DNA from: a virus
Lineage: Duplodnaviria > Caudoviricetes
DNA: 63,732 nt
Virus record (IMG/VR): IMGVR_UViG_3300036770_004125
Span: 1 to 63,732 of that record
Strand: one strand, 5' to 3'
This document shows, piece after piece, positions 1 through 63,732 of the stretch. The notes under the pieces were generated by a model. That model saw nothing but the letters and a program-made list of their open reading frames with translations, had not been told where the DNA came from and did no database searches. The position numbers and the translations under genes were made by a program. The first letter of the stretch is position 1; every line of letters begins with the position of its first letter.

Positions 1-34
1 TTATTGAGTTTTAGTTCGTTATTTATATTTATTA

Positions 35-289
35 TTATTGGTAAATTGGGTCATTATTTTCATCGTGACGCTGATAAGTTCCAATACCAATTATATTGTT
101 ATTTTCATCACGACGCTGATAAGTTCCAACACCTATTGGATTATTATTTTCATCATGACGAATATAATCCACATTCCAATCTTCATAAGATACAGCAGAC
201 CAACCCTCATTTTGTCCAAATTGAGTAACTGTAGTAAATCCAGGTTGTGGAGATACTGGTTGATTATTTTCGTCGCGTCTTATATACAT
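35..289 (-). CDS. Small hypothetical protein with tandem RxDENN repeats
   Basis: 84-aa ORF with about four R(R/H)DENN-x-IG repeats, downstream of the portal gene. Confidence 0.7.
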   Translation of the reverse strand: MYIRRDENNQPVSPQPGFTTVTQFGQNEGWSAVSYEDWNVDYIRHDENNNPIGVGTYQRRDENNNIIGIGTYQRHDENNDPIYQ

Positions 290-297
290 CTTTTATT

Positions 298-459
298 TTA
301 TTCTTCTTCTGAAGGTGAGTTGTCAAATAAGGATGCTGCAACAGAAGGTCTTAGAGCATCAATTTTTTCTGCTGACTTTGTAAACAAAATATCTTTAATT
401 TTGTCGCTGATTTGTGATGGTGACTCATCTGCCACAATCATATCCATAAGTTCGTCCAT
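298..459 (-). CDS. Small acidic protein downstream of portal (possible prohead core protein)
   Basis: Read manually: MDELMDMIVADESPSQISDKIKDILFTKSAEKIDALRPSVAASLFDNSPSEEE (53 aa); position after gp20. Confidence 0.65.
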   Translation of the reverse strand: MDELMDMIVADESPSQISDKIKDILFTKSAEKIDALRPSVAASLFDNSPSEEE

Positions 460-485
460 AGTATTTAAAATTAACTATAATTTAT

Positions 486-2153
486 TTAGATTCCTTTTTC
501 TGTAGGAGGTTCAACACCTTTTTCATTTACACCAGGGTCTACTGGAACCTGACCAGACGCTCCATTTATAGTATCCATAGGCATTCCAGTTTCTGGATCT
601 ATTGGAGCATTTGGATCAGGTATCACTCCACTTTCAATTTCTTTCTTAATTAGAATATCTTGCTCAACAATTTCTTCATCAGTTTGACGAAGAATCTTTC
701 TTCTTACATAGTCTTGAGAGTAATATTTACCGATATAAGGTTCTGCAGTTGCAGCCATATTTAATCTTTCAGTCATCAACTCTGCTTCTTTTAATTCGGA
801 GAAATGATTATCGTACAAGAAGTCATACTGTATATGCTCTCTCATCAATTTCCAATCTTCTGGAGTAATAATATTTTTAAGAATTAATTGAGTTCTCAAC
901 ATGTCATTGAACATGTTAGAAAATCTTTTCCTTAATCTTCCTACGAATTTTGTAAATTTTAATTCGTCTCTTAGAATTTCAGATGAACGACCTAAGTTAA
1001 ATCCACCTTCTCCACCAATTCTTGTTGGAGGTACATTTAGTGAGCGATAAAGTTTTTCTTGGAAATACTTAATATCAGTAATTTCTCCAAGATTTTGTCC
1101 TCCAGGAAGAGTTGAAATTTCAGTTCCTCTACCACCTTCACGACGAGGCAACCAGAAATCTTCAAGCATACTCATAAACTTCTTATCGTCACGAAGTTCT
1201 CCAGTGCTTGCATCATAAACTAGTTTATTACGATAGCGCATCATAACATCACGAAGATATTGTTCTGCCTTTACTTTTGGAAGATTGCCTACATCAATAT
1301 AGAAAATTCTTCTTTCTGGTGCTCTGGACAAGCGATAAATTACAAGAGAATCCTCAATCATTCTAAGTTGATTGAGTGACTTGATTGCCTTATGTAAATA
1401 AGAAAGACAAGTTCCTTTATTTCTATCTACTAATCCAGAAGTACAGTATGTAATTGAATCTCTTGCAATTCTCATTCCTCCATTTTGTGTTGGAGAAGTA
1501 GTTCCTGGTTGCTGCCCTCCAAGTGCTCCTACAGGATAGGATGCTTTTGGATTGTATACAAAGTATTCCTCAATTTCTGGGAAATCATAATCCATAGGAT
1601 TGTCAGTTGCTTTAATATAATTTGATCTATCATTTTTTGTTTTTTTCTGTTGACGCACATATCTCATCTTCATTGCGTCAATATAACGAAGTTCTTGAAT
1701 ACCTTCTTGTGGTTTTTTGATATCTATTACCTTATGATAATATAATCTTCCATCAATGTACCAGTTTCTATAAATTTCGTGCGATTTTTTGTCAAAATCT
1801 AATAACTCTAAAATATATTTAAATTCTTCTCTAATTTTTTCTTTTATACCATCACTGGCATTTAAATTTGATAACTCAATTTTTATCGGAGAGTCATTAG
1901 TATCCGATACAATTGCTTCATTTACAATATCTTCAATAGCACTATCAACTTCTGGATGAAGTGCCATCTCCCGATATCTTTTAATCATATCAAATTCGGT
2001 TCTATAGACACCTTCAATGTCTACATAAGAACCGAAAAATCCGCTAGTTAAATAATGATCAACCCCGTCCTCATTATTCTGAGGAACGGGGGATACCACA
2101 TTCGGGGATTGATTTTGATTATCATCAATTGAAAATCCAAATAGTCTTGCCAT
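486..2153 (-). CDS. g20: Portal vertex protein (T4 gp20 family)
   Basis: Motifs IYRLSRAPERRIFYIDVGNLPK and EDFWLPRREGGRGTEI. Confidence 0.98.
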   Translation of the reverse strand: MARLFGFSIDDNQNQSPNVVSPVPQNNEDGVDHYLTSGFFGSYVDIEGVYRTEFDMIKRYREMALHPEVDSAIEDIVNEAIVSDTNDSPIKIELSNLNASDGIKEKIREEFKYILELLDFDKKSHEIYRNWYIDGRLYYHKVIDIKKPQEGIQELRYIDAMKMRYVRQQKKTKNDRSNYIKATDNPMDYDFPEIEEYFVYNPKASYPVGALGGQQPGTTSPTQNGGMRIARDSITYCTSGLVDRNKGTCLSYLHKAIKSLNQLRMIEDSLVIYRLSRAPERRIFYIDVGNLPKVKAEQYLRDVMMRYRNKLVYDASTGELRDDKKFMSMLEDFWLPRREGGRGTEISTLPGGQNLGEITDIKYFQEKLYRSLNVPPTRIGGEGGFNLGRSSEILRDELKFTKFVGRLRKRFSNMFNDMLRTQLILKNIITPEDWKLMREHIQYDFLYDNHFSELKEAELMTERLNMAATAEPYIGKYYSQDYVRRKILRQTDEEIVEQDILIKKEIESGVIPDPNAPIDPETGMPMDTINGASGQVPVDPGVNEKGVEPPTEKGI

Positions 2154-2187
2154 TATTAAAGATTGATTGTACTTTATCTATTTAGCA

Positions 2188-2763
2188 TTAAGTGCCAGCA
2201 TTGCCAGCACCACCGCCACCAGTTCTTTCCCAATATTGAACTTGGAATTCTACAGTAAACTCCTCAATTGTGTCTGAGGTATCATATGAAAGATCAATTT
2301 GAGAAATATTAGTTGGAAAAACATCATAAAATTTGTATACAGCTGAGGGAGTCAAACCACCTCCACTAACGCCTCCAGCTGATGCAAGTCTTTGAAGTTG
2401 TCTTACTTCAGCCTCTGCCATATAATCATTAGGATTATTTGCACCACTAGAATCTGAATATTGTCCAATAAGTTGCATCCATTTTTCCATTGCATTTCTA
2501 ATTTTAAAATCAATATCATTAATTACAGTGATAGTCCAAGTATCAAATGTTCTATCACCAGCAACTTTAAATATGCGCCCTCTAAATGGAACATCTATTG
2601 GTGCAATATTAGATGCAGGAAGAGCAGCTGCTTTACATAACATTGAAAATTCATTACCATCAAATGCTGCGCCACCTTTTGGAGTCATAGTGACCTCAAA
2701 TAAATTAGGTCTAGCACCTCCCCCTTTAAGTGTTGATTTGAACTGTGATAGTGTGTATGGCAT
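2188..2763 (-). CDS. g19: Tail tube protein (gp19)
   Basis: GGARPNLFEV, AGDRTFDTWTITV, IEEFTVEFQVQYW; lies between g18 and g20. Confidence 0.96.
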   Translation of the reverse strand: MPYTLSQFKSTLKGGGARPNLFEVTMTPKGGAAFDGNEFSMLCKAAALPASNIAPIDVPFRGRIFKVAGDRTFDTWTITVINDIDFKIRNAMEKWMQLIGQYSDSSGANNPNDYMAEAEVRQLQRLASAGGVSGGGLTPSAVYKFYDVFPTNISQIDLSYDTSDTIEEFTVEFQVQYWERTGGGGAGNAGT

Positions 2764-2797
2764 TTTAGAATTCCTCCGTTTTAATTAGTTATAAAAA

Positions 2798-5365
2798 TCA
2801 GACTGTTCCAGCAACTTCTTCAAAGGAAACCCCAGTTCTAGTTGCTACGAATGTGAGAGTTACATAGTTAATGGATTTAGTTGGTTTTAGGAAAATATCC
2901 GCTCTAAATTCATTATTGTCAATAACATCTGGAGTGTTGTTAGTTTCATCACATCTTACGAAGAAACCATACAATCCTCTCTTTGCTTCAACATCACGGA
3001 GATATGGTTCAACAATGTTTATGAAGTTCAATCTTGTAATTTCATCGTTCAATTCAAAGAGTTGTGCCTGAGCAGTTCTTTCAAGCGCCTGTTCTACAGT
3101 TAGGAAGAGGCGACGAACATTAATTCTATCAAATGCGGAAGGATATCCAAGTGCAGTTTTATCTCCGAAGAGAAGTATTCCGATTCCAGGTTGATTTATA
3201 ATGGAATTTACTCTTTGAGTATAAAGTTGATCTCTTTGGAATTTATTTGGACTGTATGCTAACTTAATAGCGTTATTTAAAATTCCTCTTTGCTGACCAG
3301 CAGGAGAGAACCAAGGATATGCAAAAATACTGGTACGAACCATCAATCCAGCAACATCAGCATTGCATGGGATATAACGGAATTTATTATTAAAGCGATC
3401 ATAAGTGTACTTATATCCGGTATCAAATACCGCATAAGATGAAGAAGGTAAAGGTGAGAAGAACTCTATGATATTGTCAGTAATTTGATCTGTAGTTAGA
3501 TATTGTCTCAGTCCTGTGTCTTGATTTGCTTCAGAAACTACATCAAGTCTGTGTGGGGAAATAACCGCGACACAATCCTTTCTTTGACCAGCAACTGAGA
3601 TCAAATGAGCAGCTTTGGCTTGAGATTCAAACTTGTTTCCAAGACCAGGGCCCATGATTAAGTAATCAATTGCAATTTCATCTCTATTAGAGAATAGATC
3701 ATATGAATTTAGAAGATCACCTAATTGTGCGGTCATTGTACCTGTTTCTCCAGGTAAAGCATCAATATCACCGTAGTCTCTACCACCACCTAAGACATAT
3801 ACAGCATTTCCGATTGCGCTGAATACCTTATCTTGGGCAATTTCATTCCACAATCCTTCTGCAACAGTATATGGAGTAAATCCTTCGGAGAATCCGGTTT
3901 GGAATACTTCCTCATTATTTTGATTATCAGATGGATTATCTCCAGCATAAATGTAACTTGAATAAAGAGCAAGGAATTCTTTATACCAAATTCTTTGCTG
4001 TGGATTTACTGTAGAAAGTGTATCAGTTGCCTTAGAAAGATTAGTGAATTTTTCTAGAAGGTTTCCTTGAATTCCAGTAACACTTCCAGTGTCATCTACC
4101 ACAACAATATGCATTGCATCATTTTTTCCATTGCGATCTAATACATACTCGTTTGTATTAGGTCTTGGCGCAATAGATCTCCAAAGAATGTCTGCATTTA
4201 CTAGATCTAGATATTGGTTATCGTACCAATCTTTTACGAAAGATCCTCCAACAGGAAGAGTTCTTGAAGTTACAATTCCAGTTTCACTTACTATATTTAC
4301 AGTAGTTGAAGATGTAGAACTAGATGCTCTAATTGATGATGCACGATCTCTTGGTCTATAGGTAATGAAAGTATCTGCATCAGTTCCAATAGCAACTCTA
4401 GATACAATTTTTACATCAATAGCATCATCTTGAACACCAGTAATAATTCCTTTTAGGTATCCAGTAAATGTTGAATTAATTCCAGTTGGTAAAGTGTATG
4501 TTACATTGTTTAGGGATACTGTTACTCCCATACCAACTTCACATTGAGCAGCAGCTGTTGACCCTATGGTTACAATCTGATCTGCTTTATTATCAATAAT
4601 ACAAACCTTAAGATTATTTGACCAAGATCCTGGAGTTTTTGCTGAGAACATATATCCAGCAATATCATCGGCATAATTTAATGAATAATCATCAAAGTTT
4701 TTAATTTTAAGATCTGGTTCTGCAACTACAGAAGTTCCGCCTGTAGTGTAAATATCAGTAATATCAAATTCAAAATCTACTCCAAATGTTGCAGTAGTTC
4801 CTAAACCAACATTACTCGCTAAAATAGTAATGCTCTCATTTTCATTAAATCCATTTCCTCCATTGGTAATGGAAACTGTGACGGTAGAACCTAAACCTGC
4901 CCCATTATCTGCAACTACAACAGTAAAGACTGCACCAGTTCCGTCTGCATCAGTAGTTGTATATCCAGTAGAAATACCTGTATTTTGAACAATATATGTT
5001 CCAGGTGTTCTTAATGTACTAGCAGCACTGACATTAGCAACTTCTATAATTTCACCACTTCTAACTCTTCTTGCATTTGCATTTCTTAATGCATCTCCAT
5101 CCGTTCTTACAACTTTAAGAACACCTCCATAAGAAAGGTATGAAGAAGCACTCATCCAATACTCATATTGCCCATCTAATGAAAGAGGTTTGCCATACAC
5201 GCTAATTAACTCTTTTTCATTGGTGATGTCAACAGCCTCATCTACAGGGCCTGTGGGGAAAGGACCCGCAATCGCCCCGATGTTATCTAAAACATTATCA
5301 GCTCTTCCTACTGTTAGGTCAACCTCACGGATCAGTACGCCGGGAGATAATTGAGGAGTCGCCAT
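2798..5365 (-). CDS. g18: Contractile tail sheath protein (gp18)
   Basis: N-terminal LSPGVLIREVDLT; C-terminal PWFSPAG, FDRINVRRLF, KPTKSINYVTLTFVATRTG. Confidence 0.97.
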   Translation of the reverse strand: MATPQLSPGVLIREVDLTVGRADNVLDNIGAIAGPFPTGPVDEAVDITNEKELISVYGKPLSLDGQYEYWMSASSYLSYGGVLKVVRTDGDALRNANARRVRSGEIIEVANVSAASTLRTPGTYIVQNTGISTGYTTTDADGTGAVFTVVVADNGAGLGSTVTVSITNGGNGFNENESITILASNVGLGTTATFGVDFEFDITDIYTTGGTSVVAEPDLKIKNFDDYSLNYADDIAGYMFSAKTPGSWSNNLKVCIIDNKADQIVTIGSTAAAQCEVGMGVTVSLNNVTYTLPTGINSTFTGYLKGIITGVQDDAIDVKIVSRVAIGTDADTFITYRPRDRASSIRASSSTSSTTVNIVSETGIVTSRTLPVGGSFVKDWYDNQYLDLVNADILWRSIAPRPNTNEYVLDRNGKNDAMHIVVVDDTGSVTGIQGNLLEKFTNLSKATDTLSTVNPQQRIWYKEFLALYSSYIYAGDNPSDNQNNEEVFQTGFSEGFTPYTVAEGLWNEIAQDKVFSAIGNAVYVLGGGRDYGDIDALPGETGTMTAQLGDLLNSYDLFSNRDEIAIDYLIMGPGLGNKFESQAKAAHLISVAGQRKDCVAVISPHRLDVVSEANQDTGLRQYLTTDQITDNIIEFFSPLPSSSYAVFDTGYKYTYDRFNNKFRYIPCNADVAGLMVRTSIFAYPWFSPAGQQRGILNNAIKLAYSPNKFQRDQLYTQRVNSIINQPGIGILLFGDKTALGYPSAFDRINVRRLFLTVEQALERTAQAQLFELNDEITRLNFINIVEPYLRDVEAKRGLYGFFVRCDETNNTPDVIDNNEFRADIFLKPTKSINYVTLTFVATRTGVSFEEVAGTV

Positions 5366-5431
5366 TTTTTTCTCCTAAGTCTCAGTTTATCTAAAAAATA
5401 TTTATTAAAAACTTAATTTACAAAAGATAAA

Positions 5432-7084
5432 CTAACTTAAGTATTCCCACATATAAGATCTATCTCCATATTCATCTGCATACCATCTATCTCCATCACT
5501 GTCTACAAATGTACTTTCATCATTTATTCCATCTACTATAAATCCAAATGGTGACATGTCTTGCTCTACTTGATTTTTTTGTTCTTCGTATATTCTTTTC
5601 CGAATATCTTGATCTGTCAATTCTTTAAAATAATCTTGCAATATTAACCAAGAATACATTACAAGACACATCACTAAATCATCATTTCTTCCCTCTTCTG
5701 CCTCAAAAGAATTTGCTTTTTGTATAAAAGTAGTCAGTTCATTAATGATTTCAAAATCATTAAAAATTAACTTATTATCTTCTATTAAAGTTTTTAAATT
5801 TAAACAACCAACTTTTTTGGTTGTTTTAGACATCTTTACTCCAAGTTGAACTTTTTTACCAGAAAATCCTTGACCTAAAATTTGACCTGCTCTACCTCGC
5901 ATTGAACTCATCAAAAGATTTGGGTATTCTAAATCATAGTGAAGTCCTGCAGCCACTTGGTCCCCAACATCATTAACTTCACAAAGGACATATGCATTAT
6001 TATAAGATTTTGCTACATCTTTAATTATATTTGGGAACAGTATTGGTCTTATTTGATTATTTCTATACTTTGCTACTACTTTGTGAGGAAACTGTGACAC
6101 ATCAATCACTACAAAGGCAGAAAAGTCTTTTTCAACTCCACGAGCAACATCTACAGTAACGACATATGTATGCTCTTCTTGAGGATCTTCATAAACATCT
6201 AATCCTGCATTTGAAGTTTTTGGTTTATCAAATATTAATCTGTTTAATACGGGACCAGAAATTAAGGTATCGGATGAACCAAGGAACAAACATTCAAACT
6301 CTTGCCTCCATTGTGCTTCTGAGGTATTTGCAATTGTAGTCCTTTTAAATTCTTCATCTCTTCCAGGAACATCAGTCCAATGAACTTCAATTGGAACATA
6401 TTCGTTTCTACCTTTTTGTGCATCATCCCAAAGACGATAAAAATGATTCATTCCGTAAGGTGTACTTACGACGATAACCTTTGAAGATTTACCTGAAGTA
6501 ATTACAGGATATACAGAACTAAAAAAGTTATCAGCAACTGTATTTGGAACGAATGCAAATTCGTCCAAGAAAATAATATTATAAGTACCACCTCGGATAG
6601 AAGATGCTGAAGTAGAAGCTGCAGTTATCTTGGACTTATTTTCAAGTTCTAAGGATCCCTTGTTCCACGATAAGACCCCTTGCTGTAACCACTTGGGCAA
6701 ATTCTCATATCCTGTCTGGAGACGGGTTAGAAGGTCTCTGGCAGTGTTTGCTTTGTTTGCAAGAATAGCAATATTTACATTGTCATTGAATATTGCATAA
6801 TGAAGAAGATATGAAACTACTGTAGTACTTTTTCCAGACTGACGGGGAAGTTTACATATACTAAATCTATTCTCATGAAAAGTTTTTACCATATTTTCCT
6901 GAAAAGGATACATGTCAAATTCAGACAATCCATAATCAAGAGTTGTAATTTTTATATATTTTTTTGCAAAATAAACAGGATCTTGAGCACATTTAATCCA
7001 CTCAAGAACCTGTTCTTCTGTAAATTCAATTTTGGTATTTGCTTTTTTTAGAAGTGGATTACCAAGATAATGTTCTTCAGACAT
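5432..7084 (-). CDS. g17: Terminase large subunit (gp17)
   Basis: Walker A PRQSGKST, Walker B IIFLDEFAF, nuclease motif DDLVM. Confidence 0.98.
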   Translation of the reverse strand: MSEEHYLGNPLLKKANTKIEFTEEQVLEWIKCAQDPVYFAKKYIKITTLDYGLSEFDMYPFQENMVKTFHENRFSICKLPRQSGKSTTVVSYLLHYAIFNDNVNIAILANKANTARDLLTRLQTGYENLPKWLQQGVLSWNKGSLELENKSKITAASTSASSIRGGTYNIIFLDEFAFVPNTVADNFFSSVYPVITSGKSSKVIVVSTPYGMNHFYRLWDDAQKGRNEYVPIEVHWTDVPGRDEEFKRTTIANTSEAQWRQEFECLFLGSSDTLISGPVLNRLIFDKPKTSNAGLDVYEDPQEEHTYVVTVDVARGVEKDFSAFVVIDVSQFPHKVVAKYRNNQIRPILFPNIIKDVAKSYNNAYVLCEVNDVGDQVAAGLHYDLEYPNLLMSSMRGRAGQILGQGFSGKKVQLGVKMSKTTKKVGCLNLKTLIEDNKLIFNDFEIINELTTFIQKANSFEAEEGRNDDLVMCLVMYSWLILQDYFKELTDQDIRKRIYEEQKNQVEQDMSPFGFIVDGINDESTFVDSDGDRWYADEYGDRSYMWEYLS

Positions 7085-7098
7085 AATATAACTCTACA

Positions 7099-7353
7099 CT
7101 ACCATTTAACTTTATTCGCCCAATAAGCCGCTGACATTTTTCCTTTTGCTATATTTTTCGCATGTCTTGCCTTAAATCTTTCACGACGATTTGCATATGC
7201 TTCAGATTCACCTTTCTTTTTGGGTGATCCTTTTACACCTCTTTGGCCAAAGCGAATAATTTTCTCTTTTCCACTTTCACATGCTTTAACTACATGAGAT
7301 TTTCCAGTTTGAGAATCACCAACTGCTTGTGCTTTAGGTTTATTGCAAGGCAT
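7099..7353 (-). CDS. Basic hypothetical protein; probable C-terminal extension of the upstream ORF via -1 frameshift
   Basis: 84 aa with IRFGQ...RFKARH...SAAYWANKVKW; in the -1 frame relative to 7365..8930. Confidence 0.75.
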   Translation of the reverse strand: MPCNKPKAQAVGDSQTGKSHVVKACESGKEKIIRFGQRGVKGSPKKKGESEAYANRRERFKARHAKNIAKGKMSAAYWANKVKW

Positions 7354-7364
7354 CTCTGCCTTAT

Positions 7365-8930
7365 TTACTTTTTTTCTTCAGATATTTCAACCTCTTCACC
7401 CATAGGTTTTACATAATTTTTATTAGAACCCATTTTTGCACCACTACCACCTCTATATGCATAAACTAGAGGTTCTCCTTGTTTAAAATCTGCAACTCTG
7501 TAATTAATTACATTTGAACCTGGATAGATTTTTTGAATTTCGTCTGCAATTTCAATTCTTGAGGGAACTTTTGCTTGAGGGAAAAATATTTGAATAGTAT
7601 AATACTTACCTCTCCAAGATAAGGTTACAAAGACATTATTGCCAGTTTGTGCGGGCATTCTGCTTGCTTCATCAATACTTTCTTTTTGATATCCCTTTGC
7701 TTTTTTCACTCCCTTTTTAACTGGAACGCAATTTGGAACTTCTCTTCCATTTTTCATTTTCATTCCAACTTGAGTATATCCTTTCCAGCAAGGATTCTCT
7801 TCTTCTATAGACCCAGATTTAATAATATCAATAAACTCAGCATAATAATTACCATTTGCATCTCTTACTATAGAACTTTCTTTTTGAGTTTCCATTTTTT
7901 TGAGTTTACTGTAATAATTGGGAAGTTCATCCAAATGCTGAAGAGCAGTTATTCTTGCCTTACTTTTATCTGAAGTATGTTCAAATTCAACTTTTGTTCC
8001 GATTTCAACTTGCTTATGGATTTGATCTAAAGAAACCCCGTGCTTTTTAGCAAGTTCTTCTGGTGACTTATATGATTTTGTTGGACCCTTTGGATCCTTT
8101 TCTTCTGACATTGGACACTTATGTTTTCCATGAACAGGACAAGGTTTTCCTTCTCCAGTATGAGCACATGATTCTCCAACTGGTTTACCTATTCCAACCT
8201 CAGTTGGTTTAATTTTTTGTCCAGGAACTTTCATTCCCTCTGGAATTGGTTTACATACCCGATCAGTATTGCACCAATACATTCCTTTTCCACACTTTTC
8301 TTCGCCAAGAATTTTTTCAACTAAAGAAATTTCTTCTCCTAATTTTGGTTTTTGCCATTTAACACCAGTTCCTCCAAGATTTTTAGCAATATTACTTGCC
8401 GCTGCAGTTTCACCTGCCGTTCTTCCCTTTCCTGTTAATCCTTTTTGGGCAACTTTATTTCTCTTTACTTCTTTTTTATATGTATCTGGATTGATAGATG
8501 AACTTACTTCTTCTTCAACCTTTTCATCACTCTGTAAATATTCTGCTGCAGTGTCAATATAATCTGCTGCTTTTGTGATTTTTGATTGAACCCAAGCAGG
8601 AAGTTGTTGATTGCCAGACTTTATGGATTTTCTGAGGTTTTTTACTGCATTTTCAATTGAATCAAGTTCATTTCTTGCCATATAACCTTCATCATCTGTT
8701 TGTTTCCCAGAAGCAACTTCTTTGTGATCCTCGTGAATTTTTTTCATTTTTTCCTTAATCCAATCGTCTGGTGTCTTTTTATATTTATTTTTAAAAGAAT
8801 TATGAAGATCCTTTGCAGTCACATCATAAGATTTCATAATCTTTCTCATTAAACTATCAATAGAATCATAAGAAATATCATCTAATTTTAGTAACTTATT
8901 TTCTAGTTCTTTTACTGCTTTAGATAACAT
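7365..8930 (-). CDS. Modular charged protein between gp16 and gp17 (probable internal head protein)
   Basis: 521 aa with small modules (LPAWVQSKIT; KVEFEHT...ALQHLDE.PNYY; PCWKGY...VPNCV) separated by Glu-rich linkers. Confidence 0.7.
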   Translation of the reverse strand: MLSKAVKELENKLLKLDDISYDSIDSLMRKIMKSYDVTAKDLHNSFKNKYKKTPDDWIKEKMKKIHEDHKEVASGKQTDDEGYMARNELDSIENAVKNLRKSIKSGNQQLPAWVQSKITKAADYIDTAAEYLQSDEKVEEEVSSSINPDTYKKEVKRNKVAQKGLTGKGRTAGETAAASNIAKNLGGTGVKWQKPKLGEEISLVEKILGEEKCGKGMYWCNTDRVCKPIPEGMKVPGQKIKPTEVGIGKPVGESCAHTGEGKPCPVHGKHKCPMSEEKDPKGPTKSYKSPEELAKKHGVSLDQIHKQVEIGTKVEFEHTSDKSKARITALQHLDELPNYYSKLKKMETQKESSIVRDANGNYYAEFIDIIKSGSIEEENPCWKGYTQVGMKMKNGREVPNCVPVKKGVKKAKGYQKESIDEASRMPAQTGNNVFVTLSWRGKYYTIQIFFPQAKVPSRIEIADEIQKIYPGSNVINYRVADFKQGEPLVYAYRGGSGAKMGSNKNYVKPMGEEVEISEEKK

Positions 8931-8935
8931 TGTTT

Positions 8936-9385
8936 TTATGAATCTGTATTATTTAACTTATTTTTTAATAACTTTGAGAGTTCGGCAGTTGATCCTACAA
9001 AAAGTGCATTTGTAACATTAGTAGGACCATTTGAAGATTTAACCTCTTCAATATCTTTAAGTTTCTTCTGAAGTTCCATCAATTTATCTGTGGCATCGGA
9101 AACATTTTTAATCAATTGACCAACAACTTCATATGCTCTAGGAGATTCTGTTTCTTGAGCAAGTTCAAGAACACTGTTAATTGCTTCTTGACCCTTTTCA
9201 ATAATTGAATAAAAATTTGCTCTAGAATAATCATAATCTTTTTTTATATCGTTTGTTATTGAAACATTCTTTTTTTGTTCAACAACATCAATGTCAACAG
9301 AATTATCACTCTGTTGCACGATTTCGCTAGTAACATTAAACACTTCGTCAAGTTTATCAAATTTTTTTGCCATAGTTTTAACCAA
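8936..9385 (-). CDS. g16: Terminase small subunit (gp16)
   Basis: SPRAYEVVGQLIK and NALFVGSTAEL; lies between g15 and g17. Confidence 0.9.
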   Translation of the reverse strand: MVKTMAKKFDKLDEVFNVTSEIVQQSDNSVDIDVVEQKKNVSITNDIKKDYDYSRANFYSIIEKGQEAINSVLELAQETESPRAYEVVGQLIKNVSDATDKLMELQKKLKDIEEVKSSNGPTNVTNALFVGSTAELSKLLKNKLNNTDS

Positions 9386-10382
9386 GACTTAATCCACTAA
9401 ATCCAAAATCGTCCCCAGGTATAATAAGACTATTATCCTCTTCAGTTATTAGTTTAACTTCTGTGCCAGAAACATGATTAGTTATAGAAGTCCCATAAGA
9501 ACCTCTAATTACAGTAAGAGAATTTCCACTCTTTTGAGCAACGAACAGTGTTTCTGTATTCAAAGTAAAATATGAATTTAAAGGTATGTTTGAAGCATCT
9601 TCTACTTCAACTACTACATCACCTCTTTCTAAGTCTCTACTTAAAATTGTAGTAACTTCTCCCGTATAATTTTTAGTTGCAACTGGAGTAGTTGAAAAAG
9701 TAAGATCTCTATTAGTAGATCTACTATCTCCAGATACAAATCCAAGAGAAACTTTTTTGATGATATCCTTGTCTGCTCCAGAAGATACTGGACCAAAAAG
9801 ATATATTTTTGCGATAAACTTGAATGTATAGATTAGTGCTCTTCTTGTTGTAAAATCTCCCTCATAATCATCCTCCATTGATACTGATTCTAAAACAATG
9901 GGAATATCTCTTTTTTCGCCTATAGTGTCTATTAAATTTATTGTTAAAGTATAAGCAGGTTGAAAATATGGTAAAATTTGCTCAACTATTTGCAACATGT
10001 CATCATTCAATTTAGTCATCACACTTAATTCAAAATCCATATTATATGGAACTGGCATATATGTTTTTCTTACATCAGAAGGATCTGATACTGTTCTTGA
10101 AACAAATGTTTGAGTAGTTGTTAGTTTTCTAGCTGGATCATAAGATAATCCATTAAATTCAAACGACATTCTTGGTAATGTAATTTGAACTGCACTATTT
10201 AAATTTGGTTGTTGTTCTACTCTTGCTAGAAATTTTTGAATGGGTCCGTATGCTAAAGGAACATTAATAATAGAAAATACTTCCCCTTCATCGTTCTTTT
10301 GCTGTATTTTAATATTATTGAATAATGTACCAAATCCAATAATAGTTTTTCGTAAAATTTCGTGATAAAAATACTCAAACAT
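9378..10382 (-). CDS. g15: Tail sheath stabilizer / tail terminator (gp15)
   Basis: FGTLFNNI, VPLAYGP, LPRMSFE, QIVEQILPYFQP. Confidence 0.95.
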   Translation of the reverse strand: MFEYFYHEILRKTIIGFGTLFNNIKIQQKNDEGEVFSIINVPLAYGPIQKFLARVEQQPNLNSAVQITLPRMSFEFNGLSYDPARKLTTTQTFVSRTVSDPSDVRKTYMPVPYNMDFELSVMTKLNDDMLQIVEQILPYFQPAYTLTINLIDTIGEKRDIPIVLESVSMEDDYEGDFTTRRALIYTFKFIAKIYLFGPVSSGADKDIIKKVSLGFVSGDSRSTNRDLTFSTTPVATKNYTGEVTTILSRDLERGDVVVEVEDASNIPLNSYFTLNTETLFVAQKSGNSLTVIRGSYGTSITNHVSGTEVKLITEEDNSLIIPGDDFGFSGLSLG

Positions 10383-10414
10383 TTTTCTTACCCATTTGTA
10401 ATCTATTTAACATA

Positions 10415-11845
10415 TTATGGAGTTCCAAAAGGATTTTTCTCATCAAAATCTAAAATTTTATCTGCTTCTTCTTCAATTATATCATTTTGACCAAACCCAT
10501 CATTTACATTATTTAAGTCTGCAGATCTTACGGTATAATTGGCATTTGATGTTTGTCCAACTATTATTTCTCCAGGAACAAAAATTCCAGTTGAATTTGA
10601 AACTTCTAGTATTTTTGTAATGGAATTCCAAGATTTGACTCTTGCTTTAGCATTACTTATACTTCCAGTTACAACCTCATTAAACTGATAAGTTCCAAAT
10701 CCAACAATAACATTTGGAGGTGCAATATTTATTTGCGGAACTGAGGTATATCCTAAACCAGAATTTATGATTCTTATTTCAGTAACAGATCCTGCATCAT
10801 TGATAGATGAAACTGCTTGTGCTTGAATAGAAGAAATACCAACAAAACTGACTGTAGGAGGAATTGTATATCCAGATCCACCTTCAGTTACTGTTATAAT
10901 TCCGACAATTCCATCTCCAATAGTTGCTACTGCTTCAGCACCAGAACCGCCACCACCTAAAAATGAAACTCTTGGGGCAACAGTATAACCAAATCCTGGA
11001 TTTGTTAATTGAACCCCCTGAACTCGGAATAAAGTTTCATCTGGTTCGCATAAGTCTACAATTCCACCTATCATTGTTGCTATTCCAGTAGCTGTTCCTC
11101 CTCCAGAAGGAGCAGATGAAAATGCTACATTTGGCGCAGATCTATATCCAGATCCTCTATTTTTAATAGTTACAAATCTAACACCACCATTGACAATAGT
11201 AGTAATTGCAGATGCAGTAATTCCCATTCCTACTAACTGAATTGATTGAGTTACTGAGAATTGTGGTCTATCTGTCACATCATCTCCAGTTCCATCTCCA
11301 TCAGATCCACCACCATCTGGGTTATCAATAAAGTCAATACCAGTATCAATAATTTCATTCTGATATCTAAAGAGTTCACATCGTAATTCATAAACATAAT
11401 TTTTTCTTAATTGATAGAATGGTTTTTCATGCTCAACATATTTAATTTCAAATAATCTATTTCCATATGGAAAATAAATTAGATCTCCTTCTTTAGGTCT
11501 TTTTGATAATTTTATATCTGGAATATTTTGAATTAATATTGAAATATAAGTATCATACCTTTCCTTAGAAATTATAAGATTTAAATCATCTAATTCTTGA
11601 ATGCCAAATTTTGAAAGAATAGTTCCCTGACCACCATATCCTTCATATGAATCTACATACGCTTCTATAGGGTATGCAAAATTAAAATGTGATTCTATTA
11701 CTTCTTTTATAACTGTTTTTTCAGTTACATATCTTCTTGGAAGATAATAAACATCCACTCCATACATTCTCAAATGTTCATTGATAAGATCTTGTACAAG
11801 ACCTTGTTCAGTTGGTGAACCTTGAAGAAAAAATGGATTTAACAT
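10415..11845 (-). CDS. g14: Neck protein (gp14) with an inserted Gly-rich repeat region
   Basis: YGVDVYYLPR, RPKEGDLIYFP, FEIKYVEHEKPFYQL; GSGY repeats. Confidence 0.93.
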   Translation of the reverse strand: MLNPFFLQGSPTEQGLVQDLINEHLRMYGVDVYYLPRRYVTEKTVIKEVIESHFNFAYPIEAYVDSYEGYGGQGTILSKFGIQELDDLNLIISKERYDTYISILIQNIPDIKLSKRPKEGDLIYFPYGNRLFEIKYVEHEKPFYQLRKNYVYELRCELFRYQNEIIDTGIDFIDNPDGGGSDGDGTGDDVTDRPQFSVTQSIQLVGMGITASAITTIVNGGVRFVTIKNRGSGYRSAPNVAFSSAPSGGGTATGIATMIGGIVDLCEPDETLFRVQGVQLTNPGFGYTVAPRVSFLGGGGSGAEAVATIGDGIVGIITVTEGGSGYTIPPTVSFVGISSIQAQAVSSINDAGSVTEIRIINSGLGYTSVPQINIAPPNVIVGFGTYQFNEVVTGSISNAKARVKSWNSITKILEVSNSTGIFVPGEIIVGQTSNANYTVRSADLNNVNDGFGQNDIIEEEADKILDFDEKNPFGTP

Positions 11846-11849
11846 ATTT

Positions 11850-12692
11850 TTATCCGATCATATCAAGAGGTGGAAGTTCATAAGTAGAGAACATTTTTTC
11901 TGTTATTGAATCTAATTCTCTTTGTCCATCATCATAAAGTTGTCTACCATTTAATTCAACTCCACCTGGAAGTTTTACTCCTTGGAATTTAATTAAGTTT
12001 TGTCCCCATTGTTTTTTAATTAAAGCAGTTGTATATTGCTTTAAAAATGAATCATTCCAAACTCTAGAATAATCATTTGGATCCATCATTCTATAACAAT
12101 CTATGACTAAATATTCTCCCGCTTTCAAAGAACTCCAATCAATATCTAGATAAAGTCTATTTTGTCTTCTATTAAAACGAATTTGTTTTTGAGTTGTTAA
12201 TAACCAATCAATATCCTCAAGATATGTTTTTACCATTGAATATGTTAAAAGTTCAGTAGATCCCCAATAGTAAATGTCATTTAAAAATAACTGATATTTA
12301 ATGCTGAACATTCCACTTGCAATTGAGTTAGATCCTTCAAAGTGGAATATCTTATTGACACCTATAATATGATTTGGGATTTTTAAATAATTACCATTTT
12401 CATAATAATTGAAAGTAGTTTCAACTCCTCCTATATTTTCTGTTGCAGAAGTTGATGTAATTCCTACGCCATCAATTCCTTTTGCTCTACCTCTATCAAT
12501 ATCATCTTGAGTAATTTGATACTTTAAGTATGTCTGATAAACACCATCAAAATGCCTACTTTGAAATAATTGCAATGCATCATCAACTAGGTCATCTATT
12601 TGTTCCTGTGCAACATTAATTTCTAATACAGGAGCACCTAGTTTTCTTAAACAATAATCAATAAATTCTTGTCTTGATGATGGTTTTGCCAT
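11850..12692 (-). CDS. g13: Neck protein (gp13)
   Basis: YCLRKLGAPVLEINV and KQWGQNLIKFQGVKLPGG. Confidence 0.95.
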   Translation of the reverse strand: MAKPSSRQEFIDYCLRKLGAPVLEINVAQEQIDDLVDDALQLFQSRHFDGVYQTYLKYQITQDDIDRGRAKGIDGVGITSTSATENIGGVETTFNYYENGNYLKIPNHIIGVNKIFHFEGSNSIASGMFSIKYQLFLNDIYYWGSTELLTYSMVKTYLEDIDWLLTTQKQIRFNRRQNRLYLDIDWSSLKAGEYLVIDCYRMMDPNDYSRVWNDSFLKQYTTALIKKQWGQNLIKFQGVKLPGGVELNGRQLYDDGQRELDSITEKMFSTYELPPLDMIG

Positions 12693-12856
12693 TAGAGTTT
12701 AGATACAACTTCTTGCTGTTTTAAGTATAATCTTGCAAAAGATTTTGCAAAATTTCTAACCGTATCAATATTATCTATATTATCTATATCTCTTGAGATT
12801 TTTTCATATTCAAACATTTTATTGACATCTTCAAGAATAATATCATTTGGGTTCAT
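12692..12856 (-). CDS. Small helical protein, NblA-like candidate
   Basis: Read manually: MNPNDIILEDVNKMFEYEKISRDIDNIDNIDTVRNFAKSFARLYLKQQEVVSKL (54 aa); its stop overlaps the g13 start. Confidence 0.65.
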   Translation of the reverse strand: MNPNDIILEDVNKMFEYEKISRDIDNIDNIDTVRNFAKSFARLYLKQQEVVSKL

Positions 12857-13073
12857 TTAAAATTCTCCTTAATAAATCTTTAATTTCATTAATATCATTT
12901 TTGACTTCTAAAAGTTCCTTTTCAAAATTAACACTATTTTTCTTTTCTCTTTCTTTTTGTTCTTTTAATCTCATATAGTTATTATATTGAGATCTATTAC
13001 TGTTTATAATAGAATTTGTTTCTGGGTCTCTTAAAAGACCCATATGATCTTTTACTGGTATTAAATCTGACAT
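12843..13073 (-). CDS. Hypothetical protein (coiled-coil C terminus)
   Basis: 76 aa with LLRDPETNSIIN and EVKNDINEIKDLL. Confidence 0.75.
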   Translation of the reverse strand: MSDLIPVKDHMGLLRDPETNSIINSNRSQYNNYMRLKEQKEREKKNSVNFEKELLEVKNDINEIKDLLRRILNEPK

Positions 13074-13075
13074 AA

Positions 13076-16000
13076 TTATGCTAAAGCTATTGCTCTAATA
13101 TCTTTTAATTGAGGTACATATGACTGACTTGTACTAGTCATAATTAGTTTTATTCTATAGTGAGTAAATGAGGGTAAACTATTAGCAGTAAATTCATATT
13201 CTTTGAAGTTATTATTTTCAAAATCTAAAATTGAATTTCTTTCTACAAAGGAATCGGGTCTACCATCACTATTTTCAGGATCTATTGTTTCAAATAAATT
13301 ATTTAAATTATTAAATCCTGGGAACAATTCAAAAATAGGATCTGAATTTTCCTTATTATCTATTGAATAAAGTGCTCTAATATCAGAGAAAATATTAATG
13401 TCAGCAGAAACATAAAGTTTTAAAGATGTTGCTGGGTTCTGCAATCTTATAGTCTTAGATACATATAAGAAAGCATTTTGATCTCTAGTTAAAGAATTTA
13501 CTCTATTATCTCCAGGATATTCATCATCATTTACTATTTTATTGACTCTATTGGTTGTAGTAACAACACTTGCTCTAGTCAAATCTACACATGGAGATAT
13601 TCTAGAATCATTAGTTGATAAAGTTAGTGCTATATTAAAAGATTTATTTCCAGGCAAATCTGATAGAAGATTAGTTTCATTTACTGAAGAGCAAATCAGT
13701 CTTGGAGTTGAAAAGTAGTTATATTCACCTAAAGAAATAGGCGAGAATCCTTGATCAATAAAAGATTCTTCATTTCCAGAAATACTCTTTCCAGAAACTG
13801 TTCTAACCTGTGCTGATACATTAGTTTCATTTGGTGTAAATGTTTCAATTAATGGAGTAAGAACTTCAAATTGCATATTTTGTGTTGAAGAAACTTCAAA
13901 TCCTCCATCAAATTTACTACTTAAAAAGTATAAAGCAGGTGTCAGAGATGAGGATGGAGTTCTATCAGTAATTTCTAAATCTCCATCAATAAAACTTTCT
14001 TGGCTTACCTTTAAAGTATAATAGTCTAATCCTACAGGATTATCTATTGTCGCATCTTCTAATCTATGTGTTTTGTTTATTCTTAAAAGTGAAACACCAT
14101 TTATTTCATATTTTCTAATTTCACTATCTTGGTTATGTGAAGAAACGACAGTATTTTTTATTCCTCTTGTTATATCAATTAAAGATCCATTAGATACACC
14201 GAGATATTTAATAATTTCTCCGTTAAGTATTGCATATCCAGGATTTGATGGAGAAACTGCCAATCCTTCAAAATTTACAAATATGGTAGAATTAGTGACA
14301 GGTAAAGATCCTACAAAATCATTTGATATTGTTTGAGTTATTTTACTTGGTGGAACATCTGGAGTTACACCGGACAATTCAACATAATTTAATGATGAAT
14401 GCATACCATGATTTAAATGTCTAACTCTAAAATGTAATCCATCATTTTCAACTGTTATTGGAGAAACTGGTAAAACATTTCCTCCACTACCAGAATTTAA
14501 GTTAACAGTTAATCCACTGGAATTAATAAATGTAATAGTATTACCTGCACCAATATTAAAATTACCCTGAACATCTTCTAAAATAATTTCATTAAATTGA
14601 TTTATTTCTCCAATAGAGATTCTCAAGTTTCTTCCAAGATTATCAACCCCCAAATTATCTACAGTTAATACATCACCAATTTGGTATCCAAATCCACCAG
14701 AAACTATAGTAGCACCAATTGCAACTCCATCTTCAATTGTAATATTGGCAGTTGCTCCATTACCTGTTCCAGTTATTGCTATCAATGGAACATTTGGATA
14801 TGTAAAATATCCTAGTGAAGGAGTATATCCTATTCCAACATTATCTATAGAAATTCCAGTTTTAGGAGAAGTCCCTCCAGTAGCAATTCCAACCTTTCCT
14901 GCATATATTCCAAATGCGCCACTACTTGCTTGAGTAACCTCACTTCCTATTGGGAAATTAGATTCACTTTCTGTTATTGTTTTTGATAAACCTACTCTAA
15001 TCTTTCTAGAAATAAAATCTAGTGGGTTACTTATAAGAGTTGGAACTTGATTATTTCCTTTAGTTAGTTTTGGATTATAGAAATTGACACTTCCTGGATT
15101 TGTAGTAAACTCGGCACGATATAAAGTAAACTTCAAATCTTCATATTGGCTTGGAGTCCAAGTTGATGCATTTTGAGACTTAAATAGTGAACCCAAGATT
15201 GGTTGAGTAGTTATTCTTTCTCCAGTAAGAGTATCTAATGGGGGTGCAAAAGGTTCTTCCGCCACCTCAGGATCTCTTCCTAAGATTGAAGAAATCCAAA
15301 CAAAATAGGATGTAGAATTAGATAATAATACTATTGCATATTCTTGATTTCCTTCAATGTAAACGGGACTTTCAAATTCAAATGTAGTTGGAACTGATGC
15401 ATCATCAGATACATTAACTTGATCTGGATTTAACGAAACAGTACTAAATGGTAGTATAGTTTGGGTTGGGAACCCAAGATCCATAGTTCTAATCTGACAA
15501 GTTACTGGGATGGAAGCATCTTTTGTTTCAAAATAAACATCAAGTTTAGTTAAATAAACTCCATTTGGTTCATCACAAGCAAATGATTGTGCGAGTGGGT
15601 CAATATAAAGACCAGTAAATTGAGGTTCACCTGTTTTAGTATCATTAACTGTAATTACATCAATTTTAGCATTTCTGATTGAAATAATTTTTTCTTGAAT
15701 TTTTTGTGTTTTTCCTTCAGCAAAATAATCACTTTCTCCAGAAGTTCCTACAGTAACAGGTTGGTTTGTAGGATCGCTAGTTAATACAAATTTTCTTATT
15801 CCAGAATTAAACTTGGGATTTTGAATTATATTTGGATTTGGAATAAAGAATGATCCAATAATATCTCCAAATTTATCAGGTATCAAAGTAGTTGAAGATA
15901 CTACAGCAATTGCTCCACTTGTTCTTCCAACCAAAATATAATCTGGTCTTATTAATCCATAATAAGAAGTATCAGACATTAAGGACAATGATGATGTATC

Positions 16001-19000
16001 AATATTCAACAAAGTAGAAGATGAAGAATAATTTGAAATACTTTGTCCTGGAGAATATGGATTTTCTGTAAATGTTTCTGTGGGAGAATTAAATGGTCCT
16101 TTTTTGTGCGCCGGAGCAGCTACTCTGAAAGATCCTTCAACTGTAGATCCTTCAGATTTTTTAAAGTCAACAGTTTCTCCAATAATAAATGTACCGGAGT
16201 TCATAGTTATATTGATTAATTTGGGGAAGCATTGATTTGTTACATCAACACCATCAAAAAATGCATAAATTGTTGAATATGGTTTAAAGTTACTTGCTCT
16301 AAATTCAACATTTCTGGACCTTATATAAGGTTGTATATCTACAGAAGCAACTGAATCTCCTAGGGATCTGGTCTCAAAAGATTCAGTTACTGACAATCTA
16401 GTACCACTTCTTCCATATAAAGCATCTACAACTTGAACATAAAGACCACCAGTAGGAACTACTCCTGGTTCGGGTTTTACTTTAGAGAATGCTGAAGGAT
16501 TGGATGATTTAGCATCCATGAAATCATTTCTAACAGATTCAGACTCTGCTGTACCTCCACCTCTTCTACCTGTTCCACTTTTTCTAGCATCTACCCATCT
16601 TGGATTTCCATATCCCAATAAAGACCAAGATCCCCAAACTATTGGACCTAATCCAGTTTGCGGATCAAATCCTTGAGTCTTTGATAGTTGATTTAATGTT
16701 GACAAATAGTTTCCTTCTATTTGAACAGTTAATGGATCCAATCTAACAGTATCAATCCAAATGTCTGAAGAAGGATTAAGTTTAATATCTCCTTTCCAGA
16801 AAGTTAAGATATATGGTTGAACATTTTCAGTCCTAGTAGCATAAGGTTGTTTAATAAATTCAATATCTGAATAATTTAGTGTTACAATATCTCCACTTTT
16901 TCTTATATTTGTTCCTATTATATCGCTAGTTGATATATTTTGAATATCTTCATTTGTAGTAGATCCAATTCCTAATCCACCTCTTGTCGCAAGTAAAAGG
17001 TCTATTGAGGTAGTGTAGTGTGATGGTCTTAAAATATTTAAAAATGGATCAACTGAGTTTCTAATGCCAATTTTATCTTCTTGGGTAGATAAAGAACTAA
17101 AATTATCTACAAAGAAACCTGACTTAAATCTATTGATACCTGCGGAATCCAATATTTGTAAATTTGAAGTTTCAGTTTCTAATAAAGATAAAGTTGTATA
17201 ATATTCTAAATTTTTAATTCTAGTTTCTAATTTTGAGATATCAGACATTTGATATCTCTTGTGTTCAAATATTGTTATTGATGCTTTCTTAGTATCATAA
17301 AGATATGGAGGAAGAAAAACAGTAGCAATTTCTAAAGAATCCTCTACTGGTTGTGGTGCCTTGGGATTTTCATCAGGTATACCAGTTTTAACTATAAAAT
17401 TTTTATTTTTATCAACAAAAATTCTATCTATTCTTGGCAAATAAAAATCATAATCTAAAGGTATTGACTCATCGGATGCTAAAATATCAGATGCACTGTT
17501 TCCCTGCTGATTAAATTTTCTACCTTGAAACTCAAATGGAGATCTTGCCCCTTCAGAAACAACATAATCAGAAACTCTAGGTCTTATATCAATTATATCA
17601 GTCACCCTATACCCATTATGGACAGGTATATCATTTTTATAATCAAACAATTGATATGAACTTGCAGTTGTTATATCTCCATCATCTTGCGAATCATAAT
17701 ATGCATATTCAAAGAATATTTTTATCTTTGCTTGAGGTTCTAAAATTCCTTCTTTTCTTACAATTTTACCATAATCATAAAAAGTATCATTTTGACCAGT
17801 ATCATATGTAAAAGATTTTGTAATATTTTTACTAGGAGTTTCTAAAGAACTTATTACAGCAATAGTTCCAGATTCTTTAAACTCAACTATTTCTCCAACC
17901 TGGAAAACCGCATCATTTTGATATATTAAAGTTATTTGATTAAAAGAAATTCTTTCTGCAAAAATAGCAACTGCATTACTACGCTTACCTACAATTTTTT
18001 CTCCAATAACCAAGTCAGATGTTGTTGAAGTTGAATTTATTATTGTGGATAAAACTGCTTTAGGGGCAGAAGGGTCAGAAATTCCTAAAGACTCAAAAAT
18101 TCCATGGACTTTTATTACATCAGGAACATTTAAACATATTTCTCTGTCTTGAACTCTAGTTCCATATGGATAATTCCCATATTCTAAACCATCGTTTCTA
18201 GTTGCTGTTCCAATTCCAGATGTAGTAACTGTAGATTTATCAACGATTAAGGTTTTAACTCTAGTTTTTTTCTTAACTTTAGATTTAATATTTGTCTTTC
18301 TTAAGGTTGCAATTAAGATTGCTCCAGTATCATTTTCTGCAGTCAATCCTTTTATTTGCAATTCTTTACCATCAGTAGAAACTTGAACTCTATCTTCGGA
18401 TAGTGGTTCTATAGATCCACCAGAAGTGAATAAAGCATATCTTTCTTCATCATAAGGCAAAAATGCTTGATTTGATCCAGATGGAATAGTTTCTGTTGCA
18501 TAATTTGTTATGTTAACATTATACTGTTTTCTAATAATTAAACTAGAATTTGTAAGATTTACATTAGATACATTTTTCTTTGATAAAGGCGCATATAATG
18601 TATTGCTTAATCCTGGTAAATAATTACTATTCAATACAGATAAATCTAAAACTGAAATATTTTGATCGGGAAGACCTCCTTCGCAAACACCTACGACAGT
18701 AGATACTCCAACAATTTTTACTAATGTAGACAAATTATTATTGTCTGTTACTTCAGTAACTTTCGCATATTTTTTGACACCTAAAATATCAGAATCAGTA
18801 AAACTAACTATATCATTTACTTTTAAATTATCTAAGTATTCAACGCCAGGTATTACAATTGTGGAAATTCCTGCAGAACTTGCAGTAATTGAACAAATTC
18901 CAATAATATAAGAACTTGACAGTACTGTGTCGGCATTAAAAAATGAAGAAGAATTTGAAGAATATATTGATTTTACATCTGATATGCCATAAGAAGTAAC

Positions 19001-20608
19001 AGCAACAGCAACCCTACTATTTCTTATTCCATCAAAAGTAAATGATTCATTCTTCAAAAATTTACCATTGACATTATAAAGAGTAAGAGAAGTTGTATTT
19101 GTTGCAGTGTCTTTCAAATATCCAGTTGCACCACTTGAATTGCCTATTACATAAGTTGGTACAGTTAATGATATTGGTTGATTTAGTGTAATTTTTGTAT
19201 ATGTTTGAATATCATAAAGAGATAGATCCCATCGGTTTAAATCTAGAAAAGAACTATAAGATCCTTCTTCTAAAGCAAAATCAAATACTCTAGCAACTCC
19301 AATTTCATCTCCAGAAGATGAAGATGCTACTTCTCCAATTCTACTATCTCTTAAACTAACAGTATATGTATTTCCAATGCCAATAGTTGGAGATCCATTA
19401 ACTCTATTAACTGCCACTGTAGGGCCAGTATAATATAAAACAGATTCAACACCAGAATTTTTTATCGTTCTTGTTTTTGGAATATCTAAAAATGTAGGAG
19501 AATTTATTTCAACTTCATATCCTCTTACATATGCTTTTCCTGGTGAAACTTTATATATTGCAAGTTCTTCTGAAGCTGCATTACCTTGATAAGTTCTTTT
19601 ACCCTCAGAAAAAATGCCATTATTTCCTAATCTATCATTCAAAGACTCTTCACAACTTACTTGGAATCTTTTTACATAATAATCACCAGATTCTTCAAAT
19701 GTTCTCTTTGCGAATTTATCATTAATTAAATTATATAAAGTATCATTTGGAGTATCTCTTAATATACCCCCTTGAACTCTAGCAATTTCTATAAAGTTTT
19801 GATTATTATTATCATCTAATGGTTTTTTATCTAAAAATGCAGTTATTTTTAATCTATCTGCTCCAGGAGCCGCATAATTATTAAATCCTCGTGCATTGTC
19901 AGTTAAAGTTTCATCAAAAGAAGATGATATAATTTCCTCTAATACAGTAAATCCAACTCTATAGTCTGGAGTATTAGTGTATTGATCTAGTATTAAAGTT
20001 TGAGTAGGTACAGTTACAAAATGCCCTCTGAGATAATATACCCCAGTTGAAACTGTAAATGATGAACCAAATGAATTAGAATTTAAAATAACTGTAGAAG
20101 CAAAAGCATCTCCAGAAACAAAAGCACTATTTGATGTTACTAAATTTTCCTCAACAATTAAATTTTCTCCATCCTCAAAGAAAAAACTTTGATTATTTTG
20201 AGTACTTGCATTTAGATAACTAACATATATGGTTGCATTTCCTCTTTCCGATTCATTTGAGGTTAAAGTCTTATCTACAATTGCAGTTATTCCAGATCTT
20301 TCTCCTCTTATTTTTACACCGACCAATGCATCAATATATGATGATACATTGACACCTAAAAATTCATTATTGAGTTCTACCGCATTATAAAAACTATTGT
20401 AACTAGTTTGCCCAGGAATGACTTTGGCACCTTCTTTGAAGATGTGATCGCCAAATTTTTCAATTTGATTTTGTAGTATTGACTGTAATGTAGTTAATTC
20501 TCTAGCTTGAACAGGATATCCAGGTTTAAAAAGAACCCTGTAATAATTTTTATTTTGATCAAAATCATCAAAATATGGTGATACATTAAGATTAGTTTCC
20601 TGTGGCAT
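13076..20608 (-). CDS. Large virion structural protein (cyanomyophage baseplate-associated, DUF4815/VrlC-like)
   Basis: 2510 aa starting MPQETNLNVSPYFDDF...VLFKPGYPVQARELTTLQ; contains DPLAQSF. Confidence 0.85.
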   Translation of the reverse strand: MPQETNLNVSPYFDDFDQNKNYYRVLFKPGYPVQARELTTLQSILQNQIEKFGDHIFKEGAKVIPGQTSYNSFYNAVELNNEFLGVNVSSYIDALVGVKIRGERSGITAIVDKTLTSNESERGNATIYVSYLNASTQNNQSFFFEDGENLIVEENLVTSNSAFVSGDAFASTVILNSNSFGSSFTVSTGVYYLRGHFVTVPTQTLILDQYTNTPDYRVGFTVLEEIISSSFDETLTDNARGFNNYAAPGADRLKITAFLDKKPLDDNNNQNFIEIARVQGGILRDTPNDTLYNLINDKFAKRTFEESGDYYVKRFQVSCEESLNDRLGNNGIFSEGKRTYQGNAASEELAIYKVSPGKAYVRGYEVEINSPTFLDIPKTRTIKNSGVESVLYYTGPTVAVNRVNGSPTIGIGNTYTVSLRDSRIGEVASSSSGDEIGVARVFDFALEEGSYSSFLDLNRWDLSLYDIQTYTKITLNQPISLTVPTYVIGNSSGATGYLKDTATNTTSLTLYNVNGKFLKNESFTFDGIRNSRVAVAVTSYGISDVKSIYSSNSSSFFNADTVLSSSYIIGICSITASSAGISTIVIPGVEYLDNLKVNDIVSFTDSDILGVKKYAKVTEVTDNNNLSTLVKIVGVSTVVGVCEGGLPDQNISVLDLSVLNSNYLPGLSNTLYAPLSKKNVSNVNLTNSSLIIRKQYNVNITNYATETIPSGSNQAFLPYDEERYALFTSGGSIEPLSEDRVQVSTDGKELQIKGLTAENDTGAILIATLRKTNIKSKVKKKTRVKTLIVDKSTVTTSGIGTATRNDGLEYGNYPYGTRVQDREICLNVPDVIKVHGIFESLGISDPSAPKAVLSTIINSTSTTSDLVIGEKIVGKRSNAVAIFAERISFNQITLIYQNDAVFQVGEIVEFKESGTIAVISSLETPSKNITKSFTYDTGQNDTFYDYGKIVRKEGILEPQAKIKIFFEYAYYDSQDDGDITTASSYQLFDYKNDIPVHNGYRVTDIIDIRPRVSDYVVSEGARSPFEFQGRKFNQQGNSASDILASDESIPLDYDFYLPRIDRIFVDKNKNFIVKTGIPDENPKAPQPVEDSLEIATVFLPPYLYDTKKASITIFEHKRYQMSDISKLETRIKNLEYYTTLSLLETETSNLQILDSAGINRFKSGFFVDNFSSLSTQEDKIGIRNSVDPFLNILRPSHYTTSIDLLLATRGGLGIGSTTNEDIQNISTSDIIGTNIRKSGDIVTLNYSDIEFIKQPYATRTENVQPYILTFWKGDIKLNPSSDIWIDTVRLDPLTVQIEGNYLSTLNQLSKTQGFDPQTGLGPIVWGSWSLLGYGNPRWVDARKSGTGRRGGGTAESESVRNDFMDAKSSNPSAFSKVKPEPGVVPTGGLYVQVVDALYGRSGTRLSVTESFETRSLGDSVASVDIQPYIRSRNVEFRASNFKPYSTIYAFFDGVDVTNQCFPKLINITMNSGTFIIGETVDFKKSEGSTVEGSFRVAAPAHKKGPFNSPTETFTENPYSPGQSISNYSSSSTLLNIDTSSLSLMSDTSYYGLIRPDYILVGRTSGAIAVVSSTTLIPDKFGDIIGSFFIPNPNIIQNPKFNSGIRKFVLTSDPTNQPVTVGTSGESDYFAEGKTQKIQEKIISIRNAKIDVITVNDTKTGEPQFTGLYIDPLAQSFACDEPNGVYLTKLDVYFETKDASIPVTCQIRTMDLGFPTQTILPFSTVSLNPDQVNVSDDASVPTTFEFESPVYIEGNQEYAIVLLSNSTSYFVWISSILGRDPEVAEEPFAPPLDTLTGERITTQPILGSLFKSQNASTWTPSQYEDLKFTLYRAEFTTNPGSVNFYNPKLTKGNNQVPTLISNPLDFISRKIRVGLSKTITESESNFPIGSEVTQASSGAFGIYAGKVGIATGGTSPKTGISIDNVGIGYTPSLGYFTYPNVPLIAITGTGNGATANITIEDGVAIGATIVSGGFGYQIGDVLTVDNLGVDNLGRNLRISIGEINQFNEIILEDVQGNFNIGAGNTITFINSSGLTVNLNSGSGGNVLPVSPITVENDGLHFRVRHLNHGMHSSLNYVELSGVTPDVPPSKITQTISNDFVGSLPVTNSTIFVNFEGLAVSPSNPGYAILNGEIIKYLGVSNGSLIDITRGIKNTVVSSHNQDSEIRKYEINGVSLLRINKTHRLEDATIDNPVGLDYYTLKVSQESFIDGDLEITDRTPSSSLTPALYFLSSKFDGGFEVSSTQNMQFEVLTPLIETFTPNETNVSAQVRTVSGKSISGNEESFIDQGFSPISLGEYNYFSTPRLICSSVNETNLLSDLPGNKSFNIALTLSTNDSRISPCVDLTRASVVTTTNRVNKIVNDDEYPGDNRVNSLTRDQNAFLYVSKTIRLQNPATSLKLYVSADINIFSDIRALYSIDNKENSDPIFELFPGFNNLNNLFETIDPENSDGRPDSFVERNSILDFENNNFKEYEFTANSLPSFTHYRIKLIMTSTSQSYVPQLKDIRAIALA

Positions 20609-20614
20609 AATTCG

Positions 20615-22201
20615 TTAAAATTGCAAGACAATTTTGATATTTTCTCTTTGATTTTGTGATCTGGTAATGGAAGGTCTATTATCTACATAGATAATATTTC
20701 CAGAATTTTTTTTAACTTCTGGGTTTGACACCCCATTCACAAAAGACTGTCCAAGTTGATATGTCCTATTATTTATTACCGTAGCAATACCTGCATTTGT
20801 ACTAGATCCAAAATTAGTATCAATTTGCAAGTTAATTGTTCCTCCTTGAATAATCAATGAACCTCCTGAATTTGGACTGGAAGTAAACTTATTTACTTGA
20901 AATCCGTATGTTGGAGATTCATCTTTACTCCCATCATAATTAAATCCATACAGGGATCTATCCTGCCAATACTTTAATACTCCAGTATTTGAATCATAAG
21001 AAATTACTTTCCCCACAGCAGTAACACCGACACCAATAGTTTGTGTTATTAGAGAATCTGGAGTAAATCTTGCATTTTTAAAATCATCTGGGTCAGATAT
21101 TCCAACCAATTTCAATGCATTTAATGCGCTTGCTTTTTCTATGCTTAAGTAAGAAACAGAACCATATTGCTCAGGATTTTGAATTATACCTATTCTTGAA
21201 ATTTCATTTCCAACAATAAAATCTGGATTTTCTGTGTCATTTTCAATCTTAGAATAAACCATAGCATAATATGCACCTAGTTCTCTTTCAATGTCATATC
21301 CATGACCACCTTTAGGGGGTATGATTACATCAAATGAGGGTAATACAGTATTTGATTCTATGTTGATTCCACTATTTTCAATATCAACAGTTCCGTAGGT
21401 ATATCCAGATCCTCCATTTGAAACTGTTATTGATTGAACTTTTGAGTCATTATCAATTAATATAATAGCAGTAGCTCCAGTTCCATCTCCTTTGATTGGA
21501 ACATCTGTATAAATTGTATTTCTTGTGCCTATTTTTTGTCCTCTATCTTTTATTAAAATAGTTTTTAATTGCCCACTAGTCATTGCATTATTTTTTATCA
21601 ATGAAGTTTGTGGATCTAATCCCCAATTTTTAGGAACAGGAATAAAATTGGTGCTATCAAATCTAATAATATCGGATGGATTGACAGTGAACAAATATTT
21701 CCAAATATAACCATCGCCACTATCACCAGCAGCCCTTGGTTCTAGGTCTGTAAAAACTGGTTCATCCAAAGAAGGTCTTCCATTTGGATTTTCTGGACTT
21801 ATACCATTATTTAAACATACATAAACACGATATTCACTATTTAAAACATAAAAATTTGATGAATATAGACTAGTTGCTAGTGAAGGAATTGATCTATTCT
21901 TTCTACTTATATCATGTCTATACATGTCATAAGTAACTCCACTTTCCCAAGTGACTTTTCTAACACATTGTTTTACATCTTCTTCCTTTATCTTTTTTAA
22001 GGATATCATTGTATCCCAATAATCATTTTCATCATCAAAAGAATCTTTTGGTGCAGGAGGACTATCATTCCAATCTGAATCATAATCAGATGAATTTGGA
22101 AGTCCTACAAATACATAATATGATTCACTTTCCGAAGAAAATCTATTGACAAAATTTTTTGCCTTTGATATTCTTAATTGATCGGTAATTATAGCTGGCA
22201 T
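20615..22201 (-). CDS. g8: Baseplate wedge subunit (gp8)
   Basis: YRVYVCLNN, DGYIWKYLFT, SGNIIYVDNRPSITR. Confidence 0.92.
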   Translation of the reverse strand: MPAIITDQLRISKAKNFVNRFSSESESYYVFVGLPNSSDYDSDWNDSPPAPKDSFDDENDYWDTMISLKKIKEEDVKQCVRKVTWESGVTYDMYRHDISRKNRSIPSLATSLYSSNFYVLNSEYRVYVCLNNGISPENPNGRPSLDEPVFTDLEPRAAGDSGDGYIWKYLFTVNPSDIIRFDSTNFIPVPKNWGLDPQTSLIKNNAMTSGQLKTILIKDRGQKIGTRNTIYTDVPIKGDGTGATAIILIDNDSKVQSITVSNGGSGYTYGTVDIENSGINIESNTVLPSFDVIIPPKGGHGYDIERELGAYYAMVYSKIENDTENPDFIVGNEISRIGIIQNPEQYGSVSYLSIEKASALNALKLVGISDPDDFKNARFTPDSLITQTIGVGVTAVGKVISYDSNTGVLKYWQDRSLYGFNYDGSKDESPTYGFQVNKFTSSPNSGGSLIIQGGTINLQIDTNFGSSTNAGIATVINNRTYQLGQSFVNGVSNPEVKKNSGNIIYVDNRPSITRSQNQRENIKIVLQF

Positions 22202-22220
22202 TTTTTATTTTTTTATCTAT

Positions 22221-25200
22221 TTATGCAAAATAATTTGAATATTTTAATGGATTGTATCTTCTAACAATTGTAGAAGATGTTATTCCAACTGGATAAGATT
22301 TAAATTCTTTTGGAGATCTTCTTCTTAAGGATATAATCTTACCCCAACTATAATCTCCAAAGTATTCTCCAAATGATTCGTCTATTCCATCTAAATTACT
22401 AACTTTAGTTAAAATAGTATTTACATAAGTAACACCTATTCCAGGTATATTTTTCAATCCTATACTATAATCATACACTTGGTAAACATTATCAATAAAA
22501 TTCGTACTAACTCCAATAGAGGTATCATCATTTTTTAATGAATCTATATTATTACCTATATTTGAATTAGAAATTGTAAAATAGTAATCGGTTTTAATTC
22601 CACTGATTCCTGTAGTTGCTATTCCAACTCTATTTACTAATTGATCTCTAATATAAGAATCTACAGGAATATAAAAGTCAAAATAAATGCCAAAGATTCC
22701 TCCACCCATTGAAGTTGTTCCAATACCAATTATAGATCCAAAATCACCTTCATATGAAATATCATCAATTAGTTCATATGAAATTGAAGGTTCTTCTATG
22801 ATAGCAGTTGGAGGATTAGTTGGAGTATATCCAGATCCTGGATTAACTATAGTTATCGTTGTTATTTCTCCATTGGAGTTTATACTTGTAGATGCAGTAC
22901 ATGTAGATCCACTTCCTATAGGTATAGGTGATGAAATTGTAATGGATGGACTTTCAGTATAACCAGTTCCAGAATCTATAATTTGTATATTACTTACGGA
23001 GTTTGAAACTACTACAGGAGATGCAATTGCAGGTCTAAGTGTTTCTTGAGAAAGCAGTAAAATTTTATCTTGAAAATTTTCTGATAATTCATATTCATTA
23101 GAACTATCAAAAAATGTTTTAATATTTTCTACAAAAAATTCAGTACTTGAAGAACTTACTGGTTGGATTAAATAGGTTTCTGGGAAAATTAAAGGTTCAT
23201 AAATTATCCTATCTTTTGTAACTTCATTTCCATTAATAAATTTGTCATCAGTTTGGCGACACCAGATCATAGGTCTACTTAAATCTTGATCTGTTGATAT
23301 GCCTTCACCTCCATATATGTTTGTTCTGATAGTATCTGAAGTTATCACTTCTTCTACTGTTCTAAAGTCTTGATTCAGTTCATCTAATCTATCATAAATT
23401 CTGACATTATCACCTTCCTTTATGGTCTCTAAAATATCAAAATCTCTAGTGTCAACATCTTTAGTTCCTCTATAGAACAAGATCCTACATTTATCTTCTT
23501 TCTTAGGAGGTTCAGTAAAACTAATAAGACTTCCTCCTCTTATATCATAAGATTTTTTAGGAGTTTGTAGAATATTATTAATTGTAATAATTAAATTTGC
23601 TGAAAGGTCAATATCATAACCAATTCTAGGTCTAATTGAAACTCTATTTCCATTTATTGATATCGGAAATATCTTTCTTTCTCCATCAAAAAAAGTATCA
23701 ATATTATCTATTACTTGCAACTCTCCCAATGACCATCCATTAAATTCATCATTCCTAACATCAGTTACAAATATTTTAAATTCTTCAAATTGTAAATCAG
23801 TGTTAGTGGGAACTCCAACCTGGCCACCAATATCAAAAGTCAATATATCACCAGATTTATATCCAAATCCCAAATTTCTAATATCAAAACTTATTACACT
23901 TGATCCTTGTCCAACAACTACATCTATTGTTGCTTCTGTTCCAACTCCAGGTTGAGAAGAAGAACTATATCTTAATGGTAAATTCCAATATGATAGAGGT
24001 GAATCAAAAATCACTTGTGGAGGACTTGACATTGTATACCCAGACCCAGGATTTGTTATATTAACACTTATAATAGTTCCATTTTGTATTGAACCTATAC
24101 CAATATACTCAATTTGACTGCTTTCAGTTCTTACCCCAACCCTCACAGAAGTTTGAATTCCAGATCTATAACCAGATCCATTATTTCCAATAACAATTGA
24201 TTGTATAGTTCCTGCAACTGAAACTATTGCTGTTCCACCAGCAGATACTAAAGGTTGATACCCAAATCCTTCAGTTGAACCTACTGAGAATATTATCCCA
24301 CCCCTAGGTAATTGTGAGGTATTTACATCATATGATACAGAAGCGGCTGCGCCCACGAAAGTAACTGAACTAATTCCAGCACTTTCTTCAATGAAGAAAT
24401 CATTTTCTAATGGTACTCCTGACAATCTAGATGGAGTTTGTATTATATCATTAATTAAAATAATTGAATTATCTGTAGAAAAATCGGAAATATTTTCTCC
24501 GTTTGAAGTTAAAGTGAAAGATCTCTTATATCCATCAAAGGATTCATTTAAAGAGTCAAATAAGTAATTAGTTTTATATGCTTCCTCATTTCCTAAAGGA
24601 ATTCCAGATCTTAAAAATACTCTTCCACTAAATTTTGATCTTACATCAAGATTAGTATATTCTAAATCTGATCCAGAAATATTTTCATTCAATCTATCAA
24701 GTTCATTTCCATATGGAGCAGATATGAAATATAAAATATTTTCAATAATATTATAATTACCTTGAAATTTTGTAATGGTTGATCCTATGGAGTGAGCAGT
24801 TGCAGGAGTTCCTAATACCGCTCTTTCTACTTTTATCTTACTTTCAGAAATACCACCAGTAGTTGTTACTCCAACCGAATATATTTTCATATATTCGTTA
24901 TCAATTTTAATTAAATCACCTCCCTTAAAATTAGAAATATTATCTAATTCAAAAATAGGACTAAATCTTGTAATTGTTTCATTTAAAGAAGCTGTTATTC
25001 CAGTAGAAACTACTGGAGATTGAATTACATTGTCTAATGTTATTAAACATTTTTTATTCTGATTTTTAGATATAAACTTGTGCTGACCCACTCCTAAAGA
25101 ATTTATAATTAGTGGTTTAGGTGGGTCTGAGAGTGCATTTTCTGCAGTAGATGCAACTCTAATATCAATATTAGATATTTTAATCACATATAGTTTTTTG

Positions 25201-25484
25201 GGAAGAATAGTTGTTGATACTCCAGAAATAATAGTAGAAGCAATTCCTATAGGAACATCTTCATTTTCCTCATCATAAAAATATTCTATTTCTTCTCCAT
25301 TTGAATAAAAATTATCAATAATTCTTATAGTATTTGAAGGTATTCTTACCACAGAAGAGGAGTCAGATTGTATTGGGCGTTCAAATATCAATAAATTATT
25401 ATAAGTTAATAAAAATGAGTTAACTTCTCCAAGTGTAGGATCTCTATATTCACCGGAAGAAGAAGAAAAAGAAAGATTACTCAT
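22221..25484 (-). CDS. Baseplate wedge initiator gp7-like, C-terminal part
   Basis: 1087 aa with GSGY repeats and a C-terminal YSWGKI...R.NPLK; ATGA overlap with the upstream ORF. Confidence 0.75.
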   Translation of the reverse strand: MSNLSFSSSSGEYRDPTLGEVNSFLLTYNNLLIFERPIQSDSSSVVRIPSNTIRIIDNFYSNGEEIEYFYDEENEDVPIGIASTIISGVSTTILPKKLYVIKISNIDIRVASTAENALSDPPKPLIINSLGVGQHKFISKNQNKKCLITLDNVIQSPVVSTGITASLNETITRFSPIFELDNISNFKGGDLIKIDNEYMKIYSVGVTTTGGISESKIKVERAVLGTPATAHSIGSTITKFQGNYNIIENILYFISAPYGNELDRLNENISGSDLEYTNLDVRSKFSGRVFLRSGIPLGNEEAYKTNYLFDSLNESFDGYKRSFTLTSNGENISDFSTDNSIILINDIIQTPSRLSGVPLENDFFIEESAGISSVTFVGAAASVSYDVNTSQLPRGGIIFSVGSTEGFGYQPLVSAGGTAIVSVAGTIQSIVIGNNGSGYRSGIQTSVRVGVRTESSQIEYIGIGSIQNGTIISVNITNPGSGYTMSSPPQVIFDSPLSYWNLPLRYSSSSQPGVGTEATIDVVVGQGSSVISFDIRNLGFGYKSGDILTFDIGGQVGVPTNTDLQFEEFKIFVTDVRNDEFNGWSLGELQVIDNIDTFFDGERKIFPISINGNRVSIRPRIGYDIDLSANLIITINNILQTPKKSYDIRGGSLISFTEPPKKEDKCRILFYRGTKDVDTRDFDILETIKEGDNVRIYDRLDELNQDFRTVEEVITSDTIRTNIYGGEGISTDQDLSRPMIWCRQTDDKFINGNEVTKDRIIYEPLIFPETYLIQPVSSSSTEFFVENIKTFFDSSNEYELSENFQDKILLLSQETLRPAIASPVVVSNSVSNIQIIDSGTGYTESPSITISSPIPIGSGSTCTASTSINSNGEITTITIVNPGSGYTPTNPPTAIIEEPSISYELIDDISYEGDFGSIIGIGTTSMGGGIFGIYFDFYIPVDSYIRDQLVNRVGIATTGISGIKTDYYFTISNSNIGNNIDSLKNDDTSIGVSTNFIDNVYQVYDYSIGLKNIPGIGVTYVNTILTKVSNLDGIDESFGEYFGDYSWGKIISLRRRSPKEFKSYPVGITSSTIVRRYNPLKYSNYFA

Positions 25485-28400
25485 ACAGTTGTGACTCCAT
25501 CTTGACTGTTAATTCCTATAATTGAACTTAATATTTTAATTTCATAACTAATATCTTCATATGGAGTAAAGTAAAGTTCAAAATTTCCATTGGTATTGTT
25601 AATTTCAGAAGTAAATTCACCTATAGAACCATCAAAATTCAATACACCATATTCAACGACTAAAGATTCTTGTATTGAATTATTTAATAGAGTAGTCATT
25701 TCAATAAATTCAAATTTATTATTTGTTTTATCTTCAATTAAAATAATATTATAAGTTGCCGAATATCTAGTAGAATGATTAAAGACTAGTTTTTCTTCTG
25801 GAGTTCCTCCAGTCATTGAAGTTGAAATAAAATTGGAAGTTAAATCATTTCCTAAAATATCCAAACTTCCTTCAGTAGTATTAGTAGAGTCAATAGAAGT
25901 AATAATAGCATTCACGAATAGTGAATTTCCAACTCCAACACTTGGATGTAATTTTAATACTAGTTCATTACTCTCAATAGATGAACTAAATGTAACTATT
26001 CCAGATGTATGACTTGAACTAAAATTTGTATTATTTAAATCGCCATAATCATTAATCAAAACATCTGTATTATTGTGAAGTAAACTTATCTCATCAAATT
26101 GATAATAAGAATCTTCTTTATCTGAAATAGTAATTAGTATTTTATATGATCTTTGAGATGTAGATATTCCAGGAAGAGAAATAGGATCAGTCTCATTTTC
26201 TGCAATGATTGTATTTACATACTGAATTTTAGCAATGTCACCAATTTCTAGTGTGGTATTACCAACACCAACCAAGGTATCGCCAATTCCGAATGAAAAT
26301 GTGTTATATTTGTAAATCTTTCTTTCTGTAATTGAAGGGTAATAAAGCAATTGCCCAAATCTATCAATTTCGGTTTGGAAGTCAAAATAACCCAATGAAT
26401 CTTCACTAGAAATTATAGCATATTGATTTAAAAATCCATTTACATCATCATGCAACAAAGAAACAAGTAAACATTCTGATCTAGTTGGATCTAAAATATC
26501 ATAGACATATACAAAATATTTTTTGTAACGAATATCTGCTAATTCAAAATTATCAATAACTTGGAAATTTCTTGGTTCTGTTGTAGTAAATTTATCAGAG
26601 ATATCATCTATTACTAAAACTCTATTTCCTATAGATTCAATATAATCCTGAAGTATTCTAGAATCAAAATAAATTTCATTAGATTTTATTTTATTATTTG
26701 TTATGAAATAATTTTCAGATACGAGGTCAAAGTCATGGACACAATTAAAATTAATAAATTCTGATGATACACTTTCCGAATAATAATTTCCGAGATCTTG
26801 TGATGTAGATATTCCTGTATTAAAATTCTCATCTTGTACTAAAAGATCACTAAATCTTTTGAAACCAGAAGTATGAGTTATGTTACCAACAACATCATTC
26901 CACTTATTGATGTCAATCGGAGATTCTACGGAATATGAAAAATACTGATAATAATCACTATCATATATTCTTTGATTATTGTTATTTAAAAATCCGGTTT
27001 CTAATTTCCATCCCTGTTTTACAGTTGCATTTGATTTGATATCCAGATAAGTGTCAAATGATATTATATTCTCAATAATTGCCTTTACATTAGATGATTG
27101 TCCAACTAAAATATCACCAACAGTAAAATCTTTATTTGAAATAACTTTTAAGTAGTTATTTTCATTATCCCACCCCTTTACTATACCAGAATTATTAGAT
27201 GAGACTACCGTTTCATCTTTACTAAATTCAATAACTTTTAAGTTTGAATTAAATTCTGGAAGATAATTTTTAGGTATTACAGTTCCTTTAGAAAATCTAG
27301 TATCATAATCTCCGGGGATTTCTTCAGATCCTAAAAGATTTTCTAGACTATATGTGAAATTAGCACCACTTCCTCCAAAATTTGGAGTTAAAGTTTTAAT
27401 TTTAAATAACCTATATCCATAGTTTTCAGAGTTGTATCCTTTATCATTCTCAGATTCTACACTAACATTTTCAATTAATACTTCTTCTCCAATAGAAAAT
27501 GGGAAAGTAGATGGATCATTATATTGACCTTCAAGTATAACTGTAACATCTTTAGAGATATTATCATAAAAAATATCATTGATTAAAAATCCATTATCAT
27601 TATTGATAGGAATTATTGATGGTTCTAATTCACTAATACCCTTTGTATTTTGTATTATGGAAACCTTATTAGAATCAATGTCATATTTCAACTGCACATC
27701 ATCAACAACCTCATTTGTTATTCCATCCAATACAATTAAATCAGGATTAGATATGTAATTTTTTCCTCTGCTTGTAACTTCAATATAGTCAAAAGTATTA
27801 AAAGGTAAAATCTTAAGTATTGATGGGAATATGCACTTTGGTCTGACAGTAGTATCAAGAGAATAATTAAATCCAATATCTTTAATCTTCACATTATTGG
27901 AACTTACATTTCCAATAGTACTAGTAAAGATTTCTAAAATAGCACCACTACCATTTTCACTAATAATTTCTTTTACTTTTGGTACTTTTTTGTATAATTT
28001 TTTAGAATTATTTACGGAAACTTTTGATATTCCTCCAGATGTATTTGGAGAATCAGTTTCATAACTAATAATAGAATTATCACTGTCATAAACTAAAGAT
28101 TCTACCGGATTGGTTGTATTAAACAAGAATGTATTTGTAGTATAATCTATAATTTGCTGTTTACCTTGAATTTCACTATTAATTAATAAAATTTTATTAT
28201 GCTCTATTTGCTCTTTATCAATATAAATTTCCTTTTTATTTGGAGGGGTATTCAGCAAATCAATTGGAATCAATGAATAGTATAGATCATTTGGTAAATT
28301 TTTGGTTTTTAAAGTAATTGTTGAAGTACTTCCTATTCCAATAGATCCCGATTTTATCAGATCAAAAGTTCCAAATTCATTTTTAAAATTCTTATCATAG

Positions 28401-31400
28401 AATAATTTTAGATCAAATGCAGACTTACTTAATTGTCCAGATCCATATGATAAAGAAGAATCTGAAACATCAAATATAATATCTTGATATTTTATAATTT
28501 CTATTCTTGGATTTATAAGGGATAATTTTCCTTGACCAAGTGAAGTCAAATCTATTAAATTTGGCAACTCTTTTCTAGATTCAAATAAATTATCACACAA
28601 ACCTATAGTATTAGTGTCTATTATGACAGCATAATACATTTTATTATTCACTAATCCTCCAATAGGAGAATCTTCAGTATAAATTAATTTTTCTCCAGTC
28701 TTAAATTTATGGTTTGAAATTTGAAGAGTATTATTTTCTAGGTTTATATCTTCAACTATTCTAGGATTTACTACAAATCTTCTATTTTCTTCATTATAAA
28801 TTAATTTTATCGTAGTTGAAATTCCAGATTCTACATTAATGTCTACTATTTCTTCTAAAGTTAGTTCATGTGGTTCTGATGTAGAAACAATACTAATGTT
28901 TTGAGATAAGACACCACTCAAAATATTTGGATAATCAGTTTTAAAACTATGATAAGTATTGGTTCCAATTCCAGAAAAATAAACAATACTATTAGTTGTT
29001 GTTCCTATTCCACTAACTTCTCCATCTTCATTAATTGAAACTGGTTGTGTTGAAATTCCTATTAAGTCATCACTTAATCTTACTGCATATACGACACTAT
29101 TTGATTCTAATTCAAAACTATTTACTGAGTCTATAGAAATTGATATTGGAGATCCTTCATAGGAATTGTAAATAAGTTTATCGTTTGTGTTTATTCTATT
29201 TTTAGGTAAGTATATGGATTTTGTTGGAATATTTAAAACATTCCACTTATTCAAATTAGCAGTAATAACTGTTCCTGGAAAAGATGATGAATCAAAATCA
29301 ATTTTTATTAAAGTACTTCCTATTGAAACAATTTCTTTTCTTGTTGTGTTGTACTCTACATTTGAAGCATTTACTATATCAACATACCCACCAGAAGAAT
29401 ACTTACTTATGTCTGATTGATTTTTAAAGTAAATTGTTGTTTCTACACCTTTCTCTATTGTAATAGGAGTATTAAATGCATTTACTGAGAAAAATAAAGT
29501 TGATGATATCCCTACTCCAGAGGTTAATCCCAATCCAACAGAAATTTTAGGATCAAAATAATACTCATCATTTGCTCTATAATTATGAAAATTAGATGTT
29601 ATTCCAGTATTGAATATAACCTTTCTTGACAAAGAGGTTAATTCATCTCCAGCACTATGAGATGTGCTAATACTTGAGTTTACTGATCTTAAAACTCTTA
29701 ATTGATAATTGACACGATCAACATTTAAAATCTTAACTACTTCAGATCCAATTGAGTATAAATCATTTTCTTTTATTATAAAATCTAGATCTCCATAAAT
29801 TCTAAAACTTGTTACAAACCCAGTAACATTAACATCATTTACATCTTCTGCCAAAGATAGAGTATTTTGTATGACCTGAATTCTGTCTACTTTTTTATAC
29901 TCATACTTTGAAGTTAATGTAACTAAAGAATTATTATACAAATTATGAGGAACTGAGGAAATTCCTATAAATTCTCCTGTAATCTCATATGGATAAAATT
30001 CAAAAATATCAGTGGTAGTTGTGTATGATGTTATTGAAGATATATTTTTTCCTTTGATTTTAGTTACTCTTCCATTAATAAACCCATCGTCAAATATAAT
30101 GGGATCACGAACTTTATAGTCATCTCCAGGATTAACAATATTAATGAAATCAATAGTTCCTGAAGTTGTAAACTCAACTTCAAGATCTTGTTTTTTATCT
30201 TCAAATGGTTTGGGAATATATTCATAACCACTTCTATCATTTAAGAGATTGTAAGGAGTAGTATTTCTTAGTAACTTTTTATCTCCAAAAATAGTCTCAT
30301 CAAGAATTGTTTGTTGATTGAAATTAAATTGTATTTGTTCACTTCTATAAAAATTTCCTATAACATAAGGAAAAACCGGAGTTTTATAGTTTAAAAATGG
30401 ACCCTCGCCAGTTCTTTCTGTGAAAGTGGAAAAATATGCATAAGTCCCATCAGGGAACTCTGGTGTTTTACAGTATCTTCCATTAGATTCATCCAAATCA
30501 CCACTATTTGTAAATTCATAGTCTTCAATAAAAAATCCTAATGGATATATTTCAGCACTTGGTCCAAATAACCTAGTACTCTTTTTAGTATATCCACTCT
30601 TCATCAATTTAATAGGACCAGAATTTCCCGATGCAAATCCATAAGGACCATATATGGGATTTCCATCATATGCCCATCCAATTATTGGAGAGTGTATAAT
30701 TGAGTTTATTTCTTTATTTGAAGTGTCTAGTTGTAAATCAGCAATATAATTTTGGTTAGTATTTTCTGAGGTTTTTAAATATACTGATGATCTTAAAGAT
30801 CTAGATGGATATAAATGAACATATTGAAGGCCATTTAATCCATTAATTATTATTCCATCATCCGAATATATTTTTTCTTTTTTGATATACTTTTCTACTA
30901 AATTAATTCTCCATGATTTAATAATAGATTTAAATTTTGCATTATTCCCAGGAACAAGTACACTTAAAAAAGTACCTTTTTGAGTATATCCAAATCCTCC
31001 AGAAATAACCTTAACCTCTACAATAGATCCATTTGAAACAACGGGAACTAAAACAGCACCAAATCCATCTCCATTAATAATTATGTCAGGAACTCCTTTA
31101 TAATTTAATCCAGGTGATTGAATAATAACCTTTTTTATTGCTCCATTATCAATTATGGGGGTCAATTGTGCCCCACTGCCCTCAAGTAAAGAAATACTTG
31201 GTTGCCTATCAAAATTTATAATATCAGGAGATCCATAACCTACTCCACCATTTTCTACAAATACAGACTGTATTTTTCCTCTAAAAACAGGAACCACTTT
31301 TCCATAATACTCCTGTGCCAATGTGGAGGAAGTTCCAACTTTACCATTAAGAATTACAGTTATTGGAGGATAATTAAAATAATGATTAAAAGATTCTGGA

Positions 31401-34400
31401 TTAATAGTAAAATTAATATATTTTTTATTATTAAAATATAGTTGTGGATTATTATCTGGTCCAGTTTCTGATAATTTTACTTCATTATTTGAAATTTTTG
31501 TAACATAATATGATTGCGAAGAAGTCAATCCAACAATCGGGGAATTTTGCGGATAATATACAATTATTTCACCATCAGAGTATCCATGATTAACTATAGT
31601 TAAAGTGTCAGATGCCGTGCTTATCCCTGAAATTTTAGTTTTTTTATTTTGATAACCTATTCCTGAAGATATTATCTCAACAGAACTTATTTTTTTATTG
31701 GAAGAAGTTGATCTAAAAGAATGAACACCAAAACCTTCTTCATAAAATATGACGGTGTTTATTCCTGAAATGGCATCTTGTAAACTATTATGCAATTTAA
31801 CTTTAAAAGAATCTACTATGGAAACATAGTATTCTGAATTTGTGTTTATTCCAAGAACACTTTTTTGATTATTTGTGGTATAAATTACCCTTTCATAATT
31901 TTTAAACCTATGATGTTCAGAAAAATCAATAATATTATTCGTAATATCAACAGTTTGTGAATTAAACTCCGGAGAATTGATTGAGTCAATTAGTCTAACT
32001 TTCGCCTGAGCACCAAAACCATTACCACCACTTATGGTTATCTTTGGTTCTTCAATATAATCAAATCCAGGATCAATAACATCTATTCGTTTTAATTCTC
32101 CTATTACCGAACAATATGCATTACATCCAGTACCAATCAAATCAGTTACTGATAATTGAGGTGGGTTAATTACATCATAATCATTACCTTGTGATGTAAC
32201 AACTATTTCTTCTATTGGACCATAAAAAATCTTATCTGTAGACTTATAATTTAATAATTCAACACCATTTACAAAAATCCCAGTAGTACCGTTATCAGTT
32301 TCTTTTCTATCCGAAACTAGTTCTGTTTTTGTTATTTTTTTGAATAGATTTTGTGACTTCAACTTAAATGAATTCAAGTTGACATCAGCAAATCTTAAAA
32401 GTTCTAATCTAGATTGGTTTAAATTTCCAGTAATGGTGATATAATTTTCTTTAAAAATATTTTCTTTACTTCTTGATAATTTGATTGTATTAGTATCTTC
32501 AACTTTTACATAATAAACTGATGTTGTTAGTCCAACTCCGTCTATCTTAATATTACTCTCAGGAGAAGGTCTAAAAATTATAGCATCTCCAGTATAATAA
32601 CTATGATTTAAAACATTACTATTTCCAGTCGTAATAGAATCAATTACTATTATTTCATTAGATTCTGGTAAAGTTACATCAACAAATCGGTAAGAAAAAT
32701 CATCTATATTAATCGGAGTATTTAAATAACTTGGTAAAGAAGAGGAACTGACATATAAAGAATTGTCAAAATCAATATATGTATTTTGTACATTTGTATT
32801 ATAAGTTTTATAGGTTTCTATTGTATCTGGATCAGAATTAAATACTGTATTTTGATTAACATTGAGTTTTGATATTCTTTTTCTTATTTTAGATGCTAAA
32901 CTTAAAGAGGGAAATTCCTGTTCATTTTCAGGATTTATTTTTGTTACTTTAGAAATAATTTGCTTTGAATTATTAATTTCAGAAACTATTCCATAATATT
33001 TTGTATTAGTAGAGAAAAATATTTCTAATTCATCTCCTTTAACAAAATTATGATTATCAAATAAAGTTATTTTTAAATCAAGAATATTTGTATTTTGTGT
33101 GGGACTTAAATCCTCAATACTTTTAATATCATAATTTGTTGAAATATTAAAGAACCAGTTATTTTCTCTTACTCCCTTACAGTCTTCTCCAAGAGTTTTA
33201 ATGCTTATCACATCACCTTGCTCATAATAAGCATTCGTATTAAAAGAATCAATTCCCGATATAACACCAGTTATTCTTACTCTAACTTCTTCATTATTTG
33301 AATTAAAACCATATGCATAATTATTAATTTTTACTTCTGTACCTTCAGGTATTTCAATGGAAGGTATACCGCTACATCCTAAAAATTGATTTATAACTTT
33401 TGAAGTGTAAGTGATAATATACCTTGTTTCAAAATCACCTTCTAAATTTAAATCAACAACTAATTCTCCGGAGTCTGGAAATCCTATTGTAGAATCTACA
33501 TCCAAATAAGTTAAATTTGGAAAAACTCTACTAGTTAAAATTGTTTTAGGGTGAATTTTAAAATCACTTTTAATTGATCCAAAAACATCAATATCTTTAT
33601 CATAACCAGAATCTAAACTTATAGTGTAATAAATTTTTCCGTTTCTAGAAATTCTTTTCACATCTGATATGGTTCCTCTAGAATCGGAAAATATTCCACT
33701 AGAATCTTTATCTTGATAAAGAGTACCATTAATTAATTCTAAAGGGTCTCCAGAAACAGACTCTACGACTAGATCTTGTGTTACTCTAAATTGAGCATCG
33801 GATGGTTGTATAAGGTAATCTCTTGGTAAGATTATTTTTGGAATAACTCCATATAATGCTCCAAATAAAATTTTAAAAGAACCTTCAGTTCCCTTTGAAG
33901 TATAAAGATTGTTTGATTGTTTTATAAAAAGTCTTTCATTTAAAGATTCATAGAAATCTTTATTTTCTAATCCAGGAACAATTTGCTTTTTAATTTTAAT
34001 AAAAAACTCTTTTAAAAATAAAATGCTGAGATTGAATACTTTAGTTTTTTCTTCAGAAACAATAGATAAATGTTCGGAAGATTCACTTTCAGTAAAAATT
34101 AATTGATCTTCCCTTATGTTATCTTTAAGTGATGTTATTCCACTAAATCCTCTAATACACCCCAAAAATGAGGAAGAAGTTTTATTTGTATAGGTAATAA
34201 TCTCATCATCAATTAAAAGTAATCCATAAGAATCTGGAAATCCTTCAGTTGAATCTACTAAAATTTCAGTATCAAATAAAGTAAGATCGGCATTTAAATT
34301 AGTAAATTCGGTTAAATTTGTTAAATTATCAATTTTTATATAATTATCAATATTTTGAATTATATCTGAAGCACTACCTTGAGATTCTAAGGACAAATAA

Positions 34401-34501
34401 TATTGAGATAGAAACTCAGATACAAGAGGATATTCTTCTCTTATAAATTCTGGAAGTTGATTTTCAATAATTGAACTAATTTTAATTCTGTTTTCTAGCA
34501 T
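25481..34501 (-). CDS. g7: Baseplate wedge initiator gp7-like, N-terminal part
   Basis: 3006 aa starting ENQLPEFIREEYP; SKGTEGSFKILF, HSPIIGWAYDGNPIYGPYG, DSDYYQYFSY; follows g6. Confidence 0.8.
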   Translation of the reverse strand: MLENRIKISSIIENQLPEFIREEYPLVSEFLSQYYLSLESQGSASDIIQNIDNYIKIDNLTNLTEFTNLNADLTLFDTEILVDSTEGFPDSYGLLLIDDEIITYTNKTSSSFLGCIRGFSGITSLKDNIREDQLIFTESESSEHLSIVSEEKTKVFNLSILFLKEFFIKIKKQIVPGLENKDFYESLNERLFIKQSNNLYTSKGTEGSFKILFGALYGVIPKIILPRDYLIQPSDAQFRVTQDLVVESVSGDPLELINGTLYQDKDSSGIFSDSRGTISDVKRISRNGKIYYTISLDSGYDKDIDVFGSIKSDFKIHPKTILTSRVFPNLTYLDVDSTIGFPDSGELVVDLNLEGDFETRYIITYTSKVINQFLGCSGIPSIEIPEGTEVKINNYAYGFNSNNEEVRVRITGVISGIDSFNTNAYYEQGDVISIKTLGEDCKGVRENNWFFNISTNYDIKSIEDLSPTQNTNILDLKITLFDNHNFVKGDELEIFFSTNTKYYGIVSEINNSKQIISKVTKINPENEQEFPSLSLASKIRKRISKLNVNQNTVFNSDPDTIETYKTYNTNVQNTYIDFDNSLYVSSSSLPSYLNTPINIDDFSYRFVDVTLPESNEIIVIDSITTGNSNVLNHSYYTGDAIIFRPSPESNIKIDGVGLTTSVYYVKVEDTNTIKLSRSKENIFKENYITITGNLNQSRLELLRFADVNLNSFKLKSQNLFKKITKTELVSDRKETDNGTTGIFVNGVELLNYKSTDKIFYGPIEEIVVTSQGNDYDVINPPQLSVTDLIGTGCNAYCSVIGELKRIDVIDPGFDYIEEPKITISGGNGFGAQAKVRLIDSINSPEFNSQTVDITNNIIDFSEHHRFKNYERVIYTTNNQKSVLGINTNSEYYVSIVDSFKVKLHNSLQDAISGINTVIFYEEGFGVHSFRSTSSNKKISSVEIISSGIGYQNKKTKISGISTASDTLTIVNHGYSDGEIIVYYPQNSPIVGLTSSQSYYVTKISNNEVKLSETGPDNNPQLYFNNKKYINFTINPESFNHYFNYPPITVILNGKVGTSSTLAQEYYGKVVPVFRGKIQSVFVENGGVGYGSPDIINFDRQPSISLLEGSGAQLTPIIDNGAIKKVIIQSPGLNYKGVPDIIINGDGFGAVLVPVVSNGSIVEVKVISGGFGYTQKGTFLSVLVPGNNAKFKSIIKSWRINLVEKYIKKEKIYSDDGIIINGLNGLQYVHLYPSRSLRSSVYLKTSENTNQNYIADLQLDTSNKEINSIIHSPIIGWAYDGNPIYGPYGFASGNSGPIKLMKSGYTKKSTRLFGPSAEIYPLGFFIEDYEFTNSGDLDESNGRYCKTPEFPDGTYAYFSTFTERTGEGPFLNYKTPVFPYVIGNFYRSEQIQFNFNQQTILDETIFGDKKLLRNTTPYNLLNDRSGYEYIPKPFEDKKQDLEVEFTTSGTIDFINIVNPGDDYKVRDPIIFDDGFINGRVTKIKGKNISSITSYTTTTDIFEFYPYEITGEFIGISSVPHNLYNNSLVTLTSKYEYKKVDRIQVIQNTLSLAEDVNDVNVTGFVTSFRIYGDLDFIIKENDLYSIGSEVVKILNVDRVNYQLRVLRSVNSSISTSHSAGDELTSLSRKVIFNTGITSNFHNYRANDEYYFDPKISVGLGLTSGVGISSTLFFSVNAFNTPITIEKGVETTIYFKNQSDISKYSSGGYVDIVNASNVEYNTTRKEIVSIGSTLIKIDFDSSSFPGTVITANLNKWNVLNIPTKSIYLPKNRINTNDKLIYNSYEGSPISISIDSVNSFELESNSVVYAVRLSDDLIGISTQPVSINEDGEVSGIGTTTNSIVYFSGIGTNTYHSFKTDYPNILSGVLSQNISIVSTSEPHELTLEEIVDINVESGISTTIKLIYNEENRRFVVNPRIVEDINLENNTLQISNHKFKTGEKLIYTEDSPIGGLVNNKMYYAVIIDTNTIGLCDNLFESRKELPNLIDLTSLGQGKLSLINPRIEIIKYQDIIFDVSDSSLSYGSGQLSKSAFDLKLFYDKNFKNEFGTFDLIKSGSIGIGSTSTITLKTKNLPNDLYYSLIPIDLLNTPPNKKEIYIDKEQIEHNKILLINSEIQGKQQIIDYTTNTFLFNTTNPVESLVYDSDNSIISYETDSPNTSGGISKVSVNNSKKLYKKVPKVKEIISENGSGAILEIFTSTIGNVSSNNVKIKDIGFNYSLDTTVRPKCIFPSILKILPFNTFDYIEVTSRGKNYISNPDLIVLDGITNEVVDDVQLKYDIDSNKVSIIQNTKGISELEPSIIPINNDNGFLINDIFYDNISKDVTVILEGQYNDPSTFPFSIGEEVLIENVSVESENDKGYNSENYGYRLFKIKTLTPNFGGSGANFTYSLENLLGSEEIPGDYDTRFSKGTVIPKNYLPEFNSNLKVIEFSKDETVVSSNNSGIVKGWDNENNYLKVISNKDFTVGDILVGQSSNVKAIIENIISFDTYLDIKSNATVKQGWKLETGFLNNNNQRIYDSDYYQYFSYSVESPIDINKWNDVVGNITHTSGFKRFSDLLVQDENFNTGISTSQDLGNYYSESVSSEFINFNCVHDFDLVSENYFITNNKIKSNEIYFDSRILQDYIESIGNRVLVIDDISDKFTTTEPRNFQVIDNFELADIRYKKYFVYVYDILDPTRSECLLVSLLHDDVNGFLNQYAIISSEDSLGYFDFQTEIDRFGQLLYYPSITERKIYKYNTFSFGIGDTLVGVGNTTLEIGDIAKIQYVNTIIAENETDPISLPGISTSQRSYKILITISDKEDSYYQFDEISLLHNNTDVLINDYGDLNNTNFSSSHTSGIVTFSSSIESNELVLKLHPSVGVGNSLFVNAIITSIDSTNTTEGSLDILGNDLTSNFISTSMTGGTPEEKLVFNHSTRYSATYNIILIEDKTNNKFEFIEMTTLLNNSIQESLVVEYGVLNFDGSIGEFTSEINNTNGNFELYFTPYEDISYEIKILSSIIGINSQDGVTTV

Positions 34502-34502
34502 T

Positions 34503-36404
34503 TTAACTTCTTACAAGATCTCCATTTGTATAACTTGATGTAATGATAAAATCTGATCCGGAAATATTAGAACCAGATGATATATTATCAGAAATCATAT
34601 TAACTATACTATTATTAATATCTATCACGATGTACAATTCGTTTTTTCCAATAATATCATTTGACCTAGGTGTTACTGATATTTGAATTACCGAATCTTC
34701 CCCATTAATTTTTGAGGTTCTTGAGATATTTACTGGATTTAAATTAATATCACCCTTTTCATAATCAATTGTTCCAACATTTCTTCTTACAATTTCGTAT
34801 TCAGTGTCACTTATTAATCTAAAAAATGAAATTGATCCAGTTTTTCCATCAGAATTTGGAAAATCTGTCATGTACAAGGTATTAGAATTACCATTAACAT
34901 TAAATCCAGAAGATTTAATGTTAAATCCTCTTTGATTTGCATATATTGGATTTCCATAGCAAATTAAATAACTAGCAAATTTGTTTATAGAGATTTTTAC
35001 GTCTCTTCTCACTTTAATTTTTGTAATATTTGAAGTTATTGCTTGATTGCTATCATCAATTAGTTTTAAAAATTTACTATATTTAAATCTAGCTGCATAA
35101 TTATTTAAATTTTCTTTTGAATATTTGACAATATTATTCATAATAATAGTTTTTAATTCACTTGGTTCTGAAAATAAATTTTGATTGTAGTATACTGAAC
35201 TATCAATTTCAATATAAAGAAATTTCAAATCAAGTATTTCTGTAACTATTCCTGCTACACTATATTTTCTTAATTCTCTTTTAAGATTATCTTTTATTAA
35301 ATTTGGAACAAATGGCCCAAATTTTGGTTTTATTGATATAAAAACCTTACCAAAATTTGGAGGATCTAATTCTTCTCCACCAAAAGCAGAAACAGTTTCA
35401 GTTTCTGGATAAATTCTTGGAATTAATGCCTCATAGTCATTTGCAGTTACTGCTCTATTTTGAGAAGAATAAATTCTTGGAGCATAATTTCGGATTGAAT
35501 TTACAGATTCAAGTTCACTTCCACTTTGAGATGGAGAAATTGTAGTAACCAAAGAAATTCCACTAAAAACACGATTGTTATTATTAGTAACTATTCTGCC
35601 AGCAAAATTGAATGATGATATTCCATTTCCAGATTCTCCATTAGTAACCACATATGAAGCATCAATATAATTTTGATTATCTAATTTCTTCCCAAAAATA
35701 TCATCACCAAATATTAATTCATATCTTTGATCTTCTATTTCTTGAATAAAGAATACTTTTGATTTGGGAGTTACATCAAATAAATTATTAGATAATGTAA
35801 ATTTTCTTTTTATTGTACTCGTTTGAGTATCACTAACATTAATTCTAATAGTTGATGTATCAATATTTGCATTATTCAAAATAAATTTTTGATTTGGATT
35901 ATTTGCATCTACAGTAAAATTTTGTGTAATATATACACCCTCTACTACCTGAATATTATCAAATAATGCAACATTGCCGACTACTGGAACTGTAATATCA
36001 TCTGTGATTGAAAATGTATAACTTTGATTTCCAAAGGTATTTGAAGTGCAGACAAGACCCTTTTTGAGAGTTAGACTTACAGGATTCTCAGTCAATAAGG
36101 TAGTATCTACAAAGAATGAAATTGATGCTCTTGATGCTGTTCTTGATCTGGGAACATATCCGATGTTTCGTGCGAGAGAAACAACATTTTCACGAAGAGT
36201 AGCACTATCAATAAAAACCTCATTGCTAATCATATTAGCATTATATGAGGTTATATAAGTGTTATATGCTAAAACATCAATTAGAGTGGATAAATTTGAT
36301 CCTTCAAAGTCATAGTCAGTAAAATTTGAATTCGCTCGTAAATACTCACGAATAGTGCTTTTTATCTGATCAAAATCTAAATTAGTAAAGTTAACTAATG
36401 CCAT
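34503..36404 (-). CDS. g6: Baseplate wedge subunit (gp6)
   Basis: LDFDQIK...FTDYDFEGS, DSATLRENVVS, QNRAVTANDY. Confidence 0.96.
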   Translation of the reverse strand: MALVNFTNLDFDQIKSTIREYLRANSNFTDYDFEGSNLSTLIDVLAYNTYITSYNANMISNEVFIDSATLRENVVSLARNIGYVPRSRTASRASISFFVDTTLLTENPVSLTLKKGLVCTSNTFGNQSYTFSITDDITVPVVGNVALFDNIQVVEGVYITQNFTVDANNPNQKFILNNANIDTSTIRINVSDTQTSTIKRKFTLSNNLFDVTPKSKVFFIQEIEDQRYELIFGDDIFGKKLDNQNYIDASYVVTNGESGNGISSFNFAGRIVTNNNNRVFSGISLVTTISPSQSGSELESVNSIRNYAPRIYSSQNRAVTANDYEALIPRIYPETETVSAFGGEELDPPNFGKVFISIKPKFGPFVPNLIKDNLKRELRKYSVAGIVTEILDLKFLYIEIDSSVYYNQNLFSEPSELKTIIMNNIVKYSKENLNNYAARFKYSKFLKLIDDSNQAITSNITKIKVRRDVKISINKFASYLICYGNPIYANQRGFNIKSSGFNVNGNSNTLYMTDFPNSDGKTGSISFFRLISDTEYEIVRRNVGTIDYEKGDINLNPVNISRTSKINGEDSVIQISVTPRSNDIIGKNELYIVIDINNSIVNMISDNISSGSNISGSDFIITSSYTNGDLVRS

Positions 36405-36805
36405 TATCGTGTTGGCTGAAGTGCGAATGATAACTGTTGTGGAAGAACATCAATTCCTACAATTCTATATTGTATTGTTACATTAAATTCATTTTCTTCA
36501 TAATTTGGAGAAACTATCACATCAATTAATTGTACTCTTGGTTCATAATTATTAATCGTGTTAATGATCTCATCCTGAATAATTGATGCTGATAGCCCAT
36601 CAATATTTTCAAATAGGGTTTTACCTACTCGTGATCCCAGATTTTCATTAAAAAATCGTTCTCCTGGTTGGGTAAGTATAAGATTTCTCACCGATCTTGC
36701 AATTGCAGTCTCATTTCTGAGCGCAATTAGATCAAAATTCAGGGGATTTACCTGAAAAGTCATGCTTAAATCTTTAAATCCTTTACTTACCCTTTCTAAA
36801 GGCAT
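36404..36805 (-). CDS. g25: Baseplate wedge subunit (gp25)
   Basis: SVRNLILTQPGERFF and INNYEPRV. Confidence 0.95.
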   Translation of the reverse strand: MPLERVSKGFKDLSMTFQVNPLNFDLIALRNETAIARSVRNLILTQPGERFFNENLGSRVGKTLFENIDGLSASIIQDEIINTINNYEPRVQLIDVIVSPNYEENEFNVTIQYRIVGIDVLPQQLSFALQPTR

Positions 36806-36824
36806 GAATTGTTATAAATCTATC

Positions 36825-37583
36825 TTATTTATTCATTTTATAAAAGGGTTCTGTACCATATTCCCAGTCATCATAGTCGTCATCATTACGAATTTTCTCA
36901 TGAATTTCATTTTGAATGGAAAAATCATGCTTTTTGGGCACCATATCGTCATTTGCGATCTCACGAAGCATCTTTTTAGATTCAACTTTGGATTCCCAAC
37001 CATATTCACTTGACAAATATTGGGTTCCCCAGGCAGATTTCATGAAATCTTGGTCTTTGTCTACTTTTTTGGTCATTTTTAACTCCTGATTTTGTAAATC
37101 AGAACTTTTTACGGGGTTGCTATCCCGTGTTTTAATGACATCATAATCATTTTCCAGTATTTCTTGCAAATAATCATCCTCCCAAAGGTCATAATAGGAG
37201 GTTTTTGCTAATTTTTCTCTAAATTTTCTTAATTTTTGTGTTGGTTGACCTAAAATCAGATTATATTTTCCATTATTAGTCTGAACACCATTTATATAAG
37301 TGTCATATGACTTACAATCCTCAAAAAACTTCCAAGAAGGATACTTTTTATTATAAATGTCCACCCAATTTAAAATTTGCTCATGAGTTAACTCAGATTC
37401 AACAATGTAAATGATCACATCATACTCTGATTCTGGTATAATTTCACTCGCACTACATTGAATAATTTTGTATTTGGATTGAGAGGCAAACGGACAGATC
37501 GCAAATCCATTTAATTCTTTTCTTATTTGAGAGACACGATGAATCCAATGTAAAACATAAGACTCTGTATCAGAAAAGGACAT
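36825..37583 (-). CDS. Hypothetical protein, probably two in-frame cistrons (second ATG at 37076)
   Basis: 252-aa ORF; an internal AGGAG-N7-ATG at 37076 starts MTKKVDKDQ (83 aa). Confidence 0.6.
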   Translation of the reverse strand: MSFSDTESYVLHWIHRVSQIRKELNGFAICPFASQSKYKIIQCSASEIIPESEYDVIIYIVESELTHEQILNWVDIYNKKYPSWKFFEDCKSYDTYINGVQTNNGKYNLILGQPTQKLRKFREKLAKTSYYDLWEDDYLQEILENDYDVIKTRDSNPVKSSDLQNQELKMTKKVDKDQDFMKSAWGTQYLSSEYGWESKVESKKMLREIANDDMVPKKHDFSIQNEIHEKIRNDDDYDDWEYGTEPFYKMNK

Positions 37584-37591
37584 AAAGACAT

Positions 37592-37622
37592 AAAAAAAGT
37601 GCTCATACTATATAAGCACTTT
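37592..37622 (-). terminator. Rho-independent terminator
   Basis: AAAGTGCT...AGCACTTT stem followed by a T7 tract on the minus strand. Confidence 0.55.
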
Positions 37623-37629
37623 GTAAGTT

Positions 37630-37770
37630 TTATTTTCCCTGACCCCTATATTTTTTTCTTGCACCATTCCGAGAGGTAGCGGCATACTTTGTGTGCTTCC
37701 CAAGACCCTGACGGGTAGACTTGGGTTTTGATTCAATTTGCTGTCCGTTTAGATTCGGTCGTTTTGCCAT
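37630..37770 (-). CDS. Small basic hypothetical protein
   Basis: Read manually: MAKRPNLNGQQIESKPKSTRQGLGKHTKYAATSRNGARKKYRGQGK (46 aa), preceded by a GGAG RBS. Confidence 0.7.
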   Translation of the reverse strand: MAKRPNLNGQQIESKPKSTRQGLGKHTKYAATSRNGARKKYRGQGK

Positions 37771-37825
37771 TCAAAGTCTCCTTTCAAACTATAAGTATCA
37801 TACTACAAAGTTATTTGCATGTCAA

Positions 37826-38593
37826 TCAGATCACACGAGTCTTTTCGTGTCCAACTCTGATACGAGGATCACACCAAATCTCAAATCCTGCCTCTTTTGC
37901 ATCAAGACAGAAAGAAACATCCTCTCCACACATATCCTGAACTGCACCAGATTCAAAGACTTGCATCTTTGGCGCAAACCAAGGATATTCAAGATTTTCA
38001 AAGACTCCATTTTTAATTAGAACCCAACCAAATCCAGTATAATCAACTGTAAATGGTTTCTTTCTCTTTGAAAGACTTTCAACGGTCTCATGATTCATGA
38101 CACCACCATTACTACGAAAATCATCTTCTTCCAACCAGTGAGCAACTGATGAGGTGTGACCATCTTCGGTTGCATACCATCCAGCAGAAATTGGTCTTTC
38201 ATCACCTTCTGCAGGTAGTGCTAGATCGCAAAGTTGCCAGAATTTTTCAGTATTGAATACAATATCACTATCAATCCAGAGTTGATAGTCATAATTCAGT
38301 TTTCCATCCCAAGGAATTTGTTTTGGGCCCCTGAGAACATTCGCCCCGAGTACTTTGCATCTTGCAAAGTTTACCATGGATGAGTAATCTTGTGAGATTT
38401 GAATACTCATACCATTTTGAACGAGATCAAAACAGAGTTGTACGAATGCCTTGAGAAATATAAAGGAACATCCTCGTCCAGGAAGACAGAAGACGATTGA
38501 TTTTCCTCTCATTCTTTCTTTGATTGCATCAAAGTCCCATTCTTGTTCTTTGGGTTTTGGTGCAGTTGCTTTTACAGTGAATCCTTTTGCCAT
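37826..38593 (-). CDS. GT-A fold glycosyltransferase-like protein
   Basis: DxD motif (LWIDSD), TGFGWVLI, GEDVSFC, VGHEK. Confidence 0.75.
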   Translation of the reverse strand: MAKGFTVKATAPKPKEQEWDFDAIKERMRGKSIVFCLPGRGCSFIFLKAFVQLCFDLVQNGMSIQISQDYSSMVNFARCKVLGANVLRGPKQIPWDGKLNYDYQLWIDSDIVFNTEKFWQLCDLALPAEGDERPISAGWYATEDGHTSSVAHWLEEDDFRSNGGVMNHETVESLSKRKKPFTVDYTGFGWVLIKNGVFENLEYPWFAPKMQVFESGAVQDMCGEDVSFCLDAKEAGFEIWCDPRIRVGHEKTRVI

Positions 38594-38642
38594 AAAATTA
38601 ATAAAACCTCAGATCAATTTTAACAGTCTATATATCATTCTG

Positions 38643-38828
38643 TCAATGAGAAGAATTTAGAGAAATCTCTTTATCTAAGACAATCTCCTCATATGAAAGG
38701 TCTGCATTGTCCGTTATAAATCCTGCAAGTTGATTCAGAGAACTCCAGAGATTATTGAATTCGTCCTCATTGAGTGAATGGAAAATGCATCTATTGTCAG
38801 AGTATATGTGATATATTTTCTGTTTCAT
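38643..38828 (-). CDS. Hypothetical protein
   Basis: 61-aa ORF, co-oriented and tightly packed. Confidence 0.65.
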   Translation of the reverse strand: MKQKIYHIYSDNRCIFHSLNEDEFNNLWSSLNQLAGFITDNADLSYEEIVLDKEISLNSSH

Positions 38829-38830
38829 GT

Positions 38831-39013
38831 TTACTTCGTGACTGCATTATATATCATGACGATCAGAAATCCGATGGGCAGTCCGATAATTCTCAGAGTT
38901 TGTTTTGGATAACGAATTAACCACCCAGCAAGCACCGCCCTCCAAAAATTCCAATAGGGGGTTTTTCGTGAATTTTTTTGCCGGGCGATTTTTTTATATA
39001 CAGGGTAGTTCAT
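38831..39013 (-). CDS. Small membrane protein
   Basis: PYWNFWRAVLAGWLIRYP followed by a hydrophobic helix. Confidence 0.65.
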   Translation of the reverse strand: MNYPVYKKIARQKNSRKTPYWNFWRAVLAGWLIRYPKQTLRIIGLPIGFLIVMIYNAVTK

Positions 39014-39255
39014 TTTCTTTTTTCGTTTGATATCTTATGTGTCTTATTTACTTTTGTAGGTTAGGGGATCCATTGATTTTTTATGGGGTCGCATGGGTTT
39101 TTACATTAGCATTACTAATCGTTCACATACTGTCATATAAGACGAACGAATGCATCAGTATCGCTAATGGGTCACACACTGTTACATAAGACGAACTAAT
39201 AGGTATAATTTGCGAGGGTGCTAAGCATAAAGAACTCAGCACCCCTAAGTGTAGC

Positions 39256-39420
39256 CTACTGTCTGTCCAGTTTCTCCTCAATAAAGACCATAAGTTCCCC
39301 GAGGTCAATTCTACAATCCTGCCAGCGAATGGCGGAACCGTACTCACTCAGGAACTCCTCAGCAACGTTGCAGCAGTTGGCAAAGTTGAACGCTTGGGAG
39401 TAAGGAATGGTGCCGAACAT
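39256..39420 (-). CDS. Hypothetical protein
   Basis: Read manually: MFGTIPYSQAFNFANCC...EEKLDRQ (54 aa). Confidence 0.6.
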   Translation of the reverse strand: MFGTIPYSQAFNFANCCNVAEEFLSEYGSAIRWQDCRIDLGELMVFIEEKLDRQ

Positions 39421-39443
39421 GAGAATCAAGAGAGTGTGAAAGT

Positions 39444-39473
39444 GAGGCAGTTTAGTGTCATGCCTCAGGACAG
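39444..39473 (-). ncRNA. H-type pseudoknot motif, copy 1 of 4 (others at 44068-44095, 46607-46634, 46860-46887)
   Basis: TGTC-CTGAGGCAT-GACA-CTAAAC-TGCCTC; stems covary between copies. Confidence 0.6.
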
Positions 39474-39485
39474 AATTTGTAGAAA

Positions 39486-39656
39486 CTAGTACCCTGCCAC
39501 GGCGGCGGCAGTTTCTACGATTGCCTCAGTGCTCACGCCCCAGTGAATATAGGGCGAAGGGCGGGAACCGTTACGCTCCTGATCAGCGGTGATGACCCAC
39601 TTGAGAGTGCGGGTGGCAAGGTCGGAGCAGGGAGTGTAGAGGGCGAAGATCGGCAT
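39486..39656 (-). CDS. Cassette ORF, hypothetical
   Basis: MPIFALYTPCSDLATRTLKWV... (56 aa), downstream of TAGAAT at 39681-39686. Confidence 0.6.
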   Translation of the reverse strand: MPIFALYTPCSDLATRTLKWVITADQERNGSRPSPYIHWGVSTEAIVETAAAVAGY

Positions 39657-39680
39657 CGGTCTCTTGCGGTTGACTCTTGA

Positions 39681-39742
39681 ATTCTACAGGATAGGAGGGG
39701 ATTTGGGAACCCCCCCCTTGTGCCAGTTGTCAGACTGCCACC
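39681..39742 (-). promoter_or_regulatory. Representative cassette promoter: palindrome, GC-rich spacer, -10 box
   Basis: Minus strand AACTGGCACA-N32-TAGAAT with no TTGACA at -35; same layout in front of most cassette ORFs. Confidence 0.75.
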
Positions 39743-39972
39743 CAGTAAGTGTTGACCTGAGTAGGGGTCGCCTCACCGATCTCCCGCTGCTCTGCCATGA
39801 TCCACTGATCACGAGGGCGGGCGGAACGCCAACCCATCAACTGATGGTAGCACTCCTCAAGAGTCCGGGGATAGGCGACGGTGGAGACGATCTTGCCATT
39901 CTTCACCATCGCCACAGCGAACGGGTAGCGGGTGGAGCAGAGGATGGTCTTAAGGGGGGTGGGGTTGGTCAC
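39730..39972 (-). CDS. Cassette ORF, hypothetical
   Basis: 80 aa; stop codon lies inside the palindrome at 39719. Confidence 0.6.
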   Translation of the reverse strand: MTNPTPLKTILCSTRYPFAVAMVKNGKIVSTVAYPRTLEECYHQLMGWRSARPRDQWIMAEQREIGEATPTQVNTYWVAV

Positions 39973-40045
39973 GGGTGGTTCCCTTTGGTTGACTCTTGAA
40001 TTCTACAGGATGGGGGTCGCTTCCGCAACCCCCTCAGTGGGCGGT

Positions 40046-40210
40046 TTAGAAAGCGACCTGAGACCAGTAGAGGTCATAAAGAGCGGCGAGGGTCTCACGC
40101 TCCCGCTGCTGGCGGTAGTGTGCCCAGGACTGATGCTCAACGGGGCGCAGGGCGCGGATGCGGCGGGCGCTGCAGCGCATCGCGTTCTCTGCCCAGGTGT
40201 GGTTGATCAT
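40046..40210 (-). CDS. Cassette ORF, hypothetical
   Basis: MINHTWAENAMRC...; start taken downstream of the -10 box. Confidence 0.55.
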   Translation of the reverse strand: MINHTWAENAMRCSARRIRALRPVEHQSWAHYRQQRERETLAALYDLYWSQVAF

Positions 40211-40292
40211 GGTGTCTCTTGCGTGTTGACTTCTGAATTCTACAGGATGGGGAGACCGTTTCCAATCCCCCCGTGTGCAGGTTAACCAACTG

Positions 40293-40406
40293 TCACAGTT
40301 GACCTTTGCGACCCAGTGCAGCGATCTCAGCAGCGGTGGCGATGAGATCACCCCAGACCCACACCAGTTGGCGGGTGGCGATGTCGCAGGCGGCGGAGAA
40401 AATCAT
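40293..40406 (-). CDS. Cassette ORF, short paralog of 39486..39656
   Basis: MIFSAACDIATRQLVWV... (37 aa); stop codon in the palindrome at 40274. Confidence 0.5.
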   Translation of the reverse strand: MIFSAACDIATRQLVWVWGDLIATAAEIAALGRKGQL

Positions 40407-40475
40407 GGTGTCGTTTGCGTGTTGACTGAATCATTGTAGCAGGTCGGGGGAGGGGGTCAACCCTCCCCGTGGGGA

Positions 40476-40706
40476 TCACGCCCAGGACGGGATCGCCATC
40501 CACGCCTCTGCCTGCCCGATCTCCTCCGCTTCCAGCGCCTCGGCAGCAGCAGCGGGGATCGGGGTGCCAGCATTGAACAGACCCACCAAGATGTCCAGCA
40601 TCACGCCATCATCCCAGCAGTAGCGGTGGTCAATCTCAACCTGGATGCCCTCCCAGAAGGCGACGAAGGCGGGGAAGTCAAAGCAGGTCTCGGTGGTGAC
40701 GGTCAC
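40476..40706 (-). CDS. Cassette ORF, hypothetical
   Basis: 76 aa, GTG start after a TACAAT box. Confidence 0.55.
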   Translation of the reverse strand: MTVTTETCFDFPAFVAFWEGIQVEIDHRYCWDDGVMLDILVGLFNAGTPIPAAAAEALEAEEIGQAEAWMAIPSWA

Positions 40707-40776
40707 GGGTCGCGTTGCGTGTTGACTGAATCATTGTAGCAGGTGGGAGGGCACCGTTGCGGGTGCCCTCTGGGGA

Positions 40777-40956
40777 TCATCCCCCCATCGCCTCTTTAAG
40801 GGCATCGTATGCTGCCAGGTAGTGGTCAGCGTCTTTGTAGTTGCCCTTGATTTGTTCCTCACAGGCAAGGGAAAGCACTGCAACCCGGATGGTGTCCCAC
40901 TTGCCCTGGGGAAGGGTGATGGTGGCGGGGGTGGCGGGGTTCCAGGTGGCGGTCAT
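40777..40956 (-). CDS. Cassette ORF, hypothetical
   Basis: Read manually: MTATWNPATPATITLPQGKWDTIR...EAMGG (59 aa). Confidence 0.6.
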   Translation of the reverse strand: MTATWNPATPATITLPQGKWDTIRVAVLSLACEEQIKGNYKDADHYLAAYDALKEAMGG

Positions 40957-41029
40957 GAGGTCTCTTGCGTTGACTTCTGAATTCTACAGGATGCGGTGGG
41001 GGATCTGAGTCCCCCCTTGTGCCAGTCGC

Positions 41030-41326
41030 TCAACCGTCCACCAACTGCCTAGCGCACTCCTTCATAATACAAACTGCGCCAGCGAGAGTAGGATAGTCTC
41101 CGCATTCTCTCAGGAGTTTGGCACTCTCAGCGGGGACAGGAATTGAGATAGCATCCCAAATCTCAAGCGGAATGTCATTAAAATACTTTTCCTTTGACTG
41201 CTCCAATCGGTGAATTCCGATGTTATTGATCAACCGCAGTTTATGCGCGTTAGTGACAAACTGGGCGTAGTATGCACGATGGACTTGATGACCGCCAGTG
41301 GCAAGATACTCTTTGCGGGTGATCAT
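41030..41326 (-). CDS. Cassette ORF, hypothetical
   Basis: MITRKEYL...HRAYYAQFV...FNDIPLEIWD. Confidence 0.7.
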   Translation of the reverse strand: MITRKEYLATGGHQVHRAYYAQFVTNAHKLRLINNIGIHRLEQSKEKYFNDIPLEIWDAISIPVPAESAKLLRECGDYPTLAGAVCIMKECARQLVDG

Positions 41327-41398
41327 GGTGTGGGTTCGTTTGAACTGAGTCAATTGTAGCGGGTCGGTGGGGGGATCTGAGTCCCCCCGTGTGCCAGT

Positions 41399-41566
41399 TT
41401 AGGCAGTGACCTCCATCCACTCTTGATCGTTGCAGAAGATCACGATGGGGGCACCGTGCAGTTCCACCGACCAGTCGAAGGCAACATCGACTGCGTGATC
41501 CTCAGAGGTGAAGAACTCACGATCCTCGGGGGATGCCTTGGGGGCAGCAGACCAGGAAACGAACAT
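41399..41566 (-). CDS. Cassette ORF, hypothetical
   Basis: MFVSWSAAPK...AVDVAFDWSVE. Confidence 0.6.
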   Translation of the reverse strand: MFVSWSAAPKASPEDREFFTSEDHAVDVAFDWSVELHGAPIVIFCNDQEWMEVTA

Positions 41567-41639
41567 GGGAGGAATCCCTGACGACTCGATCATCCTACAG
41601 CATGGTGGGCACCGTTGGGGGTGCCCAGTTCACAAACTG

Positions 41640-41888
41640 TCACATCATCGAAACAACCCGCATGATGGTAGAAACCTGCACCGGAGTTTGCCACCCGATT
41701 ACATCTTCCAACATGTTGTTGTCGGGTCTGATGATAGCAACCTCAAAAGTGTCGTTTTCGATGTTACCGTACAGACCAGAACCTTTCGGACCTGAAACTA
41801 CACTCACTGCCCACTTGTTGGGGAAAGTGTGCAGTGCAACCGTAGCACCTTCGATAACATGATCCCGAAAGTTCAGAGTGGAGAACAT
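41640..41888 (-). CDS. Cassette ORF, hypothetical
   Basis: MFSTLNF...FPNKWAVSVV...GLYG...TFEVAII. Confidence 0.7.
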   Translation of the reverse strand: MFSTLNFRDHVIEGATVALHTFPNKWAVSVVSGPKGSGLYGNIENDTFEVAIIRPDNNMLEDVIGWQTPVQVSTIMRVVSMM

Positions 41889-41959
41889 TGTCCTGTCCGA
41901 TTGACTGAAACAACTATAAGGGGTGGGAGGGGGCAGTGTGCCCCCCAGGTGGACACCTA

Positions 41960-42277
41960 TCAAACTGTCACAAGATCCTGCCAGGCACGGTAGGTTTCAG
42001 TAACCTTGCGGGCGAACTTGATCAGTTGAGGATAACCCTCAGTGCGACACCAAACATAACAAATTTGAAGAAAGTTCCAAACTTTCGTGAGAGTTTGAAT
42101 GGTAGCATCCTTGCCACCTTGCTGATACCATTGAACAAACTTTTCAGTGAGAACATAAACAACGGCAGCGATGGTGAGAATAATGGTCACAAACTGTTTC
42201 AGGAGTTTGTGATAATCAACCTTTGAAAGTTGCTGAATCAGGGCATCAGCGGGCGGGAAGTTGGCGGTGGTTTGCAT
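41960..42277 (-). CDS. Cassette ORF, membrane-anchored hypothetical protein
   Basis: MQTTANFPPADALI... with one hydrophobic segment; stop codon in a palindrome. Confidence 0.65.
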   Translation of the reverse strand: MQTTANFPPADALIQQLSKVDYHKLLKQFVTIILTIAAVVYVLTEKFVQWYQQGGKDATIQTLTKVWNFLQICYVWCRTEGYPQLIKFARKVTETYRAWQDLVTV

Positions 42278-42426
42278 TGTTCTGGGGTGGCGAGGGAAAA
42301 TGTAGAGGCGTCTCAACCACCCCCATAAGTTACCAGCATCGTGGGCGATCCGCAAGGGGGTCTGTGCCAGTTTGGAAAGTGGCACAGTGGTGGTTGCCAG
42401 GGGGTCGTGGGGTGCTATGATATGTT

Positions 42427-42535
42427 CATAAGCAAAGGGGAGCGGGGGCGCCGCGATGATACAAACCAAGTCACTCACCCTGCCTTAAAATAAGTTAGTA
42501 TAAAGTATAAAAAAAGAGGGCGATTGTGCCCTCTT
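42427..42535 (+). ncRNA. Candidate small RNA, copy 1 of 5 (others ~43160-43268, 44741-44848, 45717-45826, 48792-48899)
   Basis: + strand -10 box 29 nt after a palindrome; AAGGG...CCCT closing stem; AT-rich tract; terminator hairpin. Confidence 0.55.
42509..42535 (-). terminator. Rho-independent terminator (similar hairpins near 43241, 44825, 45798, 48872)
   Basis: AAGAGGGC-ACAATC-GCCCTCTT followed by a T tract on the minus strand. Confidence 0.8.
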
Positions 42536-42543
42536 GATTATAT

Positions 42544-43002
42544 TCACCAGAGACCTTCGTTCACCAGGCGATTGTAAAGAGTGTTAGCAAGTTTGCCGCA
42601 GTGATCACATGCCTTAGCGTACTTAATCTCAGACTTGAGAGCATACTTATCGGTGGTTTTGTAACCGCCGAACTTGTAACGATGTACTGCACTTACCAGT
42701 TTGAGCAGTTGGCGCTTTTTCAGATCTTCGCCCGCCATTTTATAGATGGGGATGAAGAAACGATAATCCTTAATTTCACGGCACTTGGCAAGTTTGTCAA
42801 CGATAACCTTAGATTCTTTGCCCCCAAAATAGGGAGTAAGTTCAACCATCAGGAAAGCATTGAAAGGTGCCAGTTGATCTGCCTTTTTCTTTTGATCCTC
42901 TTGAATCTCATTCAGTGCCTCACTGATAGTTTCAACACTCTTGAGAAAACTATCCTGCAGTTGCTGCAGTTGGGCGGTCAGAGTTTCAATGGTCGCAGTC
43001 AT
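42544..43002 (-). CDS. Cassette ORF, hypothetical (coiled-coil N terminus)
   Basis: MTATIETLTAQLQQLQ... (152 aa). Confidence 0.7.
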   Translation of the reverse strand: MTATIETLTAQLQQLQDSFLKSVETISEALNEIQEDQKKKADQLAPFNAFLMVELTPYFGGKESKVIVDKLAKCREIKDYRFFIPIYKMAGEDLKKRQLLKLVSAVHRYKFGGYKTTDKYALKSEIKYAKACDHCGKLANTLYNRLVNEGLW

Positions 43003-43271
43003 GATAGACTCTTGGGTTGGTGGTGGGTCGGGGCGTTTCGTTTCCCCCCGATGCACATAAGATACGGCAGATTCCGGGGCACCACAAGGGGGTGTGTGCC
43101 AGTTCAGAAACTGTCCCCTAAGACGGTCTTAGGGGTGCCCGATGCCTTACAATAAGATCACAAGGGAAGGGAACGCGGGCGGCGTGATGATACAAACCAA
43201 GACACTTACCCTGCGATAAAATAATACAATTATAAAGTATAAAAAAAGGGGGCGATTGTGCCCCCATTTGA

Positions 43272-43409
43272 TCACTCTTCAGGGCCATAAGCACACTCCA
43301 GAGAGTATGCTTCCAGTTCCTGATCATCCTCATAATAGGATGCCCAATCCTCCTCGGTGGGGATATACTCCTCGTCAATCTGCTGGTAGTCGGTGAAGGA
43401 ATAGGTCAT
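43272..43409 (-). CDS. Cassette ORF, highly acidic peptide
   Basis: MTYSFTDYQQIDEEYIPTEEDWASYYEDDQELEAYSLECAYGPEE (45 aa). Confidence 0.6.
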   Translation of the reverse strand: MTYSFTDYQQIDEEYIPTEEDWASYYEDDQELEAYSLECAYGPEE

Positions 43410-43479
43410 GGGGTGTTCCCTTGGTTGACTCTCTTAGATTAGGGGATGGGGGGTGGAAAGTCAACCCCCCTGTGCCAGT

Positions 43480-43719
43480 TCAGAAAGCGACCAGTTGATC
43501 AATCTCCCACTGGGGGACAGTGTATACTGTGCCGCCGCAGTTCTTTTTCAACCACGCATTGATGTGCTTAGTGGTGGTGGTGCTGTAGGACTGCTCAGTC
43601 CGCATCCAACCCCGACCAGGCACCAGTGCCGCAACTGGGGTGCTGTAGGAGAACAGAACGCAGGTTCCGTTTGCCAGTTCAACCTCAGTGCTGGTGGTGG
43701 TGACTTGATTGACTTTCAT
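43480..43719 (-). CDS. Cassette ORF, hypothetical
   Basis: VLFSYSTPVAA...YSTTTTKHINAW. Confidence 0.75.
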   Translation of the reverse strand: MKVNQVTTTSTEVELANGTCVLFSYSTPVAALVPGRGWMRTEQSYSTTTTKHINAWLKKNCGGTVYTVPQWEIDQLVAF

Positions 43720-43798
43720 GGTTCTGGTGGTGAACTGAGATCATTATAAGGGCACCAAGGGAACCACTGCGAGTCCCCTTGTGCCACTTGTCAGGGTG

Positions 43799-44035
43799 TC
43801 ACACTGCGGCGAGTGCTTCCACGGGGATCAGCACTTGCTCGCGGATCCAGCGGTGATAGGTTTGACCGATGGATGCCTCAGGATTGCTCAGGAAACTAAT
43901 CAGTTCCTGCTCATCATCAGTGACAAAATTATACACAGCATCAGGATTGCTCCGGAAAGAAACCTTAACATCCTGACCATCAATCTCAACGGAAGCGATG
44001 GCGGAAGATTGAGACTCGGTGAAAGTGAACAGCAT
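43799..44035 (-). CDS. Hypothetical protein, KTSC-like start
   Basis: SSAIASVEI...VSFRSN...YNF. Confidence 0.6.
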   Translation of the reverse strand: MLFTFTESQSSAIASVEIDGQDVKVSFRSNPDAVYNFVTDDEQELISFLSNPEASIGQTYHRWIREQVLIPVEALAAV

Positions 44036-44341
44036 AATAGAATAAGACCTGTAAGGTTTGTAAGATTGAGCAGTTTAGAGTCTTACTCAGGACTGTTTAA
44101 TCTTACGATTCTGCCCAGAGTTGGTGAATCTTACTCATGACATTGCTATAGTCATCAATGGGATCATGTTCATCATCCTCGCAAAACTCACGATTGTTTG
44201 CGACCAAAGAGTAGATCAGATCCCACTCAGATTCAGTAAAGAACTCTTTGATGGTTTGACTCATGGGGTTCGTTTGAACTGAGGTTATTGTAGGGGGTGG
44301 GGGGATCTTATGGCATCCCCCCTGTGTCAGTTTCTAGAGTG

Positions 44342-44614
44342 TCACACCCCCATCAGAATGGCACGGATGCGGTCACGCTTGCGGGGAGGATTGACCAGAC
44401 TCCAGCGGTTGCGCTGGAGTCGCTGCCCGTGGCGCTTCATAGATGCCCACAGGATGCCCTCTTGCTCCATCTCAACCATAATGGCATGGATGGTGCCCTT
44501 GTGGGAGCGGGGATCCATCCCCAGCATCCACACCAGATCGGAGCAGGTCGTCTCGGGGTTCACCGCCAGCACGGCACGGATGCGGGAACGGATGGAGGAG
44601 TTCAGGGAGCGCAT
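44342..44614 (-). CDS. Small basic protein, possible winged-helix DNA-binding fold
   Basis: IRAVLAVNPETTCSDLV...IHAIMVEMEQEGIL...RNRWSL. Confidence 0.55.
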   Translation of the reverse strand: MRSLNSSIRSRIRAVLAVNPETTCSDLVWMLGMDPRSHKGTIHAIMVEMEQEGILWASMKRHGQRLQRNRWSLVNPPRKRDRIRAILMGV

Positions 44615-44856
44615 TTGGGGTTCGTTTGAACTGAAGTCAGTATAGGGGGCAGGATGGGGGCAGTGCTGGGGTCGGTGTGCCAGTTCATAAGGTGGCACAG
44701 CAGGGTGGCACAGTGCCCCATGATGCCCTATACTAAGATCACAAGGGAAGAGGGAGCGGGGGCGCCGCGATGATACAAAACAAGACACTTACCCTGTCAA
44801 ATTATATTATTAGAATTATAATGAAAAAGAGGGCGATTGTGCCCTCTTGTTTATAC

Positions 44857-45591
44857 TCAGGCGGTCACGAGTTTCTTACTGTAACCGCTGAACTGTTTGT
44901 TAGCACGACGGGCGCGAATCGCCTTGCCCCATTCAGAACCTGCTTTCTGAGTTCCGTGTACTAACAGCGCAAACGGTTTGTCACCAAAACAGTGAGAATC
45001 GTCGTGATCAACTTCCAAACCTGCGGCGTTAGCATCATCATCCGTCATAAACACTTTGCTATAACGGGTGAAGAATCCTTCATCAATTAGATGATCCCAC
45101 TTGCCACCATAGGATGCGGTCAGGTAGAAGTTGGCAGGCAACTTAAAGTTGAGAAAGAGTTGCAAACTCTTGCTGTAGCAATAGAATTTCAGATCAGGAT
45201 TGCGGTGAGCAACTTCAATCCAGGCATCCAAATAAGCACCGGAGAAAAAGTCACCAGACTCGTGAATCCGCACGAGTTTGGTATTTTTAGTGCGATGATG
45301 TTGGATGCTGTCGTTGATCAGATCCGCAGCAGATCCATTCTGGATTGCATCAACAATCATCTTAAGATTGCTGGCACGATTCTCAAAAACCGCATCATAC
45401 TGCACCTCAGATGATGCAGCAAAACAACGAAACTCGGTGTGTTCGCCATCTTGAATGGTGCGCTTTCCGTTAGCATCAACCACGGCAAAACTCTTGCAAA
45501 ACATAGCACCGGGGCAAGTCTTGCCAGCGGGCAGGTTGAAGATCAGAGTTTGCTTGCCGAGTTTGGCGTTACCTTTGGAAAAGTTCAGCAC
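44857..45591 (-). CDS. GP88-like phage protein
   Basis: GNAKL...FNLPAGKTCPGA..C, VRIHESGDFFS, FYCYSKS. Confidence 0.75.
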   Translation of the reverse strand: MLNFSKGNAKLGKQTLIFNLPAGKTCPGAMFCKSFAVVDANGKRTIQDGEHTEFRCFAASSEVQYDAVFENRASNLKMIVDAIQNGSAADLINDSIQHHRTKNTKLVRIHESGDFFSGAYLDAWIEVAHRNPDLKFYCYSKSLQLFLNFKLPANFYLTASYGGKWDHLIDEGFFTRYSKVFMTDDDANAAGLEVDHDDSHCFGDKPFALLVHGTQKAGSEWGKAIRARRANKQFSGYSKKLVTA

Positions 45592-45829
45592 GGGAGGAAT
45601 CCCTGACGACTTCCATAAGTTACAGCAGAATCAGCACCAGTGCCAGGGTGTTGTGTCAGTTTGGAAAGTGGCACAGCGACTGCCCAATGGTGCTGGCGAT
45701 GCCTTAGAATATAGGAAAGAAAGAAAGGGACGGGAATCCCGACGACGACAACTTATAAGTAACCTGCCCTACCATAAAATAATCTAATATAAAGAATAAA
45801 AAAAGGAGAGTATAACTCTCCTCTTTGTG

Positions 45830-46018
45830 TTAGAATTCAATCTCCCAATCAGTGTCCCGATTCAGATTGACCCAGAAGTGGTATTTGTGATTCATGGATG
45901 TAACAAATACCTTGTCACCTTTGTTCTGTTCAATGATAACTTCATCCACAGAATCCATCAGGTTAGCAAACCGATTCTTTGCTTTCTTAGACTTAGGAAT
46001 GACAAATGCGGTTTCCAT
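45830..46018 (-). CDS. Cassette ORF, hypothetical
   Basis: METAFVIPKSKKAKNRFANLM... Confidence 0.65.
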   Translation of the reverse strand: METAFVIPKSKKAKNRFANLMDSVDEVIIEQNKGDKVFVTSMNHKYHFWVNLNRDTDWEIEF

Positions 46019-47287
46019 GAGAACCTCATCAACAGTGGTAGTATGGCAGGGGATCATGAGAATCACAACCCCCATTGTGCCAGTTTGGAAAGTGTCACAT
46101 CAGAAGACCATTTCTTCCAGTGTGGGTTGATCTTGCATTGCATCAGCATAACCACCAGCGATGTCAGCATCAACATCAGAATCAAAATCGCTCGTGATTG
46201 TGTCAAGAATTGACAGAATCTGTTCGCCATTCTGACCAGCGCGAAGCATACCGAGAAGCATTTCTTTAGTCATGATAAGAAAGAATAAGATGGTAAGGTG
46301 TGTAAGATGTGTAAGACTATAAGATTATCAGTTTCCGTCAGATTCTTCAGAAACTTCCACGACTTCAATCAGAGGAATGGGAATCCCATCAGGAGTCCAT
46401 TGAATGAGTTCAGATTCAAACAGAATGTCAAACATGATCAGAAGTCGTTACCAGAGTTGAGAAAGTCAGCGAAAGAAGCATCATCATAAGAATCCTCATC
46501 ATCATCAAAGATGGTAGGATCCTCTACCAATGCCTCATAAGGATCGTAATACAGTTCTTCGGTGTAAGCAGTCATGAGAGTGAGTTGCGAACAAAAGAAT
46601 TATAGCAGGCAGTTTAGAGACTTGCCTAGGTCTGATGTGCCAGTTAATCAGATGGCACTCGTGCCCTTGCTGACCCAGAGTGCCAGTCGCATCGTGCTCG
46701 CTTTCTTCACGGATTGCGAAGGGCGACCAGTAGCGTGGGCGAAGGCTTGCAGATCTTTACGGGTCACATCGGACACCATACCGATCAGAATCTTACGGGC
46801 ACCAGTCAGGAGTTGCTGTTGAGTCATGGAAGTTCGGTGTTGAACAAGAGAATTGTAGCAGGCAGTTTAGAGACTTGCCTAGGTCTGGTGTGCCAGTTGT
46901 CAAAGTGTCCTTATGACCTACTTTCCATAAACTCTGCCCAAGCATTAGCATCTGACTCAAATTGAAACAGAGCAATGCCTCCACCCATTTCTTCATCTAT
47001 AACCTGATACCATTGCATCAGAACTTCATTGTCAAGATGATAAACAGAATCAACAGAAAAACGAGGTTCAGTCATTGAGATAAGGTTCACGGAGGTCTTC
47101 TACGAATGCAAGTGCCTGCATCAATTCAGGGTCTTCATACTGTCTCCATTGTTTCAATGAATCCATTGCCTCTTGAATTGCGAAATGAATGTATTCAAGT
47201 TTTTCGTAGTCAGTCATGAGTTTCCTCAGGAACAAATACAATGTAGTAGGGATCTTATGAGAACACAAGACCCCTTGTACCAGTTTC

Positions 47288-47713
47288 TCAACTGTCCATT
47301 TTCACATGCTGCTCCAGAATACCATAAACATCATCAGAACCAATGAATGTGCCATCTTTCTTATAATAAGAAGTGCTACATTCAACACCAGAACGAGAAT
47401 CAATGGTAGCAGAATTGATCTCCATGATGTTAGAAGTCATCACAGGAAGAAACTGATCAATCAACCAATCCCACACTTCACTGTTGCTATTGAGTTCTTC
47501 AGTGTCACATTCAATCAGAAGTTTGCCACCACTGATGCGAACATAATCAGCAAAGTCTAGATCAAGGTTATCATTAGAATCAAGACCATAAAACTCAAAG
47601 ATAGAGTTTTCCTCTTGCACACAACGAACAGAAAGTCCATCCAGATAGGATTGAAGATCAAAATTGTCAACAACTTCACACTTAGCGGTGGCAACAAATT
47701 GAGTGTAGGACAT
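47288..47713 (-). CDS. Hypothetical acidic protein
   Basis: 141-aa ORF; stop codon inside the palindrome at 47276. Confidence 0.65.
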   Translation of the reverse strand: MSYTQFVATAKCEVVDNFDLQSYLDGLSVRCVQEENSIFEFYGLDSNDNLDLDFADYVRISGGKLLIECDTEELNSNSEVWDWLIDQFLPVMTSNIMEINSATIDSRSGVECSTSYYKKDGTFIGSDDVYGILEQHVKMDS

Positions 47714-48912
47714 AGTGGTGTCTCAGGAAAGAAGTTGGGAAAAGTTGTCAACAACAATTTGGCAGGCAATTCTTTGAACTTCATCCATTTGCCCCTCATC
47801 ATCAAACTGTGTTGCGAGAAGACAAATCAAATCCTCCTGGATTTGTTCACGGACAGAAAGAAGATCCGTTTGAGAAAGTGACATGGTGGTGTCTCAGGAA
47901 CGAATGTAATGTAACAGGAATCTTGGGGTCTTACAAGGTCTGATGTGCCAGTTTCTTAAGTGTCCACAGATACAACAAATTGACTCCTAAGTGATTGAAT
48001 TTAAACACAGCAATCCAATCAGGAATCGTCCTTCTTTTTGTTATTCATCTGTGTCACTTTTGATTTATTATGTCCTGTTTTATTGCGCCGGAGACAGGAA
48101 TACCAACTCCCTCTTTTATAATAATCATAAGAACACATAATGCATGTAAGAATCTTAATTCCTTATCAGATTGACTCTTTATCCCGTAGGAGAGTTCAAG
48201 TGCTGATGATAAGAATTATGAATTCTTATGATTTATTTATAAAATTATATCTTACATAAACTCCATCAGATAGTAATCAACTGTAATCTCCAGTTCTGCT
48301 GCCTTCTGTTCAATATCTTCTCCTGTGAGTTCCATAACCCAATAGGAGAGCATCTGCTGTTCTTCGGAGGTGAATTCCATGGGTTTCAGTGGTTACAACC
48401 TATCTTCAAAGGGGACAAACCTAGTCTAGCAGGAATCTTAGAGTCTTGTCAAGCCCCCCCCCTCAGAGTGCCATGACAAGAGTGGTTTCTCTATCTTCAC
48501 CAGGAAGATCTTGGAGTTTCTGATGAATCTTATCAAACTTATTGGCAAGATTCCAATAATAAGCAGATACATGAGTATCCTGACCATTCTTTTGTGCCTG
48601 TTCTTCTCTTACATACAGAACATGCATAATGTCCAGAATCTCACCAGAAGTCAAAGAAATAGAAGTCATGGGGTCTTTGTATGACTCTGATATCTTAAGG
48701 GTCTTCCTGGCGATCCTAGGCACCTCTCAGACAGTTTCCAAAGTGGCACAGCATCTCCACATGAGACCCTGCCATGCCTTAGAATATGATCACAAGCAAA
48801 GGAGGTCTGGGGTAAGACCTGATGTAAACCATCGCCACCGCCCCTGCAATGAAATAATTGTAAATAAACATAAAAAAAGAGTGCCCATAAGACACTCTTA
48901 TATTTGGAATTC

Positions 48913-49317
48913 TTATACTGCCAATGCTGCCTCAGGAATCTCTACAATCTCTGGGTACTTATCCTCAAACTGGTGCATATGATAGCAGATCCATTCACCA
49001 TCCTTATAAAGATATGCATATTCTTCACCATATTGAAGATACATATCCACACTGGGATCAAGACGAGGAGGACAATCTTCACCCCGTTGAGAGTAGTATT
49101 CAGGGCCATAAGTTCCATCAGCACTATCATCCCAACGTGATTCAGTCCAGCAAGAACTCATATCTCCACCATCAATGAGTTCTTCTACCTTTTCCTGAGT
49201 ATTATAGTGGGTCTTGAGAATACGACCCAACCACTCAGGATAACCATCCCAGTGATGATACACAGAAAGCACAGATTCGTCGGAGAGTTGAATACCAATG
49301 CGAGAACGAGTTGCCAT
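48913..49317 (-). CDS. Phage hypothetical protein
   Basis: MATRSRIG...SVYHHWDGYPEWLG...LIDGGDMSS...EEYAYLY. Confidence 0.8.
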   Translation of the reverse strand: MATRSRIGIQLSDESVLSVYHHWDGYPEWLGRILKTHYNTQEKVEELIDGGDMSSCWTESRWDDSADGTYGPEYYSQRGEDCPPRLDPSVDMYLQYGEEYAYLYKDGEWICYHMHQFEDKYPEIVEIPEAALAV

Positions 49318-49384
49318 GAGAGTTCAGTGGTGAACGAGTTCAGTATAAGGTGGATCTGATGGGTCTGAAGGGTCTTATGGACAC

Positions 49385-49639
49385 TCAGTAAAGTGTCACA
49401 CAAGCACCCAGACGAACCTGAGTATAACCTTTCTGCCAACGGATTGCTTCACCATTGACATGATGAATCCCATAGTAATACCTACGGGCATTCGTCTCAC
49501 TCAGACCCAGATGATCCGCCATTCGCTTAAAGGAATGAGTAGGATACAGTCTCTTATAAGCATTGGTCATCTCAGTCCAAAACTTAGCATCTTTGGTAAA
49601 ATTGATGCTGTTGGTGGGATGAACCTTGACAGTTTTCAT
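49385..49639 (-). CDS. Small HTH-like protein
   Basis: SFKRMADHLGLSETNARRYY fits a helix-turn-helix pattern. Confidence 0.6.
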   Translation of the reverse strand: MKTVKVHPTNSINFTKDAKFWTEMTNAYKRLYPTHSFKRMADHLGLSETNARRYYYGIHHVNGEAIRWQKGYTQVRLGACVTLY

Positions 49640-49754
49640 GAGGTCTCTGATGACGACTCGTTTAATATAAGGGAAATCTGATGCCTGTCCAGGGTCTTAT
49701 GTGCAACTTTTTGAACTGGCACACATAAGACCTTCTGATGCGTAATTTATGTTA

Positions 49755-49916
49755 TTATAGAGAAAAATCCTCTACATAAACCTCAACATTCTCTGCTGGT
49801 TCCAGTTGAAATAACTTATCAAAATCAATCTGACGAGCATCAAAATCAGGAAATACATCAAATTCCAGTGTTACTCTGACTTTCTTTTTTTGTGCCTGAA
49901 GAAATGCGACTGACAT
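49755..49916 (-). CDS. Hypothetical protein
   Basis: MSVAFLQAQKKKVRVTLEFDV... (53 aa), downstream of a canonical promoter. Confidence 0.6.
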   Translation of the reverse strand: MSVAFLQAQKKKVRVTLEFDVFPDFDARQIDFDKLFQLEPAENVEVYVEDFSL

Positions 49917-49948
49917 AAGACCTTGAACTCCTGAGGAACTATGAGTAT

Positions 49949-49977
49949 AGTATAGGGTATTATGAGGCGGTTGTCAA
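49949..49977 (-). promoter_or_regulatory. Sigma70-type promoter
   Basis: TTGACA-N17-TATACT. Confidence 0.8.
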
Positions 49978-50060
49978 GTGGTAATATTTAGGACATAAGA
50001 AAAAAGACCCGAAGGGGTTTCACTGCTCCCCATCAGGTCTTCGTGCCCACCAACATAAGA

Positions 50061-50089
50061 ATCATAAGGCATCGGAGGTATTCTGTCAA
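50061..50089 (-). promoter_or_regulatory. Sigma70-type promoter
   Basis: TTGACA-N17-TATGAT. Confidence 0.75.
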
Positions 50090-50099
50090 CTGGGCGGGG

Positions 50100-50500
50100 T
50101 ATTATGAGATCTTATGTGTGAGTTTGGAAATATTTGGAGTCCTTATGTGTATTTTTGTGTCGGAGTCTTATGATTTTTTGCGGGGGTCTTGACAAAAAAT
50201 GGTCAGCGTGTTAGGATAAAACATCCAAGATCACATAAGAATCTGGTGTTTTTTATAAGAACTCAGTGTTTTTCATAAGAATGTCGGTGAAATCTAATAA
50301 GTTTCATAAGAACTCGGTGTTTACTGATGTTTTTTATAAGAATTCATAAGAACCATCAAATGTGTAAGATTCATCAGAACCATCAGATGTGTAAGATTAT
50401 AAGACTATAAGATTATAAGAATGTAAGATCATAAGAACAATTAGAATCATAAAGACTATATGATCCATAAGACTTTATGACTGTAAAAACATAAGCAACT
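50100..50500. repeat. Non-coding array of short (CA)TAAGA repeats, origin-like
   Basis: Many ATAAGA/GTAAGA copies at 50230-50495; reverse-complement CTTATG copies at 50110-50172. Confidence 0.7.
50189..50217 (+). promoter_or_regulatory. Sigma70-type promoter firing into the TAAGA array
   Basis: TTGACA-N17-TAGGAT with an extended TG. Confidence 0.7.
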
Positions 50501-50582
50501 TTTCCACAACTACTAATTTATCACGATTTGCCCACAAAGTTTCTCATACTCTGCCCTATATAAAAAATCGTAGGGCAATCCA

Positions 50583-51119
50583 ATGAAAATAACATCACGG
50601 AAAGTATCAGAAATTGAAGGTCTAGAGAATTATAAAGACTACTTCGTTACAATTAAAGGAGAAGTCTATTCTTCAAAGTATAATAAGATTCGTAAGTTAA
50701 AACCTTGTTACCTTACTACAAAAGGTTCTTATCAGATTGTTCGTTTATCTGATGGTAAGGGTAAAACAAAGAACTTTTATGTACATAGACTCGTTGCACA
50801 ATTGTTCTTATTAAATGTAAATGAATCTTGGGCAGTAGAACATATCAATGGGGATCTTGAAGATAACTCTGTTGACAATCTAAGATGGGCAGGTAGAAAA
50901 ATATCTAAAGATTCTGATGAGTTGGATAGTGAAAGAATCTATCTTGGTGATGACATCAGTAATTACATTAAACTTGTTCATTCTGCCTCAGTGCAAAAGG
51001 GAATCCCAGTACCAGGAAAACTTGAGTTCTTTCATGGTATGATCAATCAGGCAATGGAAGATTATATTAACAGATTTGGTCTAAAGAAGACAATGTACCA
51101 GATAGAGCATTCTTCATGA
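50583..51119 (+). CDS. NUMOD4/HNH endonuclease-like protein
   Basis: YFVTIKGEVYS...VHRLVAQLFL...VEHINGDLEDNSVDNLRW; the only convincing + strand gene. Confidence 0.8.
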   Translation: MKITSRKVSEIEGLENYKDYFVTIKGEVYSSKYNKIRKLKPCYLTTKGSYQIVRLSDGKGKTKNFYVHRLVAQLFLLNVNESWAVEHINGDLEDNSVDNLRWAGRKISKDSDELDSERIYLGDDISNYIKLVHSASVQKGIPVPGKLEFFHGMINQAMEDYINRFGLKKTMYQIEHSS

Positions 51120-51572
51120 GATTACTTCCTTATAAAGATCAACAAGATCATCAGCAAACCAACAACGTTTATCTGATTGTCTCATAAGAACTCTCATTTG
51201 ATTTTGAATTTCAGTCCATTCAGTGAGAGTTGTTTCCATATTCACATTCTCAACATGAGTAAGAATAAAACCAATAAAAGTATAAGGGCAAGTTAGGGTT
51301 TCTTGCATATCTTGCCTTCTCCAGTATTCACGACACAGAGCATTGATTGCAAGTGAAGACTGGAGTTTTTCAACAATAGAGTAAATTCCGACTCGCTTAA
51401 AACAGTATTGCGGTTCTCCGTGACTATAACCTTTTGAATGATAATTTTGAATATCTTCTTTCCATTCCATTAGATCTCTCTTACTCATTTGAAATGGATT
51501 CCAGGTTTTTTGAACCAGTTCTTGGCAAATCAATTCCCATTCAGAGAATGACAACCAGACATTACGAGACAT
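51114..51572 (-). CDS. Cassette ORF, hypothetical
   Basis: 152 aa, downstream of palindrome 51632 and TATAAT. Confidence 0.7.
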   Translation of the reverse strand: MSRNVWLSFSEWELICQELVQKTWNPFQMSKRDLMEWKEDIQNYHSKGYSHGEPQYCFKRVGIYSIVEKLQSSLAINALCREYWRRQDMQETLTCPYTFIGFILTHVENVNMETTLTEWTEIQNQMRVLMRQSDKRCWFADDLVDLYKEVIS

Positions 51573-51657
51573 AAGAGTTTGTTGCGTATGAGAGTATTAT
51601 AAGGTGCTGGTGAGAGTGGTGGTGATGTGACTGTGCCACTTTTCAAACTGGCACATT

Positions 51658-52302
51658 TTATTTTAGCGAATAGATGTAGATATGTTTACCTGGAGTTTGA
51701 ATATATTGTGCTTCACCAGATTCAAGAGCATCTTTGACTCTTTGAGCAAATGGTTTTAATTTCTTGTTTCCATGAGTATCTACATGATAAGTACGAATAC
51801 ACTTATCATGATAGATCTTACCATTATAATCTATGACTCTACCTTTTGCAGTAAGACCATGATATTCAAAATTTGATGCTTTATAAATCGTTCCTTGATG
51901 ATTATGAAATGTATCTGCATAAGAAATTACCATTTTATAATTGGTATTTCTTTTTAACCATTTTAAAGTTTTACCAATAAAAAAAGATTCGGTATTTCTT
52001 GGAGTATGATCAATACAGCAAAGGCGACGGAGTTCTATAATTTCACTTTCAGAATCTACATATTTCTTCCAGGTGTTCGCCATTCCAAGGGGGCCGTAGA
52101 TCATTGCTCCGATCAGTTCATGATCATGAAATAAACCAAAAACATGAGAAATGCGTAGACCATTGACACTCGATGAATAATGCCATTTTTCCACAAAATC
52201 CCTGACATATTGAATTGTAGTTGGTTTTACTACAAAATCCTTGACATTTGCATTTCTACAATCAATATCTTCATAAAGTAGGGATGATAGTGGATTCAAC
52301 AT
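51658..52302 (-). CDS. Mom-like (GNAT-fold) DNA base-modification protein
   Basis: VEKWHYS, ELRRLCC, RNTESFFIG, VISYAD...HQGTIYKASNF. Confidence 0.75.
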   Translation of the reverse strand: MLNPLSSLLYEDIDCRNANVKDFVVKPTTIQYVRDFVEKWHYSSSVNGLRISHVFGLFHDHELIGAMIYGPLGMANTWKKYVDSESEIIELRRLCCIDHTPRNTESFFIGKTLKWLKRNTNYKMVISYADTFHNHQGTIYKASNFEYHGLTAKGRVIDYNGKIYHDKCIRTYHVDTHGNKKLKPFAQRVKDALESGEAQYIQTPGKHIYIYSLK

Positions 52303-52825
52303 CGTAATATGTTTCTTGAATGACCTTTAATATTGTATCATAAACATCGGAATAATTCATCTCAATTTTTGACCAGAATGCTTCTCCACCAAGATATAAA
52401 ATTCCATTTTTTTCAAACTCATAGGAAGAACTCAGAGCAGTTGCAAAAAATGGTTTTGTTCCGTTTTTTGTAGTTGTATTCAAAAGTTTTTGAATTGAAT
52501 CGTCTTTGTGAGTACCCGTCTGAGTGTTAATATTTAACTTAATTTGTCCTTCTCCAAAATCTGTGTGAAGATCAATACCAGAAATTCTTTTGTTTTTTGA
52601 ATCAGTATTGATGACATTTTTTCCACACTTGGCAGCGATTTCCTGAATGGTATTACCAAGACAAGTTGTGAAAGTTCTCTCAAAGGTACAATATACATTG
52701 AGTTGTGGAAATGCCGCCTTGATGATATTCAGGTTTTGTTTGTCTTCCTTTATATTTTTAAGAATCTTTGCGATTGTTTTCTTCTTGATTGGAAGAAGAA
52801 TTTGATAAATCTCATTTTTAATCAT
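52271..52825 (-). CDS. PD-(D/E)xK nuclease, Eco47II-like restriction endonuclease candidate
   Basis: FERTFTTCLGNTIQEIA...GIDL...GQIKLNINTQTG...GGEAFWSKI. Confidence 0.55.
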   Translation of the reverse strand: MIKNEIYQILLPIKKKTIAKILKNIKEDKQNLNIIKAAFPQLNVYCTFERTFTTCLGNTIQEIAAKCGKNVINTDSKNKRISGIDLHTDFGEGQIKLNINTQTGTHKDDSIQKLLNTTTKNGTKPFFATALSSSYEFEKNGILYLGGEAFWSKIEMNYSDVYDTILKVIQETYYDVESTIIPTL

Positions 52826-52831
52826 AAAACC

Positions 52832-53287
52832 TCAACGACGATAGAGATAAGACCCAGCCCAATCGGCATATTCAAGCAACCATTCACGATCCTTGATCAA
52901 TCGCAGATCATATCGCACACCTTTTGCAGGTGCTTTCCAACTCGCAGACTTATAAACCTCACCAGTCTTCTTATCAACAAAGGCATGGACTGATTTGGCA
53001 CCACGAGCACTCATAATGATCTTGTGATACTTGCGACCAGATTCAATGAAGAACTCATAATCACATTTACCATTCTTGAGTTTTTCAATTTGTTCCTGAT
53101 GATAGGAAACATAACTTGCATCCACAATACCATTATTGTCAATGGCGTGTTGATGCGAACGAATGGAATACTGAATGAAGTTCTGCCGCAGTGCCTCACA
53201 GAGAGCATAGGTATGTCCCAGCACGGCAAGTTCAATGTCCTTTCGTGCTTCTTGATTGGCGGCGTAGTCAGAGAAGGTGGTGGTCAT
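52832..53287 (-). CDS. Phage hypothetical protein
   Basis: GRKYHKII...SVHAFVDKKTGEVYKSASWKAPAKGVRY. Confidence 0.8.
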   Translation of the reverse strand: MTTTFSDYAANQEARKDIELAVLGHTYALCEALRQNFIQYSIRSHQHAIDNNGIVDASYVSYHQEQIEKLKNGKCDYEFFIESGRKYHKIIMSARGAKSVHAFVDKKTGEVYKSASWKAPAKGVRYDLRLIKDREWLLEYADWAGSYLYRR

Positions 53288-53364
53288 GAGAATTGATTGC
53301 GTATGAGAGTATGATAGGGCACTGGGAAGTGCCCTGGAGTGGTCAGTGGACAGTTGTGAAAGTG

Positions 53365-53940
53365 TCAGTCCTCCATGCCAACAAGATACATTTTAGGTGC
53401 AAGATGAGAAGTCAGATTCTCAGTAACTTCAGTGTTCACATCGCCAAGATGCTCTTGAATTGCCTCAGGAATCAGTTGAAGAATCAGTTTTTGGAAACGC
53501 TCATCTTCCCTGATGTAAGTTGCTACATCATCAGCAAGTGCTTCGGCAAGTTTTGCGTAACTGATTGCAGAAAGTCCCATTGATTTTTTCTCCTGTTTTG
53601 GTGTTTCAATAGTGTGCTTAACCCATTTTTCATTCTTCTTCTCTGCTCTCAGAGAAAGATTTGCCCAACGATCAATGCTGCTACCATAATACTTGTTGAT
53701 GATGTTGGTAGTGCATTGATCACCTTCAGAATCACGGAAACCATATCCACGATACTTTTCATTTGCAGCAATTGTATCATAAATGATCTTCTGTGCAATC
53801 ACAGGATCAGTATTGGTCGTGATTACTTCATAAACAAGCGCATTGATCTCATCAATGATATACTCAGGAGTGAAAGAAAAGCACTCCCATTCATCACGAT
53901 CACAGAAGAGTTTGTGATTGGTGTGGTCAAAAGTAATCAT
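53365..53940 (-). CDS. Cassette ORF, hypothetical (possibly two fused units)
   Basis: 191 aa with an internal MGLSAISY segment. Confidence 0.65.
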   Translation of the reverse strand: MITFDHTNHKLFCDRDEWECFSFTPEYIIDEINALVYEVITTNTDPVIAQKIIYDTIAANEKYRGYGFRDSEGDQCTTNIINKYYGSSIDRWANLSLRAEKKNEKWVKHTIETPKQEKKSMGLSAISYAKLAEALADDVATYIREDERFQKLILQLIPEAIQEHLGDVNTEVTENLTSHLAPKMYLVGMED

Positions 53941-54017
53941 GAGGTGTCTGTGTGTATGAAAGTATTATAGGGCATCATGGGGCACTGGGAAGTGCCCTTG
54001 TGCCAGTTGTTCAAGTG

Positions 54018-54494
54018 TCACCAGGATGCATGATACTCAAATTCCCAAGATTCGGGAGCATGACTGAGAATCTTTTTCAGAACGGGAATGGTATTCTCCA
54101 GATCCCGAAAATACCATTCATCATACTCAGTCCCTCCAAAGAAGAAACCTGACTGAGAAGGCAGCAGTTCTTCTGCACGACTCCTATCTTTCAGGATAGT
54201 TTCACACCTCCACAGAAGATCTTTCAGATGATCCCGGTCAACATAAGTATCCTGACATTCATCTTTACCATCAGCACACTTATCCACAAAATACTTGTGA
54301 ATTTGATTTGCTTTTCGCCAATATGCGACTTGCAGTTTCACTTCTGCAAATTGAACATCACCTTCTTCAGTCATGAAAAACTTGTTGCCCTTCATCAGAC
54401 GAGCAACAGATTTCACCTTTTTAACATCGTCTTCCTTTGCCCAAGAAGATGAAGAAACAAATTCCTTGGCATAGAGATACATGTCAAGACCCAT
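54018..54494 (-). CDS. Phage hypothetical protein
   Basis: MGLDMYL...YWRKANQIH...LLPSQSGFFFGG...YHASW. Confidence 0.8.
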   Translation of the reverse strand: MGLDMYLYAKEFVSSSSWAKEDDVKKVKSVARLMKGNKFFMTEEGDVQFAEVKLQVAYWRKANQIHKYFVDKCADGKDECQDTYVDRDHLKDLLWRCETILKDRSRAEELLPSQSGFFFGGTEYDEWYFRDLENTIPVLKKILSHAPESWEFEYHASW

Positions 54495-54527
54495 GATAAT
54501 GCTCCTGTGTGTGTAAGTAAGTTTAAA

Positions 54528-54725
54528 TCAGATACCTTGATAATTGTTGATGATGCGACGAGCAAACTTCATAAAACCATATGAAGTCACATTGCCATCA
54601 TCATAACCATCCAGCATGTCAGTCTGATTGTAGGTGTTCACAATCAGCAGGCAGGCATCGTAGAGTGCTGCCTGATGCTCCTCCTCAGAGTGAAAGGAGA
54701 TTGCGTTGTGGGATGGGAGAACCAT
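54528..54725 (-). CDS. Cassette ORF, hypothetical
   Basis: 65 aa, downstream of palindrome 54788. Confidence 0.6.
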   Translation of the reverse strand: MVLPSHNAISFHSEEEHQAALYDACLLIVNTYNQTDMLDGYDDGNVTSYGFMKFARRIINNYQGI

Positions 54726-55151
54726 TGGTGGTGTCCGTTGATTACCTTGTTATTATAGGGGCATTCATGGGAGTGCTGGATGCTCCTTGTGCCAGTTGTC
54801 AAAGTGGCATATTAGAGTCTGCCAATTCTCTGACACCATCTTCCCAACCATTATGGTAAGCATCGTGCATCAGTTCCAGAATGTAACACTCAACATTTGG
54901 TGAAACATCCCACGATTGACACATTTCTGTGAGTGAATCGTAGAGTTCTTGTTTCATTTAATCCTCTTGCCAAATTTAAGAAATAGTTCTCCAATAGCAA
55001 AATCCAACGGTCGCAAAGTTTCTCCAATTGCATTAAGAACTTCAGACAGAAAAAAACAAAGACCGTAGATGATTTGAAGTGAAAGTGAAACTGGAATCAA
55101 AGGCAAAAATACAAGCATAGAAATGATTTGTTGTTTTTTTGTGAGTTTCAT

Positions 55152-55406
55152 TCAACCTCCACCATAAACATAAGACACAACTTCTTCCTTCTCATAAGGA
55201 ACATTCTCAATCACCTTGATTTTTGCAGCATTAAACTCTTTTTTCTTACCATCGTTATGTGCTTTGTGATAAACAGAATCTCCATCAGATCCAAATTCTT
55301 TCACAAAGATTTGTTCGCAACGGGGAAGAGATTCAGCAGCGATCACACACATTCCATCGGTGTAATCGTAAAGAACTTCGTTGATAATGTACAGATTCAT
55401 TTTCAC
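55152..55406 (-). CDS. Hypothetical protein
   Basis: LYIINEVLYDYTDGMCVIAA...VVSYVYGGG, preceded by a GAGGAG RBS. Confidence 0.7.
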   Translation of the reverse strand: MKMNLYIINEVLYDYTDGMCVIAAESLPRCEQIFVKEFGSDGDSVYHKAHNDGKKKEFNAAKIKVIENVPYEKEEVVSYVYGGG

Positions 55407-55647
55407 TCCTCAGGATAAAGTTTCCAACCATCAGGACGAATGCCCATCTCTTCACAACGCACTTCATATACAATGCGTTTCAGAAGACGCAGAGGCATTT
55501 CACCTTCAATGGTTCTCTGAATGGAACGACGAATCTGAGCGTCTTGAGTGATGTCAGTGACCATTGTGGTGTCCTGTGAATTACTCAGTCATTATAGGGG
55601 CACACAGGAGGGTCTGGTGGTGTCTGGTGGACAGTTTGAGAGGTGGT

Positions 55648-55959
55648 TCAATAAGAGTATGCAGAAGAAACCCAATCGTCGTATGCTGCCTCTCCGAGAG
55701 CATCGCAGATTTCTTCTACAATCTTTTTTGGTTCTGGAAGAGGAGAATCTACTCGGTTCCAATGATACATGATTACATCAAGAGGAATAGTTGAATCCAC
55801 ATCCCAACTGTAAGTATAACTGGGATACAATGGATCATTCATTTCCTTACTTTCGGCATCTTGTCGTGCCTCATCAATCTCATCAAGATACTGATGAAAC
55901 TCAACAGGAAGATTGTCCCATTCTGATTGGGATTGAGGTTCAGTGAGAACTTGACGCAT
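55648..55959 (-). CDS. Cassette ORF, acidic hypothetical protein
   Basis: 103 aa; stop codon at palindrome 55627. Confidence 0.65.
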   Translation of the reverse strand: MRQVLTEPQSQSEWDNLPVEFHQYLDEIDEARQDAESKEMNDPLYPSYTYSWDVDSTIPLDVIMYHWNRVDSPLPEPKKIVEEICDALGEAAYDDWVSSAYSY

Positions 55960-56029
55960 TGAACTGCTCCTGGATTACTTGGTCATTATAGGGTCACGGA
56001 AATGCCTCTGGTGAGGTTTGGTGGACAGT

Positions 56030-57541
56030 TTAATAACCGACCTTTATGTACGCTGGAGGTTCGGACAGATGCTTTTGGTAGAAATCATTTTGTGAAAATT
56101 TTCTTCTATTGATAATAATATAACCTCTTCCTGATGCAGCTGCCATCCATGTCAATAAAATTTGATGTTTAACGATTTCTTTTATCAATTTTTGATTATT
56201 TGAGAAAAAGTAACCAAATTCATATGATGATAATAACCAACCATTTTTTAAATCATTTGCATTATTGATTTTTATATTTTCTTTTGACAATTCTGAGGCA
56301 TAATTTTGATAAAAATCAATTGCTTGTTGTGTTTCACCATTTTTTACCATATGTTTAAATAACTCAATATAATGAGAACCTGGATAAAACATTTTTTCTA
56401 AAGAATAATGATTGAAATTTTTTGACTTAGTAATGTTTTTAAAATATTCATCTAAATCAACATCATTGAGTGCATTTTTAAAATTCTTCAATCTAATTTC
56501 TTTTAGTCCTTTAAAAAATCTTCTTAATGAAATATATTGATTTGAAAGTTCTTCAAAATAAAATGAAGTTAATCCACCTTCTCCACTACTTGATTTAGAT
56601 GGTGATGGAGTAAAGGCACTTTTTTCTTCTGAAATATGAATAGAATTACCTCCAGCACTATAATTTGTCCAAATTGAATAATTTTTAGACATTTTTTGAT
56701 ATTGAACTTTGAAATATATTTTCCATCTGGCATCTTTTTTATTAAAATTAATAGGATATGAGATTTCAATCATATCCTCCAATTTTTTTAGAAACTTTGC
56801 TTTTTGTCCACTTGATGCTAATTGTTGAAGAATCATCATTTCTTCATTAAATTCATCTTGAACATCTTCTTTAAGTGTAATAGATGTTGGTGCATTAATG
56901 AATTTTACTCTTGGATTTTTGGTATTAATCTCTTTAAGTGAGACTGGAATAACATTTTTATTTTCAAACTCTGTGTTCATTAACTTTTTCTGTTCGGATA
57001 AAGTTAATTTTTTAGTTCTGATTCCTTCTTTTAAATTGTCTATTAAATCTGATCTTTCATCATACAAAATGAGGTCTGCAATTATCCATTTATCTGGTCT
57101 CATTCCCATAAGAGTTGAACTTTTCCCACCAGATTGTTTGAATATTTTTTTAATTCCAGATAAACAAGTAGTTTTAATATAAAACCCTTTTTTACTATCA
57201 CTTTCTGAAGTTCTCAATATTTTATAGCGAGATAGAGATACACCAATATTTCTTTCTATTGCTTTTGCTGTAAAATAACTAACGGCAAACCAATTGTTTA
57301 CTGTTTCATTTTTAATTGTTTTATCTGTTGGTTTTGGATATACCTTGGTGTATGTGCTTTTTGATTTATTTTGTATCTCGCATTTCTTTACTACATCATT
57401 AAATTTTTTAACTGCATCCGATCCAGTATCGTAAAATAGATCAATAAATTCTTTTAAAGATGCTCTTGGATACTTTCCAACAAAAGCAATTGCGATTGCA
57501 GATAATGATTCATTTAATTGTGTTGATGCTGCCATATTCAA
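56030..57541 (-). CDS. Putative PD-(D/E)xK-type nuclease-like protein
   Basis: N-terminal TQLNES; PDKWIIADLILY...IPVSLKE; very AT-rich. Confidence 0.55.
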   Translation of the reverse strand: MNMAASTQLNESLSAIAIAFVGKYPRASLKEFIDLFYDTGSDAVKKFNDVVKKCEIQNKSKSTYTKVYPKPTDKTIKNETVNNWFAVSYFTAKAIERNIGVSLSRYKILRTSESDSKKGFYIKTTCLSGIKKIFKQSGGKSSTLMGMRPDKWIIADLILYDERSDLIDNLKEGIRTKKLTLSEQKKLMNTEFENKNVIPVSLKEINTKNPRVKFINAPTSITLKEDVQDEFNEEMMILQQLASSGQKAKFLKKLEDMIEISYPINFNKKDARWKIYFKVQYQKMSKNYSIWTNYSAGGNSIHISEEKSAFTPSPSKSSSGEGGLTSFYFEELSNQYISLRRFFKGLKEIRLKNFKNALNDVDLDEYFKNITKSKNFNHYSLEKMFYPGSHYIELFKHMVKNGETQQAIDFYQNYASELSKENIKINNANDLKNGWLLSSYEFGYFFSNNQKLIKEIVKHQILLTWMAAASGRGYIIINRRKFSQNDFYQKHLSEPPAYIKVGY

Positions 57542-57909
57542 TACCCGTGATTTGGAATTTTCTGAGAATACTGTCTTAAAAGAACAGCGGCCACTGCATT
57601 TGCTTCATTTTCAATCTCACTACCATCATTACCATTCATTTCTTTGCCGTCAGTCTTTTGCTTATAATGCACCAGTTCGTGTGCTAGTGTGCGATAGATG
57701 TCCATTGGGTGCCTTTGAGCAACTTGAACTCTTATCACATCATTATCTAGTTCATAACAACCAAAAGTCTTATTGGATGCAGAAAACTTTGGATCATCAA
57801 TCACAATGATTTTAGGAGTACCTGATAGTTTCAGATACTGCTTTGCGAAGGAAACAAAGTCCTGAATATGTGATTTTTTGGATTCAGTCAGGAATTGTTG
57901 AAGGTTCAT
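57538..57909 (-). CDS. Zincin-like metallopeptidase domain protein
   Basis: RTLAHELVHYKQ...ENEANA (HExxH plus a downstream E). Confidence 0.75.
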   Translation of the reverse strand: MNLQQFLTESKKSHIQDFVSFAKQYLKLSGTPKIIVIDDPKFSASNKTFGCYELDNDVIRVQVAQRHPMDIYRTLAHELVHYKQKTDGKEMNGNDGSEIENEANAVAAVLLRQYSQKIPNHGY

Positions 57910-59153
57910 CTTGGTTGTCTTCTTGTTCTAACACCTCTGCTATCTCTATGTCTTTGTTGTCTTATTGGTTCTCCTTGAGTTTTCCAATCAGCAGGATGTA
58001 AAACACCTCGTAAGTCTCGTTCTAACCTACGACGTTGCTTGGCTGATTTAATATCTACATCACTCGTATACATGTTTGATGTCACAAACTCATCTGCTTT
58101 GTTTGCTTCTTTTAATCCTCTCTTCTTTTTAACTCCTCTTGCCTGAGTGTGATTATCTCTTATATCACCTCTTGAATCTTGCCAATCTCTTTCTTGTGCA
58201 TCCCACTCATCTGACGGATTTCTTTCGTCTCTATGATTTTTTTGATGATACTCTTTATAATCTTTTGGATCAAATTTTTCTATAATATCATTCGCCCATT
58301 CTTCACTAATATTCTCTGCCATTTCTTCAGCATTTTCCATAGTATCAGCATATCCTTCATTATAAAGATAATGTGCAACAATTACCTTTGATAAATCAGT
58401 GGTTCTTCTTCTTGGTGGTTGAGCAGGAGTTTCAACTTTTCTTGCAGATCTTGGTGCTTTTGGTTCTTCAGAACCTCTTCCTCTTGCACCTATTTTTGCC
58501 ACAAGTTTTTTTTCTTCTGGTGAAAGTGGAAACTTATGTGCAAGTTTTTCCATAATATCATTAACCCATTCCTCACTGATACTCTCTGCCATGAGTTCAG
58601 CACCTTCAAAGGTATCAGCAAATCCTTCTACGAAAAGATATTCTACAATTGATTCAAAATCATCTTTTTCTTCTTTTCTCAAATACTTTGGAAGATGTTC
58701 TGCTCTTACCCCTGCCCTTTCTGCTTGTTTTGTTGCAGGATGCTCTGGGCCTACACCAGATTGAAAAACCAATCTTGCCATTTTTGTTCTTTTCTTTCTA
58801 ATATCTGCAATATTTTTTGCTCTTTGACGAACTTCTGGTGATACTACCTTTGCTTCTTTTACTTCTGCTTCTTGATTTTTTTGTTGCAGTTTAGCAATTC
58901 TCTTCTTATTTCTATCTACAGCAAATTGTCTTAACCCACGCACAATTTTCCCTCTTCTTGAAAATTGGGGAGCACCTTGAAGTCTATTTGCAATTGCAAG
59001 AGCAATCTCTTGAGGTATATCTTTTGCCTCAAGAAGTTGCTCAAATTCCTCATCAGTCATTTCCTCAAGAATTTGTTCTGCTTCTTCATAAGAATCAGCG
59101 AATCCTTCAAAATACAAAAATTTGAGAAGTTGGTTATATTCGTAAGAAGACAT
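57906..59153 (-). CDS. Repeat-containing charged protein (probable internal head protein)
   Basis: Three copies of (Y/F)LxxEG(F/Y)AD(T/S)xExA...(S/T)(E/D)E. Confidence 0.7.
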   Translation of the reverse strand: MSSYEYNQLLKFLYFEGFADSYEEAEQILEEMTDEEFEQLLEAKDIPQEIALAIANRLQGAPQFSRRGKIVRGLRQFAVDRNKKRIAKLQQKNQEAEVKEAKVVSPEVRQRAKNIADIRKKRTKMARLVFQSGVGPEHPATKQAERAGVRAEHLPKYLRKEEKDDFESIVEYLFVEGFADTFEGAELMAESISEEWVNDIMEKLAHKFPLSPEEKKLVAKIGARGRGSEEPKAPRSARKVETPAQPPRRRTTDLSKVIVAHYLYNEGYADTMENAEEMAENISEEWANDIIEKFDPKDYKEYHQKNHRDERNPSDEWDAQERDWQDSRGDIRDNHTQARGVKKKRGLKEANKADEFVTSNMYTSDVDIKSAKQRRRLERDLRGVLHPADWKTQGEPIRQQRHRDSRGVRTRRQPR

Positions 59154-59193
59154 TGGAAGATAAAAACACTACTTGTTTTTATTTAGTTTATAT

Positions 59194-59219
59194 AAAAAAA
59201 GAGGGTGGTGAGACCCTCT
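59194..59219 (-). terminator. Rho-independent terminator
   Basis: AGAGGGT-CTCACC-ACCCTCT followed by a T tract. Confidence 0.8.
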
Positions 59220-59240
59220 GTATCAAATTTGGAATGTTTA

Positions 59241-59963
59241 TTATCTACCAGATGCTCTTCTTCTGCGAGCAGCTTGATTGGTGCGACTCAAACTATAATG
59301 ACGTTCTCCTCCCGACGTATCATCATCTCCATGATAACCTGCATCATAACTTCCATCATCTGCCCCTGGTTTAGCATTTAGTCTCTTGATAGACTTTCTA
59401 TTCGCTTCTATTCTTTCACGATCTCTTCTATCATTAGTATTTTCAGTTTCTCCTTTTTTTCTTAACTGAGATCCACGTTGTACTTCATTTTCTGCAGCAT
59501 CTTTCCACTTTGGTTTTTTATATACATCTTTATTTCCTCTAGTTACCTTGCGAATATCATTTCCAGTAATTCTATCTGCAATAGACCTTTGTGATCCTCT
59601 AACTGCTTCATCAAGAATCTCTTCTCTCCACTCTTCACTCATATTTGCCATGATAGCAATGGCATTCTCATTGGTATCTGCATAACCTTCTGCGACCAGA
59701 TACTCAAGAAGATAATCAAAGAGATCATATGATTCATTTTGACCTCTTCCTTCTTGAGAAGATCCTCGATTCCAAGGATTAATTGTGTGCTTTTTACGAT
59801 ACTCAGGATCATTTGCCATCCTTTCTTGATGATCTTTCACACGTTTCATATGAGCATCTTGTTCTTGCTGTTTTCTCCAGTTTGTCATTCTTTGACCCGC
59901 CCCCCTGGATACTTCATCAAGTTCCTGATAAACACTTAAATACGCTTCTTGGAGATTGTCCAT
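59241..59963 (-). CDS. Charged protein of the same repeat family
   Basis: MDNLQEAYLSVY; YLVAEGYADTNENAIAIMANMSEEW. Confidence 0.72.
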   Translation of the reverse strand: MDNLQEAYLSVYQELDEVSRGAGQRMTNWRKQQEQDAHMKRVKDHQERMANDPEYRKKHTINPWNRGSSQEGRGQNESYDLFDYLLEYLVAEGYADTNENAIAIMANMSEEWREEILDEAVRGSQRSIADRITGNDIRKVTRGNKDVYKKPKWKDAAENEVQRGSQLRKKGETENTNDRRDRERIEANRKSIKRLNAKPGADDGSYDAGYHGDDDTSGGERHYSLSRTNQAARRRRASGR

Positions 59964-59989
59964 TACTCTTTAAACTATTATAAGTTTAT

Positions 59990-60199
59990 TTATTTATTGT
60001 ATGATTCTAAAGAGTAGAAATACTCTAATCTTGCCTTTTCTTCTTGTAACTTAAGGTCTTCTGTATAACGAATGAAATGCTCTTGAAGTTCCAGATCTTC
60101 CTCTGAAAAGGGAATATTATTTTCCCTTTTGTATCTAATATTCTGAGCAAATTGAGTGATGTAATTTACAGGTAAATCCAAAAATTCTTCGTAGGACAT
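59990..60199 (-). CDS. Hypothetical protein
   Basis: 69 aa with a GAGG RBS. Confidence 0.6.
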   Translation of the reverse strand: MSYEEFLDLPVNYITQFAQNIRYKRENNIPFSEEDLELQEHFIRYTEDLKLQEEKARLEYFYSLESYNK

Positions 60200-60358
60200 T
60201 TGCGATTCATTAGACCTCTATTCTAATTTATCTCTTTTTGTTTCTCCAATTCTTGCATAATTGCATCAATAAAATCCTGTTCCGTCCAAGTATTCAGGAT
60301 ACTTTCTTGTGGGTCATTCTCATCCCAGTAAATGGTAAATGACCCATCACCTTCTTCT

Positions 60359-60613
60359 TTAACCCCTATCATTTTGAATTACCGAATGACGTTGTGAAGG
60401 ACAATCAAGGAAGAACTTATATTCCGCATAACTCCCACCATTCCACTTTACAACATTACAATTTCCATATTTATCCACCACTTCAAACCTATTCTCAAGT
60501 TCTTTTGGTTCAACAGTAATCGCAGTATTGATAAGAGTTAATGTTGTCGCACTTGTAAAACCAAGAACAAACCCAAGTAGAATAAACCGATAATAAGTGA
60601 GTTTCTGTTCCAT
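60359..60613 (-). CDS. Small membrane-anchored protein
   Basis: N-terminal hydrophobic helix; FEVVDKYGNCNVV. Confidence 0.65.
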   Translation of the reverse strand: MEQKLTYYRFILLGFVLGFTSATTLTLINTAITVEPKELENRFEVVDKYGNCNVVKWNGGSYAEYKFFLDCPSQRHSVIQNDRG

Positions 60614-60770
60614 TAGGTCGTTTGCTCCTTTCTTTGAGTGTTAATGTATTCCCCAAGTTTAGTCAAAATCTCTCTACATTTCGTTTGAACGTATTGGTCT
60701 TGGAGTTGACTTTCCTTGTATCTTAGCACAGATTGAAAGACAATCTCTGCTTCTTGTTTAGTGAAGTTCA

Positions 60771-61232
60771 TTAGTTATCATCCCAAGGTGCTTTGCGGTT
60801 TAATATTTCCCTGAACCTTTCCATTACTTTAGGGTCTGGTGGTTCATTGATTCGTCGCACAAGTTCATCATATGCTTCTCTGGAAACATAGATCGTTTCA
60901 GGCTTTGCTCCAAAGTATGTCAACCACTTGCCATCTTCAACCATTTTAGAATATCCTTCATTTATAGAATTCCAAAAATCTTGATATAGAAATCTATTTT
61001 CATTATGAATGATGAGACGATACCAACACCAAAATGGAGTATATCGAAGAAACTTATTACCTATTATGATCTTATGAATATTCATTCTTTTGGTGGGGTA
61101 AGTAAAATCCATAACCATACAAACATCGTTATGAGAACAATAAGTTCTACAATCACTGGAGGTATATTCATTCGTCAAATCCCTCAAGATACATCTTTCT
61201 CCAACCATAGCACATTTCTTCGTAGAAAGCAA
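60771..61232 (-). CDS. Hypothetical protein (start uncertain, perhaps 61086)
   Basis: LRYTPFWCWYRL...ILNRKAPWD. Confidence 0.5.
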   Translation of the reverse strand: MLSTKKCAMVGERCILRDLTNEYTSSDCRTYCSHNDVCMVMDFTYPTKRMNIHKIIIGNKFLRYTPFWCWYRLIIHNENRFLYQDFWNSINEGYSKMVEDGKWLTYFGAKPETIYVSREAYDELVRRINEPPDPKVMERFREILNRKAPWDDN

Positions 61233-61337
61233 GTCGGTCTATTTCAAGGAAGTATTCATCAGTACTGAAATCCAGACGAAACATAATCGCAAAGTAGATG
61301 CTATAAAATCCGTACATAAAGTTCTTGAGTTTTTTCA

Positions 61338-61601
61338 TTATGTTCCTCTATAGTATGATAAGTCCATAGGGCACCGATAGTTTAGTAAATTTATATTCAA
61401 ACTAAGTAATGAAATATGGAGATAAAACGAAAACAAACTGCCATCAAAGATGCCAAATCCAAATCTAATATTCGGTTCCCAATCGCAATATACACTTGCG
61501 TGAAATGAAATATCAAATAAATTAAACTTCCTAAATTGACCTAAGATAAAATATATGTCTCTTCCATAATCGTATTCTGTATAAAAATCAAAGAGTTTCA
61601 T
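61338..61601 (-). CDS. Hypothetical aromatic-rich protein
   Basis: 87 aa, downstream of palindrome 61675 and TATAAT. Confidence 0.6.
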   Translation of the reverse strand: MKLFDFYTEYDYGRDIYFILGQFRKFNLFDISFHASVYCDWEPNIRFGFGIFDGSLFSFYLHISLLSLNINLLNYRCPMDLSYYRGT

Positions 61602-61695
61602 GGTGTCTCATCACTCTCAGTCTGTTGTGTATGTAGTCATTATACTACAAAAGGCATTTGATTTCAAGTGCCCCTGTTCCAGTTTGTAAAGTGTC

Positions 61696-62634
61696 CTATT
61701 TCTTTTTAATCCTCCCTCTTACCCACCCATCACTAGGATACTCTACTCCTCTTTTCTCAATTTCTCCATTATTCCACCAAAGTTGCCCCTTCATTTTTTC
61801 TTTGTTCTTTTCTCTAATTTTTTGTTTCGTTTCTTCATTATGAGTTCTACCATAGAAAGAATTTTTTTCACCTTTTCTATCTTCACTCATTTTATTTTTG
61901 ACTTCATCAGTATGAGTTTTTCCATAAAATGGATTTTTATCACCAAGTTTTGCCAATCTTATATTTTCTATTGCTTTTTCTGTATGTTTTAATCCAAGAT
62001 TTCTAGTAAAATGACTTATATCTAACTCTAATTCTTTTATCCATTTGTTTATACAATCATAAACAATCTCACTTTTCATTCTTCTTGCAACTTCATTTTT
62101 ACTATGAGAAGTTTTAACTACATCAATAAACATTTCTCTAAAATCTAAATCGTGAATTTTTAGGTAAGTTCCCCTTCTTCTTCCTTTTCTGGTTTTACTC
62201 ATTTTATCTTTGGTTTCTTGAGATGCTTTTCTTCCCAAGTGCTTTTCTCTTATTTTTTGTTTCCTTTCTTCACTACAAGGAACACCATAACTTGGATTAT
62301 TTTCACCACCCATTCTTTCTTTCATATTATCAATATATCTTTTCCTCACTTGCTCGTATAAGTGAGAATTATACTTTTCACTACGATTTCTCATTAAGAA
62401 ACACGCAAGGTTCATTTTCTTTGTTCTTTCATCATCAATTCCATACCGTTTGATGCAAATTTTTTCCAATAATAAATGTGCGATATAGTGTTCTCTTGGA
62501 GTAAAAATAACAATTCTATCATTTTTACCGAAAATACTTTTTGGAAATGTATGATGCTTTTCTATGTAACCTTCAGGAGGAGTTCTATTCTCTGCTTTCC
62601 TTATGAGGTTACAATAAACCTTTAGATAATTCAT
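61696..62634 (-). CDS. Free-standing HNH homing endonuclease with NUMOD3 repeats
   Basis: YIEKHHTFPKS...TPREHYIAHLLL; repeats NPFYGKTHTDEVK and NSFYGRTHNEETK; WWNNG...GWVRGR. Confidence 0.88.
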   Translation of the reverse strand: MNYLKVYCNLIRKAENRTPPEGYIEKHHTFPKSIFGKNDRIVIFTPREHYIAHLLLEKICIKRYGIDDERTKKMNLACFLMRNRSEKYNSHLYEQVRKRYIDNMKERMGGENNPSYGVPCSEERKQKIREKHLGRKASQETKDKMSKTRKGRRRGTYLKIHDLDFREMFIDVVKTSHSKNEVARRMKSEIVYDCINKWIKELELDISHFTRNLGLKHTEKAIENIRLAKLGDKNPFYGKTHTDEVKNKMSEDRKGEKNSFYGRTHNEETKQKIREKNKEKMKGQLWWNNGEIEKRGVEYPSDGWVRGRIKKK

Positions 62635-62659
62635 TTTTATTCTATTGAGAGTGCATAGG

Positions 62660-62667
62660 TATTTATA
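62660..62667 (-). promoter_or_regulatory. T4-type late promoter TATAAATA (related A/CTAAATA sites at 2179, 5399, 22218, 36826)
   Basis: Exact TATAAATA 25 nt upstream of the endonuclease ATG. Confidence 0.75.
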
Positions 62668-62733
62668 ATAGAAAAGGTGCCCGAAAGCACCTAATCTTAC
62701 CTATGAAATTGCACTCTCAATAGGTGTAAGTAT

Positions 62734-62967
62734 TTAGTAATGATGCTCAGGAACAATCGTAGGTTCTTCTACATTTAGACCTTTCACATTTCCAGTATTA
62801 CAACTATAAAGTGTTGAAAGTTTCTTTCCTTTACAGACGATGTTGAAATGGTCTATTTGTCCGTTTGGGTGAGTAAAGGAAAACCAAACAGCATCATCTC
62901 CCATTACTTCATAATGAACGCTCACATTATCCAAGAAGAGTTCATCAACATTTTGTAGTTCGTTCAT
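62734..62967 (-). CDS. Hypothetical protein
   Basis: MNELQNVDELFLDNVSVHYEVM... (77 aa). Confidence 0.65.
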   Translation of the reverse strand: MNELQNVDELFLDNVSVHYEVMGDDAVWFSFTHPNGQIDHFNIVCKGKKLSTLYSCNTGNVKGLNVEEPTIVPEHHY

Positions 62968-63158
62968 TTTACCATAGTCCTAATAGCAATTTCCATACCT
63001 GCCCTAAATGCCTCATCAAGTGCTGATTTCATACAAAAAACAGAAACATCATAAAAATCCAAACCATCCCTTCCACGGGTTTCAAGAGTTTCAACATTAA
63101 ACCATTTCTTTGCGATGGTTTCAAGAAGTTGATTGTATTGTTCAGGAACAGTGGTCAT
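62964..63158 (-). CDS. Small phage hypothetical protein
   Basis: ETLETRGRDGLDFYDVSV...ALDEAFRAG. Confidence 0.7.
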   Translation of the reverse strand: MTTVPEQYNQLLETIAKKWFNVETLETRGRDGLDFYDVSVFCMKSALDEAFRAGMEIAIRTMVK

Positions 63159-63235
63159 TTCAGTGATGTATAAGAGTGTGGGAACCTTTTGTGCCTCTTT
63201 ATCGCACAGGCGTTCCCTGGTTCCCTTGTGAGTAT

Positions 63236-63625
63236 ATTATAAGGCATCAGGAGGCACTCTGGGAACCTCCTGTGCCAGTTCCTCAAGTGTCCTCAATAAT
63301 CAAACAATAACGACACTGGAAAGCAAAAGTTTCTTTTTGCCAAGTTTTCTTCGCACCATTTTCTTCCCAAGAATACACAACTTCATACCAAGGGTCTGTG
63401 CTCCCATAAGAATTGAAACCCTCAACGGTCACATAACCTTTGGAACCATCTGCCCGTGCCCAACGAGAACCAACTTGGATTTCGTGTGGTTTGAAGAAAT
63501 GACGGACAACTGCTTTGCGTCCATCTATGATTTCAGTTTCGTAGTCCATCGGTTTGGTTGCTTATGAGAGTATTATAAGGCATCAGGAGGCACTCTGGGA
63601 ACCTCCTGTGCCAGTTCTTCAAGTG
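63236..63625. repeat. ~50-bp direct repeat flanking one cassette
   Basis: ATTATAAGGCATCAGGAGGCACTCTGGGAACCTCCTGTGCCAGTTC at ~63236-63281 and ~63572-63617. Confidence 0.9.
63283..63549 (-). CDS. Cassette ORF, hypothetical
   Basis: 88 aa, flanked by two near-identical promoter/palindrome units. Confidence 0.7.
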   Translation of the reverse strand: MDYETEIIDGRKAVVRHFFKPHEIQVGSRWARADGSKGYVTVEGFNSYGSTDPWYEVVYSWEENGAKKTWQKETFAFQCRYCLIIEDT

Positions 63626-63732
63626 AACCATCTTCACATCTTCCAGAACAATCTCATCTGGGTTTTTGATAAATCTACTCATTTCAGTTGTGCTCCTCAA
63701 GCCATTCAAACCATTCATCACCATAATTCTCA

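Follow-up and report, generated by a model that had tools for sequence, protein, structure and literature searches.

A candidate family of multicopy small RNAs within promoter-terminator cassettes of freshwater T4-like cyanophages

Five short intergenic units in a 63,732-nt fragment of a freshwater T4-like cyanomyovirus (the window, meaning the whole stretch of DNA that was analysed) may well be genes of a new family of multicopy small non-coding RNAs in freshwater T4-like cyanophages, carried within promoter-terminator cassettes between early ORFans; this reading is tentative, with a chance that we would put just short of even. The anatomy, conservation, hairpin covariation, and promoter features of the units are shown at the level of sequence. 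Each unit would be transcribed against the direction of the genes from a host-type promoter with a TAnnnT -10 element, standing back-to-back with the promoter of the next gene and sharing with it an upstream palindromic element; the predicted RNA of ~115 nt would end at a hairpin that also terminates the converging mRNA. The conserved unstructured core would be the working part of this RNA, binding a partner in trans (an RNA or an RNA-binding protein, of the phage or of the host), and the multiple copies would supply dosage early in infection.

Every gene of the window lies on the - strand, and the units have the orientation opposite to the main coding strand at all loci checked in the window and its relatives. 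They separate small ORFan genes of a variable region, in which the flanking small ORFs are mostly without family matches, and the gene content between units varies among the phages that retain them. There are five copies in the window and up to nine in 5.8 kb of one related contig; in the record of Synechococcus phage B3 the unit loci carry no annotation. The length of the window cassette is ~230 bp.

Each unit of ~115 nt consists, in order, of an A/G-rich leader, the P2 hairpin (4-6 bp), a G-poor conserved stretch, an AT tract, and a terminator hairpin (Table 1). The distance from the -10 hexamer to the A-run of the terminator is 93, 93, 95, 93, and 92 nt in units 1-5, a regularity missing from the original prediction; the internal hairpins, CCCT(G) segment, AT tract, and terminator hairpin common to the converging gene that it had described are all present, as is the sequence motif that it had found in copies 1-3. 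The predicted RNA of unit 1 is taken to start 7 nt past the -10 hexamer and to end 8 nt past the hairpin.

Table 1. Positions of the five units and their parts in the window.
Feature	Position	Strand	Remarks
Unit 1 palindromic upstream element	42363..42386		common to the - strand promoter of gene 41960-42277
Unit 1 -10 hexamer TATGAT	42416..42421	+	TGC immediately before; TTGCCA 16 nt upstream
Unit 1 predicted RNA, ~116 nt	42428..42543	+	sequence prediction
Unit 1 parts			P2 42442-42454; core 42455-42483; AT tract 42484-42513; two-way terminator hairpin (predicted) 42514-42535
Unit 2 upstream element	43095..43118		right half degenerate
Unit 2 -10 hexamer TACAAT	43148..43153	+
Unit 2 predicted RNA, ~114 nt	43160..43273	+
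Unit 2 parts			P2 43173-43185; core 43186-43214; AT tract 43215-43247; terminator hairpin 43248-43265
Unit 3 palindromic upstream element	44676..44699
Unit 3 -10 hexamer TATACT	44729..44734	+
Unit 3 predicted RNA, ~116 nt	44741..44856	+
Unit 3 parts			P2 44756-44768; core 44769-44797; AT tract 44798-44826; terminator hairpin 44827-44848
Unit 4 palindromic upstream element	45652..45675
Unit 4 -10 hexamer TAGAAT	45705..45710	+
Unit 4 predicted RNA, ~118 nt	45717..45834	+	divergent copy
Unit 4 parts			P2 45731-45741; core 45742-45772; AT tract 45773-45799; terminator hairpin 45800-45826
Unit 5 upstream element	48727..48750		left half degenerate
Unit 5 -10 hexamer TAGAAT	48780..48785	+
Unit 5 predicted RNA, ~116 nt	48792..48907	+	divergent copy
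Unit 5 parts			P2 48803-48820; core 48821-48847; AT tract 48848-48876; terminator hairpin 48877-48899

The AT tracts of the five units (27-33 nt, 87-91% AT) begin 55-60 nt downstream of the promoter, an order shared with the T4 origins oriF and oriG, in which a promoter is joined to a DNA unwinding element. The leader is 83% purine (A 62%, U 4%), and purine-rich leaders favour stable RNA-DNA hybrids. The transcript might stay hybridised through its leader and the AT tract, priming replication as in T4 or starting recombination, but we consider such R-loop elements very unlikely. Clustering of five to nine copies within 6-7 kb is a poor fit to a replication origin; the AT tract is short, also provides the U-tract region for the terminator of the converging gene, and runs directly into the terminator hairpin; and an R-loop has no need for a covarying RNA hairpin and a conserved core. 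In their short tract, immediate terminator, many clustered copies, and conserved hairpin and core, the units also differ from oriF and oriG. Also against R-loop priming, the T4 origin promoters are MotA-dependent middle promoters. Cyanomyoviruses are described as lacking motA (PMC2984593).

A palindrome-like element of 22-24 nt marks 23 promoter regions in the window: its pattern gives 33 matches over both strands, corresponding to 22 sites (0.19 expected from shuffles), to which the site ending at 48750 was added by hand. On the gene (-) side, TAnnnT lies 29-32 nt from the element in 22 of the 23 sites. On the + side it lies at exactly 29 nt in six of them, namely the five units and the site 49723 (TATTAT, 49752-49757) with no unit downstream, and this spacing mirrors that of the gene promoters; given the TAnnnT frequency of 0.0196 across 38-63.7 kb on the + strand, the probability of at least six of 23 at one offset is 4e-6. 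All five of the originally reported + strand hexamers exactly 29 nt beyond the elements ending at 42386, 43118, 44699, 45675, and 48750 were found again; the word palindrome is exact for three copies only, because the right half of copy 2 (CTGTCCCC) and the left half of copy 5 (TCAGACAGTT) are degenerate. The promoters of the window, which are sequence predictions, have weak -35-like hexamers, and the -10 of the units is often preceded by TGC. Across the family, 38 of 44 distinct units have TAnnnT at a constant spacing from the CCUGC anchor, and in three of the six that miss it the hexamer lies, judged by eye, just beyond the search range; only T1, A2, and T6 are invariant, which is the pattern expected of a -10 element. 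The same unit body follows at least three upstream arrangements: the window palindrome, a GATAAGC-N3-GCTGATC palindrome, and TTGACT-17-TATACT. The palindromic upstream elements look like binding sites for a regulator.

At the other end of the units, each of the five hairpins is followed on the gene strand by a T-run and is a predicted terminator, and among the terminator-like sites listed on the - strand of 38-57 kb these five rank highest. On the + strand the terminator test is passed by three of the five, a T-rich tail being absent by that test in the other two. The unit hairpin would serve as terminator of both the anti-gene RNA and the converging mRNA.

Trained on eight units, a covariance model matches exactly the five units in the window, and has five to nine matches in each of four IMG/VR records and seven (E <= 2e-4) in the isolate Synechococcus phage B3. 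The combined model search, over 14 stretches (143 kb) drawn from the window, six IMG/VR phage contigs, and phage B3, yields 45 units, 41 of them distinct, and the units are multicopy in every case found. The proposal that the units form a single conserved family, multicopy and with promoter features at constant spacing, is thereby supported across several phages. This model recovers the family, as the original prediction had suggested checking, and the Rfam search named alongside it gives no match: Rfam 15 has no match at the gathering threshold in the window or at the gathering score in five related loci, the cyanophage families wcaG, manA, glnA, PhotoRC, and abiF included, and at E <= 10 returns chance-level snoRNA-type matches only. 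A search for RNA runs containing the sequence returned none. A point against the small-RNA family is that copies within one genome have near-identical stretches in common, so that conservation may partly reflect recombination between copies and not selection on an RNA.

Covariation across homologues, also named originally among the checks, is present in P2: over the 41 distinct units, 93.6% of cells pair and four of four pairs change on both sides, a covariation score reached by none of 500 shuffles, and the paired fraction falls to 37-57% in slid controls. RNAalifold predicts P2 unaided from a MAFFT alignment, and an unbiased column-pair scan also recovers it. The description of the units as structured RNA holds for P2 and overstates the rest, since the body outside P2 and the terminator folds no better than shuffles (z -0.71 to +0.21); this lack of structure suits a binding site. 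The pairing proposed between 5' AAGG(G) and CCCT holds in the window copies (it is in the MFE of units 1-4) but is not supported as a family feature, with 59% of cells pairing and one pair forming in only 12 of 40. In 30 of 41 units the sense strand gives the more stable P2, and 32 distinct P2 hairpins contain five G-U pairs in sense versus four in antisense; P2 alone does not fix the strand, which also counts against the small-RNA family. In the gene-strand sense, P2 and the U-rich complement of the leader behind it resemble a weak second terminator, and the terminator test flags P2 of units 4 and 5 as gene-strand terminator-like.

The window cassettes resemble the PeSL (promoter-early stem-loop) cassettes of T4-type phages (Arbiol et al., 2010, PMC2839356; Comeau et al., 2014, PMC4122927). 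Each is an intergenic module that recurs in the variable, ORFan-rich regions of T4-like phages and joins a host-type early promoter (predicted here) to a terminator stem-loop; the window cassettes have the adjacent terminator/attenuator stem-loop, as predicted from sequence, and the many repeats between ORFans of a hyperplastic region. PeSL promoters contain G-run/C-run stem-loops (PMC2839356), and such stem-loops lie between the palindrome and the -10 of the gene promoters here. Recombination between copies may be a further common property. The window cassette differs from a PeSL by its extra opposite-facing promoter and a body of ~90 nt that is conserved and includes a covarying hairpin, the published descriptions cited (PMC2839356, PMC4122927) containing no anti-gene transcription unit, and by a 24-nt palindrome 29 nt from the -10 where PeSL promoters are described with -35 boxes and AT-rich upstream regions.

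The main rival to the small-RNA family, somewhat unlikely in our estimate, is an enlarged PeSL, that is, a cis-acting regulatory and recombination cassette of which the short RNA is a by-product. Such a cassette would join a strong terminator that works in both directions to two promoters standing back-to-back, with P2 and its U-tract, on the gene strand, as a weak back-up; the role of the anti-gene promoter would be only to insulate or stimulate the neighbouring early promoter through transcription collision or local supercoiling, and the repeated sequence would mainly be homology for ORFan shuffling. Consistent with this are the PeSL-like stem-loops, the terminator-like reading of P2 and its U-rich tail, the location between small ORFans with differing gene content, and the presence of units only where a strong terminator is present. 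Contigs of relatives (DNA runs) have joints from 42372 to 44319, 47278 to 49394, and 42493 to 43232, situated at palindromes or beside them and within the AT tracts of units 1 and 2, but these metagenome joints are of an unreliable kind, with short sides (20-34 nt) on repeated motifs. Against a purely cis-acting cassette stands a 30-nt core kept across phages with differing P2 stems, terminators, and flanking genes, a conservation that a terminator, an insulator, or mere homology does not require; moreover, the -10 keeps its distance from the body under three promoter types, and a 4-bp stem is weak for a terminator.

This core, which favours the small-RNA family, is a G-poor (13% G), unstructured stretch of ~30 nt (GAYRAYAYAAAAC..GACACUU..CCUGC), kept while the P2 stems differ between units; the composition of the units is strand-asymmetric. 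The complement of the 14-nt core is not commoner than a reversed control in 121 Cyanobiaceae genomes (41 matches in 34 genomes versus, by our own count, ~54 control matches), and in 80 ORFs of the window the core pairs with no start region better than shuffled cores do; target searches with the core complement would miss short seeds. The core might act by sequestration: in a more doubtful reading, which we give an outside chance, the units would represent a novel class of regulatory phage RNAs, in which an A/C-rich core and a 5' end resembling an mRNA leader titrate an RNA-binding factor of host or phage, such as a translational repressor or a ribonuclease acting on early mRNA leaders, and so set the timing or stability of early expression. 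Such an RNA would have many copies and the same promoter class as the early genes, and, as the units are built into shuffling cassettes, each newly acquired ORFan would bring a copy.

A multicopy, hairpin-bearing small RNA without coding capacity, predicted to be expressed early, could also be an anti-defence decoy that imitates, for instance, an antitoxin RNA or the repeat of a host CRISPR array. The chance of this is slight: the 29-nt window-type core pattern has no match among 185,579 prokaryote species, each represented by one genome, and the covariance model has none at E < 0.1 in five freshwater Cyanobiaceae genomes, so that neither search reveals likeness to a CRISPR repeat; a mimic of one particular repeat would not be expected to show the free variation in hairpin sequence that is seen from copy to copy.

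Copies 1 and 2 have the short frames MIQTKSLTLP and MIQTKTLTLR, copy 3 reads through for 64 aa, copy 4 has no frame, and in copy 5 the ATG is directly followed by TAA; the claim that no ORF is conserved across copies holds in the window and in its relatives. In copies 1-3 and several relatives an ATG directly follows P2, with a purine-rich Shine-Dalgarno-like stretch upstream, as would suit a MIQTKSLTLP-like micro-peptide or a start-stop mini-ORF. This is the least probable of the readings, as the ATG is absent in unit 4, L019:2488, L039, and L066:1071, a stop follows immediately in unit 5, L032, L037, and L061:6040, and frame length ranges from 1 to 64 codons. A conserved micro-ORF was rejected, the start being lost or the stop immediate in many of the 41 distinct units.

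Multicopy families of trans-acting small RNAs include Qrr1-5 and the cyanobacterial Yfr2-5. Like these, the units have their own promoter (as predicted here), measure ~100 nt, include a single-stranded stretch that is conserved and an AU-rich tract adjoining an intrinsic terminator, and occur as several diverged copies in a genome; they differ in that all copies lie tail-to-tail with protein genes and share their terminators, and in having no sequence or model similarity to any Rfam family. Non-coding elements described in T4-like cyanophages include PhotoRC-II, wcaG, manA, glnA, and abiF (PMC9964418, PMC2984593), as well as CfrI of cyanophage S-PM2, a single antisense RNA of ~225 nt that overlaps psbA and a homing endonuclease gene (PMC2984593). 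As described, CfrI reads against genes, as the unit RNAs are predicted to do, whereas the units are intergenic, multicopy, and ~115 nt long.

The units are directly testable, because phage B3 and its host are in culture, and they draw attention to the palindromic upstream elements as candidate regulator sites. If only cis-acting, they would still extend the PeSL idea to cyanophages, against an earlier study that judged PeSLs unlikely there (PMC4503421). If transcribed, they would constitute the first small-RNA family with multiple copies to be described from T4-like cyanophages and, to our knowledge, the first known case of a promoter-terminator shuffling cassette with its own conserved anti-gene RNA, and would offer a handle on how early expression is organised in cyanophages without the T4 proteins Alt, Mod, MotA, and AsiA.

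The five units, predicted + strand RNAs of about 115 nt, are real, non-random, conserved and present in several copies, and are apparently previously undescribed. They lie in the small-gene region of the window (38-64 kb), where the majority of genes have no family match. The window is a 63.7-kb IMG/VR virus fragment with an estimated completeness of ~30%; it encodes T4-type portal, tail sheath, large terminase and baseplate wedge proteins, and its portal protein shares 72-80% identity with the portals of Kyanoviridae (Synechococcus and Prochlorococcus myoviruses). All long ORFs of the window are carried on the - strand, including two giant ones in the baseplate/tail region. The G+C content is 26-37% in the structural module (1-36000), reaches 57% at 40-42 kb and declines again (38000-46000 compared with 1-36000), with a low of about 27-33% in the small-gene region; this peak is an unusual compositional island within a single phage genome. 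Two endonuclease-type proteins and a Mom-like DNA modification protein are also encoded in the small-gene region, and a scan of the window for tRNA and tmRNA genes returned none. Features with coordinates are collected in the table.

Features of the window and of related phages
Feature	Position	Strand	Remark
Units 1-5, predicted starts	42428, 43160, 44741, 45717, 48792	+	
Degenerate palindrome site	48727-48750		left half degenerate; added by hand
Palindrome-like elements, examples	44324-44345, 46077-46098, 51633-51654		found by pattern
Sixth + side hexamer	49752-49757	+	TATTAT, 29 nt from the palindrome
GATAAGC-N3-GCTGATC upstream of units	L042:2495, L019:1501, L024:2723, L061:2659, L061:6981, L062:3329		loci of related phages
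Joints skipping intervening genes	42372->44319, 42493->43232, 47278->49394		related-phage contigs, freshwater metagenome runs X6, X7
TAAGA-repeat stretch	49990-50520		~0.5 kb, non-coding; dense in (C/T)ATAAGA(A/C) and GTAAGAT
Three near-consensus sigma-70-type promoters	49949-50217		TTGACA-17-TATGAT and similar; within the TAAGA-repeat stretch
TAAGA words in intergenic gaps	44040-44100, 46270-46330, 48120-48260		
HNH_3 endonuclease domain	50583-51119	+	sole sizeable + strand ORF of the region
Endonuclease-type protein	61696-62634		NUMOD3 motifs
Mom-like DNA modification protein	51658-52302	-	amid early genes; Pfam Mom, E 2.5e-38; PHROG 1384
Giant ORFs	13076-20608, 25481-34501	-	2510 and 3006 aa

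The original prediction described five divergent units, each with a -10 hexamer exactly 29 nt from a palindrome, and on re-reading the sequence the coordinates, the five hexamers and the spacing are all as described. The palindrome itself holds in part: the pattern GTGYCAGTT-N5-RNTGKCMC (up to 2 mismatches) has 33 matches over both strands, corresponding to 22 sites, where 0.19 are expected, but the left half of one of the five reported palindromes is degenerate, and this site was added by hand to give the 23 examined. On the gene (-) side, a TAnnnT hexamer lies 29-32 nt away at 22 of the 23 sites, and an ATG comes after some 20 nt of leader; the upstream element thus belongs to early-gene promoters. 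On the + side, TAnnnT lies exactly 29 nt away at six of the 23 sites (P = 4e-6, background frequency 0.0196), namely the five reported and one at 49723, whose hexamer approaches ORF 49755-49916 from the wrong side and is followed by no unit. TGC(C/T) directly 5' of the hexamer is common to the + side and gene promoters, and in units 1-5 the -10 and the terminator A-run are 93, 93, 95, 93 and 92 nt apart.

A palindrome-like element, GTGCCAGTT-N-TGGCAC, is found 29-32 nt 5' of the -10 in nearly every small early gene (39720-63629, 23 sites), often with a G-run/C-run stem-loop in the spacer between palindrome and -10. By its sequence, the element resembles the binding site of a putative dimeric regulator, and also a cyanophage version of the promoters of PeSLs, the promoter-early stem-loop cassettes of T4-type phages. 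The separate TAAGA-repeat stretch is a candidate for an iteron-like or regulatory region.

Neither the region nor unit 2 has a BLASTN match among 50,697 phage records; homologues of the units surfaced only through patterns and a covariance model trained on eight units. A pattern derived from copies 1-3 matches in five IMG/VR contigs, and a broader one in five further contigs, one of which has nine units in 5.8 kb. The covariance model finds units 1-5 and no other full-length match in the window, additional copies in other contigs and, in two complete 258-kb genomes, five full-length units clustered at 143-151 kb plus one weaker reverse-strand match. Cultured Synechococcus phage B3 has seven units (E 1e-12 to 2e-4), all in unannotated gaps and directed against annotated genes, while S-SCSM1, S-SM2 and Bellamy give matches to the terminator part only. 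The family amounts to 45 matches, 41 of them distinct (143 kb searched), and in every locus checked the units oppose the strand with most ORF length. The units go unmentioned in the genome announcement of B3 and B23 (PMC7171214) and are nowhere described in the literature searched, supplements and the Syn9 transcriptome lying outside its scope.

The palindrome pattern has 18 matches in B3 and none in S-SM2, and at least three arrangements occur 5' of the hexamer: the palindrome of the window; a second palindrome, GATAAGC-N3-GCTGATC; and in some units a plain TTGACT-17-TATACT. GATAAGC-N3-GCTGATC occupies the position of the first palindrome, ~30 nt 5' of the -10, in related phages, and good copies of it are absent from the window. 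In 38 of 44 distinct units the CCUGC anchor is preceded by a TAnnnT hexamer at 58-80 nt, mostly 61-66 nt, and in three of the six scored as missing it the hexamer is just beyond the search range. Because different promoter types would drive the same body at the same distance, transcription in the anti-gene direction is indicated; this is the strongest sequence argument, and the reading of the units as transcription units is fairly secure.

Each unit body consists, in order, of a leader, the 4-6 bp hairpin P2, a conserved stretch, an AT tract and a terminator. The leader is A/G-rich and U-poor (A 62%, G 21%, C 13%, U 4%); the conserved stretch, GAYRAYAYAAAAC..GACACUU..CCUGC, contains just 13% G; and the AT tract holds conserved (A/U)AUAAU and UAUAAAG(A/U)AUAAAAAA. 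The 3'-end hairpins of the five units are the top five among the listed - strand terminator-like sites at 38-57 kb, and three of them also pass the + strand terminator test. No ORF is conserved across units, as originally noted, and a micro-peptide reading is rejected on that ground.

The proposed check for covariation supports P2, which pairs in 93.6% of cells with 4/4 pairs varying on both sides (closing pair GC 18, AU 10, GU 8; innermost pair GC 20, CG 17, UA 2), in a model-fitted alignment that favours the structure. Its score is reached by 0/500 shuffles, and slid controls are 37-57% paired (P2 and terminator together). As an independent check, RNAalifold on a plain MAFFT alignment gives the same four pairs, and an unbiased column-pair scan recovers P2 and nothing else convincing. 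The minimum free energy folds of window units 1-4 contain the predicted helix between the 5' AAGG(G) and CCCT, but it is rejected for the family, in which only 59% of cells pair. Two further candidates were discarded: a further short helix in which CARGA and UCCUG would pair around GACACUU (little covariation; one pair in only 6/23), and pairing of the P2 5' strand with CCUGC instead (no covariation). Whole-unit z-scores of -1.7 to -4.6 are due to the terminator; the body without it folds no better than shuffles (z -0.71 to +0.21). P2 is more stable in the sense direction in 30 of 41 units, but it does not fix the strand, and its G-U pairs (five sense versus four antisense) are not decisive. 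Read on the gene strand, P2 precedes the U-rich complement of the leader and so looks like a second, weak terminator; P2 of units 4 and 5 is flagged as such.

RNA elements of cyanophages named in the literature are CfrI, PhotoRC-II, wcaG, manA, glnA and abiF (PMC9964418, PMC2984593). All except CfrI are Rfam families. The window, like the related loci, matches no Rfam family at the gathering score; at E <= 10 nothing meaningful appears. A search for RNA runs containing the window sequence found none.

Searches for partners, which are blind to short seeds and protein partners, were negative. The covariance model finds no homologue at E < 0.1 in five freshwater Cyanobiaceae genomes, and the window-type 29-nt pattern of the core, the G-poor segment after P2, is absent from 185,579 prokaryote species (one genome each). 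The complement of the 14-nt core has 41 matches in 34 of 121 Cyanobiaceae genomes, against ~54 for the reversed control, and pairing of cores with the start regions of 80 window ORFs is within the shuffled-core null. Unit 5 pairs with its divergent neighbour gene's leader at a level reached by 0.5% of shuffles and unit 3 at one reached by 4%, while the other three are not significant; these values are not relied on because G-rich and C-rich leaders meet by composition alone. Operator mimicry for RegA, gp32 or gp43, CsrA-type GGA sponging and Rho binding are conceivable roles only and do not count as evidence; cyanobacteria are not known to have Rho.

In the main rival reading, the units belong to a cis-acting, recombining cassette, which as a whole looks like an enlarged PeSL. 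PeSLs combine a promoter with a stem-loop; in other T4-type phages they border ORFans and recombine among themselves (PMC2839356, PMC4122927). The gene promoters of the window carry G-run/C-run stem-loops between palindrome and -10, gene content between units varies among phages, and in metagenome contigs from relatives there are joints at palindromes as well as one linking the AT tracts of units 1 and 2. Such joints are what cassette shuffling would produce, but they are only a weak hint because they match over short sides and fall on repeated motifs; they come from DNA contigs and so are silent on expression, and uncovered parts of the stretch are left uninterpreted. The conserved stretch is maintained across phages that differ in hairpin stems, terminators and neighbouring genes, which is more than a role as terminator, insulator or mere homology for recombination would require.

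The conserved, G-poor, unstructured stretch lies beside an AU tract and a terminator, as is usual in trans-acting small RNAs. This layout, together with conservation beyond what cis roles need, favours a trans-acting RNA, which would be made early, from several copies, and would act by base-pairing or protein binding. The whole of this favoured reading is put forward tentatively, since its mechanism is not secure. The two readings are compatible, as gene shuffling and production of an RNA can be combined in one cassette, and judged from sequence the units most likely represent a small-RNA gene family inside PeSL-like cassettes of freshwater cyanomyoviruses.

Follow-up and report, generated by a model that had tools for sequence, protein, structure and literature searches.

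Organization of the locus

The window analyzed here is a whole 63,732-nt stretch of viral DNA, corresponding to ~30% of the genome of a T4-like cyanophage, in which two genes overlap on the minus strand. The upstream gene (52271..52825; ATG start, 184 aa) encodes a protein with a predicted restriction-endonuclease fold, referred to below as family A, while the downstream gene (51658..52302; ATG start, 214 aa) encodes a predicted DNA adenine-modifying enzyme of the Mom family. The 3' end of the nuclease gene and the start of the Mom gene share 32 nt (52271..52302). These overlapping ORFs are present exactly as an initial annotation of the sequence had described them, and its view of them as AT-rich agrees with the G+C content of the two genes (32.4% and 31.5%) relative to that of the window (34.7%). 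An identical overlap was found at a second locus (L002), and an overlap of 38 nt is annotated in Synechococcus phage DSL-LC03. From this arrangement, co-transcription and translational coupling of the nuclease and Mom are probable.

A palindrome reported at position 51632 also proved real; in window coordinates, it ends 2 nt short of the stop codon of Mom. On the minus strand it forms a 7-bp-stem hairpin (51632..51655) located 2 nt beyond that stop codon, with arms TGTGCCA (51632-51638) and TGGCACA (51649-51655) enclosing a 10-nt loop. Its predicted RNA fold (-11.7 kcal/mol, z -1.4) is unexceptional, as 19 of 200 shuffled sequences fold equally well. No T-run is located 3' of the hairpin and a scan of positions 51000-54200 returned 0 terminator-like sites; together with the unexceptional fold, these features led us to reject the hairpin as a canonical intrinsic terminator.

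Both genes are under purifying selection. NG86 dN/dS, estimated from 6 pairs for each gene, is 0.11-0.31 in the nuclease and 0.06-0.12 in Mom, values which are only rough because dS is near saturation. The genes surrounding the pair are variable and include HNH and other homing endonucleases, and no tRNA genes were found within the window.

The downstream gene encodes a member of the Mom family

Judged by its sequence, the 214-aa protein is a clear member of the Mom family, as the initial annotation had proposed. It matches the Pfam Mom model PF25680 well above the family cut-off (E 2.5e-38; 132.2 bits versus 27.1), with residues 23-214 aligned to positions 2-186 of the 202 in the model, and also matches phrog_1384 (E 1.7e-62). 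All of the motifs from which a Mom-like modifier had been suggested (WHY, ELRRL, NTES, ISYAD and GTIYKASNF) are present in the translation. Alignment with Mom of phage Mu by BLASTP (27% identity over 149 residues) further showed that all six of the residues reported as necessary by mutagenesis of the Mu protein, namely H48, Y49, R101, S114, D139 and Y149 in the 231-aa numbering (PMC7261163), are retained here as H41, Y42, R93, S106, D130 and Y140 (residue list from PMC7261163 and PMC13219725). R111 and S124, described as essential in PMC13219725 under full-length numbering, are the same residues as R101 and S114, and correspond to R93 and S106 of the window protein. Mu Mom also possesses a helix-turn-helix-like insertion at ~175-209 that is required for activity; the pairwise alignment stops at Mu residue 184, and the Pfam match reaches the C-terminus of the window protein.

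The donor used by Mu Mom is reported to be glycyl-tRNA(Gly) rather than an acyl-CoA, and its specificity to comprise S-A-S contexts (PMC13219725). By analogy with Mu, the window enzyme would take glycine from Gly-tRNA(Gly) and attach it to the N6 of adenines lying in S-A-S contexts, after which rearrangement of the product would yield N6-carbamoylmethyl-adenine.

Fold and putative active site of the upstream protein

Sequence searches returned little on the 184-aa protein beyond its own relatives, of which 62 were found at E <= 0.001. Against Pfam no model matched, including the RE_EcoO109I family (PF14511), and no restriction-enzyme model was retrieved at E <= 1. Similarly, PDB sequence searches with the protein itself, with two profiles and with a relative, P0069, found no restriction enzyme.

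Structural comparison was more informative. Foldseek searches with the AF2 model (pLDDT 91.6) gave as the best match the restriction endonuclease EcoO109I (1wtd_B; E 2.1e-3, prob 1.00, TM 0.54), ranked ahead of Ecl18kI, HindIII, BamHI and AvaII. Comparisons with VIA likewise placed EcoO109I highest, with 164 of the 184 residues aligned to 1wte (Z 8.9, rmsd 4.0) and 173 residues to 1wtd (Z 8.1), followed by AvaII (Z 6.3, 139 aligned), with other PD-(D/E)XK nucleases making up most of the lower ranks. In an unrestricted VIA search EcoO109I was retrieved at Z 7.4, with helical proteins scoring equally high (Z 7.4-8.2). Identity across the structural alignments is 12-13% to EcoO109I and 9% to AvaII. 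Based on this model and these comparisons, the protein can be confidently predicted to fold as a PD-(D/E)XK restriction endonuclease, with EcoO109I and AvaII as its nearest relatives of solved structure.

This result bears on the initial annotation, which had read the motifs LGNTIQE, GID and QIKLNINT, all of which occur in the translation, as reminiscent of an Eco47II-type endonuclease. The assignment to a PD-(D/E)XK enzyme is upheld by the AF2 model and by both structural searches; the assignment to Eco47II is not, since the nearest structures are EcoO109I and AvaII, the window protein has no match to the Eco47II family (PF09553), and P0069 reaches only 16.4 bits against a cut-off of 25.9. 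Weak matches to RE_EcoO109I were instead detected in 8 of 24 homologues (best E 0.002), and to RE_TdeIII in 6 of the 24. P0069, which shares 37% identity with the window protein (E 3.3e-17), exceeds the RE_EcoO109I cut-off (26.4 versus 22.5 bits), and membership of the window protein in the EcoO109I family is therefore a transitive link through this relative.

Four residues, E49, D85, Q94 and K96, are invariant across the 24 homologues. In a wider set of 16 sequences D85 and K96 remain invariant and Q94 nearly so, with one member possessing D-x-K, while E49 is substituted in the distant relatives. The resulting E...D...QxK pattern is that reported for AvaII, which is catalytically active and uses E123, D147 and Q161-x-K163 (PMC7337904). 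We therefore regard E49, D85, Q94 and K96 as putative catalytic residues, where E49 and D85 would act as metal ligands, Q94 would replace the usual acidic residue, and K96 would complete the site of what may be a minimal EcoO109I/AvaII-like endonuclease. Relative to R.EcoO109I (RG^GNCCY; PDB 1wtd/1wte; PF14511), the best structural match, the window protein is ~90 residues shorter (184 versus 272 aa), and in contrast to both R.EcoO109I and R.AvaII (G^GWCC; PDB 6s48) it adjoins Mom and not a methyltransferase. No longer or fused version of the nuclease was retrieved in a search for relatives of 323-2000 residues, which is weak evidence, and a complex prediction for the nuclease and Mom returned a score of 0.00 ('no support') that carries no weight for or against binding.

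The glutamine at position 94 might also be taken to indicate that the 184-aa protein is not a nuclease, and instead serves as a DNA-binding specificity factor or regulatory partner of Mom. A loose precedent is found in phage Mu (NC_000929), which has the same Mom family and functional residues and in which the upstream gene, com, likewise overlaps the start of mom; the Mu gene product is, however, a small translational activator rather than a nuclease. Also listed in support of this reading is the report that Mu Mom acts without a partner protein (PMC13219725). We nonetheless consider it very improbable. The QxK variant is described as catalytically active in AvaII (PMC7337904), D85 and K96 are retained in distant relatives together with the single D-x-K variant, and a second nuclease family described below carries E-x-K. 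Furthermore, Com, at 62 aa by its annotated coordinates, is unrelated in size (the folds being uncompared), and many closely related Mom genes lack the 184-aa protein as a neighbour.

A GGNCC- or GGWCC-like recognition site was considered by analogy with EcoO109I and AvaII. GGWCC is under-represented in the window, at 17 occurrences against an expectation of 38; this does not single out a site, as much stronger depletion is seen for several unrelated 4-mers. Avoidance of short palindromes is widespread in the window, with TCGA, for instance, occurring 9 times against 90.7 expected. The central G-A-C in GGWCC is compatible with the S-A-S motif of Mu Mom.

Association of the nuclease with Mom

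Co-occurrence of the pair in other genomes, suggested by the initial annotation as a check, was found repeatedly. Relatives of the nuclease were found at 28 IMG/VR loci. An overlapping Mom gene lies immediately downstream at 21 of these, while 2 end at a contig edge and 5 lack Mom, so that overlap with Mom holds at 21/21 of the assessable close relatives. The pair is also annotated in Synechococcus phage DSL-LC03, a metagenome-assembled genome (PMC10611076) that was the sole match among 50,697 phage records searched; no cultured phage with the pair was found among them. A metagenome scan for divergent relatives, with P0069 alone as query, identified contigs (L114 and L115) in which the gene order is reversed, with Mom (193 aa; Pfam 123 bits) ending 1 nt before the start of the nuclease. 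Pattern scans with either the family alignment or P0069 detected no relatives across 185,579 genomes, each representing a bacterial or archaeal species.

Conversely, Mom is frequently encountered without this nuclease. A family-A protein is encoded at only 10 of the 67 Mom loci whose upstream sequence extends to 650 nt or more, and phages S-SSM7, RaK2 and ICP1 have Mom alone. The dependence is thus asymmetric, with the nuclease tied to Mom and Mom often found without a family-A nuclease. The 5 nuclease loci lacking Mom form a clade at 44% identity, with no Mom on their 17-41 kb fragments. Flanking genes are not conserved: none of the 10 flanking ORFs of the window recurs at 23 of the 24 family-A loci, and at L002 a DUF7717 gene is located on the opposite side of the pair. 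The two-gene unit is the sole conserved part of the neighbourhood.

One explanation of these patterns is that two independent functions travel together through shared mobility in a variable region, with Mom serving only to evade host restriction and the nuclease performing a job of its own, such as breakdown of host DNA for nucleotides, recombination or repair. Such a reading would accommodate the many Mom genes without any nuclease, the position of the cassette amid variable genes and homing endonucleases, and the avoidance of palindromes such as TCGA in the window, which implies that the phage is under host restriction pressure irrespective of the nuclease. We consider it unlikely, given that the overlap is kept at every assessable close relative and that the association persists at 37% identity in reversed gene order; moreover, a sequence-specific nuclease left unguarded would put the DNA of the phage itself at risk.

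A second nuclease family at the same overlap

Also identified were Mom loci at which a second, distantly related nuclease family (family B) occupies the identical ~32-nt overlap. Its assignment follows chiefly from an hhalign match to family A over 84 columns (prob 76%, E 2.3e-5) and from a D...E-x-K motif, in which E-x-K falls at the position aligned to the QxK of family A. The family B model is of moderate confidence (pLDDT 71.9), its best Foldseek match is again EcoO109I, although weak (E 0.15, prob 0.33), and one member shows a marginal similarity to RE_Eco47II (E 0.27). Mapped onto the Mom tree, the presence of family A requires at least 7 changes and that of family B at least 5, of which at least 2 each are forced by well-supported branches.

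Repeated switching of the partner nuclease, conservation of the two-gene unit between differing flanks, and the proximity of HNH and other homing endonucleases are together reminiscent of a selfish, homing-like element. In that case the nuclease would cut related phage genomes lacking the cassette during co-infection, repair would copy the cassette in, and Mom would shield the carrier, so that the mechanism would be as in the restriction-modification reading preferred below and the beneficiary would be the cassette. This appears distinctly unlikely to us: the fold matches orthodox type II enzymes rather than any of the known homing endonuclease families, no target or empty-site pair was found, and homing enzymes usually have no need of a modifier.

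Methyltransferase genes

A classical type II nuclease would be encoded with a cognate methyltransferase; here the neighbour is Mom. Profile searches with five methyltransferase families (PF02086, PF01555, PF00145, PF02384 and PF05869) were conducted on five records carrying the pair, namely the window, three IMG/VR contigs and the DSL-LC03 genome, which is complete at 172.8 kb, and each family was found in 0/5; as a positive control, Mom was recovered in 3/3. For the present phage this absence covers the window only. The lack of all five families from a complete genome encoding the pair, that of DSL-LC03, adds to the evidence against a nuclease with a role independent of Mom.

Among the nuclease relatives lacking Mom, 4 of the 5 records encode a methyltransferase of family PF01555, located 5.6 kb upstream of the nuclease and on its strand; upstream sequence in the fifth contig extends for only 4.6 kb. 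Because of this distance, and of the nine ORFs of at least 80 aa listed in between, the methyltransferase may not be the partner of the nuclease. At two further loci (L072 and L073) Mom itself adjoins a PF01555-family methyltransferase, such that Mom and methyltransferases are not mutually exclusive.

A probable restriction-modification-like cassette with a Mom mark

Taken together, and in line with the interpretation offered by the initial annotation, these findings suggest that the pair is probably a phage-borne restriction-modification-like cassette, in which marking by Mom in place of methylation protects the phage DNA. Mom would mark adenines in double-stranded phage DNA after replication, and the nuclease would cut DNA without the mark, either that of the host or that of a co-infecting phage. 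The 32-nt overlap would couple synthesis of the two proteins, and we propose that the nuclease would therefore not be made without its protector. The cutting of DNA, its block by the Mom mark, the recognition site, the dimeric state and the biological target are the parts of this scheme that we infer. As a counterpoint, were just one strand of a site marked, one of the two daughter duplexes would be bare there after replication.

The concept of restriction-modification with a Mom mark is itself already in print, as the 'momylation' that Iyer et al. (2021, Viruses 13:63, PMC7824862) predicted computationally for fused proteins of jumbo phages. [quoted passage not shown] The two differ in that both domains reside in one polypeptide in the jumbo phages, whereas here they are encoded by two overlapping ORFs; in the phages concerned, which are T4-like cyanophages infecting another host group; and in the partner, which is a 184-aa EcoO109I/AvaII-like protein alternating with a second small family. 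A literature search for an experimental test of either the fused or the two-gene form found none. With classical type II restriction-modification systems, including those borne by phages and viruses, the cassette shares tight linkage of the nuclease to a modifier that can also stand alone, but the modifier here is not an S-adenosylmethionine methyltransferase. It also departs from phage Mu, in which Mom serves only against host enzymes.

If the S-A-S specificity of the Mu enzyme holds (PMC13219725), the mark would be broad and not site-matched, and one modifier could consequently serve different nucleases. Beneath a single tRNA-dependent hypermodification of adenine, type II-like nucleases that are small and come from different families might then be swapped in and out at the 32-nt overlap with no re-matching of specificity. 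The phage would thereby have an arsenal it can vary against its host's DNA and against rival phages, a scheme to which we give slightly less than an even chance. Were it true, it would be the first restriction-modification scheme to rely on a modification other than methylation that is, in addition, not site-matched to the nuclease.

Should the Mom mark block the nuclease, the cassette would constitute the first experimental case of restriction-modification based on a tRNA-derived adenine hypermodification. A broad modifier could let nucleases be exchanged without re-matching, which would change the usual view of specificity matching. Both enzymes are small and easily expressed, and the nuclease might serve as a reagent for mapping Mom-type marks. 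Phage T4 discriminates self from non-self through hydroxymethylcytosine. For the abundant cyanophages of aquatic environments, a block of the nuclease by the Mom mark would provide a route to host DNA breakdown or to the exclusion of competitors.

Results

Organization of the gene pair in the window

The window, a 63.7-kb IMG/VR virus fragment (34.7% G+C, estimated to be ~30% complete), derives from a T4-like myovirus, with PHROGs matches to portal, large terminase, head-closure and baseplate-wedge proteins and a few nucleotide matches to Synechococcus phages. The overlapping ORFs proposed in the initial annotation were confirmed on the minus strand as a 184-aa ORF (52271..52825) sharing 32 nt with a 214-aa ORF (51658..52302), and the motifs it had quoted were all present in the two translations. 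Also real was the palindrome it had placed beside the second gene, a hairpin with a 7-bp stem (51632-51655) ending 2 nt from the stop codon, which is statistically not unusual and is followed by no T-run. On the upstream side, a DUF7717 gene (52832..53287, minus strand; Pfam E 5.1e-47) ends 6 nt from the 184-aa ORF. The cassette region is rich in mobile nucleases: the opposite strand carries an HNH endonuclease gene (50583-51119, plus strand; phrog_959, E 2.3e-23) at a distance of 540 nt past the 214-aa gene, and a second, homing-endonuclease-like gene (61696-62634, minus strand; phrog_655, E 1e-38) lies 9 kb further. Two very long minus-strand ORFs (13076-20608 and 25481-34501; 2510 and 3006 aa) were also observed among the baseplate genes.

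A predicted Mom enzyme and a predicted restriction-type nuclease

By sequence, the downstream gene encodes a Mom-family enzyme, bearing out the earlier proposal of a Mom-like modifier: the 214-aa protein matches Pfam PF25680 (132.2 bits; cut-off 27.1) and PHROG 1384 (E 1.7e-62), and is 27% identical to Mu Mom across 149 aligned residues. Six Mu Mom residues whose mutation is reported to impair the enzyme (H48, Y49, R101, S114, D139 and Y149 in 231-aa numbering; PMC7261163) are all retained in this alignment, as H41, Y42, R93, S106, D130 and Y140. Among these, R93 and S106 are the counterparts of R111 and S124, two residues that Silva et al. 2026 (PMC13219725) report to be essential. These authors describe Mom as transferring glycine from Gly-tRNA(Gly) to the N6 of adenine in S-A-S motifs of double-stranded DNA, followed by an on-base rearrangement.

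The 184-aa protein matched no Pfam, PHROG or NCBIfam model and no PDB sequence. Its 62 relatives in a large protein collection (E <= 0.001) are almost all unnamed; one carries the name 'type II restriction endonuclease', in Synechococcus phage DSL-LC03. A confident AlphaFold model built from 24 homologues (pLDDT 91.6, pTM 0.85) identified EcoO109I as the best Foldseek match in the PDB (E 2.1e-3, prob 1.00, TM 0.54), followed by Ecl18kI, DdmD, HindIII, BamHI, McrC and AvaII. A second comparison, with VIA-align, matched EcoO109I twice, at Z 8.9 over 164 aligned residues (rmsd 4.0) and at Z 8.1 over 173, and recovered AvaII at Z 6.3 over 139, later matches being mostly other PD-(D/E)XK nucleases. 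In an unrestricted VIA search helical proteins scored as well as EcoO109I (Z 7.4, 172 aligned), which makes the structural case good without being overwhelming. Sequence matches of the relatives agree with the predicted fold: 8 of the 24 homologues show weak similarity to Pfam RE_EcoO109I and 6 to RE_TdeIII, while P0069, a distant relative of the window nuclease (E 3.3e-17, 37% identity), exceeds the RE_EcoO109I gathering score (26.4 vs 22.5 bits). Residues E49, D85, Q94 and K96 do not vary across the 24 aligned sequences; D85 and K96 are also invariant in a wider set, one member of which has D-x-K. Given that AvaII is reported as an active enzyme with E123, D147 and Q161-x-K163, its glutamine being a metal ligand (PMC7337904), the Q-x-K variant is no argument against activity. 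The predicted fold thus bears out the reading of the upstream ORF as restriction-endonuclease-like, and we predict a small restriction-type nuclease.

Conservation of the pair

The pair recurs well beyond the window, as a check proposed in the initial annotation had sought. An IMG/VR scan with the nuclease alignment yielded 28 loci, 21 of which possess an overlapping Mom gene after the nuclease; two end at a contig edge directly after it, and the remaining five, a clade of 204-aa proteins at 44% identity, lack Mom. In the complete 172.8-kb metagenome-assembled genome of DSL-LC03 (PMC10611076) the two genes are annotated as adjacent, with a 38-nt overlap. On two metagenome contigs encoding P0069, a 193-aa Mom (Pfam 123.4 bits, 44% identity to the window Mom) ends 1 nt before the nuclease start; the association therefore persists, in reversed gene order, at 37% nuclease identity. 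Both genes are under purifying selection. Of ten ORFs flanking the window pair, none reappears in 23 of 24 loci that belong to its nuclease family (family A). In the closest relative, locus L002, the DUF7717 gene lies on the opposite side of the pair, downstream of Mom. Only the two genes form the conserved unit. At L026 2074-2421, 1.6 kb upstream of a Mom-less nuclease, we observed a gene with weak similarity to DUF7717 (E 5.2e-05, below cut-off).

Exchangeable partners of Mom

In tblastn searches of phage records, Mom was found in 293 and the window-type nuclease in only one; S-SSM7, RaK2 and ICP1 carry Mom without a nuclease partner. Among 80 IMG/VR Mom loci, 67 had >=650 nt of upstream sequence, and in these, counted without de-duplication, the upstream gene was a family A nuclease in 10, another ORF of 179-204 aa that likewise overlaps Mom by ~32 nt (family B) in 22, a second Mom paralogue in 6, a GcvP glycine dehydrogenase in 3, a PF01555 methyltransferase in 2, and assorted other genes in 24. 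Family B aligns with family A in hhalign (prob 76%, E 2.3e-5, 84 columns), placing its E79-x-K81 onto Q94-x-K96, and its moderate model (pLDDT 71.9) again matches EcoO109I best, weakly. In a quick Mom tree of 59 distinct sequences (SH-aLRT support only), Mom sequences with a family A partner (17) intermingle with those that have a family B partner (12), with at least seven partner changes for family A and at least five for family B, at least two for each being forced by strongly supported branches. These sequence patterns indicate that the predicted dependence between nuclease and Mom is one-sided and that the nuclease partner is exchangeable.

The GcvP-type genes (L065 287-3010, L066 and L107; 907-909 aa; Pfam GDC-P, E 2.2e-165) overlap the Mom start, a coupling that may be no coincidence because the reported Mom donor is glycyl-tRNA. 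Tandem Mom genes occur in six loci (L068-L071, L100 at 2274-3008, and L110), where a divergent paralogue, 244 aa in five of the six (Pfam Mom E 1.3e-18, checked on L068), overlaps the Mom start.

Methyltransferases and site avoidance

Each of five Pfam DNA methyltransferase families was absent from all five records searched (the window, the complete genome of DSL-LC03 and three pair-bearing contigs from IMG/VR); a positive control of the same kind found Mom in 3/3 records. Within the Mom-less clade, PF01555 methyltransferases were found in four of five records; in G005 the methyltransferase gene precedes the nuclease by 5.6 kb, in the same orientation. The fifth contig has just 4.6 kb of upstream sequence, short of that distance. 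PF02086 and PF00145 were found in none of the five. This complementary pattern is suggestive only, because the methyltransferase is not adjacent to the nuclease, because the Mom-less records are 7-14% complete, and because a relative adjoins Mom itself: the 431-aa PF01555 protein directly upstream of Mom in L072 and L073 (7-1302) is 44% identical to the 519-aa methyltransferase (L116 369-1928) found 5.6 kb upstream of the Mom-less nucleases. In L026, the Mom-less nuclease is followed downstream by genes for two proteins matching no Pfam model: one of 217 aa (4710-5363), which carries an HHDLGK motif and looks HD-phosphohydrolase-like, and one of 428 aa (5418-6704).

Many 4-bp palindromes are strongly under-represented in the window (1-63732) relative to maximal-order Markov expectation: TCGA (9 observed, 90.7 expected), AGCT (19, 75.4), ACGT (11, 58.3), GGCC (13, 43.7), CATG (115, 210.4), TGCA (249, 373.4), GTAC (73, 130.4) and CCGG (24, 50.4). 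GGWCC is likewise depleted (17, 38.0), while GATC is not (277, 305.5). This suggests strong restriction pressure on the phage despite its own Mom, and does not point to the site of the window nuclease itself.

Discussion

Iyer et al. 2021 proposed that jumbo-phage Mom domains fused to restriction-fold domains constitute a Mom-based restriction-modification system (PMC7824862), the only source in our literature search to combine Mom with a restriction-fold nuclease. The window pair is a new variant of an already predicted kind of system, differing in being unfused, cyanophage-borne and predicted to use exchangeable EcoO109I/AvaII-like nucleases. The paper describing DSL-LC03 mentions neither gene. 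Where a 2025 cyanophage paper discusses mom, it is treated purely as counter-defence and said to be previously unseen in cyanophages (PMC12801897); contrary to that statement, cyanophage S-SSM7 (GU071098 / NC_015287) carries mom.

The restriction-modification interpretation advanced in the initial annotation is supported by all computational tests available, whereas cleavage by the nuclease, its blocking by the Mom mark, the site it would target, its oligomerization and its role in the phage are inferred. An adenine markable on one strand only would leave the site bare on one daughter duplex after replication, and the expected site would therefore hold S-A-S adenines on both strands. On balance, we consider it fairly probable that the pair constitutes a restriction-modification-like cassette, in which Mom would mark phage DNA following replication, the nuclease would cut host or co-infecting phage DNA that lacks the mark, and the gene overlap may couple nuclease synthesis to that of Mom.
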